From assembly GCA_043750125.1 (NCBI GenBank), contig JAYVCD010000420.1, positions 1-39,529 on the forward strand: a stretch of DNA of 39,529 nucleotides, given 5' to 3'. Made by a program: the position numbers and the translations under genes. The notes under the pieces are model-generated. The model saw only the letters and a program-made list of their open reading frames with translations. It was not told where the DNA came from and did not search any database. Origin of the DNA: Archangiaceae bacterium (GTDB lineage Bacteria > Myxococcota > Myxococcia > Myxococcales > Myxococcaceae). Of the stretch, positions 1 through 39,529 are shown piece by piece. How positions within the stretch are numbered: position 1 is the stretch's first letter; each line of letters opens with the position of its first letter.

Positions 1-228
1 AACCGGGGTACTGCGCACCTGCTCGAACAGCGGCCATCGCCGCTCATACGCCTGGTTGATCTGCGCGCCTTCCCATTGAGGGGGCGACCTTGCGAAGGCA
101 GAGGCCCCGGCCCCTTCGACGAACCAGCCGCTGGTCGGCGTCTTGATTCCCTCTTTCAGGCTGTGAGCGGTGTCCCATGCGATCGGGGGAACGACTCTCT
201 TGAGCAGACCTCTGACCTTTTTGAGCAT
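1..228 (-). CDS. N-terminal part of a gene running off the left edge; possibly a methyltransferase-like protein
   Basis: Not in the ORF track. ATG at 228 opens 76 stop-free codons (MLKKVRGLLKRVVPPIAWD...QWEGAQINQAYERRWPLFEQVRSTPV). The N-terminus recalls TIGR04325-like methyltransferases, but the catalytic region is outside the window. Confidence 0.45.
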   Translation of the reverse strand, partial: MLKKVRGLLKRVVPPIAWDTAHSLKEGIKTPTSGWFVEGAGASAFARSPPQWEGAQINQAYERRWPLFEQVRSTPV

Positions 229-274
229 CGCGCTACTTAACGTGGGCTCGAAGGCTTTGGGCCGCCGGGCTGCA

Positions 275-1774
275 CTACGCAAACGTTGCGCGCGACGGTC
301 CGACGGCTTGCGGGGAAGGCAGTCGAAACCAGAAGCGGCTTCCTTTTCCGAGGGTGCTCTGGACCCCGCACGTGCCCGCATGGGCCTCGACAATTTCGCG
401 GACGATCAACAGGGCCAGGCCCGTGCCAGGGAAGGGCGCGTCGACCGCCGGTCCCGCTTGGCGCTCGAACAGCTCGGGAAGTTTTTCTTCGGCGATGCCC
501 CCGCCGGCGTCGGACACGGCGAGCTCGATCTCGGTACCGCGGTCGGCGATTTCGATTCGCACCTGGCTGCCCTGCGGGCTGGCCTTGAGCGCGTTGGACA
601 CCAGGGTCGAGATCACCCGGGTCAGCCGAGCTGGGTCGGCGAGCAGTGAAATCGGGTTCTGAGGTTCGTCGAAAAGAATCTCAATCCCCTCCGCGTCGGA
701 GAGGGATCGGGATGTTTCGAGGTGGGTGCGAACCAGCGCGGCGAGATCGACCGCCTCAGTCTCGAGTCCAAGCCCGACCCCGTCCGCGCGCGCCAGATCA
801 AGGAAGTCGTTGATCAGGTGGACGAGCTCGGTGATTCGCGCCTCGACGATTCCAAGGTCCCCTCGATAGCATTCAGCCAACGGGCCGTGCCGCTGGGCTC
901 GCATCGACTGCACGCGCAGGCTCATCGCCGTCAGCGGTGAGCGCAGGTCATGAGCGACCATCGAGTAGAAATCGAGCCGGCGCAGCGCGAGGCGACGTTT
1001 TTCGGTCACGTCCCGCAGCGTCACCGCGAGGGCCGGAACCCCCTCGAGCTCCAGGCGCCGGACGGCGGGTTCGTAGATCCGGCCGCCTCCCTCGAAGTCA
1101 GGAAAAGTCGCCGGGCTCTCTTCATCCAGCCGCGCTTCGTGCATCTTCCCCAGCGCTGGAAAAAAATCGCTGACCGCGCGGCCCTTGACGCTCTTCGCGT
1201 CGGGCCCGAGCAGTTGCTGGGCCTCGGCGTTGAGAAAGAGGATCTCTCCGTCGAGGCGGGTGGTGATCAACGCTTCGGGCAGATGGGCCAACAGCGCGCG
1301 CATGCTCCGCTCGACCCCTTCGGCCCGCTCGCGCAGTCGCGAGGCTCGAATCAACGAGCCCACCCGGGCGTAGAGCTCGGCCGGGGAATAGGGCTTCTTC
1401 AGATAGTCATTCGCCCCGGCGGCGAGCCCTTCGACGATCTGCGCGGTCTGGTCCTGCACGGTGAGCAGCAGAATCGACAGTTCCCGGGTGCTCTCTTGCG
1501 ACCGCAGGAACTTGCAGACCTCGAGTCCAGAGAGGCCCGGCATCACCCAATCGAGCAGCAGTACGTCGGGCGGTTGCGCGGTCGTCAGGTGCTCGAGAAA
1601 CGTGGGCCCGTCCGAAAAGGTGCGCGTCGCAAATGCCGGGGTGAGCGCATTGCGCGCCATTTCCGCTTGAAGCGGGCTGTCATCGACGATCCACACCATG
1701 CGCAACTCGGTGGCCGAGTCGGCAGTCGGGGCACTCGAAAGCGGCTTGTTTTCAGACTGTGACGACACGTGCAT
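275..1774 (-). CDS. Hybrid sensor histidine kinase (REC-PAS-HisKA-HATPase)
   Basis: Receiver motifs WIVDD, LLLDWVMPG, DYLKKP; PAS-like segment; H-box AHDLRSPL; N-box LVSNALK; G-boxes DAGGGI and GTGLAL. Start uncertain (1795, 1774 or 1699). Confidence 0.92.
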   Translation of the reverse strand: MHVSSQSENKPLSSAPTADSATELRMVWIVDDSPLQAEMARNALTPAFATRTFSDGPTFLEHLTTAQPPDVLLLDWVMPGLSGLEVCKFLRSQESTRELSILLLTVQDQTAQIVEGLAAGANDYLKKPYSPAELYARVGSLIRASRLRERAEGVERSMRALLAHLPEALITTRLDGEILFLNAEAQQLLGPDAKSVKGRAVSDFFPALGKMHEARLDEESPATFPDFEGGGRIYEPAVRRLELEGVPALAVTLRDVTEKRRLALRRLDFYSMVAHDLRSPLTAMSLRVQSMRAQRHGPLAECYRGDLGIVEARITELVHLINDFLDLARADGVGLGLETEAVDLAALVRTHLETSRSLSDAEGIEILFDEPQNPISLLADPARLTRVISTLVSNALKASPQGSQVRIEIADRGTEIELAVSDAGGGIAEEKLPELFERQAGPAVDAPFPGTGLALLIVREIVEAHAGTCGVQSTLGKGSRFWFRLPSPQAVGPSRATFA

Positions 1775-1943
1775 TGACAAGGTGGGACATTGCACATCGG
1801 CCGGGTCTTTCGACAGTGCCTATCTGCCAGACGGGGCCACGCCGAAGGTCATGGCCCCGCTCATCGATTTACCAGGTGTGAACACCCGGCGGGTTGGAAG
1901 ACAGCGGATCCCGTGTACCCTTACAGTCGAAGCGCCGCGTTGA

Positions 1944-1959
1944 TTTTTTAAAAAAAAAA
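1944..1959. repeat. T6-A10 homopolymer tract in a divergent intergenic region
   Basis: TTTTTTAAAAAAAAAA read directly; conspicuous in a GC-rich window. Confidence 0.9.
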
Positions 1960-2022
1960 CAATGAACGCGGCTGCCCTCTGGCGACATTCAGCCGGTCGG
2001 TTCAAAGGGAAGGCACTCTCAA

Positions 2023-3702
2023 ATGCGTTTGTTCGCCAGCGTCGTCGTGGGCCTGTTGATCTGCGGTTGTCCCTCGGGGGTCGGGGTGACCGATGCCGGT
2101 CCGCCCGACCTTCCCCGCGCCGATGCGGGACAGCCCGAGGTCGACGGGGGGACGTGCGAGGGCGTCGACTTCCAGACCAACCTCAACCACTGCGGCGCCT
2201 GCAATCACCCCTGCGCCTACCTGCCTTCCGCCTATGCCGCGTGCGTCAGTGGCGCTTGTCAGTACACCTGTCTGCCTGGCTCGGGCGATTGCGACCACGA
2301 CCTCGCCGTTCCTTCCGGCAACGGCTGCGAAACCCAGCTGTCCACCAGCCCGGGCAACTGCGGCGCCTGCGGAACCACCTGCACCAACACCCGCCCGAAC
2401 GCGATCGCCGCCTGCTCAGCGGGAGTGTGCTCGGCTCGCTGCGAGCCGGCCTACGGCGACTGCAACTTCGATTTGACGTCGGCTGCGGGAAACGGCTGCG
2501 AAACCGACCTGCGCACCTCGGCGACCAGTTGCGGGGAATGTTACAAGGCCTGTTCCACCACCTGCACCTCCAGCAGCTGCGCCGGTGAGCTTGCCGAATG
2601 TTCGCTCTTCGCCAGCCAGTCGCCGCGCCCCGTCGGCCTCGCCACAGCGTCGGACGGAACCCACAGCGCCCTGGCGTGGTGGGACTTCGACAACAAAGGA
2701 TTGTGGGTGGCACTGCTCGGGTCCCATGGCCAGACCGTCATCGGGGCGCGCCGCGTTCTCACGGTCCCAACCGGCGCCCGCCCCGCGCTCTCCTTCGACG
2801 GAACCTCGTTCGTGCTCGGCTGGTCCACGGCCACGGTCAATGGCTTGTCACTGCAACGCCTCTCGCGCTCGTCGTTGGCCGACGAAGGCGCTCTGGTCCA
2901 GCTGTCGCTGCCGACGGCTCCGGGGCTGGTGTACGGCGCCAGCAAGGCAGGTCGGGCCGCGTTCATGGCGTGGACCAACACCCTGGCCAGTGTCTACGTC
3001 TTCGTCTGGCCGCAGGGACAGCCGCAGCCCGATGCGCCCAGGTTGGTGAGCCTTCCAGGGACTGTGGACAGTGCGGCCACCGCCTTCGCTGCAGTGCGCG
3101 ATGGTTTTGTCCTCGCCTGGGTGGCGCAGAAGGCCAGTCCCACGGCTGGCTTCCCGGTCGAGAAGCGGCTGGGCACGCTGCGGCTGGCTCCGGACGGAAC
3201 ACCTGGAACTTCCGCGATCGACGCCACCCCTGGGTCGCTGTCTTTGCAGAACGGAGTGACCCTCACTTCGATGGGTGAGCGAGCGCTGCTGGTCGGCGTT
3301 GAAGGAGGAGTGTTCCGCTTGCGCACTCTGGTCCTCGACGAGACTGGCGCGCCTTTCGGCACCGCAGGTCAGTTCGGGTGGAACGTGCTCGTCACCAACT
3401 TCGACGGCTCCGCTTCGGCGGGTGGAGATTCCGCGGGGGCCTGGTTGCTCGAGCGCGCCTGGGCGGTGGGGGGCACCAACGAGCTCCGGTTTCGAAGGGT
3501 CGACGCCGCAGGGCAGACCGTCGGAATTCCGAAACGGATCTCCTCCATCTCCGGCCAGCCTGCGCTCCAGCTGTCCTCTTCCGGTGCTGCGGGAGCGCTC
3601 GGGCTGTGGCAGCGCGCGCCCGTCGGAGTCCCAGGCGCGCTCATCGCCACCGCGTTCGTCGATGCCAACGGGCAGGTGAACACCTCCTGCCTGGCTCCCT
3701 GA
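2023..3702 (+). CDS. Cys-rich surface lipoprotein with xxNCGxCG (Stig1-like) repeats and a beta-rich C-terminal domain
   Basis: Hydrophobic signal ending LLICGC, DAG linker, three NHCGACN/NCGACG/SCGECY units with NGCET motifs, then a repetitive beta-strand-like region. Confidence 0.8.
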   Translation: MRLFASVVVGLLICGCPSGVGVTDAGPPDLPRADAGQPEVDGGTCEGVDFQTNLNHCGACNHPCAYLPSAYAACVSGACQYTCLPGSGDCDHDLAVPSGNGCETQLSTSPGNCGACGTTCTNTRPNAIAACSAGVCSARCEPAYGDCNFDLTSAAGNGCETDLRTSATSCGECYKACSTTCTSSSCAGELAECSLFASQSPRPVGLATASDGTHSALAWWDFDNKGLWVALLGSHGQTVIGARRVLTVPTGARPALSFDGTSFVLGWSTATVNGLSLQRLSRSSLADEGALVQLSLPTAPGLVYGASKAGRAAFMAWTNTLASVYVFVWPQGQPQPDAPRLVSLPGTVDSAATAFAAVRDGFVLAWVAQKASPTAGFPVEKRLGTLRLAPDGTPGTSAIDATPGSLSLQNGVTLTSMGERALLVGVEGGVFRLRTLVLDETGAPFGTAGQFGWNVLVTNFDGSASAGGDSAGAWLLERAWAVGGTNELRFRRVDAAGQTVGIPKRISSISGQPALQLSSSGAAGALGLWQRAPVGVPGALIATAFVDANGQVNTSCLAP

Positions 3703-3730
3703 ATCATTTGCTGGCGTAACTCATCAAAGC

Positions 3731-3859
3731 TTGACCATCGAGAGTGCCGGGCTGCTCGCGCACGAGAAGGTCGGCCGCACCGTCCTCTACCGAATCAATC
3801 GTTCCCACCTTGCGCTGCTGCAGGAATGGCTCGACTGGTTTGCCCCGGCGAAGACCTGA
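3731..3859 (+). pseudogene. C-terminal remnant of an ArsR/SmtB-family winged-helix regulator
   Basis: Hand translation LTIESAGLLAHEKVGRTVLYRINRSHLALLQEWLDWFAPAKT* fits the ArsR wing pattern (LxxAGLV...GR...Y.LN...L..WL). An in-frame stop at 3677-3679 leaves no room for the N-terminal HTH. Confidence 0.6.
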
Positions 3860-3864
3860 GGCGG

Positions 3865-4530
3865 CTACTGGCAGACGACATCGTTCAGCGTGTTCACCGG
3901 TTGGCCGCTGAGCACGTTGGTGTTGGCCCCGAGCAGCACCGGGCAGATGCCCGAGGTCGTGCTCGCGACGCTCGAGACGTACCAGAGGTCATTGGCCGGA
4001 TCGTCGTCCAGGTTTCCTGCGGCTGAAACCGTGAACGAGGAACGCAGTCCACCGGTGGCTGGAGCGACTCCCACCAGGTCGGCAACACCGATGCTGCCCC
4101 CGGTGACATTGACGGGCGTGTAGACGACGGCGGTCGATGGGTTGGCGACCGCTCCGGGGAACTTCATCTTGTCCACCAGTACCGAGCTCTCAGTGTTGGT
4201 CTTGAGCAGGGTCAACACGCTGCGGTCCTCAGTGCCGTTGCAGCCTGCTTCTGCAGTCAGTCGGGTGGCACCGAAGTCGTACTTGTACCGATTGCCGCGC
4301 TCAGGGCTGAAGCCAATCTTGTTGATGCAGGACGAGAACTCATCCTTCTCATGGAAGTACGTCCGCTCGGCCACGTAGGCGCTGCGCAGGTTCGCCTTCA
4401 CTTCGGTCTGTTTGGCGCGCGTCTGAAATCTCGCGAAGTTTGGAATCGCGATCGAAGTCAGCAGGCCGATGATGGTGACCGCGATCATCAGTTCGATCAG
4501 GGTAAAGCCGCGCGTTGATGAGGGGGCCAT
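3865..4530 (-). CDS. pilA: Type IVa major pilin, Myxococcus PilA-like (221 aa)
   Basis: Class III signal RG/FTLIELMIAVTIIGLLTSIAIPNF, then the myxobacterial motifs AKQTEVKANL, IGFSPERGNRY and AAGNLDDD; C-terminal Cys pair. Confidence 0.9.
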   Translation of the reverse strand: MAPSSTRGFTLIELMIAVTIIGLLTSIAIPNFARFQTRAKQTEVKANLRSAYVAERTYFHEKDEFSSCINKIGFSPERGNRYKYDFGATRLTAEAGCNGTEDRSVLTLLKTNTESSVLVDKMKFPGAVANPSTAVVYTPVNVTGGSIGVADLVGVAPATGGLRSSFTVSAAGNLDDDPANDLWYVSSVASTTSGICPVLLGANTNVLSGQPVNTLNDVVCQ

Positions 4531-4543
4531 GGCCTTCTCGAAT

Positions 4544-4559
4544 TGCAGGGTCTGGGCCG
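4544..4559 (-). promoter_or_regulatory. Weak sigma54-like -24/-12 motif upstream of the pilin
   Basis: CGGCCCAGACCCTGCA has GG-N10-GC spacing but an imperfect -24 element. Confidence 0.3.
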
Positions 4560-4644
4560 CGCGCCCTTCCGAGTAAACCCGGACGCTTCGTTTGACCCGG
4601 GGAGGGTCAGCGCCCACCGCCGGCCCTGAATTGACCCGCGGCTC

Positions 4645-5391
4645 TCAGGGGGGCGCCGACGCTTTGGCGCTCTGCGCCGTCGCGCCCGACTGAACCGGGG
4701 CCTTGAGATCTCCCTCGACCAGGAATACGCGCGCGGCGATCGACGCCACCAGCATCGCGAAAACGAGCTTCCCCCTCACTTTGGCCACCGGAGCGAGCGG
4801 TTCGAACGCCGGCTTCGTCACCGCGCGCGCTTTGGGTTTGGGCGCGGGACCTGGGCGGATCATTCCCCGGTGAATTCCGGTGTGACCCGTGCGCGCTTGT
4901 GGGCGCTGGGGAGCAGCTGTCGGCGCGGCCGGGGCATTGTCGAGCACTTCTCCCCAGGCGGACTGCAGCAGCCCGCGAAGCGCCTGCGCCTCGAGCTGCC
5001 CACCAAAGCCCGGCGCGTTGGCCAGCTTGAGCAACCACTCTCGAGTTTCCGCAGCCTCATCGAACAACCGCTGCAGCCCCTTCTCATCATGATTCCGCGC
5101 CTGCTTTGCGAGGGCCGCCGCGGCCTTCAAGCGCCAGGTGATCGCGAGCGCCTTCAGCCATTCTTCGACCCCGATCCCTTCGGGGGGGAACGAGAGGTTC
5201 CTCTCGGTAAAAGTCGTGAGCAGCTCGAGGGTCGGAGCATGCAGCACTTCGGGCAGGCGCCTGGGCGCGTACATCAAAGTGATCGAAGTCTCGGTCGACG
5301 GGACGTTGTTCGGCCACGCGAGGTTCAGCGCCGTCAGGTTGGTGATCGAGTCATCCGGGACCCGGATGGAAATCAGAGCAGCTGCGTTCAT
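4645..5391 (-). CDS. Hypothetical protein with a Pro/Ala linker and C-terminal hydrophobic segment
   Basis: Long ORF with a helical-looking core and LVFAMLVASIAARVFLV near the end. ATG 5391 preferred because the upstream extension overlaps a sigma54 motif. Confidence 0.65.
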   Translation of the reverse strand: MNAAALISIRVPDDSITNLTALNLAWPNNVPSTETSITLMYAPRRLPEVLHAPTLELLTTFTERNLSFPPEGIGVEEWLKALAITWRLKAAAALAKQARNHDEKGLQRLFDEAAETREWLLKLANAPGFGGQLEAQALRGLLQSAWGEVLDNAPAAPTAAPQRPQARTGHTGIHRGMIRPGPAPKPKARAVTKPAFEPLAPVAKVRGKLVFAMLVASIAARVFLVEGDLKAPVQSGATAQSAKASAPP

Positions 5392-5403
5392 GGACGAGGG
5401 CAG

Positions 5404-5419
5404 AGCAGAACCCGTGCCG
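5404..5419 (-). promoter_or_regulatory. Sigma54 -24/-12 promoter motif
   Basis: CGGCACGGGTTCTGCT closely matches YGGCACG-N4-TTGCW. Confidence 0.6.
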
Positions 5420-5600
5420 CCGACAAACCCGTGGATCAGGGAAGGAGAGGGCGGGTCAGCGCGCGTACCCACAGGTCAGAGTTCACTCCTGGGAGGGGGT
5501 TGCTGTGGGATCGGACGCGAAGCGCTTCTGCCAGAACCCGACATTGTGCCAGCAACCCGGGCTGCGGGGGCCGGGCGCATTTGAGTTAGCGTCCCCGGCC

Positions 5601-6530
5601 GTGCGCGTTCCCATTGTCGGCCTCGTCCTCCTCGTCGGGTGCAGCGGTTCCGTCTCGGTCCTCCCGGGGTTGGACGATGCTGGAAGGGATGGAGGCCTCG
5701 GAATGATTCCGGACGCGGGACTCGTTCCTGACAGCGGTGCGCCCGATGGCGGTGAGATCCCGGACGCTGGAATTCTTCCGGACGGCGGTGCGCCCGACGC
5801 AGGACAGGCCGACGCGGGCCGCGCGGATGCGGGCGGCTGCAGCGCGGCGTTCTGCGATGACTTCGAAAAATACGATTCGGGATCTCCGCCGCGCGGCCCC
5901 TGGTCCAACTCGGTCCAGGGTGGCACGGTCCTGGTCGACACCACCCGTTCTCACGGAGGTGGACGTTCGGTGCGCGTCACCACCGACGGGACCCAGGCCT
6001 ACCGCCGAGCCTATTTCGGACTCACGACCCCGTTCTTTCCCGTCGCCGGCAATGCCTTCTACGGACGAATGTGGGTGTACCTCACCGCGGCTCCGGCGAT
6101 GACCACTCACTGGACGACCATCTCGGGTGAAGGCACTGCGATGAACAACGGGACGGCGTTCCAGGCGTACGTCCGCTACGGCGGCCAGGTCGCCAAGCAC
6201 CTGATGGCCAACTACGACAGCTCGGTTTTTTCGTCGGACTGTTGGCAGCATTCGACGGTCGCGTTTCCTGAAGGAAAATGGTCCTGCATGGAATGGCACT
6301 TCGACGGGCCCAACTCGAAAATGGAATTCTGGCTCGATGGCGCGCAGATCTCTGCGCTCACCGTCAACCAGACCGGCCAGGGCTGCATCGGCAACGGCCT
6401 CGCCGGCAAGTGGGTGATGCCCGCCTTCGCCACGCTGCGGCTGGGCTGGGAGCACTACCAGACGTCCATTCCGATTGAGATGTGGGTCGACGATGTCGCG
6501 CTCGGCCCCAATCGCATCGGCTGCCAGTAG
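5601..6530 (+). CDS. Lipoprotein with PDAG linker and Cip1-like (polysaccharide-lyase-like beta-sandwich) core
   Basis: GTG start, lipobox LLVGC, DAG repeats, then FCDDFE, VDTTRSHGG, FYGRMW, HWT, RYGGQ, KWSCMEW, LGWEHY, WVDDVA, RIGC. Confidence 0.75.
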   Translation: MRVPIVGLVLLVGCSGSVSVLPGLDDAGRDGGLGMIPDAGLVPDSGAPDGGEIPDAGILPDGGAPDAGQADAGRADAGGCSAAFCDDFEKYDSGSPPRGPWSNSVQGGTVLVDTTRSHGGGRSVRVTTDGTQAYRRAYFGLTTPFFPVAGNAFYGRMWVYLTAAPAMTTHWTTISGEGTAMNNGTAFQAYVRYGGQVAKHLMANYDSSVFSSDCWQHSTVAFPEGKWSCMEWHFDGPNSKMEFWLDGAQISALTVNQTGQGCIGNGLAGKWVMPAFATLRLGWEHYQTSIPIEMWVDDVALGPNRIGCQ

Positions 6531-6545
6531 CTCGGTGGCTTGGGT

Positions 6546-7013
6546 TCAGCGCAGATCCGACGGGGTCAGGTAGACCTCTTCCATTAACGCGAAGCCGGGG
6601 CCGTCGTAGTCATGCAGCATCTTCGGCCCGTTGATCCCGTTGTGCTGGCGATCCGCATGGTCGGGGTTCGCCGTGAAATACGACTGCGTCAGCTCGGCAA
6701 AGTACTCGTCAGCGTTCGTGGCCGCGTAGGTGTTCGTCCAGAGCCCAGCAGAGATCTGCGTGGCGAAGATTTGCCGGATTCGCTCGCGCAGACTCTCAGT
6801 CACACCGACGTTCATGATCAGGTCCAGCACAGATCGTGCGCGCAAGCAGAGGCGCAAAAGGCGGGTAGGGAAGAGTCGGCTGGTTGCAGCTTTCGGCGAT
6901 GGGCCAGGAGCGGGGCTAACGGTTGTGCAGCAACTCAGAGAAAGAACGACGGCCGCGAGGAGCCGCCCCCCCTTCGCCCGTCGTCCTTCGTTGTTCGCGC
7001 TCCCAATGGTCAT
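6546..7013 (-). pseudogene. Truncated zinc-metallopeptidase-like (lethal-factor/MtfA-type) lipoprotein lacking HEXXH
   Basis: Signal-like LLAAVVLSLSCC is joined almost directly to GLWTNTYAATNADEYFAELTQSYF...YDGPGFALMEEVY, the segment that normally follows HEXXH. There is no HEXXH in frame. Confidence 0.55.
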
Positions 7014-7175
7014 TGACGGGAATTATGGCGCGACATCCGCGTGCCAGATTCAGGACTGATCTCCGAGGGTGAGTTTGGCCGAAAAATAAAGACCGCGATT
7101 TCAGCATGAGGCGAAGAACCAAGGCGGCCCCCTTGAGAAGCGACAGTCGTTACGAGCCGCGATTGTAGCTGCAAC

Positions 7176-8792
7176 TCAGGGCTTCAGCTCCAGTTGGACC
7201 ACCTGAGTTTTTCCCGAGACGATGGTGATTTTTCTCTCGATCGCCGCCGCTCCTGGCTGTGAAGCTGAGAGCTTGTAGTTGCCCGGTTGAAGCGACAGTT
7301 GGGTCGGGGCTTGATCCGCCAGTCGTTGGCCGTTGAGGTCTACATTGGCCCACGACCGAATTCCCTTCAGCGTCACGGCGATGTTCAAAGTGCCATCGGC
7401 CATAGGTCCCTTGGCGGCGGCGGCCGCACGCCTGGGCGGGGGAAGCGAAACTTTGGGCGTCACGGGTTCCTTCGCGGCGGGGCGTGGGGACTCGGTCGGC
7501 AGCGAGGGGCGCTCGACCAGCACCGGCGCCAAGGGGATCGCCGCGCTCGGAGGAAGAACTTTCGATGTCCCCGGCATGGGGGGCGGGTCGGCTTTGGGCC
7601 TCGAGACCACGAACAGCAGAAGCGATGCGAGGAGAACCGCCGCACCCAACGCGACGCTCAACACCGTTCGACTTTTCCGCGCCGGACCGGTGGCCTGCCG
7701 GACGATCGTCGCCGCGGACTTGGCACCGAGCCCAATCGCTGACGAGGAGGAAAGCGGCCCCGACCCTTTCTCCAGCTCGGCTCGAAGGGCGCTGGGAGAG
7801 ACCACCTGTCGGCTGGCCTTTTCAAATGCCTTGAGAAGTTCCGCAGCGCTGCCGTAGCGATCGTCCTTCATCCGCGCCATGGCTTTCTGGACCACCGCGG
7901 CCACGGCCGGCGCAATGTATGGATTCAACGCCGACACATCTGGAGCCACCTGATCGCGTTGGGCCATCAGCAGCTCGAGGTCACTGTCGGCACGAAACGG
8001 ACGCTGGCCGGTCACGAGCTCGAACAAAATGACCCCCAGTGGATAGAGGTCGGCGCGATGGTCGAGATCGCGCGCTCCGGTCGCCTGTTCCGGAGCCATG
8101 TACCCGGGAGTGCCGACCACGAAGCCCAGCCGGGTAATCCCCTGACCTTCCTGCTGCTGCGGTCGGACCAGTCCCAGATCGAGAATGGTGACGTGCCCCT
8201 CGGGCGAGATGAAGATGTTTGCCGGCTTGATGTCGCGATGAATGACGCCGCGGGTGTGAATGAAGCCCAGCCCCGCACACAGCTGGCGCAAGATCGAAAC
8301 CACATCTTCGATGGGCAGCGGCTTGCCACCCGCGTGCATGTCCAGGGTCTGCCCTTCGAGGTACTTCATCACGATGAATGGGCTGCCCTGGTGTTGGCCG
8401 ATTGCGTAGATCGGCATCAGGTTCGCGTGCTCGAGCTTGGCCATCATGTGGGCCTCGCGCTCGAACCGGGTTGTGAACTCTGGGTCCGATGAGAGCGAAA
8501 CCGAGAGCAGCTTGATCGCCACGGTGCGTCGCAGCTGAATGTCGTTGGCTCGATAGACCGAGCCCATTCCGCCTTTCCCGATCAGGTCCTGAAGTTCCCA
8601 CTTTCCCTCGAGCACCATCACGACCGCCGGCCGCTGTTGGGTGTCGGATTCACCTGCCACCGGCACGGTGGTCACCCGGGTCGACTCGATCCACCCCACG
8701 CTGGTGCCACAGGCCGGACATTGGCCGTGACCCTCGGGAACCGGCCGGCCGCAGTTCGAGCATCCCGTTTCCTGTTGTCGCGAATCACCCAT
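7176..8792 (-). CDS. Membrane Ser/Thr protein kinase with N-terminal zinc ribbon and C-terminal PEGA-like domain
   Basis: CSNC/CPAC, GKGGMGSVY, VAIK, HRDIKPANI, DLG, GTPGYMAPE, TM segment VLSVALGAAVLLASLLLFVV, Pro-rich linker, PEGA-like tail. Confidence 0.93.
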   Translation of the reverse strand: MGDSRQQETGCSNCGRPVPEGHGQCPACGTSVGWIESTRVTTVPVAGESDTQQRPAVVMVLEGKWELQDLIGKGGMGSVYRANDIQLRRTVAIKLLSVSLSSDPEFTTRFEREAHMMAKLEHANLMPIYAIGQHQGSPFIVMKYLEGQTLDMHAGGKPLPIEDVVSILRQLCAGLGFIHTRGVIHRDIKPANIFISPEGHVTILDLGLVRPQQQEGQGITRLGFVVGTPGYMAPEQATGARDLDHRADLYPLGVILFELVTGQRPFRADSDLELLMAQRDQVAPDVSALNPYIAPAVAAVVQKAMARMKDDRYGSAAELLKAFEKASRQVVSPSALRAELEKGSGPLSSSSAIGLGAKSAATIVRQATGPARKSRTVLSVALGAAVLLASLLLFVVSRPKADPPPMPGTSKVLPPSAAIPLAPVLVERPSLPTESPRPAAKEPVTPKVSLPPPRRAAAAAKGPMADGTLNIAVTLKGIRSWANVDLNGQRLADQAPTQLSLQPGNYKLSASQPGAAAIERKITIVSGKTQVVQLELKP

Positions 8793-9057
8793 CGACGAAT
8801 TGGTCCGCAGTCATCGCGCGCCAGAGCCTAACCCAGGGGCAGACGGGCACCTCGAAGACGAACGATCAAACCAAAGCGGACAGTCCTCAGTCGCCCATGG
8901 AGAAGACGGCCTCATGGTCGCGCGCCTGTCAGGTCTTTCCGAGATCGATCCTCTGGCGTCCCGACTACGGGCCGTGAAACGCGGGCGGGCAGCCTTCGTT
9001 GCGGGCCGATCGATTGATGAATTGCCATTGCCGCGTCGCGGCCCGAGAGTGAGCCGG

Positions 9058-10245
9058 GTGCTTGCGTTGCTGCTCACGACTCAGGTGCTGATCTCGAGCA
9101 GCGCGCAGCCGGCGCCCGGGTCCTCGCTTCATCTCACCCTCGGCATCGACCGGCGGCTGTCGTGTCCCGTCAACGCGTTGCTCGAGAAGGCCGTGCGGTT
9201 GCGGCTACCCGCGGTGCGAATCGCGCTCGAAGGTCCAATCCGAAGCGGAGACCTCGTCGCGTCCCTTCAGCGCTTCGGGGGTGACGGCTGGCGCTTCGAG
9301 GTCAAACGTCCCGATGGCAGCGTCGAGATGAGCCGCGAATTCGGCGCGATGCCGTGCCCTCTCATCGCCGATACCAGCGCGTTGATTCTGGAGCGCTACC
9401 TGAGCGGCATCGACTGGAGCGGACGCTCCGTCGGCCTTGCCCCCCTTCCACCCCTCGAGCCTTCGCCGCGGACTGCCGACATCCCCAGACCGCCTTCTTC
9501 GCCCGTCGTTCCGCCGCCCGCCGCTCCGCCACCCGTCGCTCTCGAAGAACAGGTGCCCCTCGACGCGGGTCCGGAGCGCCCGACCGATGCCGGTCGACCG
9601 ATCGAACCGCCGGTGCCCGTTGCAGGCACGATCTCCACCCGCTCGGAATCCGACGCCGGAATTTCTCCGCCCGCTCGGCCTCACCCCCTCGACGAGCCTG
9701 CCCTGACGGCGCTCACCCTTTCACTCGGAGGGGGCGCCTGGGCGGGCGTACCGTGGGAAGTCTCGGGCGCGCTCAGTGGGCAGTTGGGCGTTCGCGTCCT
9801 GCGCCGCTTTCACCTTTCGCTGCTCTTCGTCGGCGCCCCTTCCACCGTCCGAAGCGTCACCTACCTGAACGAGTTTCGCGGGACCTTGGCCCTTCAATCG
9901 TTCGCAGGCCTCGCCACTTTCTCGGTCTGCACCACCGGAGCCGGCTTGTCGGCCTGCGGCGGACTGCTCGGAGGAGCCCGCGTCACCACCGCGCGCGCCA
10001 CGGGTCCGACCACCGGCCCCCGACTGTTTGCGACAACCTCGAGCCTCGCCGCGCTGCCGCAGCTGGGCCTGTACGGAAAGGTTTCCGCTCCGCTCTACGG
10101 CCGGTTTTCGCTGTCTGCCGACCTGATGATTGGCGCTCCGCTGGGTCGCGCTTCGTTCACCATTCAGGGCATCTCTGCGGCGGGGTACGCTACGCCCCGC
10201 GTCGACTTCAGCGGACTTCTCTATGTGGGCCTGCAGCTCTTCTGA
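9058..10245 (+). CDS. Exported hypothetical protein, possibly outer-membrane beta-strand-rich; first gene of an ECF cassette
   Basis: Signal-like VLALLLTTQVLISSSA, Cys-pair N-domain, Pro-rich linker, amphipathic beta strands ending YVGLQLF. Start uncertain (9049 or 9058). Confidence 0.7.
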   Translation: MLALLLTTQVLISSSAQPAPGSSLHLTLGIDRRLSCPVNALLEKAVRLRLPAVRIALEGPIRSGDLVASLQRFGGDGWRFEVKRPDGSVEMSREFGAMPCPLIADTSALILERYLSGIDWSGRSVGLAPLPPLEPSPRTADIPRPPSSPVVPPPAAPPPVALEEQVPLDAGPERPTDAGRPIEPPVPVAGTISTRSESDAGISPPARPHPLDEPALTALTLSLGGGAWAGVPWEVSGALSGQLGVRVLRRFHLSLLFVGAPSTVRSVTYLNEFRGTLALQSFAGLATFSVCTTGAGLSACGGLLGGARVTTARATGPTTGPRLFATTSSLAALPQLGLYGKVSAPLYGRFSLSADLMIGAPLGRASFTIQGISAAGYATPRVDFSGLLYVGLQLF

Positions 10246-10323
10246 CCTTGCCGGAAAGATTGTTTGAAGGACTCAGGCCCGCTGAGGCATCCACCTGCAT
10301 CCGCCTCGCCCTCGACTCGGTCC

Positions 10324-10887
10324 GTGAATGCCCAATCCACTGAAATCGCCCCTGATTTCGAGCTGCTCGCCAGTTGCCGGGCGGGGGACGCCGCCGCGTG
10401 GAGGCAGATTTACGACGCCCACTTCGAGTTTCTCGAGCGCATTTCCCGCCGGCTGGGAACTCCTGAGGCCGAGCTCGATGACGTGGTGCAGGAAACGTTT
10501 CTCATCGCGTTTCGGAAGTTGCGCTCCTTTCAGGGCGGGCAGTTTTCGACCTGGCTGTACCGAATCGCGGCGAACGTCGTCTCCGGCCGGCACCGGCACC
10601 GTCGCATTCGTTCTGCCTTTCAATCGCTCTTCGGCGAAGGAGAAGTGCAACACGCCCGCGCACCCGATCGCGAGTACGAGGCCAGCGAAGCCCAGGCCTG
10701 CGTCGCTCAGGTGCTCGAGCGAATGGCCTTCAAGAAACGCGAAGTCTTCGCCCTCTATGAGCTGGAAGGACTGTCGGGGGAACAGATCGCCGAACGCATC
10801 GGCTGCAAGGTCGACACCGTCTGGACCCGCCTTCACTACGCCCGCAAAGACTTCGAGCGGATTGCGCGAAAGCGCGGTCTTCCCTGA
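10324..10887 (+). CDS. ECF-type RNA polymerase sigma-70 factor
   Basis: Region 2 DDVVQETFL...FSTWLYRIAAN; region 4 ELEGLSGEQIAERIGCKVDTVWTRLHYAR. The ORF could start at 10264. Confidence 0.93.
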   Translation: MNAQSTEIAPDFELLASCRAGDAAAWRQIYDAHFEFLERISRRLGTPEAELDDVVQETFLIAFRKLRSFQGGQFSTWLYRIAANVVSGRHRHRRIRSAFQSLFGEGEVQHARAPDREYEASEAQACVAQVLERMAFKKREVFALYELEGLSGEQIAERIGCKVDTVWTRLHYARKDFERIARKRGLP

Positions 10888-10899
10888 CTGAAAGCAGCC

Positions 10900-12546
10900 A
10901 TGCCCGACCTTCCCGAAATCGAGCCGAAGCGACTGAGCGAGACCTCCGACTCTGACCTGTCGCGATTGATCGCCTCGGCGCGCACCGGCGCAGCGACGAC
11001 TCGAACGGGCTCGCGCGAGCGCATCTGGAAGAAGCTGATTCATGCTCCGGCCCCCAGCCACGCTCGGTGGTTGATTCCCGCGGTTGCGGTGGGGTGTGCG
11101 GCGCTGGTCTTCTTCTTCCGGCCCCAGCCTTCGGCTTCGCCTCTGCTCTCAGCTGAGCCGTTCGCCACCCTCGCGCTGGCCTCGGGAGCCGTCGATGCCG
11201 CCAGCGCCGGCGCCTGGTCCGTCGCCCAGGTCGGAGCGCCGCTGTCCGAGGGCTCTCGACTTCGCACCGCCGCGAACAGCCGCGCCTACACCCGGTTTTC
11301 CGGCGGCGGCGCGTTGTTCGGTGAGGGGACCCTCGCCGCGCTCAGCCGCGAGGGAGCAGGGCTCGCAGTGAAGCTCGAGGTCGGTGCGGCGACGTTCGCG
11401 CTGCGGCAAGACTCCACCCCTCTGCACGTCGGCGCTGCGGCCTTCGCCGTCGATACCCACGGGTCCGTTTTTCAAGTGAAGGTCGGCTCGGAGCAGGTCG
11501 TGGACGTCCTCGTTCATGAAGGCACGGTGCGCGTACGCGGGCCCTCGACCGACCTGGGGCTCGCAGCCGGACAGAGCTGGTCGAGCCGAACCGGTCCCGG
11601 CCACGCGACGATGAATGAGACCGATGCCGCGACTGCGCGTGTGCTCGGCGCGCTGAGCGAACCCAAAGCAACGCTTCGAATCCCCACCCCGGTCGGGGCC
11701 GAAATCACAATCGACGGGGTCCGCCTCGGGCTGGCTCCGCTCGGGGTCCTCCAGCCGCTTGGCCCGCACCAGGTCACCGCCGAGCATCACGGCGAACGAA
11801 TCAGCGGTCAGGTGGTGCTCGTCGCGCAAGACACCGCGTTCCAGCCCGCCGAACCTCCTTTGCCTCAGCTCGCGTCGCCGGCCGAGAAGCCGTTGTCCCT
11901 GCGCCCGGGCGAAGTCGACCCCGCCGCGCCGCTGCAACAAAAGTTGAAGGGCGCGCTGTCTCCCGGCGACCGCGACACCGCCAGCTACGAGCTCGCCCGC
12001 GTCCTTTGCCGCCGGGGAAAAAATACCGAAGCGCTCGGGCTGTACGAGAAATTGGCCGTGGGGTCCGGCGCCTGGAGCGAGCCGGCTCTCTACGAAGTCG
12101 GTCGCCTCAAGCTGCGCTCGCTCTCCGACCCCGCCGGTGCGGTCACCGCGTACGCCGACTATCGCCGCCGATATCCCGCCGGGGCGCTCGCGCACGAGGT
12201 CGCGCTGAGCTCGATCGAAGCGCAGCTCGCGCGGGGCTCGGTCACAGACGCACTGCGCGAGATGGACGCTTTCCTGGTCACGTTTGCTTCGAGCGAGCGG
12301 CTCGAAGACGTCCGCTTCGTTCGCGCCACCGTCCGCCGAGATCGCGGCGATTGTGAAGGGGCGCTGTTCGATTACCTCTTGTTGGTGAAGAGCGCGCGCC
12401 ACGGCGACGACGCGCTGTACTTCTCGGCCTATTGCGCTCAGCAGCAGGGTGACGCGAACGCCGCGCGGCGCGGCCTGTCGCAGTACGTGCTCCAGTTTCC
12501 CGGAGGCCGTCACCTGGCCGAGGCGAGGGCGGCGTTGGGTCGGTAG
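10900..12546 (+). CDS. FecR-like anti-sigma factor with PEGA-like and TPR-like regions
   Basis: Follows the ECF sigma. TM WLIPAVAVGCAALVFFF, FecR-like GSVFQV..VLVHEGTVRV, PEGA-like GAEITIDG..G.APL, helical repeats ending YRRRYPAG and YVLQFPGG. Confidence 0.82.
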   Translation: MPDLPEIEPKRLSETSDSDLSRLIASARTGAATTRTGSRERIWKKLIHAPAPSHARWLIPAVAVGCAALVFFFRPQPSASPLLSAEPFATLALASGAVDAASAGAWSVAQVGAPLSEGSRLRTAANSRAYTRFSGGGALFGEGTLAALSREGAGLAVKLEVGAATFALRQDSTPLHVGAAAFAVDTHGSVFQVKVGSEQVVDVLVHEGTVRVRGPSTDLGLAAGQSWSSRTGPGHATMNETDAATARVLGALSEPKATLRIPTPVGAEITIDGVRLGLAPLGVLQPLGPHQVTAEHHGERISGQVVLVAQDTAFQPAEPPLPQLASPAEKPLSLRPGEVDPAAPLQQKLKGALSPGDRDTASYELARVLCRRGKNTEALGLYEKLAVGSGAWSEPALYEVGRLKLRSLSDPAGAVTAYADYRRRYPAGALAHEVALSSIEAQLARGSVTDALREMDAFLVTFASSERLEDVRFVRATVRRDRGDCEGALFDYLLLVKSARHGDDALYFSAYCAQQQGDANAARRGLSQYVLQFPGGRHLAEARAALGR

Positions 12547-12628
12547 AAGATTTTCTGAAGGTGGAGGTGGGGGCCCGGCATTCACGCTCGTCCAGGGGAA
12601 GGGCCCACAACGCTGTAGAGGAAAACAA

Positions 12629-14062
12629 ATGATCCACCACACGAAGCTCACGCTGGGATGTCGTCGCTTACTGCTCGCGTGTCTTGCGAGCTGTCTGGCT
12701 TCATGCAGCTCGACCAATGTCGGCTCGCGGTTCGTAAAATCGCAGAGCGTCTTAGCCACTCAGGGTTTGACCATCGAAGTTCAGGCCGCAGACAGCCCTG
12801 AGCTCGCGGGCACCCGACTGGTCATCGCCCCCGGCGCTTTAGCCGCCGACACGGTGATTACCCTCGAGCTGCAGACCGCCGATCTCACCGACGCAAAGGA
12901 CAAGGCCGCCGGAGCCGTCGCCCTCTGGGGTCCCGCCGGAACGAAGTTCCTGACGCCCGTCGAGCTCACCCTTCCGTTCAGCCTGGCTGCCGGCGAGAGC
13001 GCCGAAGGTCTGTTCGTCCAGGTCAGCGAAGACGACGGCACCCGCTTCATCATCGACCACAACGAGTTGGCGGTGGATGAAGCGGGCAAGCTCGTCCGCT
13101 TTGCCGTCAACGGCTTCACCGGCTTTCAGCCCGCCTCGACCGCGGGCTGTGGCGCGAACACCCCGTGCACCGCCGGCACCGTCTGCGTCAACGGACAGTG
13201 CCAGAACACCTGTGGCGCGAACGGAGTTCTGTGCGCTCCCGGTCAGAGCTGCGTGATGGGCCAATGCAAGAACAGCACGGTCACCTGCGGGCAGAACGGA
13301 ACCGTCTGCGCTGCCGGCCAGAGCTGCGTCAACGGCCAGTGCAAGAGCAACACGGTCTATTGCGGCCAGAACCAGACCCTCTGCGCCGCCGGACAGAGCT
13401 GCATCAACGGTCAGTGCACCCCCTCCCCCGTCTATTGCGGTGCGAACCAGACCCTCTGCATGTCCGGTCAGACCTGCGTCAACGGCCAGTGCCAGACTCC
13501 TCCGGTCACCTGCGGTCCGAATCACACTGTCTGCATGGCGGGTCAAATCTGCAACGCGAACGGGCAGTGCCAGGCCCCTCCGAACAGCTGCGGTCAAAAC
13601 GGAACTCCCTGTGCCTCCGGTCAGACCTGCGTCAACGGCGTTTGCCAGCCCATCAACACCACCTGCGGTCAGACGGGAACCGCGTGTGGTTCAGGCCAGG
13701 CCTGCGTGTCCGGGCAGTGCCAGAACCTGTGCGGTCAGAACGGAAACATCTGCGCCACGGGACAACAGGTCTGCGTGAACGGGGTCTGCCAGAGCAACTC
13801 CACCACGTGCGGACAGACCACCTGTTCGGCGGGCCAGGCCTGCGTGTCCGGACAGTGCAAGAGCCTCTGTGGTCAGAATGGAACCGTCTGCGCTTCAGGC
13901 CAGACCTGCGTCAGCGGCCAGTGCCAGAGTGGCTGCGGCACGGCCGGCACCATCTGCGCGATGAACCGGGTCTGCTCGAATGGCCAGTGTCAGCTGGTGG
14001 CTTGCAGCGCAAATGTCCCCTGCGCTCAGCAGTTCGTCTGCACCAACGGCTTCTGCCAGTAA
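12629..14062 (+). CDS. Lipoprotein with ZU5-like domain and 13 four-Cys repeats
   Basis: GAGG RBS before ATG 12629, lipobox LASC, ZU5-like LVIAPGAL...GPAGTKFLTPVELTLP, then tandem Cys repeats. Confidence 0.82.
   Translation: MIHHTKLTLGCRRLLLACLASCLASCSSTNVGSRFVKSQSVLATQGLTIEVQAADSPELAGTRLVIAPGALAADTVITLELQTADLTDAKDKAAGAVALWGPAGTKFLTPVELTLPFSLAAGESAEGLFVQVSEDDGTRFIIDHNELAVDEAGKLVRFAVNGFTGFQPASTAGCGANTPCTAGTVCVNGQCQNTCGANGVLCAPGQSCVMGQCKNSTVTCGQNGTVCAAGQSCVNGQCKSNTVYCGQNQTLCAAGQSCINGQCTPSPVYCGANQTLCMSGQTCVNGQCQTPPVTCGPNHTVCMAGQICNANGQCQAPPNSCGQNGTPCASGQTCVNGVCQPINTTCGQTGTACGSGQACVSGQCQNLCGQNGNICATGQQVCVNGVCQSNSTTCGQTTCSAGQACVSGQCKSLCGQNGTVCASGQTCVSGQCQSGCGTAGTICAMNRVCSNGQCQLVACSANVPCAQQFVCTNGFCQ
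13148..14056 (+). repeat. Intragenic tandem repeat of 13 degenerate units (consensus about CGQNGTVCASGQTCVNGQC)
   Basis: Counted from the translation; DNA-level repeats such as ggtcagacctgcgtcaacggc recur. Confidence 0.9.
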
Positions 14063-14080
14063 CGAAAACGCGTTGATCGG

Positions 14081-14121
14081 TCGGCCGGTTCGCTCGTTGA
14101 GGAACCGGCCGATTGCTTTTT
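14081..14121 (+). terminator. Intrinsic terminator between convergent genes
   Basis: 11-bp stem TCGGCCGGTTC/GAACCGGCCGA followed by TTGCTTTTT. Confidence 0.75.
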
Positions 14122-14132
14122 GAGAACGAAGT

Positions 14133-14564
14133 TCAGGGTCCGACGATCGCCCACACCGTCGAGACGAGGTGTTGGACATCGAGTGGCTTGTTGTAGACGA
14201 ACGTCGCTCCCAGCCGCGTCGCTTCTGCGTGCGTCGCCTTGTCCGCGAACGCGCTCATCAAGATGAACGGAGTCGTTTGATCCGTCTGGCGCAGCCGCTC
14301 GAGGACTTCCAGGCCCGACAGCTGCGGCATGTGGAGGTCGCTGATGATCAGGTCGGGGTCCGATTCTGCCAGCTCTTGAAGCATTTCCCGGCCATCTGCC
14401 GCTTCAATCACCTCGTACCCTAGAGACCGCAGCCGATGCGCGAGCAATTCCCTCATGTCCGGTTGGTCTTCCGCCAGCAAAATTCTCGCCTGCGCCGGTC
14501 CTTCCGGCAGGTCCCAGAACAGTCCTTTTGTTTCACCGTCACTCGCCAACCAGGTCTTGGACAC
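14133..14564 (-). CDS. Single-domain response regulator
   Basis: ILLAED, LIISDLHMP, MSAF, NKP motifs. GTG 14564 is preceded by GAGGAG. Confidence 0.9.
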   Translation of the reverse strand: MSKTWLASDGETKGLFWDLPEGPAQARILLAEDQPDMRELLAHRLRSLGYEVIEAADGREMLQELAESDPDLIISDLHMPQLSGLEVLERLRQTDQTTPFILMSAFADKATHAEATRLGATFVYNKPLDVQHLVSTVWAIVGP

Positions 14565-14589
14565 GCTGAACTCCTCTGCCCCCACGCAG

Positions 14590-14605
14590 AGCACGCCCTA
14601 TGCCA
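14590..14605 (-). promoter_or_regulatory. Sigma54 -24/-12 promoter motif for the response regulator
   Basis: TGGCATAGGGCGTGCT (GG-N10-GC), about 25 nt upstream of the start codon with the RBS in between. Confidence 0.65.
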
Positions 14606-14725
14606 CTGCCCCGACCGGGCAAGGCGCCTCGGATCAGCGGCTATAAGTCCCGATCGAGGCGGATTGCCACGCACTACAGAGGCCCCGACCCACCGCCCTG
14701 GGATCTGCTTTTTCGCTCCTCGCGC

Positions 14726-14741
14726 TGGTCAGGATTCTGCA
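14726..14741 (+). promoter_or_regulatory. Possible sigma54 motif for the DUF2382 genes
   Basis: TGGTCAGGATTCTGCA (GG-N10-GC), about 57 nt upstream of GTG 14798. Confidence 0.4.
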
Positions 14742-14797
14742 GACGTTATTCACCCAGTTCACCAGTCAAAAAAAGCTGGTTTGCGAAGGGTAAATTT

Positions 14798-15250
14798 GTG
14801 CGGTCCGCCGAGAAGGGTTCAAAGAAAAAGAGCGCAGTCAGGTCTGCACCGGGTACCCCCCCCATCGTCATTCCAGTCATCGAGGAAACGGCGCAGGTCG
14901 GGACCCGGGTGGTCGATACCGGCAGGGGCGTGAGGCTTCACAAGCACGTCACCCAGCGCGAAGAGCACATTGATCAGCCCCTGATGGCCGAGGAACTGAT
15001 CATCGAGCGCGTGCCCGTCGACCGGATCATCGCGGGCCCCGAGCCCACCCCCCACTACGAAGGCGAAACCTGGGTGGTCCCGGTTCTGGAAGAGGTGTTG
15101 GTCCTCGAGAAAAAGATTCGCCTCAAGGAGGAAGTTCGCATCACGCGACGCAAGCGCGAGGTCCATGCCTCGCAAACGGTCGATTTGAGATCTGAGGAAG
15201 TGTCAGTAGAGCGGTTCGACGAGTTGGAAACAGGAGGCCGTCATGGCTAA
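14798..15250 (+). CDS. YsnF/AvaK (DUF2382) domain protein, short
   Basis: IPVIEE..VG.RVVDTG.GVR, IERVPVDR, VPVLEEVLVLEK..LKEEVRI, LRSEEVSVER. Start approximate. Confidence 0.85.
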   Translation: MRSAEKGSKKKSAVRSAPGTPPIVIPVIEETAQVGTRVVDTGRGVRLHKHVTQREEHIDQPLMAEELIIERVPVDRIIAGPEPTPHYEGETWVVPVLEEVLVLEKKIRLKEEVRITRRKREVHASQTVDLRSEEVSVERFDELETGGRHG

Positions 15251-16295
15251 CGCAGTGGTAGCGGTATTCGACGAATACAACGAAGCGCAGAGCGCAGTGA
15301 ACGAGCTGATCGTGGCGGGTTTCGCCAAGAATGAAATCAAGCTGAGTGGAGAAAACGGAAACGGAAACGGAATGACGGCCACCCCCGAGGCGCGGCCGCA
15401 GCACGAAGGTGGAATCAAAGGGTTCTTCAAATCGCTCATCGGCATGGACCAGGAAACCGAAGACGTTCGCCTCTATGACGAGGCGGTTCGGCACGGCAAT
15501 TTCGTCGTCACCGCGATCGCTGTCACCGAAGAGAAAAGTGAGATCGCCTCTGAGGTGCTCAGCCACCACCACCCGGTCGACCTCGAAGAGCGGTCCTCCG
15601 AATGGTCGGCCGACTCGAGCTCGTCCTCACCGTCCAACGACAATCGGGTCTCCGAAGCGGCCAACCCGAATTTGGCTTATCAGCAGCCCGCCGCCCGAAC
15701 CGACAGCCGCGCGATTCCGGTGATCGAAGAGGAAGTGAAGGTCGGCAAGCGGGAAGTCCAACGCGGTGGAGTCCGAATCTTCCAGCGGGTCTCAGAGGTT
15801 CCGGTCGAAGAGGAAGTGACGCTTCGCGAAGAGCACGTCGTCGTCGAGCGGGTTCCGGTCAACAAGCCGGCCAGCGAAGCCGACATGAGCGCTTTCAAAG
15901 AAGGCTCGACCGAGCTGCGCGAGAAGGCCGAGGAAGTGGTGGTGTCCAAGAGCGCCCGGGTGGTCGAGGAAGTGCGCGTCGGAAAGGAAGTCTCCGAGCG
16001 CAAACAGCGCGTCCGGGAAACGGCCCGCCGAACCGATGTCGAAGTCGAGCGCACCGGTGACGAGGGCTACCGGGCCCACTGGCAGCAGGCTTACGGCAGC
16101 CAGGGTGGACGGTACGAGGACTACCAGCCGGCCTACGAGTACGGGTCGACCGCCGCCGCCAGCCGCCAGTACATGGGCCGCGATTGGGACGAAGTCGAGC
16201 CGGAGCTCAAGCGCGACTGGGAAGCGCGCAACCCCGGCAGCGCGTGGGAACGGTTCAAGGCTTCCATCCACCACGCCTTTCAATCCAAGTACTGA
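15243..16295 (+). CDS. YsnF/AvaK (DUF2382) stress-type protein with general-stress-protein-like N-terminus
   Basis: GGAGG RBS; VVAVFD..EAQ.A..EL...GF N-terminus; IPVIEEEVKVGKREVQRGGVRI; KSARVVEEV; C-terminal YEDYQPAYEYG..WDEVEPELKRDWE. Confidence 0.9.
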   Translation: MANAVVAVFDEYNEAQSAVNELIVAGFAKNEIKLSGENGNGNGMTATPEARPQHEGGIKGFFKSLIGMDQETEDVRLYDEAVRHGNFVVTAIAVTEEKSEIASEVLSHHHPVDLEERSSEWSADSSSSSPSNDNRVSEAANPNLAYQQPAARTDSRAIPVIEEEVKVGKREVQRGGVRIFQRVSEVPVEEEVTLREEHVVVERVPVNKPASEADMSAFKEGSTELREKAEEVVVSKSARVVEEVRVGKEVSERKQRVRETARRTDVEVERTGDEGYRAHWQQAYGSQGGRYEDYQPAYEYGSTAAASRQYMGRDWDEVEPELKRDWEARNPGSAWERFKASIHHAFQSKY

Positions 16296-16416
16296 TTGAG
16301 CGGGGCCGGACTGCCTGCGCTTGAAGGCTGAAATTCAATGACTCCTTGGCGGTCGATGCCCGGCCGCCGAGGATGCGCCTCCCGCCGCCGGAAGTGCGCA
16401 CCCCAGGAGTCATTTG

Positions 16417-16773
16417 ATGATTCACATTTTCTTCATCGCGTGGTCACTCGCGCACAGCGACCCCGACGCCCTCAAGCGCGAAGCCCGCGCAGTCAGCAAT
16501 CCCACCGGGTGCACCCAGCTTTCCCAGTGCAAGGTGTTGGCCCTGGGCAGCAAGCCATGCGGCGGCCCCAGCGAGTTCCTCGTCTATTGCTCCACCAGCA
16601 CCGATGAGCGCTTGCTCGAAGCCAAAGTCCGGCTCGCCACCGATGCGGAAAAGGCGAAGAACGCCGCCAACCAGATGATGGGAATCTGCACCGCGCTCAG
16701 TGTCCCGAGGGTGAAGTTTCAAAACGGCCAATGCCTTGCCGATGAAGCGAAGGCGGCTGACGTGCCGATGTGA
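16417..16773 (+). CDS. Small exported Cys-containing hypothetical protein
   Basis: AGGAG RBS, short hydrophobic N-terminus, C..SQC...GSKPCGGP..LVY motif; stop overlaps the next start (GTGA). Confidence 0.75.
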   Translation: MIHIFFIAWSLAHSDPDALKREARAVSNPTGCTQLSQCKVLALGSKPCGGPSEFLVYCSTSTDERLLEAKVRLATDAEKAKNAANQMMGICTALSVPRVKFQNGQCLADEAKAADVPM

Positions 16774-17417
16774 AGCTGTCCTCGAGCTGGAAACATCTGC
16801 GCGCGGTCCTGGTCCTCGGGCACATCGTGGCGATGGTGCTCACCGCCATTCCTGCCCCCGTGGGCGGTACGGACAGAGCCGCTTGGAAGAACCCCACCGC
16901 GCAGCTGGAATTTGCGACCTACGCCCACTTTCTCGGCGTTCCCCCCGCCGAATTCGAAGAGAAGCTCTACCAGTTGGCCACCTTCTGGATGGGCATTCGC
17001 GCCATCTACCTGCGCCCCGTCGAGCCCTACCTGCGCATCACCGGCACCGACCAACCCTGGCGCATGTTCGTCGGGCCCGATCGGTTTCCTCCCCGCTTCC
17101 AACTTCAATCCCGTACCGCCGCGACCGACTTCGTCACCCTGTACGAAGAGAGGTCCGAGCAGCACGTCTGGCACGAAGAGTTTTTCCGCCAGGAACGGGT
17201 CCGCAGCTACACCTACCGCTACGCATGGCCGGAATACGCCTGGTCCGAAGGGCAGAACTGCAACTACCTCGCGCACCGCGTCTTCGCCGAGCAGCCCGAC
17301 GCGGCCCAGGTGCGCTGCCGATTCTGGAAGCAGAAGACTCCCTCTGCCGCCGAGGTCATTGCCGGCAGCCCCCTCGAGCCGGGCACGTGGGAAAACGTTC
17401 TGGTGTTGACCCGATGA
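16770..17417 (+). CDS. Membrane-anchored hypothetical protein, HTTM-partner-like
   Basis: N-terminal hydrophobic helix and a GTDQPWRMFVGPD motif of the Q.W.MF.P type seen in HTTM-associated domains; coupled to both neighbours. Confidence 0.7.
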   Translation: MKLSSSWKHLRAVLVLGHIVAMVLTAIPAPVGGTDRAAWKNPTAQLEFATYAHFLGVPPAEFEEKLYQLATFWMGIRAIYLRPVEPYLRITGTDQPWRMFVGPDRFPPRFQLQSRTAATDFVTLYEERSEQHVWHEEFFRQERVRSYTYRYAWPEYAWSEGQNCNYLAHRVFAEQPDAAQVRCRFWKQKTPSAAEVIAGSPLEPGTWENVLVLTR

Positions 17418-18337
17418 ACGCCTGGACGCGCTGGGCCGACCTGCTCGACCGCCGCGAAGGCGCGATTCCACTGGCGCTGTGCCGAATCATCGCCGCCGTC
17501 ACCGTCTGCCTTCACCTGGTGACGATGTGGACCAGCGGCACTGCGATGGGAGTCTGGGTCTCGGTGAAGTTCGGGGGCATTCGCGAATCAGATCTCGACT
17601 GGCTCGAGTTCCTCGGCGGTGCCACTCCGCTCAACATTCGCCTCGCGCTGGCCTTCGGGATCTGCAGCTCTGCCCTGATGGCGTTGGGCGCCTTCACCCG
17701 CGTCACCACCGTCTGCACCTGGCTGTCCTTCCGACTTCTCACCGGGCTCAACAACCACTCGGGCGGCTCGTCCGATGACCTGCTGGTCAACATTCTCTTC
17801 TTGCTGATGTTCGCCGGTTGCGGAGGCGCGCTCTCTTTCGACCGTCGCAACCAGGCTCCCGCCTACGTCCCCGTCTGGCCCCGCTACGTCCTCATCGGCC
17901 AGCTGGTGCTCGTCTACTGGATGACCGGCCTGCAGAAGGTCTCGGCCGCGTGGCTTCCCGGTGGCCCCCTCGACGCCCTCTGGTACATCTTTCAGCAGCC
18001 CTCGTGGCAGCGGATCCCGATGCTCTGGCTCGCCCGGCTGTATCCGCTGACCCAGCTCGGGACCCTGGTCGCCTGGACCTTCGAGCAGACCGCTCCGTTG
18101 CTGCTGTTGGCCTTCTGGTACCGCTACACCCCGCACCGGCCGGGCAGGGTGCGCGCGCTCTTCAACCGCCTCGACTTCCGCGCGGTGTACCTGGCCATCG
18201 GAGTGATGCTCCACCTGGGCATCTGGCTGACCCTCGAGGTCGGCCCATTTTTCGGAGGCGTGTTCGCGCTCTACGCCTGCTGCTTCACCGCCGAAGAATA
18301 CCGAAATTTCGTCTTCCGGATTCCAGCACGGCTGTAA
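17414..18337 (+). CDS. HTTM-domain polytopic membrane protein (gamma-carboxylase/SdpB-like superfamily)
   Basis: ATGA overlap; LALCRI, GAFTR, NNHSGGSSD, ALSFD, QLVLVYWMTGLQK, FE, HLGIW, VGPF; several TM helices. Confidence 0.8.
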   Translation: MNAWTRWADLLDRREGAIPLALCRIIAAVTVCLHLVTMWTSGTAMGVWVSVKFGGIRESDLDWLEFLGGATPLNIRLALAFGICSSALMALGAFTRVTTVCTWLSFRLLTGLNNHSGGSSDDLLVNILFLLMFAGCGGALSFDRRNQAPAYVPVWPRYVLIGQLVLVYWMTGLQKVSAAWLPGGPLDALWYIFQQPSWQRIPMLWLARLYPLTQLGTLVAWTFEQTAPLLLLAFWYRYTPHRPGRVRALFNRLDFRAVYLAIGVMLHLGIWLTLEVGPFFGGVFALYACCFTAEEYRNFVFRIPARL

Positions 18338-18393
18338 GCGCCCCTGTGTGGGTGCCTTCACGCCTACCGCAGCACTTTAATTGACGCTCAAAT

Positions 18394-18414
18394 CCCCGGT
18401 GGCTTCGGCCGGGG
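18394..18414 (+). promoter_or_regulatory. GC-rich hairpin with cUUCGg loop overlapping the ribosome-binding region of the cyclase gene
   Basis: CCCCGGTGGCTTCGGCCGGGG: inner GGC-TTCG-GCC, outer CCCC/GGGG, ending 6 nt before ATG 18421. Confidence 0.4.
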
Positions 18415-18420
18415 GGCCTT

Positions 18421-21400
18421 ATGTCCGTTCTGAAGGTCGAGCTTCAAGCTGCTGAACGCGCTGTCCAGCGGGCGCAGCGGGTCCTTTGGCAATCGCAGCG
18501 CTCCGATGGATCCTGGGATAGCGCCTGTGAAGTCGGGCCGTGGGTCACAGCTCAGGCCGTGGTCGCCCTTCGCTGGCTCGGGGTGCTCGACGAGGCCGAC
18601 ACCGCGGGCGCCGTGCGCTGGTTGGCAGGGCAGCAACGGCACGATGGCTCGTTTGCCATTCATCCCCTCGCGCCGCACGGCGACCTGGCCGCGACCGCTT
18701 CGGCCTGGGCTGCCCTTCATTCCTGCGGTGATGCCCAGGCCGCCGCTCGTGCCCGCGCCTGGGTCAACTCAAACGGTGGCGTCAATGCCGTCATCGAAAG
18801 GCTTGCGACCGGAGATCTCGCGGCGGTGTTCCTCTCCCTGGCCGGTGTCCTCGACCCGCGACGGCTGCCCCTGACCTCGACGACTTTCCTCCTGGCACCC
18901 CCTGTGCTGCACTTCCTGCAGACGCGGTTCCATTCCGGCGTCTTCATGGCCGCCTTCCAGCTCGAGCTGATCATTCGGCGCCTGCGCGGACACTTTGGCC
19001 AAGACGGCACTTCGATGCGGCTGCTCGACCGGGTGAAATCGAGGAAATGCATCGAGCTGCTGGCCCGGTTTCAAAACACTGACGGAAGTTGGAACGACAG
19101 CTCAGTCCTCAGCGTGCTTGCGCTTCCTGCCCTTGTCGCCGCCGGGCTGAAAATCAGTGATCCGATGCTCGCCCGACCGCTGCAATGGCTCGAAGCGCAG
19201 AAGATTCGCGACAAAGACGGGCTTCACTTCGCTGGCTTCGGCACCGAAGTCTGGTCCACCGGCTTCGATGTTCGCGCCCTGCTGGGCTCCGGCGCCGCGC
19301 CCTCTGACCCTCGGGTGCGTCACGCGCTGCAGTGGCTGACCCGCGCGCAGCTTCAAACTCCGATGCCGGCCGTCGACAACCGCCAGAAGGGCGCGCCGCT
19401 AACCGGAGCCTGGGCGTTTCAGGCCACCAACCACACCATGCCCGACGCCGACGACACCGGGGTCGTGCTCTCTGCTCTGGGTGCCGCGTTGAAATGGCGC
19501 GGCACCGGAGAGTTGGACAGCGACCTCCAACAGCGCCTGCGCGCTTGTGCCGACCAGGGCCGCGCGTGGCTGCGCGGAATGCAGAACCCCGATGGAGGCT
19601 GGTCGGCCTACGTCTGGGGCTTGCCGGGAAAGAAGCCCGGGCCCGCGATGTCCAGCGCCACCCGCGTGGATCCGCACGACCTCGTCTCGCTCGCCTCGTT
19701 GATCCTCCATCCGCCCGCCTCCTTGAGCGACCCCTCGACCGAAGATCTCACCGCCCGTGTTCTTCATGGCCTGGGGCAGCTGGGACATACGGTGCACGAG
19801 CCCGACATCGCCCGCGCGATCCGGTTTCTTCAGCAGCAGCAATGCGACAGCGGCGCGTGGTGGGGTCGCTGGGTCGTCAACTACCTCTCGTCTACCGCGT
19901 TCGTGCTGATGGCACTTCGCTCGGTCCGCGCCGACCTGCACGCGCCCTGGGTCCAGAAGGCAATCGCCTGGGTCCTCTCGAAACAAAACGCCGATGGAGG
20001 CTGGGGCGAGGGCCCCGAGTCCTATCGAAACCCCGCCCTCGCCGGCCTGGGCCCCAGCATGCCCCCCCTGACCGGGCTCGTCGTCCAGGGTCTGCTCGAC
20101 ACCGACCAGGGGGAGTCCGAGTCGGTCGAGCGGGCCATCGGCTACTTGCTGACCCAGCAGCGCTCTGACGGCACCTGGCCCAACGGCGAATATCTGCACG
20201 CCAACATTCCGCCCGAGACCTTCTTCGTCTACCCCGAGGCGGCCCGCTTTTATCCCACCGAGGCGTTGGGCAAATACCTCGCCTTTCGTCGCCAGCGCCC
20301 AGGTCCCCCCGGCCTGCCCCGATGGAATGGGCCACTGCTCGACGCGATGCGCGACACCGGGGACCCCCTCGCCGACGCAGTCATCGAAAACGTCTTCGCC
20401 ACCGGCGCGGGCCCCGCGGTTCGAGAGCTGATGGGAAACATTTTTCGCACCGACGAGCCGATGCCCCTCGGGCTGCCCGAAAATGTCGTCGAGTATTTCA
20501 GCGCCACGGCGCCCCTTCCGGCGTGGGCCGACCCGACGAAGATCGCTTTGGCCCAGCAGCTGTTTTCCCGCGCCGGGTGGCAAGCGGCGATTGGGTTGTT
20601 CTGTTCGGCCCTGCCTCAGTCCTACGCCGCCGCGAAGGGCGCCCACGTCATCGTCCAAACCCAGGCGCTGACCCGCCACGTGCACCAGCGCATCTTCGAG
20701 ACCGCGCAGTTCCTCTTCGATGTCCTCGATGACCAGGCCCTGTTCCCCGGCGGCAGAGGCATTCGCGCGATCCAGAAAGTGCGGCTGATGCATGCCGGAG
20801 TGCGGCACCTGTTGCTCACCCGCACTTCTGCGCCCTGGGACTCCGCTCGCCTCGGTCACCCCATCAACCAGGAAGACCTCGCCGGAACGTTGATGGGTTT
20901 TTCAGTCGTCACGCTCGACGCGCTCGATCGCCTGGGGTCCCCCGCCAGTCCCGGTGAGGCCGCCGCGTGGATCCACACCTGGAAGGTGATCGGCCACCTG
21001 CTCGGGGTCCGCGAAGACTTGTTGCCCGCCGACCATCACGATTCGGCTTTGTTGATGGACGCAATCCGAGATCGCCAGTGGGCTGCCTGCGCTGATGGCC
21101 AGGGGCTGATCAAACCTCTCATCGCCCTGATGGAAAGCTTCTGGCCCGGCCATGGGCTCGACGGGTTGCCGGTGGCGCTGGTCCGCCACCTGGCCGGAGA
21201 CCATTGCGCCGATCTGCTTGGCCTGCCCCGGGCCGACTGGACCCAGGTCCTCATTCGGGCGGGCAGCACCCTCGATGCGCTGCTGGGCCGAGCCACTCCC
21301 CAGCTCGCCGGGCCGCTGATCGCCCATGTCACCCAGTTGATGATGAAGGCCATCGTCGCGGTCAATCGAGAAGGAAAACAGGCCCGGTTCCGCCTTCCGA

Positions 21401-21441
21401 CCTCGCTTCTCCGCACGGTGGTGCCTGACGGTAATCGGTAG
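18421..21441 (+). CDS. Fusion of a squalene-hopene-cyclase-type class II terpene cyclase (aa ~1-620) and a DUF2236 Lcp/MpaB-type oxygenase (aa ~635-1006)
   Basis: PDADDTG acid motif; QW repeats QRSDGSW, QRHDGSF, QNTDGSW, QNPDGGW, QNADGGWGE, QRSDGTW; WWGRWVVNY. C-domain GDPLADAV, LPAWAD, RIFET, VRLMHAGVR, PINQEDLAGT, HTWKVIGHLLG. One uninterrupted ORF. Confidence 0.9.
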   Translation: MSVLKVELQAAERAVQRAQRVLWQSQRSDGSWDSACEVGPWVTAQAVVALRWLGVLDEADTAGAVRWLAGQQRHDGSFAIHPLAPHGDLAATASAWAALHSCGDAQAAARARAWVNSNGGVNAVIERLATGDLAAVFLSLAGVLDPRRLPLTSTTFLLAPPVLHFLQTRFHSGVFMAAFQLELIIRRLRGHFGQDGTSMRLLDRVKSRKCIELLARFQNTDGSWNDSSVLSVLALPALVAAGLKISDPMLARPLQWLEAQKIRDKDGLHFAGFGTEVWSTGFDVRALLGSGAAPSDPRVRHALQWLTRAQLQTPMPAVDNRQKGAPLTGAWAFQATNHTMPDADDTGVVLSALGAALKWRGTGELDSDLQQRLRACADQGRAWLRGMQNPDGGWSAYVWGLPGKKPGPAMSSATRVDPHDLVSLASLILHPPASLSDPSTEDLTARVLHGLGQLGHTVHEPDIARAIRFLQQQQCDSGAWWGRWVVNYLSSTAFVLMALRSVRADLHAPWVQKAIAWVLSKQNADGGWGEGPESYRNPALAGLGPSMPPLTGLVVQGLLDTDQGESESVERAIGYLLTQQRSDGTWPNGEYLHANIPPETFFVYPEAARFYPTEALGKYLAFRRQRPGPPGLPRWNGPLLDAMRDTGDPLADAVIENVFATGAGPAVRELMGNIFRTDEPMPLGLPENVVEYFSATAPLPAWADPTKIALAQQLFSRAGWQAAIGLFCSALPQSYAAAKGAHVIVQTQALTRHVHQRIFETAQFLFDVLDDQALFPGGRGIRAIQKVRLMHAGVRHLLLTRTSAPWDSARLGHPINQEDLAGTLMGFSVVTLDALDRLGSPASPGEAAAWIHTWKVIGHLLGVREDLLPADHHDSALLMDAIRDRQWAACADGQGLIKPLIALMESFWPGHGLDGLPVALVRHLAGDHCADLLGLPRADWTQVLIRAGSTLDALLGRATPQLAGPLIAHVTQLMMKAIVAVNREGKQARFRLPTSLLRTVVPDGNR

Positions 21442-21493
21442 GCGCTTGCCCGCACCGCAACCCGTAGGTTATCGGCCCCCCGAGACCTCTGCA

Positions 21494-22966
21494 GTGCTCC
21501 CTTCGTCCACTGATGTCTTCGCCCTCTTCGACTCGCTGGGCGCCGTCACGTTCGCGATTGACCCCGTCACCCTCGACATCCGTTTTTTCGGGTCTGGGGT
21601 GCGCGAGCTGTTGGGCCTCGCACCCGATGCGCAGTGTGAGGGCTCCTCATTCTGGAAAGAGCTCATTCCTGCGGGCGAGCTCAGCTCGGTGCTCGGGACG
21701 CTGCAAAGCGTCGCGGTCGACGGAACCTGCCGCACCTTCGAGCACCGCGCGCGCGTGCCCCACCGCGGCGAAGTCTGGTTTCGCACCCGGGTGCAGCGCT
21801 CGGATTCCAGCCCGTGCCTGGTCGGAGTAATGCACGACATCAGCACCGCCCGTCACACCGAGCGCCAGTGCCGCGAAAATGAGCAGTGGCTCGTGACGCT
21901 GGGCGAGACCTTGCCCTTCGACTTCTGGATCTGCGACCTCGAAGGCCGTTACCTGCTGCAAAACCCGGTGTCGATTCGGCGGCTCGGAAATGCCCTCGGG
22001 CGACGCAGCGTCGAGCTCGGTTTGCCCGCCGAAGCCCAGCGCCGCTGGCAGCACAGCTTCACCCGCGCGCTCGCCGGCGAGACTGTCCACGAGCGGCTCG
22101 AGTCCCAGGTCGACGGGGAACGACGATTCTTTGCCCGCGTGCTTTCCCCCCTCGGCCAGGGCCCGGAGATCAACGGGGTCCTGGGGGTCGACATCGACAT
22201 CACCCAACTGACGCAGTCCGAAGAACGCCTGCGCCAATCACTCGAGGATCTCGGGCTGGCTCAGGAAACGCTGGTTCGCCGGGAACAGCTCGCGGCGCTG
22301 GGCGAAATGGCCGCGCTGATCGCCCATGAAGTGCGCAACCCGTTGGGCTCGATCGCCAACGCAGTCACCTTGTTGCGCCGCGGCAACCCGCTCTCGGCGC
22401 CCGATTCCGGGCTGTGGGAAGTCATCAAGGACGAAGTTCAGCGCCTCGACCAGCTGGTCAGCAACCTGCTCGATTTCGTGCGCCCTTCCGTTCCGAAGTT
22501 TTCTCCCCGGTCACTCGAGAGCGTGGTCGAGGGCGCGCTGCTGCTTTCTTTGCGCACCGAGGAAGCCTCCGACCGGATCGAGATTGTTCGCAACGTCGAA
22601 GCGGGGCTGCCGCTGGTCTCCATCGACGGGCCGCTGCTCGAGGTCGCGTTGACCAACGTGTTTCGCAACGCGATGCAAGCGATGGCCGGCACCGGCCACC
22701 TTCACGTCGCGATCGGGCGCGAAGAGCGGGCAGACACCCAATGGGCCCGCATCACGATTCGCGACAGCGGCTGCGGCATCGTCCCCGAAGTCAGAAAGCG
22801 AATCTTCGAGCCCTTCGTGACGACCCGCGCCCGCGGGTACGGCCTGGGCCTGACCATCGTCAAAAAGGTTCTCGACCTCCACCTGGGTGAAGTCGATCTT
22901 CAAAGTGAGCTCGGGCAAGGCACCACCTGCGTGCTCCGGCTCCCCATTTTGCGAAAGGTCGGCTGA
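21494..22966 (+). CDS. Cytoplasmic PAS-PAS sensor histidine kinase
   Basis: Two PAS-like segments, LGEMAALIAHEVRNPL, NVFRNAMQA, DSGCGI, FEPFVTT, GYGLGL. The ORF could start at 21446. Confidence 0.92.
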   Translation: MLPSSTDVFALFDSLGAVTFAIDPVTLDIRFFGSGVRELLGLAPDAQCEGSSFWKELIPAGELSSVLGTLQSVAVDGTCRTFEHRARVPHRGEVWFRTRVQRSDSSPCLVGVMHDISTARHTERQCRENEQWLVTLGETLPFDFWICDLEGRYLLQNPVSIRRLGNALGRRSVELGLPAEAQRRWQHSFTRALAGETVHERLESQVDGERRFFARVLSPLGQGPEINGVLGVDIDITQLTQSEERLRQSLEDLGLAQETLVRREQLAALGEMAALIAHEVRNPLGSIANAVTLLRRGNPLSAPDSGLWEVIKDEVQRLDQLVSNLLDFVRPSVPKFSPRSLESVVEGALLLSLRTEEASDRIEIVRNVEAGLPLVSIDGPLLEVALTNVFRNAMQAMAGTGHLHVAIGREERADTQWARITIRDSGCGIVPEVRKRIFEPFVTTRARGYGLGLTIVKKVLDLHLGEVDLQSELGQGTTCVLRLPILRKVG

Positions 22967-22968
22967 AG

Positions 22969-23373
22969 GTGGGAACCTGGAAGGTGGATTCCGCGCTCTG
23001 GCCCGTCGTCATCCACTCGGTCGATGGGTCCTTGAGCAATGCCGAAATCGACGACTACGTCCGCGGCGCAACCGACGTTTTTTTGCGAAGCGGGTCCCAC
23101 GTCGCGATCATGGACATCTCGAAAATGGGGTCGGTCTCGGCGTATTCACGCTCTCGAAGCGCCGCCTGGCTCAAGCAGCACCGCGCGCAGCTCGCGCTGT
23201 CCTGCCTGGGAGTGGCCTATGTCATTCCGAACGCGCTGCTGCGGTTCATCACCATGACCGTGATGCTCGTCATCACCTTGCCGATGCCCTACGTGGTGGT
23301 CTCGACCCGCGCCGAAGCGCTGCTCTGGGCCCACCAGCGGCTGGGCTCAACCGATTCTGCAGCCCCACCCTGA
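22969..23373 (+). CDS. Small STAS/SEC14-like domain protein
   Basis: WPVV..., DISKMG, GVAYVI.NALLRFI.T, PY.VV.TRAEAL.WA pattern typical of myxobacterial STAS/SEC14-like proteins; starts 2 nt after the kinase stop. Confidence 0.65.
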   Translation: MGTWKVDSALWPVVIHSVDGSLSNAEIDDYVRGATDVFLRSGSHVAIMDISKMGSVSAYSRSRSAAWLKQHRAQLALSCLGVAYVIPNALLRFITMTVMLVITLPMPYVVVSTRAEALLWAHQRLGSTDSAAPP

Positions 23374-23377
23374 AGCC

Positions 23378-24247
23378 CTACTTCAGCGCTTCCGCACCCG
23401 AGACGATCTCCATCAGTTCCTTGGTGATCGCCGCCTGGCGGGTGCGGTTGTAGAACAGCGTCAGCTTGCCGATCATCTCGCCGGCATTCTTGGTCGCGTT
23501 CTCCATCGCCGTCATCCGCGCCCCGTGCTCGCTGGCCACCGAGTCGAGCAGCGCCCGGAAGATTTTGATCTTCAGCGCCTGCGGGACCAGCTTGTCGAGC
23601 ACCGTCTGGGCGTTGGGCTCGTACAGGTAGTCGACCTTCGTCCCGCCACTGCTCGCCGGCGCGGCCGCCTCGAACGGCAGCAGCTGCGAGAAGTTGATCC
23701 GCTGCGAGATGGCCGAGATGAACTCGTTGTTCGCCAGGTACACCGCGTCGATCTCGCCGGAAAGGAATCGCTGCGCCAGCTCGTCGGCCACCTCGGCGGC
23801 ACCGGCGTAGGTGACCTTGCTCATCATCCCCGGGTAGTCCTTGCGCATCTTGAAGCCGCGGGCGCGGAAGAAATCTCCCCCCTTGCGGCCGACCGAGGTG
23901 ATGGTCACTTCGTACTTCCCGCCGCTCTCGGTGAGGAACTTCAGCGCCCGCCGGTTGATGTTCGAATTGAACCCGCCCGCCAGGCCGCGATCTGAAGTCA
24001 GCACCAGCACTTCAATCTTCTTCACTTCCCGCTTCACCAGCAGCGGGTGGGCGACGTTCCCGTTCTCTGCGCGGCTCATCACCTCGGCGATCATCTTGTC
24101 GAGCGTGCTCGCATACGGCCGGGCCGAAACGATTGCGTCCTGGGCCCGGCGCAGCTTCGCCGCCGCGACCATCTTCACCGCCCGGGTAATCTGGCGGGTG
24201 CTCTTCACCGACTTGATGCGCTTGCGGATATCTCGAAGGGAGGCCAT
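23378..24247 (-). CDS. atpG: F1F0 ATP synthase subunit gamma
   Basis: [78 protein letters not shown]. Confidence 0.98.
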
Positions 24248-24364
24248 GGCTTTGGCGCGCGTATATCGGCCTCGTGGCGGGTGGGCAACGAAAGTCGGCC
24301 CGACTTAGGGCATATTGGGGCTGTCGAATTTTAGCGGGCCGGGGCAAGGTTTCTTCTTTCGCCC

Positions 24365-25477
24365 ATGAAACAGATTGTCATCGCCGGGACCTGCCTGTTT
24401 TTCATGGCCTGTACCCCGCAGAAACTCAAAAAGACGCTCCCTCCGGACATCCGGGTGGATACCTACGCCCAACAGTCGGCCTCCAAAATCGACGTCCTCT
24501 GGGTGGTCGACGATTCCGGCTCGATGGGCCCCCGGCAAGAGAACCTCGCCAAAAACTTCCAGGCCTTCATCGACGTCTTTTCCAGAGGCGCAATCGACTT
24601 CCGCATCGCGGTGACCACCAGCGACATCTTCAAGGTCCGCGGGCAGTTAAAGGGCAGCCCCAAGATTCTCACCCCCAGGACCCCCGGGCTGATCGCCGCC
24701 TTCGAGAGAAACGTGAAGGTCGGCATCGACGGCAGCCCCTACGAAGCCGGGCTTCAGGCCGCGCTGCTCGCCCTCGAGCTTCAAAAAGAGGCCAACGTCC
24801 CGAAGGAAACCGCCCGCCAGGCCTGCATCGCAATCTGCAAAGGCAACCCGACCTGCAGCGACACCTGCACCGTCACCAACCCGTTCGACTTCCTTCGCCC
24901 CGACGCCTACCTCTATTTGATCTTCGTCACCGATGAAGAAGACCAGTCCAGCGAAGACGTTCGCTTCTATTGGCGCTCGTTCGAGACCGCCAAGGGCCTG
25001 GGCAACGACGGCACCGTCACCACCGCGGCGATCATGGGCGATGTCCCCACCAACAGCTGCGGAGCCACTCCCGGCAGCCGCTACAAGGCCCTCTCAGAGC
25101 TCACCGGCGGCGATGTCGGCAGCATCTGCGACACCAATTTTTCGGCCACCCTGAAGAAGCTCGCCACCAACGCAGTGGGCCTGAAGCGGAAGTTCGCCCT
25201 GGGGAAGAAACCCAACCTTTCCACCATCGAGGTCTTCGTGAAGTACCCCTGCGATACCTCTGATGAAATCCTCAAGTCCTGCGCCTCGGTCGACAAGACC
25301 GACTGCCTCGGGAACCCGGCCGAATCGGTGAACCTCGTCTGCACTCCGGTGCACGACGGGCCCGACGGCTGGACCTACGAGCCGATGAACCAGGTCATCT
25401 TCTTCTCCGGTGAATCGGTGCCCTTCCTCAAAGGCCAGGTCGAGATTCACTACTACGAAGAAGGCATGGGGCCGTGA
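24365..25477 (+). CDS. vWA-domain lipoprotein
   Basis: Lipobox FMAC; MIDAS DVLWVVDDSGSM; DFRIAVTTSD; FLRPDA.L.LIFVTDEEDQS; GSIC. Confidence 0.85.
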   Translation: MKQIVIAGTCLFFMACTPQKLKKTLPPDIRVDTYAQQSASKIDVLWVVDDSGSMGPRQENLAKNFQAFIDVFSRGAIDFRIAVTTSDIFKVRGQLKGSPKILTPRTPGLIAAFERNVKVGIDGSPYEAGLQAALLALELQKEANVPKETARQACIAICKGNPTCSDTCTVTNPFDFLRPDAYLYLIFVTDEEDQSSEDVRFYWRSFETAKGLGNDGTVTTAAIMGDVPTNSCGATPGSRYKALSELTGGDVGSICDTNFSATLKKLATNAVGLKRKFALGKKPNLSTIEVFVKYPCDTSDEILKSCASVDKTDCLGNPAESVNLVCTPVHDGPDGWTYEPMNQVIFFSGESVPFLKGQVEIHYYEEGMGP

Positions 25478-25478
25478 G

Positions 25479-26927
25479 GTGAAGCGCGCTCTGCTCCTCA
25501 CCGGCCTGGCCCTGCTCGCCTCGTGCCGCCCGCCGAGCACCGTCGCCGTTCGGCCCCAGCTGGTTCTCCCCGCCAGCGAGCTGGACTTCGGAATCGTGCC
25601 CGTCCTCAATCAGAAGACGCTCGAGATTCCCCTGGTCAACGCCGGTCGCGCCGACCTCGAGATCCAGTCCGTCAAGCTCAAGGACTCCGACGGGATCTTC
25701 ACCCTCCTCAGCGCCGCTTCAAAAGTCGTCGCCGGCGAAACCGCGAACCTGACCGTGAAGTTCCTCCCGCTCAAAGAGCAGGACTACTCCAACACCCTTC
25801 TCCTTCAGAGCAACGACGAATCCAACCCCGAGATCGAGGTGAAGCTCCTGGGCAAGGGCAGCACCCGCGCGGTGATGCAGGTCGACCCGATGGTGCTCGA
25901 CTTCGGTCGGATTCCCGAGTGCAGCGCGGCGGTGAAGACCTTCACCATCACCAGCAAGGGCACCGCAGATTTGATCGTCGAAGAGCTGTCCTTCACCGAG
26001 GGCTCGAGCCCCGCCTTCAGCTTCGTCGGCAGCTCGAAGACCCCCGCGGTCGTGAAGTTCAAAGACGCCAATGGGCTGCCGGGAAAAATTCAGCTCACCG
26101 TGAAGCTCACCGTCGTTCCCGGCGCGACCGGCATGGTGATGGGAGGAATCAAGATTCGCGGCACCGACCCCGACAACCGCGAGCTCGTCCTGCAGCTGAA
26201 GGCCGAAGTGAACCGGGCCCCGGTGCCGATGATTTCTCCACTCGGCAACGGAGCTCCCGGCCTGACCATCGCCCTCGATGGCACCGGCAGCGTCGACCCC
26301 GACGCCGACAACCCGCTCGTCTACAAGTGGACGATGCGCAGCAAGCCTCTCTCGAGCGACACCGACTTCCTCGCCGCCGATGCCGCGATGACTTCGATGC
26401 GCCTGGACCCCCTCGTCCCCGGTGCGTACGAGGTGCAGCTCGATGTCACCGATTCGCAGGGGGTGAAGAACTGTCAGCCCGCGCGGGCCACGGTGGTCGC
26501 CACTCCGGCGCAGAAGCTGCTGGTCGAGATGTTCTGGGACAACTCGAAGACCGACATCGACCTTCACGTGCTCAAGACCGTCACCGCCAAAGTGGGAATG
26601 GCGCCCGACGATGTTTACTATGCAAACCCCGCACCCGATTGGGGGCAGCCGGGGGTGCTCGATGATCCCGCGTTCATTCGCGATGCGCTCACCGGCTACG
26701 GCCCCGAGCTGTTCGGGTACGTCAACCCGATTGACACCACCTACCGACTGGTCGCCGAGTTCGCCAACGAGCACCTGGATCCCAACCCGAAGAGCAAGGT
26801 CACCGTGCGCGTGTACTTGTATGGAGTGGTGAAGGGCGAGTTCACCCGCACCCTCGAGAAGGCCGGCAACCGGTGGATCGTCGCCGACGTGACCTGGCCT
26901 TCCGGCGTCATCACCGCTCAGCCATGA
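25479..26927 (+). CDS. Lipoprotein with two ASH/choice-of-anchor-D-like Ig domains, a PKD-like domain and a DxDLH C-terminal domain
   Basis: GTG 1 nt after the previous stop; lipobox LASC; LDFG..NAG.A.L.I...SND repeats; LDGTGSVDPD..Y.W; W....DIDLH..YYANP...D...GYGPE. Confidence 0.8.
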   Translation: MKRALLLTGLALLASCRPPSTVAVRPQLVLPASELDFGIVPVLNQKTLEIPLVNAGRADLEIQSVKLKDSDGIFTLLSAASKVVAGETANLTVKFLPLKEQDYSNTLLLQSNDESNPEIEVKLLGKGSTRAVMQVDPMVLDFGRIPECSAAVKTFTITSKGTADLIVEELSFTEGSSPAFSFVGSSKTPAVVKFKDANGLPGKIQLTVKLTVVPGATGMVMGGIKIRGTDPDNRELVLQLKAEVNRAPVPMISPLGNGAPGLTIALDGTGSVDPDADNPLVYKWTMRSKPLSSDTDFLAADAAMTSMRLDPLVPGAYEVQLDVTDSQGVKNCQPARATVVATPAQKLLVEMFWDNSKTDIDLHVLKTVTAKVGMAPDDVYYANPAPDWGQPGVLDDPAFIRDALTGYGPELFGYVNPIDTTYRLVAEFANEHLDPNPKSKVTVRVYLYGVVKGEFTRTLEKAGNRWIVADVTWPSGVITAQP

Positions 26928-28366
26928 ACCGCGCCCTGCTGCTGAGCCTGGTGTTCCTCGCCGGCTGTCCTCACGTCACGACCGGGACCGACGCGGGGCG
27001 CCCTCCCGAGTGCACCAGCCGCGAGCAATGCTCCCCTGGGAAAATCTGCACTTCTCAGCAGTACTGCGAGAGCTGCGAGTCGTCGGGCCAGTGCCGCACC
27101 AAAGAGCTCTGCGAGCCGATGACCCGGCTGTGCGCGCTGCGCCCGGGGTGGGGGGCAGACTGCTCCACCAACGAGCAGTGCCAGGCGGGCAGCTGGTGCA
27201 AGCAGGGCCTGTGCGTCGACCGGGCCGACGTTCACCTGTGCCCCGGCGGTCTCAACTCCGAATGTCCGCAAGGCAACCGCTGCAACACCCTCACCAGCGT
27301 CTGCGAGGAAGACCTGGGCTGCTCCGATGACTTCGACTGCTCTGCCGCAGAAGTCTGCAACACCGGCAGCCGCGCCTGCGTGCCCCGCTGCACCGTCGAA
27401 ACCCAGGCCGATGTCTGTGCTCCCACCGAGAAGTGCGTCGGCACCAAGTGCGTCCAGTGCTCCACCGACGCCGAGTGTGGAACCGGGCTCAAGTGCGACG
27501 CCGCCGGAAAATGCAGCTCGCCCACCCGCTGCTATACCGACCGCGACTGCAAGGTGCCGCTCGTCTGCTTCGCTCAAATCGGAGCCTGCGTCGTCAAGCC
27601 GCCCCCCTGCGTCAGCGACGACAACTGCGCCGCAGACAAGCGCTGCGACGTGAGCGCAGGCAAGTGCGTCTCGCGAGCCTGTCAGCCCGACCGGTACGAG
27701 CCGAACAACGAGCTCGCCAAGGCCTACGCCGTCGCGCCCATTCGCTACGACAACCTCACCCTGTGCCCAGGCGACGTCGATTGGTACAGCATCACGCTCG
27801 CCCGCGGAGATCAGCTGGGCGTCAACCTCGAGGCGGACCCCTTCAGCGAGAACAACTTCTCGACGGTCATCAAAGACGCCACCAGCAGGACCTTGAAGTC
27901 GGGAAAATTGCTCGTCAGCTACGTCGCCTCGGCCCCCCAGAAATATTACGTCGTCGTCAGCACCCTCGACCCCGTCCAGCCCTACGACGTTACGTTCCTG
28001 CTCTCGCGCGGCATTCCGTGTGACGACGACAGCCACGAGCCCAACGACGACAGCACCGCGCCCACCGCGTTCAACCTCGGGACCAGCCTCGAGGGCGCCA
28101 TCTGCCCCCAGGACCAGGACTGGTTCCGCGTCTCCGTTCCCGCCGGCAAGGGCCTCAAGGCTTCGTTTGCCAATTACGACTCGAGCAAGGGCCTGCTGCG
28201 GCTGTGCGGCTTCGATGGGTTGATCGCTTTGGGGTGCGACGATTCGACGGCTCCCGCAGTGACGGTGAGCGCCGCCGCCGTCGGTGGAAAGCAGGTGTTG
28301 TTGCGCGTGGTGGGCTCGACGGATCGCGCGGCCAATGCGTACACGTTGAAAGTGGAGTTCTTATGA
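26924..28366 (+). CDS. Cys-rich lipoprotein with two PPC-like C-terminal domains
   Basis: ATGA overlap; lipobox LAGC; repeated C....C.....C units; D.YEPNN/D.HEPND followed by C.GDVDWY and C.QDQDWF. Confidence 0.82.
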   Translation: MNRALLLSLVFLAGCPHVTTGTDAGRPPECTSREQCSPGKICTSQQYCESCESSGQCRTKELCEPMTRLCALRPGWGADCSTNEQCQAGSWCKQGLCVDRADVHLCPGGLNSECPQGNRCNTLTSVCEEDLGCSDDFDCSAAEVCNTGSRACVPRCTVETQADVCAPTEKCVGTKCVQCSTDAECGTGLKCDAAGKCSSPTRCYTDRDCKVPLVCFAQIGACVVKPPPCVSDDNCAADKRCDVSAGKCVSRACQPDRYEPNNELAKAYAVAPIRYDNLTLCPGDVDWYSITLARGDQLGVNLEADPFSENNFSTVIKDATSRTLKSGKLLVSYVASAPQKYYVVVSTLDPVQPYDVTFLLSRGIPCDDDSHEPNDDSTAPTAFNLGTSLEGAICPQDQDWFRVSVPAGKGLKASFANYDSSKGLLRLCGFDGLIALGCDDSTAPAVTVSAAAVGGKQVLLRVVGSTDRAANAYTLKVEFL

Positions 28367-31300
28367 TCTCGCTTCCTCGTTTGACCGGCCCGTTGTCCCT
28401 GGCCTGCCTGCTCGCCCTCGGAGTGTCCGGTTGCTCGTGCGGCCCCCGGCCGATCGTCATCGTCGACGCCGGCCCCACCGACGCTGGCCTCGATGCCGGG
28501 GAAACCGACGCCGGCCTCGACGCCGGCCCGGACGCAGGTCCCGTCGACGCCGGCCCCCCGCCGGTCTTGAGGATTCTCAAAGTGCTGCCTCCCCGCGGAG
28601 GCTCTGCCGGGGGAACCAACGTCCTGCTCCAGGGCACCGGCTTCCTGCGCGATTTTTCCATCCGCGGCACCGAAGCGAAGAAGGTCACCAGCCTCAAGTT
28701 CGGGTCGAACTCGGTCATCGACTACCAGATCATCGACGACGAGACGCTCGAGCTGCGTTCACCCCCGGGCGCCGCCGGCCCCGCCCACGTGGTGATGACC
28801 AACCCGCTGGGCACCTTCACCTGCAACAGCTGCTTCACCTACTTCGATGAGCTGATCGTCAACGGCATCACCCCGAAAGAAGGGCCGCTCGCCGGCGGCA
28901 ACGAAGTCACGCTCGACGGCCAGGGCTTCACCCCCGACGTGGAAGTCTTGTTCGGCGTCTTTTCCTCACCCCAGGTCACCTTCGTCTCGAGCAAGCAGCT
29001 GAAGGTACTCGTCCCGCGCGGGCAGCAGGCCGATCTCGTCGACCTCACCGTCTACAACAAGAACGGCGTCGCCAACGCCCGCCGCGTCTACCAGTACTTC
29101 GACGACCTCCGCATCAAGGCCGTCGCTCCTTTGACCGGGCCCCTGGGCGGAGGCACCGCCGTCACTCTCACAGGCACCGGCTTCTCGTCCGTCGCGTCGG
29201 TCAAGTTCGGCGGCGTCGACGCGGCGTCCTTCACCGTCCTCTCCGATACCGGGCTCACCGCCGTCAGCCCGCCCGGCACCGCGGTCGGCGCAGTCGATCT
29301 CCTCGTCGTCACCCCGCTTCAGAGTTGGACGGCGAAGAAGGCCTTCACCTACTTCAACCCCGCCGGCAGCTTCTCGGTGTTCTCCGTCTTTCCCCATGTC
29401 GCCCGCCCCGGCGACACCGTCACCCTCACCGGCCAGGCGCTGGATTCCGCGGGACTGTCCGTGACCTTCAGTGGCGTCCCCGCGATCGTCGGGACCCGAA
29501 CTTTCTCGACCGCCGTCCTCACCGTCCCCGCGCGCGGCGCCGCTGCCCGAAAGTCCGACGTGCTCGCCACCGCCGGTGCATTCACCGCCAACCTGCCCCA
29601 GGGCTTCAGCTGGCGCCTGGGCCTCCTCTCCGTCGTTCCCGACTTCGGCCCTGCCGTCGGTGGAACCCCGGTCGCCGTCACCGGTTCGGCGCTGCCGGCC
29701 GACGCTGAAATTTTCTTCGGCGCTCAAAAGGGCACCGCGACCACCGTCAGCTCAGAGACCGCGCTGGCCGTGACCACCCCCCCCGGCTCGGGGGGCTTTG
29801 CCAGCGACCTCAAGGTCCGCGAAGCCGCCGACCCTGAAAACGAAGCCGTGCTCAAGGCTTCGTTTACCTTCGAAGAGCCCCTGTCCATCGGTCGGGTCCA
29901 ACCCGAACGGGGAGCCATCGCCGGCAACACGCTCGTCACCGTCCTCGGGGCGGGCTTCCGTGACGGTGTCACCATTTCCTTCGGGCCGAACAAAGCCAAA
30001 GACGTGAAGGTCGTCGACAGCCACACGGTCACCTGCCGCACCCCCAAAGGTCAGAACGCCGGAGTGGTCGACGTGCAGGTCAATCGCCTCACCGCCCACG
30101 ACGAGCTGGCCGGCGGGTTTTCCTACTACGACCCGCGCAGCATATCGGGCGGACTGTCCGGCGGCCCGCTGGTCGGCACCCTGAACATCAGCGTCCTCGA
30201 TGCCACCCGGGGCTTTTATGGAGCGCCGGTTCCCCTCGCGACCGTGATGCTCGGCATCGACGTGGCCACGCCCTTCCAGGGGCTCACCGACGCCCGCGGC
30301 CAGCTGACCTTCTCCGATGCCTCCCTGGTCAAAGCCCAGGTGGTCACCATCTTCAAGGACGGCTACGAGTCGGCGACGGTCACCAACGTCAACGCCGAGA
30401 ACCTGACCGTTTTCATCAGCCGCACCAGCGCGGGCGAGGGAAACCCCGGCAATCCACCGCCCAGTCCTCCCCATTCGCAGATTTCGGGGCGAGTCACCGG
30501 CTTCAAGCCGCCGCGCGCGCTCGCGATGAACGAAAAGCTCGAGGCCCGTGTGTTCGTGGCCACCTCTTCGCTCTTCAGTGGCCCTCCGCTGGGCGGAACT
30601 CCGAGCAAGGCCGGTGAGAAGTGGCAGGTCGTCACCGAAGGGGGCGATTACCTCGTCTTCACCAACGCCGGGCTCCACGCCACTTATGCGGTCCTGGGCA
30701 TCGCGAACGTGGCCGCCGCGTCGTTCACGCCCTTCCTGATGGGAGTCCGCCGCGCCATCACCACCTCGCCCGACAGCCCGGCCGTGAACAAGGACATCAT
30801 CCTCGACATGCATCTGGATCTGACGGTGCCGGTGACCATCGACTCGCCCCTGATGTTCCCCGGACTGGTGTTTCCCGAGCCGGGCACCAACTCGGTCTAC
30901 GCCTGGCTGGACCTCGGCGCAGAAGGCTTCGTGCCCAACCCCAACAACTGGGGCAGCGGCACCGCGCCCAGCTCTTCGGTCTCGAGCACCGCGACCACCC
31001 AGAACTTCCCCAACTTCCCCCGCCTCGACGGAACCAACTTCATCTTCTTGAACGAGTGCGCGGGGACCCAGAACTATCCGGTCAGCTACTACTTTCGTCG
31101 CCAACCCGGAGACCTGTCCCTGGGCGTCACCATCGGGCCGATGCTGCCCGCTCCCGAAATCACTCAGCCCACCACCCTCTTCACCGGCACCCTGGCGTGG
31201 ACCCTCGCGCCCGGACCCACCGCCGACATCCACCAGGTCCAAATCGTCAAGCAGACCCCGGCGGGGAACTTGACCCTCTGGAGCGTGGTGCTGCCCGGCA

Positions 31301-31494
31301 ACGAGACCCAGGTCGTGCTGCCCGCCCCCGCGGTCACCAAGCTGCGCAACGAGGAAGCAGGCAACGCGCTGTTCGTCGTCATCTACTCGAGCCGCTCACC
31401 GAAGTTCGCCTACAACCAGTGGACCTACGACACGCTCTCGGGCGTGAGCTGGTCGAGCTTCACGTTCTCGGTGAGCCCCCCCTTCACCCCGTGA
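28363..31494 (+). CDS. Large IPT/TIG-repeat lipoprotein
   Basis: ATGA overlap; signal ending VSGCSC; DAG linker; about six P..G...GG..V...G.GF IPT units; C-terminal beta-rich domain. Confidence 0.87.
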   Translation: MISLPRLTGPLSLACLLALGVSGCSCGPRPIVIVDAGPTDAGLDAGETDAGLDAGPDAGPVDAGPPPVLRILKVLPPRGGSAGGTNVLLQGTGFLRDFSIRGTEAKKVTSLKFGSNSVIDYQIIDDETLELRSPPGAAGPAHVVMTNPLGTFTCNSCFTYFDELIVNGITPKEGPLAGGNEVTLDGQGFTPDVEVLFGVFSSPQVTFVSSKQLKVLVPRGQQADLVDLTVYNKNGVANARRVYQYFDDLRIKAVAPLTGPLGGGTAVTLTGTGFSSVASVKFGGVDAASFTVLSDTGLTAVSPPGTAVGAVDLLVVTPLQSWTAKKAFTYFNPAGSFSVFSVFPHVARPGDTVTLTGQALDSAGLSVTFSGVPAIVGTRTFSTAVLTVPARGAAARKSDVLATAGAFTANLPQGFSWRLGLLSVVPDFGPAVGGTPVAVTGSALPADAEIFFGAQKGTATTVSSETALAVTTPPGSGGFASDLKVREAADPENEAVLKASFTFEEPLSIGRVQPERGAIAGNTLVTVLGAGFRDGVTISFGPNKAKDVKVVDSHTVTCRTPKGQNAGVVDVQVNRLTAHDELAGGFSYYDPRSISGGLSGGPLVGTLNISVLDATRGFYGAPVPLATVMLGIDVATPFQGLTDARGQLTFSDASLVKAQVVTIFKDGYESATVTNVNAENLTVFISRTSAGEGNPGNPPPSPPHSQISGRVTGFKPPRALAMNEKLEARVFVATSSLFSGPPLGGTPSKAGEKWQVVTEGGDYLVFTNAGLHATYAVLGIANVAAASFTPFLMGVRRAITTSPDSPAVNKDIILDMHLDLTVPVTIDSPLMFPGLVFPEPGTNSVYAWLDLGAEGFVPNPNNWGSGTAPSSSVSSTATTQNFPNFPRLDGTNFIFLNECAGTQNYPVSYYFRRQPGDLSLGVTIGPMLPAPEITQPTTLFTGTLAWTLAPGPTADIHQVQIVKQTPAGNLTLWSVVLPGNETQVVLPAPAVTKLRNEEAGNALFVVIYSSRSPKFAYNQWTYDTLSGVSWSSFTFSVSPPFTP

Positions 31495-32624
31495 GAGCTC
31501 GCGCGGTCCTCTGCTGCCTGTTGTTCGCGCTGCCCGGCTGTCGGAAGGCGACCGTCAAGCCCGCGGGCTGCTTCGTGGACAAAGACTGCGGAGATCCCGC
31601 CTCGGCCTTCCGATGCGAGAGCCAGACTGGGGAATGTTATTGCCGCACCAACGACGCGTGCCAGTCGCGCGAGTTCTGCAACGCCGTCGGGTTCTGTCAG
31701 GACCGCAGCGGCTGCGAGAAGAACGCCGACTGTCTCGACGCTTCGCTCTTCTGCGACACCACCACCGGCACCTGCCTGGGAAGAGGCCGCTGCTCCATCG
31801 ACCTGCAGTGCGAGCTCGGACAAATCTGCGACACCGTTCGAGCCACCTGCGTCCCCGGTTGCCGCAGCAGCGGAGACTGCCGCGGAAGCTCGTGCCGCTG
31901 TGGGGAAGGCCCCTGCGTCTGTGCTAGGACCACGCCGGCCCAAGTGGCCTTGTGCCCAGTGGGGGAGTGCGACCCGAACTTCTGCGCCGACAACAGCTTC
32001 TGCAAATTCGGAGAGACCTGCGGAGCCCCCGCCGACGCCGGCATGGTGCGCAACGCCTGCTACAGTGACTACGACAACGACCGCCGACCGTACTGCGACA
32101 ACTGCAGCTTCGGAGGCGGGACCAGCGTCTGCGGAACCGGTGCCAACTACTGCCTCATCGACACTGCGAACCCGGGCAATTCCTACTGCGGCACCGATTG
32201 CGCCGAAGGCCAGTCCTGCCCCCGTGGGTACGCGTGCAGCGATGTGATCGTCGTCTTCACTCAATGGGCCTGCACCAAATCCAACCCCAGCTGTCCGGCC
32301 AACGCGGCGCTGCCCTGCGTGCGTGACGAAGAGTGCAAGCGAGGCGGCTACTGTTCGAAGTTGCCCGGCCAGGCCGCCGGCACCTGTGCAGGCCGCTGCG
32401 GAATCGATGAAGGGGACACCACCGGGTTCTGCTCCTGTCAGGTCGATTCAGATTGTGCGCAGGAAACCTGCAGCGCCGGCGAGTGCAGCATCAGCCGGAA
32501 GAAGTGCGTCACCGAGCAGGACTGCCGGCCGATTCGCTGCGTCGACTTCCAGGGCGGTGGGGGCTGTTTGATCGGGCAGAACTGCGCGCCCGCGAACGGG
32601 CTGTCGTGCCTGCAAGTGCGTTGA
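31491..32624 (+). CDS. Very Cys-rich lipoprotein
   Basis: GTGA overlap; lipobox LPGC; Cys repeats throughout. The upstream part of the tracked ORF is an alternate frame of the IPT gene. Confidence 0.82.
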   Translation: MRARAVLCCLLFALPGCRKATVKPAGCFVDKDCGDPASAFRCESQTGECYCRTNDACQSREFCNAVGFCQDRSGCEKNADCLDASLFCDTTTGTCLGRGRCSIDLQCELGQICDTVRATCVPGCRSSGDCRGSSCRCGEGPCVCARTTPAQVALCPVGECDPNFCADNSFCKFGETCGAPADAGMVRNACYSDYDNDRRPYCDNCSFGGGTSVCGTGANYCLIDTANPGNSYCGTDCAEGQSCPRGYACSDVIVVFTQWACTKSNPSCPANAALPCVRDEECKRGGYCSKLPGQAAGTCAGRCGIDEGDTTGFCSCQVDSDCAQETCSAGECSISRKKCVTEQDCRPIRCVDFQGGGGCLIGQNCAPANGLSCLQVR

Positions 32625-33031
32625 TGCGCTCGGCGCTGCTCGGCTTGTTGCTGCTCGGTTGCAAAAGCGGCAGCTCGACCTTCGACACCCGAAGCTTCGA
32701 TCTGAAGTCCAAAGCCTTGAAGGTCGCGATGTTGAAAGACTTCATGGCCTCGCCCACCGTTCCGGACGACGTAGAATTTCACCTCGTCCTTCACGGCGAC
32801 TCGGACTTCAAGGCGGCCGTGAAGATCAAGCCCGACGACGTCCCGAAGTGGGCCGACGGCTGCATCGCCGCACGGCTCGAAGTGCGTCCTTCATGGGTCG
32901 AGCCGCTGCTGCGCAACAAGCTGGGCTGGTCCGTCTCGAGCCAGCCCGACACCTACCGCTGTGGGCGCGAAGAGCGGGTCATTCATGTCCACGAAGGCGT
33001 CATCTTCCGGCGAATCGTTACCGAAAACTGA
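32624..33031 (+). CDS. Small lipoprotein, hypothetical
   Basis: TGATG overlap; MRSALLGLLLLGC lipobox. Confidence 0.72.
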   Translation: MRSALLGLLLLGCKSGSSTFDTRSFDLKSKALKVAMLKDFMASPTVPDDVEFHLVLHGDSDFKAAVKIKPDDVPKWADGCIAARLEVRPSWVEPLLRNKLGWSVSSQPDTYRCGREERVIHVHEGVIFRRIVTEN

Positions 33032-33033
33032 AA

Positions 33034-34716
33034 TTACAGCACCTGCACGTGGACCTTCGGGGCGCGCCAATCGACGGCGGCCTCAATCACCCGACCCATC
33101 CGCAACAGCAGATGCTCTTCGTAGGGCCGGGCCATCAACTGCACCCCGACCGGAAGGCCGCCTCCGTCGTAGCCTGCGGGTACCGAGATCGCAGGAAAGC
33201 CGGTCAGGTTTCCCTGCCGCACGAACCGCATCAATGAATCCACCACCGGATGATTCGATTCGCCCAGAGGCAGCGCGCTCTCGTTGATCAAAGGCGCAGT
33301 CACCGCGCACGTTGGAGTCACCATCGCGTCGACCGTTTTCATCTGAGCAATCAATTCCCGGGTGATCAGGTGGCGATGCCTCATCGCGTGCACGTAGTCG
33401 GTCGACCGGAAGTAGCGGCCGATCGCCAGGTTGGCTCGGGTGTCGTAACCGAATCGGCTCACGTCCTTCTCGGTATGCGGCAGCATCGCCGCCGCCATCT
33501 CAGAGAGGATGATTACCCCCAGCGACCACAGCAGCGTGTTCATGTCGGGCGGGGGCAACTCGACCAGGGTCACTCCGGCCTCGACGAGAATTCGAAGTGC
33601 GTCCTGGCACCGGGTGACGACCGAAGCATCGGCGTCCTCAAAATAGGGTCGGCAGATCCCGAGCCGGATTCCCTTCAGCGAGGTCTGGGTAAAGCCAGAC
33701 AAGTGCACGCTCGACTGCCGCTGGGTTGACGGGTCTGCCGCATCCGGTCCGGCGATCGTCGCGTACGCCGCGGCCACGTCGGCGACCGTGAGGCCAATCG
33801 GCCCCAGGTGCCCCGGGGTCCAGCACAGCGGCGGCACTCCAGCCTCGCTGATTCGACCCCAGGTGGCTTTGAGCCCCACGACTCCGCACAACGAAGACGG
33901 AATTCGAATCGAGCCACCCCCATCGAGGCCAATCGCGATGGGCACCAGCCCCGCGGCAACGACCGCCGACGAGCCACTCGAAGAGCCTCCGCAGATGCGG
34001 GTGCGGTCGTACGGATTGCGACACACCCCATGGTGGGGGTTGAGGCCGATCGGGTTGATCCCGATCTCATTCATGTTGGCCTTCCCGAGGATGATCGCTC
34101 CCGCCGCCTTCAGCCGTGCCACCACCGTCGAGTCTCGTGAGGCGGGCGTGTTCAGGAACGACGTGCCCAGCGTGGTCGCAAAGCCCTCGAGGTCCACCTC
34201 GTCCTTCACCACCACCGGCACTCCGTCGAACGGCGAGAGCGCCTGCCCTTTTTTCAGCCGTTCGGCAGATTTCTCGGCCGCGTTCAGCACCTCATCGGGC
34301 TTGCGTGAAATGAAGAAGGCCATCCGGTCTGGGCCGTGGTCCAACCGCTCGATGTGCTGGTGAAGCATTCGAACCACCTGCACCGGGTCGGTTTTTCCGC
34401 CTCGGTAGGCTTCACCGAAGGCAGCCACCGTCTGCAGCCGAAGTCCCTTGCCGGTCGGCGCGGCCTCCACCGCTTCGCGGGCCAGCTCAACGGGCGCTCG
34501 GGCGGCGGGCGCATCCGGGTCCAACGGCAAGGGCACGGCGATCACCGACGCGTCCCGGGCTGGGGTCTGCCGGAAATCGTCCAGTCCGCTGTCCCGGGTG
34601 ACTTTCGCCAGCAAAGTCGAGCCCAACGCACCCGACTCGAGCGCGGTGACGAAGGCACGCAGCGCGACTCCGGACACGCGGGGGGCTGTCACGGGGCGAC
34701 GGGTGTAGGGGGCCAT
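33034..34716 (-). CDS. Amidase-signature family hydrolase, plant fatty-acid-amide-hydrolase-like
   Basis: Ser-cisSer-Lys motifs VVKD, GGSSSGS, DGGGSIRIP; GKANMNE; NLTGFPAISVPAG..LPVGVQL. Confidence 0.92.
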   Translation of the reverse strand: MAPYTRRPVTAPRVSGVALRAFVTALESGALGSTLLAKVTRDSGLDDFRQTPARDASVIAVPLPLDPDAPAARAPVELAREAVEAAPTGKGLRLQTVAAFGEAYRGGKTDPVQVVRMLHQHIERLDHGPDRMAFFISRKPDEVLNAAEKSAERLKKGQALSPFDGVPVVVKDEVDLEGFATTLGTSFLNTPASRDSTVVARLKAAGAIILGKANMNEIGINPIGLNPHHGVCRNPYDRTRICGGSSSGSSAVVAAGLVPIAIGLDGGGSIRIPSSLCGVVGLKATWGRISEAGVPPLCWTPGHLGPIGLTVADVAAAYATIAGPDAADPSTQRQSSVHLSGFTQTSLKGIRLGICRPYFEDADASVVTRCQDALRILVEAGVTLVELPPPDMNTLLWSLGVIILSEMAAAMLPHTEKDVSRFGYDTRANLAIGRYFRSTDYVHAMRHRHLITRELIAQMKTVDAMVTPTCAVTAPLINESALPLGESNHPVVDSLMRFVRQGNLTGFPAISVPAGYDGGGLPVGVQLMARPYEEHLLLRMGRVIEAAVDWRAPKVHVQVL

Positions 34717-34753
34717 GGGTGAATAAACCCTCACCCGGACCGTCTTGGAAAGA

Positions 34754-35221
34754 ATGAAAACGAACCTGATTGGACTCGCAGTGTCAGCAATGGCGCTGAC
34801 TTCCTTTTCGGCTTTTGCGGATCACGACGACGACGACGGTGTCGAGGTTTCGGTGGGTTGGGACGACCCGAACCCGGCGCCTTGTGACCATGACGCCAGC
34901 CCGGTCATCGCACCGCAGCCGGCTGCCCGGGCCGATGGCCGCTACGAGCTGCGCCAGACCCAGAACTGGATCCCCGCCCGCTACGAGCAGGTAACCGTCC
35001 AGCAATGCCGGGAACACCACCATGGGGGTTGGCACCACGAAGGACGGGAGCACTGCTACCCAGTGACTGAGACCCGCCTGATCCCCGGCTATTACCAGAC
35101 GGTACAGCAGTGGGTGTGGGTCCCCATCTACCCGCAGTACCAGCAGTACAGCCAGTACCCGGGACACCGCCCCCCGATGTTTGGTCAGGGCCGCGTCGGG
35201 TTTCGCTTCGGTACCCGCTGA
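34754..35221 (+). CDS. Small exported His/Tyr/Gln-rich hypothetical protein
   Basis: Signal peptide ending AFA; GRYEL...WIP..YEQV and PGYYQTVQQWVWVP motifs; followed by a terminator. Confidence 0.75.
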   Translation: MKTNLIGLAVSAMALTSFSAFADHDDDDGVEVSVGWDDPNPAPCDHDASPVIAPQPAARADGRYELRQTQNWIPARYEQVTVQQCREHHHGGWHHEGREHCYPVTETRLIPGYYQTVQQWVWVPIYPQYQQYSQYPGHRPPMFGQGRVGFRFGTR

Positions 35222-35252
35222 AAAGACCGAAGTTCCCAGCCGCCAAGCACCG

Positions 35253-35288
35253 AACGCCTCTTTCCAGTTCCTTGGAAAGAGGCGTTTT
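35253..35288 (+). terminator. Intrinsic terminator
   Basis: Perfect 14-bp inverted repeat AACGCCTCTTTCCA/TGGAAAGAGGCGTT with a 6-nt loop, running into T residues. Confidence 0.8.
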
Positions 35289-35327
35289 GCGTTGCGGGGG
35301 GCCACAGTGCGCTAAAACCCCACTGTC

Positions 35328-37295
35328 TTGTCGCTCGCCCCCAGCCGATCAATCTTGATCCTCCCCGAAGGCGCCGCTACGCGTGAACGGGTCGTGCGGG
35401 TGCTCGGCGGCTTGAAGATGTTGCCGGCCTCCCTGCCCGTTCCGGCCGATGCGGAGCTCGCGGTCGTCGACCTCACTGCGCCCGGAGGCCCCGAGGCTCT
35501 CGACCAGCTGCTCAAGTCCCCCGCGGGACCCCGACTCTCTGTCCTGGCCATTACCCACCCCGATGGAGCCGAGCGCGAGATGCCCGGCGTCGCCGACTTC
35601 GTCTCTACCCAGGCCCTCGAGGCCGAGCTTGCGATGCGGTTGTTGCGCGCGCGGGCCCGCCAGCTCACCTACCGCGAAGCGATGCAGCGTCAGCGCGAGA
35701 CGATGGTGCTGCTCGAGCTCACCAGCCGCTACGCCACGTCGACCGACGTCGAAGAGCTGCTGCACGAGGTCACCCGGCGGCTGGCCGAAGAGCTCGAGAT
35801 CGACCGGGCCGCAATGGTGGTGGTCGACGAGGCGCGCGGTGAAGGGGTGATCCTCGCTGCCAGCGACGATGCAGCGCTCAAAGACCTGCGCATCGACCTG
35901 CGTCGCTACCCCGAGATTCGAGAAGCGGTGCGAACCGGCAAGCCGGTGATTGTCGAAGACGCTCCTCATCACCCGCTGCTCGAGACGGTCAAAGACGATC
36001 TGGCCGCACTGGGCATTCGGAACATCGCCGCGTTGCCGCTCGCGGTGCGCGGGAAGGTCCTGGGAGTGTTGTTGCTGCGCCGCTCATCGGCCCGCGGCCC
36101 CTTCAACAACCGGGAAGTCGAATTTCTGTCCACCGTCGCGCACGCCACCGCCGTCGCGCTTCGGAACGCCCAGAAGATCGACGCCATTCGCGAGCAGGGT
36201 GAAAAAGAGAAAGACGCCCGCATCGCTGCCGAAGAACGCGCGGCACGGCTCAAGCGCTACGAGTCGTACTTCGAGCACCTTTCGGACGGGGTGGCGATTC
36301 TCGATGAAAAGGCCTGCGTCCTCTCGCTCAACCCGGCCGGAATGCGCCTGCTCGACCTGACTCCCAACGAGGTCCCCGGCCGACACATCAACGCGCTGAC
36401 CAACCCCACCGACGACGGGCTGATGATGGACGTCCTGCTGTCGGTCTCGCGCGGGCAGGTTCGCACCGAAGTCGACATTCAAGCCCGCACCCTCGCCGGT
36501 CGACGGTTGACCGTCTCGCTGTCGGCCGCGCCGCTGAAGGGGGAAGGGGCGGTCGCCATTCTCACCATGCGCGATGTCACCCGTCAGCGCGCGCTCGCCG
36601 AAGAGCTGCAGAAGACCAAAGAGTTCCAGGAACGGCTGATCGACAGCTCGGTCGACGCGATCATCGCTTCCGACATGAAGGGGCGAATCATCCTCTTCAA
36701 CAAAGCGGCTGAAGCGGTGAGCAGCTGGCCGGCCGAGGAAGCCAAGGCCCACCTCAACGTCAAGCAGCTCTACAGCGAAGGGCAGGCGCGCGACGTGATG
36801 CTGCGGTTGCGCAGCGGAGAACACGGCGGGGTCGGCCGACTCACCGCTTCGCGCCAGGAAATTCTGACCCGCTCGGGCGACCGGATTCCGGTGAGCATGA
36901 CCGCGTCGATCGTCTACGAGTCGGGTCGCGAAGTGGCAACGTTGGGCATCTTCACTGACCTTCGAGATCGCTTGAAGCTCGAACGAAAGTTGTCCGATGT
37001 AGAGACCCGTTTGGAAGAGAGCGAGAAGAACGCAGTGCTGGTGGCGTTGGCGGGTACTGCGGCGCACGAGCTCAACCAGCCCCTTACGTCCGTGATGGGT
37101 TACGCCGAGCTGCTGCGCCGCAAAATCAAAGAGAATGACCCCTCGTTTCGGCCGATCGACATCATCTACCGCGAAGCCGAGCGGATGGCCGAGATCGTCC
37201 GCAAGATTGGAAAAATCACCAGGTACGAGACGAAGCCCTATGTCGGCGATTCGCACATTCTCGACTTGAACCGGGCCACCTCTCATGAAGATTGA
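35328..37295 (+). CDS. Degenerate-REC/GAF/PAS/PAS/HisKA protein without an ATP-binding domain
   Basis: GAF (AALPL..GKVLGVL), two PAS segments, H-box AHELNQPL. The protein ends about 75 aa later with no N/G1/F/G2 boxes. Confidence 0.87.
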   Translation: MSLAPSRSILILPEGAATRERVVRVLGGLKMLPASLPVPADAELAVVDLTAPGGPEALDQLLKSPAGPRLSVLAITHPDGAEREMPGVADFVSTQALEAELAMRLLRARARQLTYREAMQRQRETMVLLELTSRYATSTDVEELLHEVTRRLAEELEIDRAAMVVVDEARGEGVILAASDDAALKDLRIDLRRYPEIREAVRTGKPVIVEDAPHHPLLETVKDDLAALGIRNIAALPLAVRGKVLGVLLLRRSSARGPFNNREVEFLSTVAHATAVALRNAQKIDAIREQGEKEKDARIAAEERAARLKRYESYFEHLSDGVAILDEKACVLSLNPAGMRLLDLTPNEVPGRHINALTNPTDDGLMMDVLLSVSRGQVRTEVDIQARTLAGRRLTVSLSAAPLKGEGAVAILTMRDVTRQRALAEELQKTKEFQERLIDSSVDAIIASDMKGRIILFNKAAEAVSSWPAEEAKAHLNVKQLYSEGQARDVMLRLRSGEHGGVGRLTASRQEILTRSGDRIPVSMTASIVYESGREVATLGIFTDLRDRLKLERKLSDVETRLEESEKNAVLVALAGTAAHELNQPLTSVMGYAELLRRKIKENDPSFRPIDIIYREAERMAEIVRKIGKITRYETKPYVGDSHILDLNRATSHED

Positions 37296-39219
37296 TTCGT
37301 CGGTCAGGCCGTTTGGGGCTTCGGGGCCCGCGGCAGATGCCTTTCAGGCGTTCTTCGACATGGTCGATGCGCCGGCTGCGTTGTGTGACCCCGGCCTGCG
37401 CGTGCTCACGGCCAACGCGGCCTTCGAAGTGCTGGTCGGGGCCAAGGATCTCGGCGGGGTCGAGCTCGCCGGAGTGATGGAGCAGGTTCCCGCCGGCGCC
37501 CCTGCAGAAGGGCACACCGAAGAAGTCGAAGTGCGATGCCACACCGGCCAGACGGTGACCCTGACCTTCAGTCGCAGGGGCCAGACGGTTGCGGTCGTCG
37601 CCCGCGGCCTGTCCCCGGTCGGAGACTCGCTGGCCGCCGCGGGCCGGGCGTTGATCGAGCAGGCCCGGGTGGAGTCGGTGCTGCTCGAGCTCGGTCGCAA
37701 CGTCGCGGGCTCGACCAGCGAAGAAGAGCTGGTCGCGACGGTCGCGCGTGGGGTGAAGCGGTTGTTCCCGGGCCGCACTTTCTGCGTGCGCATCACCGAC
37801 CCCCGCACCCTCGCGCTGACCTCGCTCTATGCCGAAGGACGAATGCGCGAAGGGACCCGCGATGTCATCTGGCTCAAGGCGTCCGCCGTCGAGAAGACGC
37901 ACCTGGAAACCCGGGGGCTGCCGGGCGACCGGGTGAAGATGACGTCGTCTGAAATTCCACTCATCTTCCACGGCAGCGTTCGCGGCCTGTGCGCTCCGCT
38001 GGTCGCCTCGGGACAGCTGTTTGGCGCAGTGAACGTCGAGTACCCCGCCGGGCTGTCGGCGGACCTGGTGACCGACGATCGGGTGTTGATTCAGCTGGCC
38101 AACCAGGTCTCGGTTGCAGTGCGAAACGCCAAGCTCATCGACGAGCTGACGTTCGTGCGAAAATACCTCGAGGAGCTGCTCGAGCACGCCAACGCGCTGA
38201 TCCTGGTGGTGAACCGCGAGCGCAAGGTGGTGGTCTTCAACCGCGCGCTGACGGACATCACCGGCCTGGCCAAGCCCGAAGTGTTGGGGCAGGACCTGCT
38301 GACCTTCGTCCCCGAAGGCGAGCGACTGAAGGTGATGCGGGTGATGGCGGCATCACTGAAGGGCGAGGCGGTCTCGAGCTTCGAGACCCGGGTCACCACC
38401 CGTGACGGGAAAGAAGTGAAGGTCGCTTTTGCTACGTCGGCGGTGATGACCCAGCAGGGGGAAGTCGAGGGAGTCATCGCCATTGGCCAGGACCTGACGC
38501 GAATGCGCGAGCTCGAGCGCCGGGTGATTCAGGCCGAGAAGCTCGCCTCACTGGGGCAGCTGGCCGCCAGCGTGGTCCACGAAATCAACAACCCGATGAC
38601 CGCGGTGTCGACGTACGCCGATGCGCTGCTCAAGCGGTCGCTGGGCCAGCCCAACGCGAACGCGGGCGACATGGACAAGTACCGGAAGATTTCGGACAAC
38701 GCAGATCGCGTACTGCGTTTCACCCGCGACCTCGTCAGCTACGCCCGCCCCGCGCAGGAAAAACCCGAAGAAGTGGACCTCAACGCCGCGGTGGAACGGG
38801 CGATCGGCTTTTGTGAGCACGTGCTGCAGAAGCACGGCGTCACCCTCGACCGGCAGTTCGGGGCATTGCCGATGTTTCTCGCGGTGCGGCAGAACCTGGT
38901 TCAGGTCTTCGTCAACCTGATTACCAATGCCTGCCACGCGACTCCTGCGGGCGGGAAGGTGACGGTCGTCACCCGCATCGATGGCGCGCACGTCCTCGCT
39001 TCGGTGAGCGACACGGGAAGTGGAATTTCACTCGAAGTGCGCTCGAAGATTTTCGACCCCTTCTTCACCACCAAGGCCGACGGAAAAGGCACCGGGCTGG
39101 GGCTGTCGATCGTGCAGGGCATCGCCGAGAATCACGGCGGGACCATCACCGTGGACAGCATCGTCGGCGCAGGAACCACCTTTACGCTGCGCCTGCCCGT
39201 CGTGACGCTCGTCATTTGA
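37285..39219 (+). CDS. Cytoplasmic PAS-GAF-PAS sensor histidine kinase
   Basis: [50 protein letters not shown]; overlaps the upstream gene by 11 nt. Confidence 0.93.
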
Positions 39220-39418
39220 CGGCCGGGTCCTCGAGTGTTCCGTGTTCGGGATACACGTGAATCGAAGGGGGGTGGGCGACCAGGGTCTTGAGCCGCTGCA
39301 GGCTGCGCGCGCCGAGCGAACTGTCGCAGTCCCACGGGGTGAAGGTGGGGGCAGGACGGCAGCGGGTGCGAAAGAAGAGCTCGAAGGGTTGAGCGCCACA
39401 CACCGCACCACCGAACGT

Positions 39419-39529
39419 TCAGCCGTCCGACTCTTCGAGCTCGCGCGCGAATTCGTCTTTGGTGACCAGGCCTTTGCGCGAGAGCACCCGCATCAGCGCC
39501 CAGAATTTCTTTTCCAGCTTCTCGACGGC
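39419..39529 (-). CDS. C-terminal end of a gene entering from the right edge
   Basis: Hand translation AVEKLEKKFWALMRVLSRKGLVTKDEFARELEESDG*. This KGL.T..EF tail recalls myxobacterial GspE-N/MshEN-type proteins, which cannot be confirmed here. Confidence 0.65.
   Translation of the reverse strand, partial: AVEKLEKKFWALMRVLSRKGLVTKDEFARELEESDG

Follow-up and report, generated by a model that had tools for sequence, protein, structure and literature searches.

Organisation of the fused gene

A single open reading frame of an Archangiaceae bacterium bears the hallmarks of two enzyme families, a class II terpene cyclase and an Lcp/MpaB-type oxygenase, which raises the question of whether this union is genuine and which reaction such a protein might perform. 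The frame (P0001) lies in a 39,529-nucleotide stretch of DNA, referred to here as the window, and a first-pass annotation had described it as a triterpene cyclase that may cyclise squalene or another polyprenyl chain and then cleave the remaining tail with its own oxygenase domain. The parts of the gene are as follows.

18421..21441, + strand (including the stop codon): whole fused gene P0001, 1006 aa, open for 1006 codons
18421..20295, + strand: SHC-type class II terpene cyclase domain, residues 1-625, double alpha/alpha barrel (PF13249, PF13243, phmmer, Foldseek, QW motifs)
19444..19458, + strand: general-acid motif D342-A-D344-D345-T346 (alignment to SHC DVDDT)
20296..20340, + strand: Pro-rich linker RPGPPGLPRWNGPLL, residues 626-640
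20341..21441, + strand: MpaB/Lcp-type (DUF2236) globin-like haem oxygenase domain, residues 641-1006 (PF09995, LcpK30 match, Foldseek)
20689..20703, + strand: distal-side active-site helix R757-I-F-E760-T761 (alignment to LcpK30)
20782..20805, + strand: predicted proximal haem ligand His with two flanking Arg, R788-L-M-H791-A-G-V-R795 (alignment to LcpK30 R195/H198/R202)

An RBS-like GGGGGG is located 6-12 nt 5' of the ATG of the fused gene. The AlphaFold2 model of the whole protein has a pLDDT of 89.7, with values below 50 in residues 626-629 (in the linker), 956-959 and 1001-1006, and its pTM of 0.89 suggests a single fixed arrangement of the cyclase and oxygenase domains. Neither a signal peptide nor a TM segment is found in the fused protein sequence, and the enzyme is predicted to be intracellular, which forms part of the explanation proposed for the whole gene. 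The stretch occurs in no run recorded as RNA, an observation that says nothing on expression.

The fusion is not an assembly artefact

The junction (20280-20340) contains no stop codon or frameshift and is spanned with 0 differences by Logan contigs from 4 runs, which belong to a single study and two of which may be the source. Among the matches listed, both domains are present in all but one of 120 homologues, and both halves lie within one open frame in 45 of 80 related loci. The orthologue P0114 of Pyxidicoccus xibeiensis, a cultured species, shares 44% identity with P0001. The two-domain homologues, the 0-difference contigs and the single-frame loci exclude an assembly artefact or a junction frameshift, and the cyclase-oxygenase fusion is thus real. 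The read support across ~20280-20340 and the architecture search for which the first-pass annotation had called are both provided by these results. Its description of one ORF with a full class II cyclase, DADDT and at least six QW repeats is borne out by the open 1006 codons and by six QW repeats plus one variant, and a Pfam scan, which it had also suggested, returns SQHop_cyclase_N, SQHop_cyclase_C and MPAB_Lcp_cat, all above the curated cut-offs. Additionally, the phmmer alignment to LcpK30 agrees with its claim of a full DUF2236 domain in which R757, T761 and H791 match R164, T168 and H198.

A DxDD cyclase below the hopene and squalene cyclase cut-offs

The cyclase domain is recognised by SQHop_cyclase_C (PF13243, 7.1e-74, 249 bits) and SQHop_cyclase_N (PF13249, 1.6e-29, 103.5 bits), both far above the cut-offs of ~26 bits. 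A phmmer comparison with SHC 1gsz yields an E value of 5.7e-59, and the model matches SHC 3sqc in Foldseek with a TM score of 0.83 at 28% identity. The motif QxxxGx[W] occurs at residues 26, 218, 388, 474, 522 and 580, with an F variant at residue 72. These barrel scores, QW repeats and fold place the N-terminal domain within the class II terpene cyclase superfamily (SHC/OSC type).

The only DxDD of the protein, D342-A-D-D-T346, aligns with DVDDT 374-378 of the A. acidocaldarius SHC, and D342, D344 and D345 are invariant in 113/113 fused homologues. The residues of the SHC initiation site are also kept (SHC/fused: W312/W278, F365/F333, Y420/Y397, W489/W484 and Y609/Y604); W278 and W484 are invariant in all 113 fused homologues, and F333 is found in 112 of them. 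As judged from this alignment, the domain retains the residues for DxDD protonation-initiated cyclisation, in a catalytic centre that is intact and strictly conserved.

A different pattern is seen around this centre. In the pairwise alignment, H451, Y495, F601, F605 and Y612 of SHC are replaced by R446, S490, I596, T600 and A607, respectively, Q262/P263 by S228/V229 and E45/E93 by Q45 and S, and I261 is also replaced. In the family columns, R446 is invariant in the 66 rows of alignment A1, with S/A at position 490 and V/I/L at position 596. With the exception of I261, we take these SHC residues to be acid-supporting or hopene-cavity-shaping, and the replacement of H451 by R446 and of Y495 by S/A indicates that the surroundings of the acid are unlike those of SHC. 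The subfamily models of NCBIfam all score below their cut-offs, namely the equivalog hopene_cyclase TIGR01507 (283.3 bits vs 431.1), the squalene/oxidosqualene cyclase subfamily TIGR01787 (269.7 bits vs 322.7) and TIGR03463 (149 bits vs 851). An identity as an oxidosqualene cyclase is rejected on the last of these scores and on the motif DADDTG, which is not of the single-Asp VxDCTAE type. A squalene-hopene cyclase proper is likewise rejected, as the TIGR01507 cut-off is missed and the acid-supporting and cavity residues are replaced, though the DxDD motif itself is present.

An Lcp/MpaB-type oxygenase domain with an altered distal pocket

The C-terminal domain matches MPAB_Lcp_cat (PF09995, DUF2236) over residues 729-942 with an E value of 3.9e-22 (79.9 bits against a cut-off of 23). 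The phmmer match to LcpK30 (5o1l; E 4e-25) covers Lcp residues 56-399, about 340 residues, and the Foldseek comparison of the model with the same structure gives a TM score of 0.74. R757, T761 and H791 align with R164, T168 and H198 of LcpK30, and R788 and R795 with R195 and R202. The PF09995 score and this R/T/H triad, which is near-invariant in the family, assign the domain, at the level of sequence, to the MpaB/Lcp oxygenase family. R757, E760, T761, R788, H791 and R795 are each invariant in 113/113 fused homologues. According to the accounts in PMC6311187 and PMC5522427, the Lcp residues R164/T168/H198 and R195/R202 bind or position the haem and are required for activity. As these sources and PMC6900556 describe, polyisoprene is the substrate cleaved by Lcp, and Lcp and MpaB both cut isoprenoid C=C bonds, so the precedent on which the first-pass annotation had relied holds.

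E760 occupies the position of the Lcp distal ligand K167, and G740 that of the proposed Lcp base E148, the latter in a gapped stretch that makes the assignment less certain. These two differences make the distal pocket unlike that of the only solved relative. Latex clearing proteins are secreted through Tat export, and the domain is rejected as a strict latex clearing protein (rubber oxygenase) on the lack of a signal peptide, the invariant Glu in place of K167 and, less certainly, the Gly in place of E148.

Cyclase and oxygenase are linked in two phyla

A tally of 80 related loci reveals that the two genes are fused in 45, follow each other as oxygenase then cyclase in 20 and as cyclase then oxygenase in another frame in 2, and are divergent in 3, while the cyclase stands alone in 10, with contig ends truncating 5-6 of these loci. 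In 17 of 18 examined oxygenase-then-cyclase loci, the stop codon of the first gene overlaps the start of the second as ATGA or GTGA. The linkage by fusion, operon or divergent adjacency spans two phyla; the genes of Solirubrobacterales are separate, either in the order oxygenase then cyclase with the ATGA/GTGA overlap or divergent, and these arrangements argue strongly that the pairing represents a two-enzyme module. A complex prediction for the Solirubrobacterales oxygenase (residues 1-372) and cyclase (residues 9-626) gave a score of 0.00 without controls, a value that speaks neither for nor against a complex. The oxygenase of this order carries no NCBIfam name.

In a tree with six unfused SHC-family cyclases of Myxococcota genomes as the outgroup, the cyclases that are paired with an oxygenase group together in a single clade (SH-aLRT 100), and the branching of the oxygenase tree differs from that of the cyclase tree. 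No intact oxygenase lies within ~8 kb of four cyclases of the clade (L061, L067, L077 and L083). Stand-alone oxygenases that are 35-45% identical to the C-terminal domain are present in many Myxococcota genomes in which the query found no cyclase of the clade, so each half is able to work alone. The neighbourhoods of three such stand-alone homologues share no recurrent gene.

Gene neighbourhood

The fused gene is followed in the window by two genes on the same strand.

21446..22966, + strand: PAS/HisKA/HATPase histidine kinase, 4 nt 3' of the fused gene (Pfam)
22969..23373, + strand: 134-aa protein after the kinase, without a Pfam or NCBIfam match (cluster c3, in 14 loci)

The PAS histidine kinase family follows the fused gene in 10/45 fused loci and is conserved in one subclade; a kinase also adjoins one stand-alone oxygenase homologue. 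For the wider neighbourhood, 955 ORFs from the 80 loci plus the window were clustered and the representatives were scanned. The neighbour families comprise DUF2378/TIGR02265, Ser/Thr kinase, His kinase, TetR, MFS, glyoxalase, SDR, redoxin and several without a family, and the small conserved neighbours have no NCBIfam names. No prenyl-, squalene- or quinone-pathway gene conserved next to the pair was found among the scanned representatives, and in view of the lack of a conserved prenyl- or squalene-synthase neighbour, the substrate is a guess.

Squalene supply and the choice of substrate

The fused gene is the sole SHC-type cyclase of its genome, in which another contig (C415) carries a squalene-synthase-like gene, a squalene epoxidase and an oxidosqualene cyclase together, the last with a WPITDCT motif and a lanosterol synthase match of 6e-171. 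A different picture emerges from the other carriers. The SQS_PSY gene is absent in 9/10 Solirubrobacterales/Actinomycetes genomes with the pair, and polyprenyl synthases are present in 5/5 tested carriers of this group. Among the Myxococcota, a genome that is 97% complete (G162) has the fusion without an SQS_PSY gene, and an orthologue of the window genome's squalene synthase is found in 8/23 fusion-bearing genomes; the other Myxococcota carriers have at least one SQS_PSY gene each, a family that covers phytoene synthase too. The absence of SQS_PSY in carriers makes squalene unlikely as the common substrate of the cyclase-oxygenase family, though squalene is available in the source organism. 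The label "triterpene cyclase" and the squalene substrate in the first-pass annotation are thus not retained, given the NCBIfam scores below cut-off, the replaced deep cavity and the carriers devoid of SQS_PSY. The distribution is better matched by a regular polyprenyl chain, either free or carrying a head group such as quinone.

Proposed function and alternative explanations

We favour, with modest confidence, the view that the fused gene encodes an intracellular bifunctional enzyme that acts twice in succession, in either order, on a single isoprenoid chain. The N-terminal DxDD cyclase would protonate the isoprenoid and close at least one ring from a terminal isoprene unit. The C-terminal domain would bind haem b via H791 and, by analogy with Lcp and MpaB, may use O2 to cut a trisubstituted C=C bond of the same molecule to a ketone and an aldehyde. 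If both domains act on one substrate, together they would yield a cyclic terpenoid carbonyl compound of reduced chain length (nor/apo). Points against this view are the altered distal pocket, the acid surroundings unlike those of SHC, the lack of a conserved prenyl- or squalene-synthase neighbour, the four clade cyclases with no intact oxygenase nearby, the stand-alone oxygenases and the disagreement between the oxygenase and cyclase trees. The recurrence of the pairing in two bacterial phyla indicates that it probably yields such a shortened cyclic terpenoid, of a new kind and not necessarily from squalene. The cyclise-and-cleave reading of the first-pass annotation is thus supported in part, with both centres intact and conserved and the activities linked in two phyla, and loses its triterpene and squalene component; the cleavage may precede or follow the cyclisation. 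A bolder and clearly more tentative extension is that of a self-contained "cyclise-and-cut" module that makes a new class of bacterial nor-terpenoids (volatiles or signals) from a regular polyprenyl chain, such as a menaquinone tail or a polyprenyl intermediate, rather than from squalene; the pairing would have been (re)assembled more than once, by fusion in Myxococcota and, in Solirubrobacterales, from another oxygenase lineage that forms an operon with the cyclase.

In the squalene version of the first-pass annotation, a triterpene would be partly cyclised and its remaining tail cut by the oxygenase, so that an apo-triterpenoid would form in place of a hopanoid. The source genome does make squalene, as the gene set on C415 indicates, it has no other SHC-type cyclase, and SHC is the closest solved structure; moreover, the changes F601 to I, F605 to T, Y612 to A and Q262/P263 to S/V would fit an early termination that leaves a tail, on our assumption of the roles of these residues in the SHC cavity. 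However, the hopene_cyclase (283 vs 431) and squalene/oxidosqualene cyclase (270 vs 323) scores are both below cut-off, SQS_PSY is missing from nine of the ten Solirubrobacterales/Actinomycetes carriers though all five tested have polyprenyl synthases, G162 lacks it despite its completeness, and the synthase orthologue occurs in 8 of 23 Myxococcota carriers, which together render this version unlikely. A reversed order, possibly catabolic or scavenging, is rated slightly lower still: the oxygenase would first cut a long polyisoprenoid (a polyprenyl or quinone chain made by the cell itself, or a chain taken up from soil or prey), and the cyclase would then close the keto/aldehyde oligo-isoprenoids. 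SHCs cyclise farnesylacetone-type ketones, the pairing is independent of squalene synthase, and in Solirubrobacterales the oxygenase gene comes first, with TetR, MFS-transporter, glyoxalase and SDR genes recurring nearby. Lcp products are described in PMC5522427 as oligo-isoprenoids with terminal keto and aldehyde groups, but the same account has rubber oxygenases acting extracellularly, whereas the fused protein has no signal peptide. Gene order is also no guide to reaction order, the Myxococcota have the cyclase first, and no beta-oxidation or uptake genes are conserved beside the pair among the scanned neighbours.

The altered distal pocket, with E760 for K167 and G740 for E148, would be compatible with another haem oxidation, an epoxidation or hydroxylation that either provides an epoxide for the cyclase to open or decorates the cyclised product. 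This is improbable, because the family members with an identified product cut C=C bonds, as reported in PMC6311187 and PMC6900556, as do the Lcps, and an MpaB-family oxygenase is described as implicated in nitrile-rubber degradation; additionally, the cyclase keeps the alkene-protonating DxDD and not the single-Asp WPITDCT of the genome's own oxidosqualene cyclase. Least probable is a sensory role, in which the globin-like haem domain would detect gas or redox state and control either the cyclase or the neighbouring kinase, and would not be a catalyst. The Lcp globin fold, with a haem that toggles between six- and five-coordinate states as described in PMC5522427, and the PAS histidine kinase after the fused gene in 10 of the 45 fused loci and beside one stand-alone homologue would suit this role. 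However, R757 and T761, whose counterparts are catalytic and not haem-binding in Lcp according to the same source, are invariant in 113/113, the kinase is limited to one subclade, and no such kinase directly adjoins the pairs of Solirubrobacterales.

Significance and comparison with known systems

There is much work on class II cyclases and on Lcp/MpaB oxygenases separately, and no report of both as one unit was found; a search of the full-text literature returned no paper on the cyclase-Lcp/MpaB architecture or its characterisation, in line with the first-pass annotation, which knew of no characterised enzyme of this design. If the proposed consecutive reaction is correct, it would represent a new biosynthetic logic in which ring closure is coupled to chain scission within one protein, and would give bacterial DUF2236, a large family most of whose members are unassigned, a first biosynthetic role inside the cell. 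Conservation of the module in soil Myxococcota and Solirubrobacterales would be a sign of a new family of shortened cyclic terpenoids, and the fused enzyme could find use as a single-protein biocatalyst for cyclic carbonyl compounds of the ambrox or ionone type. Such SHC-like genes should also not be counted as hopanoid markers in genome surveys.

The SHC of Alicyclobacillus acidocaldarius (1gsz/2sqc/3sqc) shares with the fused protein the double alpha/alpha-barrel fold, DxDD, the QW repeats and the initiation-site aromatics, whereas the fused protein falls below the hopene and squalene cyclase cut-offs, has replaced cavity residues and an extra C-terminal haem domain, and its type of cyclase is also found where the genome has no squalene synthase. 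LcpK30 of Streptomyces sp. K30 (5o1l/5o1m) has in common PF09995, the globin-like fold and the kept residues R164/T168/H198 and R195/R202. However, Lcp is described in PMC5522427 as extracellular and acting on rubber, whereas the fused domain lacks a signal peptide, is joined to a cyclase and has an invariant Glu for K167 and a Gly for E148. The fungal MpaB and MpaB' of mycophenolic acid are related through the Pfam family by name; PgMpaB is reported in PMC6900556 to cut a farnesyl side chain at its terminal olefin, in a biosynthetic and intracellular role that trims the prenyl chain of a small molecule, but MpaB is a stand-alone fungal enzyme with a farnesylated phthalide as its substrate.

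The HAD-fused drimenyl diphosphate synthase AsDMS of Aquimarina spongiae (9m7f), as described in PMC12324236, similarly combines a class II barrel with a second catalytic domain that acts on the same terpenoid, and Foldseek finds a weak fold match of the model to it; the AsDMS partner is a phosphatase-type HAD, its cyclase has one barrel and its substrate is a C15 diphosphate. The "SHC-like" cyclases of Santana-Molina et al. 2020 (PMC7306690) share the taxa and the status of the present family, being presented there as divergent SHC relatives without an assigned function in Myxobacteria and Actinobacteria. According to that paper, the critical catalytic residues are kept only in the Planctomycetes members, whereas the DxDD is present here in 113/113 fused homologues.

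Domain architecture and model of the fused protein

The open reading frame at 18421–21441 (+) runs for 1006 codons without interruption, and Pfam matches above the gathering score are obtained for SQHop_cyclase_N (1.6e-29), SQHop_cyclase_C (7.1e-74) and, at residues 729–942, MPAB_Lcp_cat (PF09995, or DUF2236; 3.9e-22). A regular-expression scan of the protein reveals a single DxDD motif (DADD at 342), QxxxGxW at 26, 218, 388, 474, 522 and 580, a QxxxGxF variant at 72, and no signal peptide or TM-like stretch. In a phmmer search of PDB sequences, residues 197–620 align with the squalene-hopene cyclase (SHC) of A. acidocaldarius (E 5.7e-59), which places DADDT on DVDDT 374–378 of SHC. Residues 648–991 align with the latex clearing protein LcpK30 (phmmer, E 4e-25), with R757/T761/H791 on R164/T168/H198 and R788/R795 on R195/R202.

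The AlphaFold2 model, computed from an alignment of 66 homologues (A1), has a pLDDT of 89.7 and a pTM of 0.89, and pLDDT falls below 50 at linker residues 626–629, at 956–959 and in the C-terminal tail 1001–1006. Foldseek matches the model to SHC (TM 0.83) and to Lcp (TM 0.74) and finds no solved chain that spans both halves. The first-pass annotation had described one reading frame with a full DxDD cyclase, at least six QW repeats, and a DUF2236 domain whose R757, T761 and H791 match R164, T168 and H198 of Lcp. The Pfam and motif scans agree on the former, the Pfam match and the phmmer alignment confirm the latter, and with the AlphaFold2 and Foldseek results every element of that observation is borne out.

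Two structures of ~345 residues, PDB 8pak and 8paj, match one barrel of the model in the fold search (TM 0.67–0.68). They are "squalene-hopene cyclases" by deposition, from Cystobacter fuscus and Archangium gephyra, and these single-barrel matches indicate that further small class II cyclases exist in myxobacteria.

Authenticity and conservation of the fusion

A homologue search in a 5.8-billion-protein collection yielded 197 relatives. The best 120 of the 197 are ~1000 aa long with 44–61% identity, and all but one (P0065, an 803-aa partial sequence) contain both PF13243 and PF09995; the named sources among these 120 are Myxococcota MAGs and Pyxidicoccus xibeiensis. Automatic names given to the sequences in public databases include "oxygenase MpaB family protein" and "squalene cyclase". 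The junction at ~20280–20340, where a stop or frameshift had been the concern, is spanned with 0 differences by Logan contigs of four runs, all from one study and two of them possibly the source of the window DNA. An assembly artefact is ruled out by the two-domain homologues together with these unchanged contigs.

In the alignment of the 113 relatives (of the best 120) that are 940–1060 aa long, D342, D344, D345, W278 and W484 of the cyclase domain and R757, E760, T761, R788, H791 and R795 of the oxygenase domain are invariant (113/113). Both predicted active sites are evidently under selection.

Gene arrangements, distribution and phylogeny

A locus scan with one genome per species gave 457 encoding stretches, and the best 80 loci were classified by their open frames.

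Arrangements of cyclase and oxygenase among the best 80 loci
Fused, one open frame: 45/80; titles Myxococcota or old "Deltaproteobacteria/Proteobacteria", plus one Amaricoccus record
Oxygenase (~390 aa) then cyclase (~626 aa), same strand: 20/80, all Solirubrobacterales, with L081 placed here by hand (script class other-frame)
Cyclase then oxygenase, other frame: 2/80 (L085, L086), either two distinct genes or the result of frameshifts
Divergent oxygenase/cyclase: 3/80 (L047, L052, L056)
Cyclase alone: 10/80

Of 18 oxygenase-then-cyclase loci inspected, 17 have the oxygenase stop overlapping the cyclase start as ATGA or GTGA, as at L055 (oxygenase 7989–9161, cyclase 9158–11038), in the order opposite to the fusion. 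The Solirubrobacterales oxygenase is ~35% identical to the fused C-domain and keeps R..ET and the His, and the cyclase is ~50% identical to the N-domain and keeps VDNDDTG. Among the cyclase-alone loci, a contig end cuts the relevant side in L045, L046, L066, L075 and L087, L060 stops 92 nt past the cyclase, and no intact oxygenase was found in the flanks of L061, L067, L077 and L083. A weak, short oxygenase-like match lies upstream of the intact cyclase at ~5364–5786 of L077 (29% identity, E 1.5e-8) and may be a decaying partner gene. The record titled Amaricoccus sp. (L036), which bears an alphaproteobacterial label, holds a fused gene in a layout near-identical to that of two Sandaracinaceae MAGs (L034, L041); an error of binning or labelling is the probable cause, and transfer could also account for it.

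Across two phyla the pair stays linked in three or four gene arrangements, and this is the strongest evidence for one shared pathway. The first-pass interpretation, that squalene or another polyprenyl chain may be cyclised and its tail then cleaved, is partly supported: comparative genomics gives good support to the coupled cyclase/oxygenase module, whereas neither squalene/triterpene as substrate nor the proposed order of steps is supported.

The full-length fused gene occurs in one frame in 18 of 301 sampled Myxococcota genomes, the window's own included, and five further genomes have it in pieces, which lie in adjacent frames or at the ends of contigs. Many others have a stand-alone oxygenase only, 35–45% identical to the C-domain. 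A second, stand-alone MpaB/Lcp gene (488-aa open frame, 32–35% identical to the C-domain) is present on contig C353 of the own genome, and its protein falls among distant stand-alone homologues in the tree of oxygenase domains.

A quick ML tree of 62 cyclase domains (short search) unites all cyclases of the pair type in one clade (SH-aLRT 100) apart from six unfused Myxococcota SHC-family cyclases and the own-genome oxidosqualene cyclase (OSC), and the Solirubrobacterales cyclases are nested within the fused Myxococcota ones. The tree of 61 oxygenase domains (short search, midpoint root only) groups the fused C-domains in a clade that excludes the oxygenases of Solirubrobacterales and of L085/L086; some stand-alone Myxococcota homologues lie closer to this clade than those oxygenases do. 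Several branches are long in both trees, which offer a hint, not proof, that the partner was exchanged or recruited more than once.

Genes surrounding the fusion

14600–15250 and 15243–16295, +: adjoining paralogues with one DUF2382 domain each, the second with a weak YflT-like N-terminus besides
16414–18337, +: coding frame shifts twice by third-position GC (16414–16773, 16770–17417, ~17420–18337)
21446–23373, +: PAS/HisKA/HATPase histidine kinase, starting 4 nt past the fused gene, then a 134-aa no-family protein
23378–24247, −: ATP synthase gamma subunit gene (PF00231, 1.4e-102)
24365–25477, +: ORF beside the gamma subunit gene, no match in Pfam

Ten of the 45 fused loci share the trio of fused gene, kinase and 134-aa protein, a recurrence that points to an operon in a single Myxococcaceae/Archangiaceae subclade. 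DUF2378, a Ser/Thr kinase, the PAS histidine kinase and the 134-aa protein are the Myxococcota neighbours; TetR, MFS, glyoxalase, SDR and no-family proteins accompany the pair in Solirubrobacterales, and neither set of loci contains a substrate clue. The stretch at 16414–18337 contains either three short genes or a single gene interrupted by two frameshifts; its family match is limited to the last part (HTTM, PF05090, 1.3e-10), and the arrangement is not conserved beside the fused gene in other loci.

Predicted chemistry

In class II cyclases with a DxDD motif, protonation of a terminal isoprene double bond leads to ring closure. Lcp splits polyisoprene at internal C=C bonds and leaves keto and aldehyde ends; its haem has H198 as proximal ligand, activity requires R164 and T168, R195 and R202 have a structural role, K167 is the distal ligand, and E148 is the proposed base (PMC6311187, PMC5522427). 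PgMpaB cuts a farnesyl side chain at the terminal olefin (PMC6900556).

The analysis establishes a predicted DxDD class II cyclase and a predicted Lcp/MpaB haem domain, joined or adjacent, with intact, invariant catalytic residues and no export signal. The fused protein would both close rings in one isoprenoid and cut its chain oxidatively, and the product would be a shortened cyclic carbonyl compound. The cyclase-first order of the fusion and the oxygenase-first order in Solirubrobacterales cancel as hints to the order of steps. The K167 position is an invariant Glu (E760) in the fused family and is also Glu in the Solirubrobacterales oxygenases, and E148 aligns to Gly in the fused protein; in these residues the distal haem pocket differs from that of Lcp. 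Given both replacements, E760 may serve as the base, and that it took over this role is speculation.

Squalene as a candidate substrate

The own genome is a 6.17-Mb MAG in 460 contigs, 89% complete, with one other cyclase, an OSC (6e-171 to lanosterol synthase). The OSC, a squalene epoxidase and a divergent squalene-synthase-like gene lie within ~14 kb on contig C415 (locus L008, 5418–7439, 16725–18155 and 18238–19143), the OSC ~9–11 kb from the other two. These genes indicate that squalene is available in the organism, and sterols are a probable product; contig C30 carries a CrtB-CrtI-CarH carotenoid cluster. An orthologue of the own-genome squalene synthase occurs in 8 of the 23 fusion-bearing Myxococcota genomes and a more distant relative in two; none is found at E 1e-25 in the other 13. 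At least one SQS_PSY (squalene/phytoene synthase family) gene, type unresolved, is detected by the family model in eight of the nine searched among those 13, and none in G162, a 97% complete fusion-bearing genome.

The fused protein scores below the NCBIfam cut-offs for hopene_cyclase (283 against 431 bits) and for the squalene/oxidosqualene cyclase subfamily (270 against 323 bits). It keeps the initiation-site SHC residues W312, F365, Y420, W489 and Y609. SHC H451 is replaced by R446 (no variation across the 66 rows of A1), Y495 is S/A in the fused family, and F601, F605, Y612, I261/Q262/P263, E45 and E93 are also replaced; in SHC these residues modulate the acid or give the cavity its form at the distal end. 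Every known squalene, presqualene or phytoene synthase falls in the SQS_PSY family, which is absent from 9 of 10 Solirubrobacterales/Actinomycetes genomes with the pair (present in 0/5 and 1/5; completeness unstated). Each of the five such genomes tested carries two or three trans-polyprenyl synthases. In four of the first five genomes, the set with SQS_PSY in 0/5, the paired cyclase is the sole SHC-family match above ~36 bits; in the fifth, G301, a further weak match (21 bits, under the cut-off) lies 0.5 kb from it. The NCBIfam scores, the replaced residues and the missing SQS_PSY genes argue against squalene as the family substrate, and the earlier designation "triterpene cyclase" is possible in the window's organism but is not a family property.

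Comparison with known systems

Full-text literature searches on both enzyme families found no published description of the architecture or of the pair; the first-pass annotation likewise knew of no characterised enzyme with this architecture. Two recent surveys that cover triterpenoid cyclases and the genes for hopanoids (PMC12324236; bioRxiv 10.1101/2025.07.29.667474) make no mention of the pair in the passages of main text consulted. Santana-Molina et al. 2020 (PMC7306690) note "SHC-like" sequences of a divergent kind in Myxobacteria and Actinobacteria, and their supplementary figures may show the pair-type cyclase clade. By superfamily the fused cyclase belongs with the SHC/OSC class II enzymes, but it passes neither the tests for SHC proper nor those for OSC. 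Likewise, the fused oxygenase belongs to PF09995 but lacks the export signal, distal Lys and Glu148 of latex clearing protein in the strict sense. The fold and chemistry themselves are not new; the novelty is the bifunctional combination.
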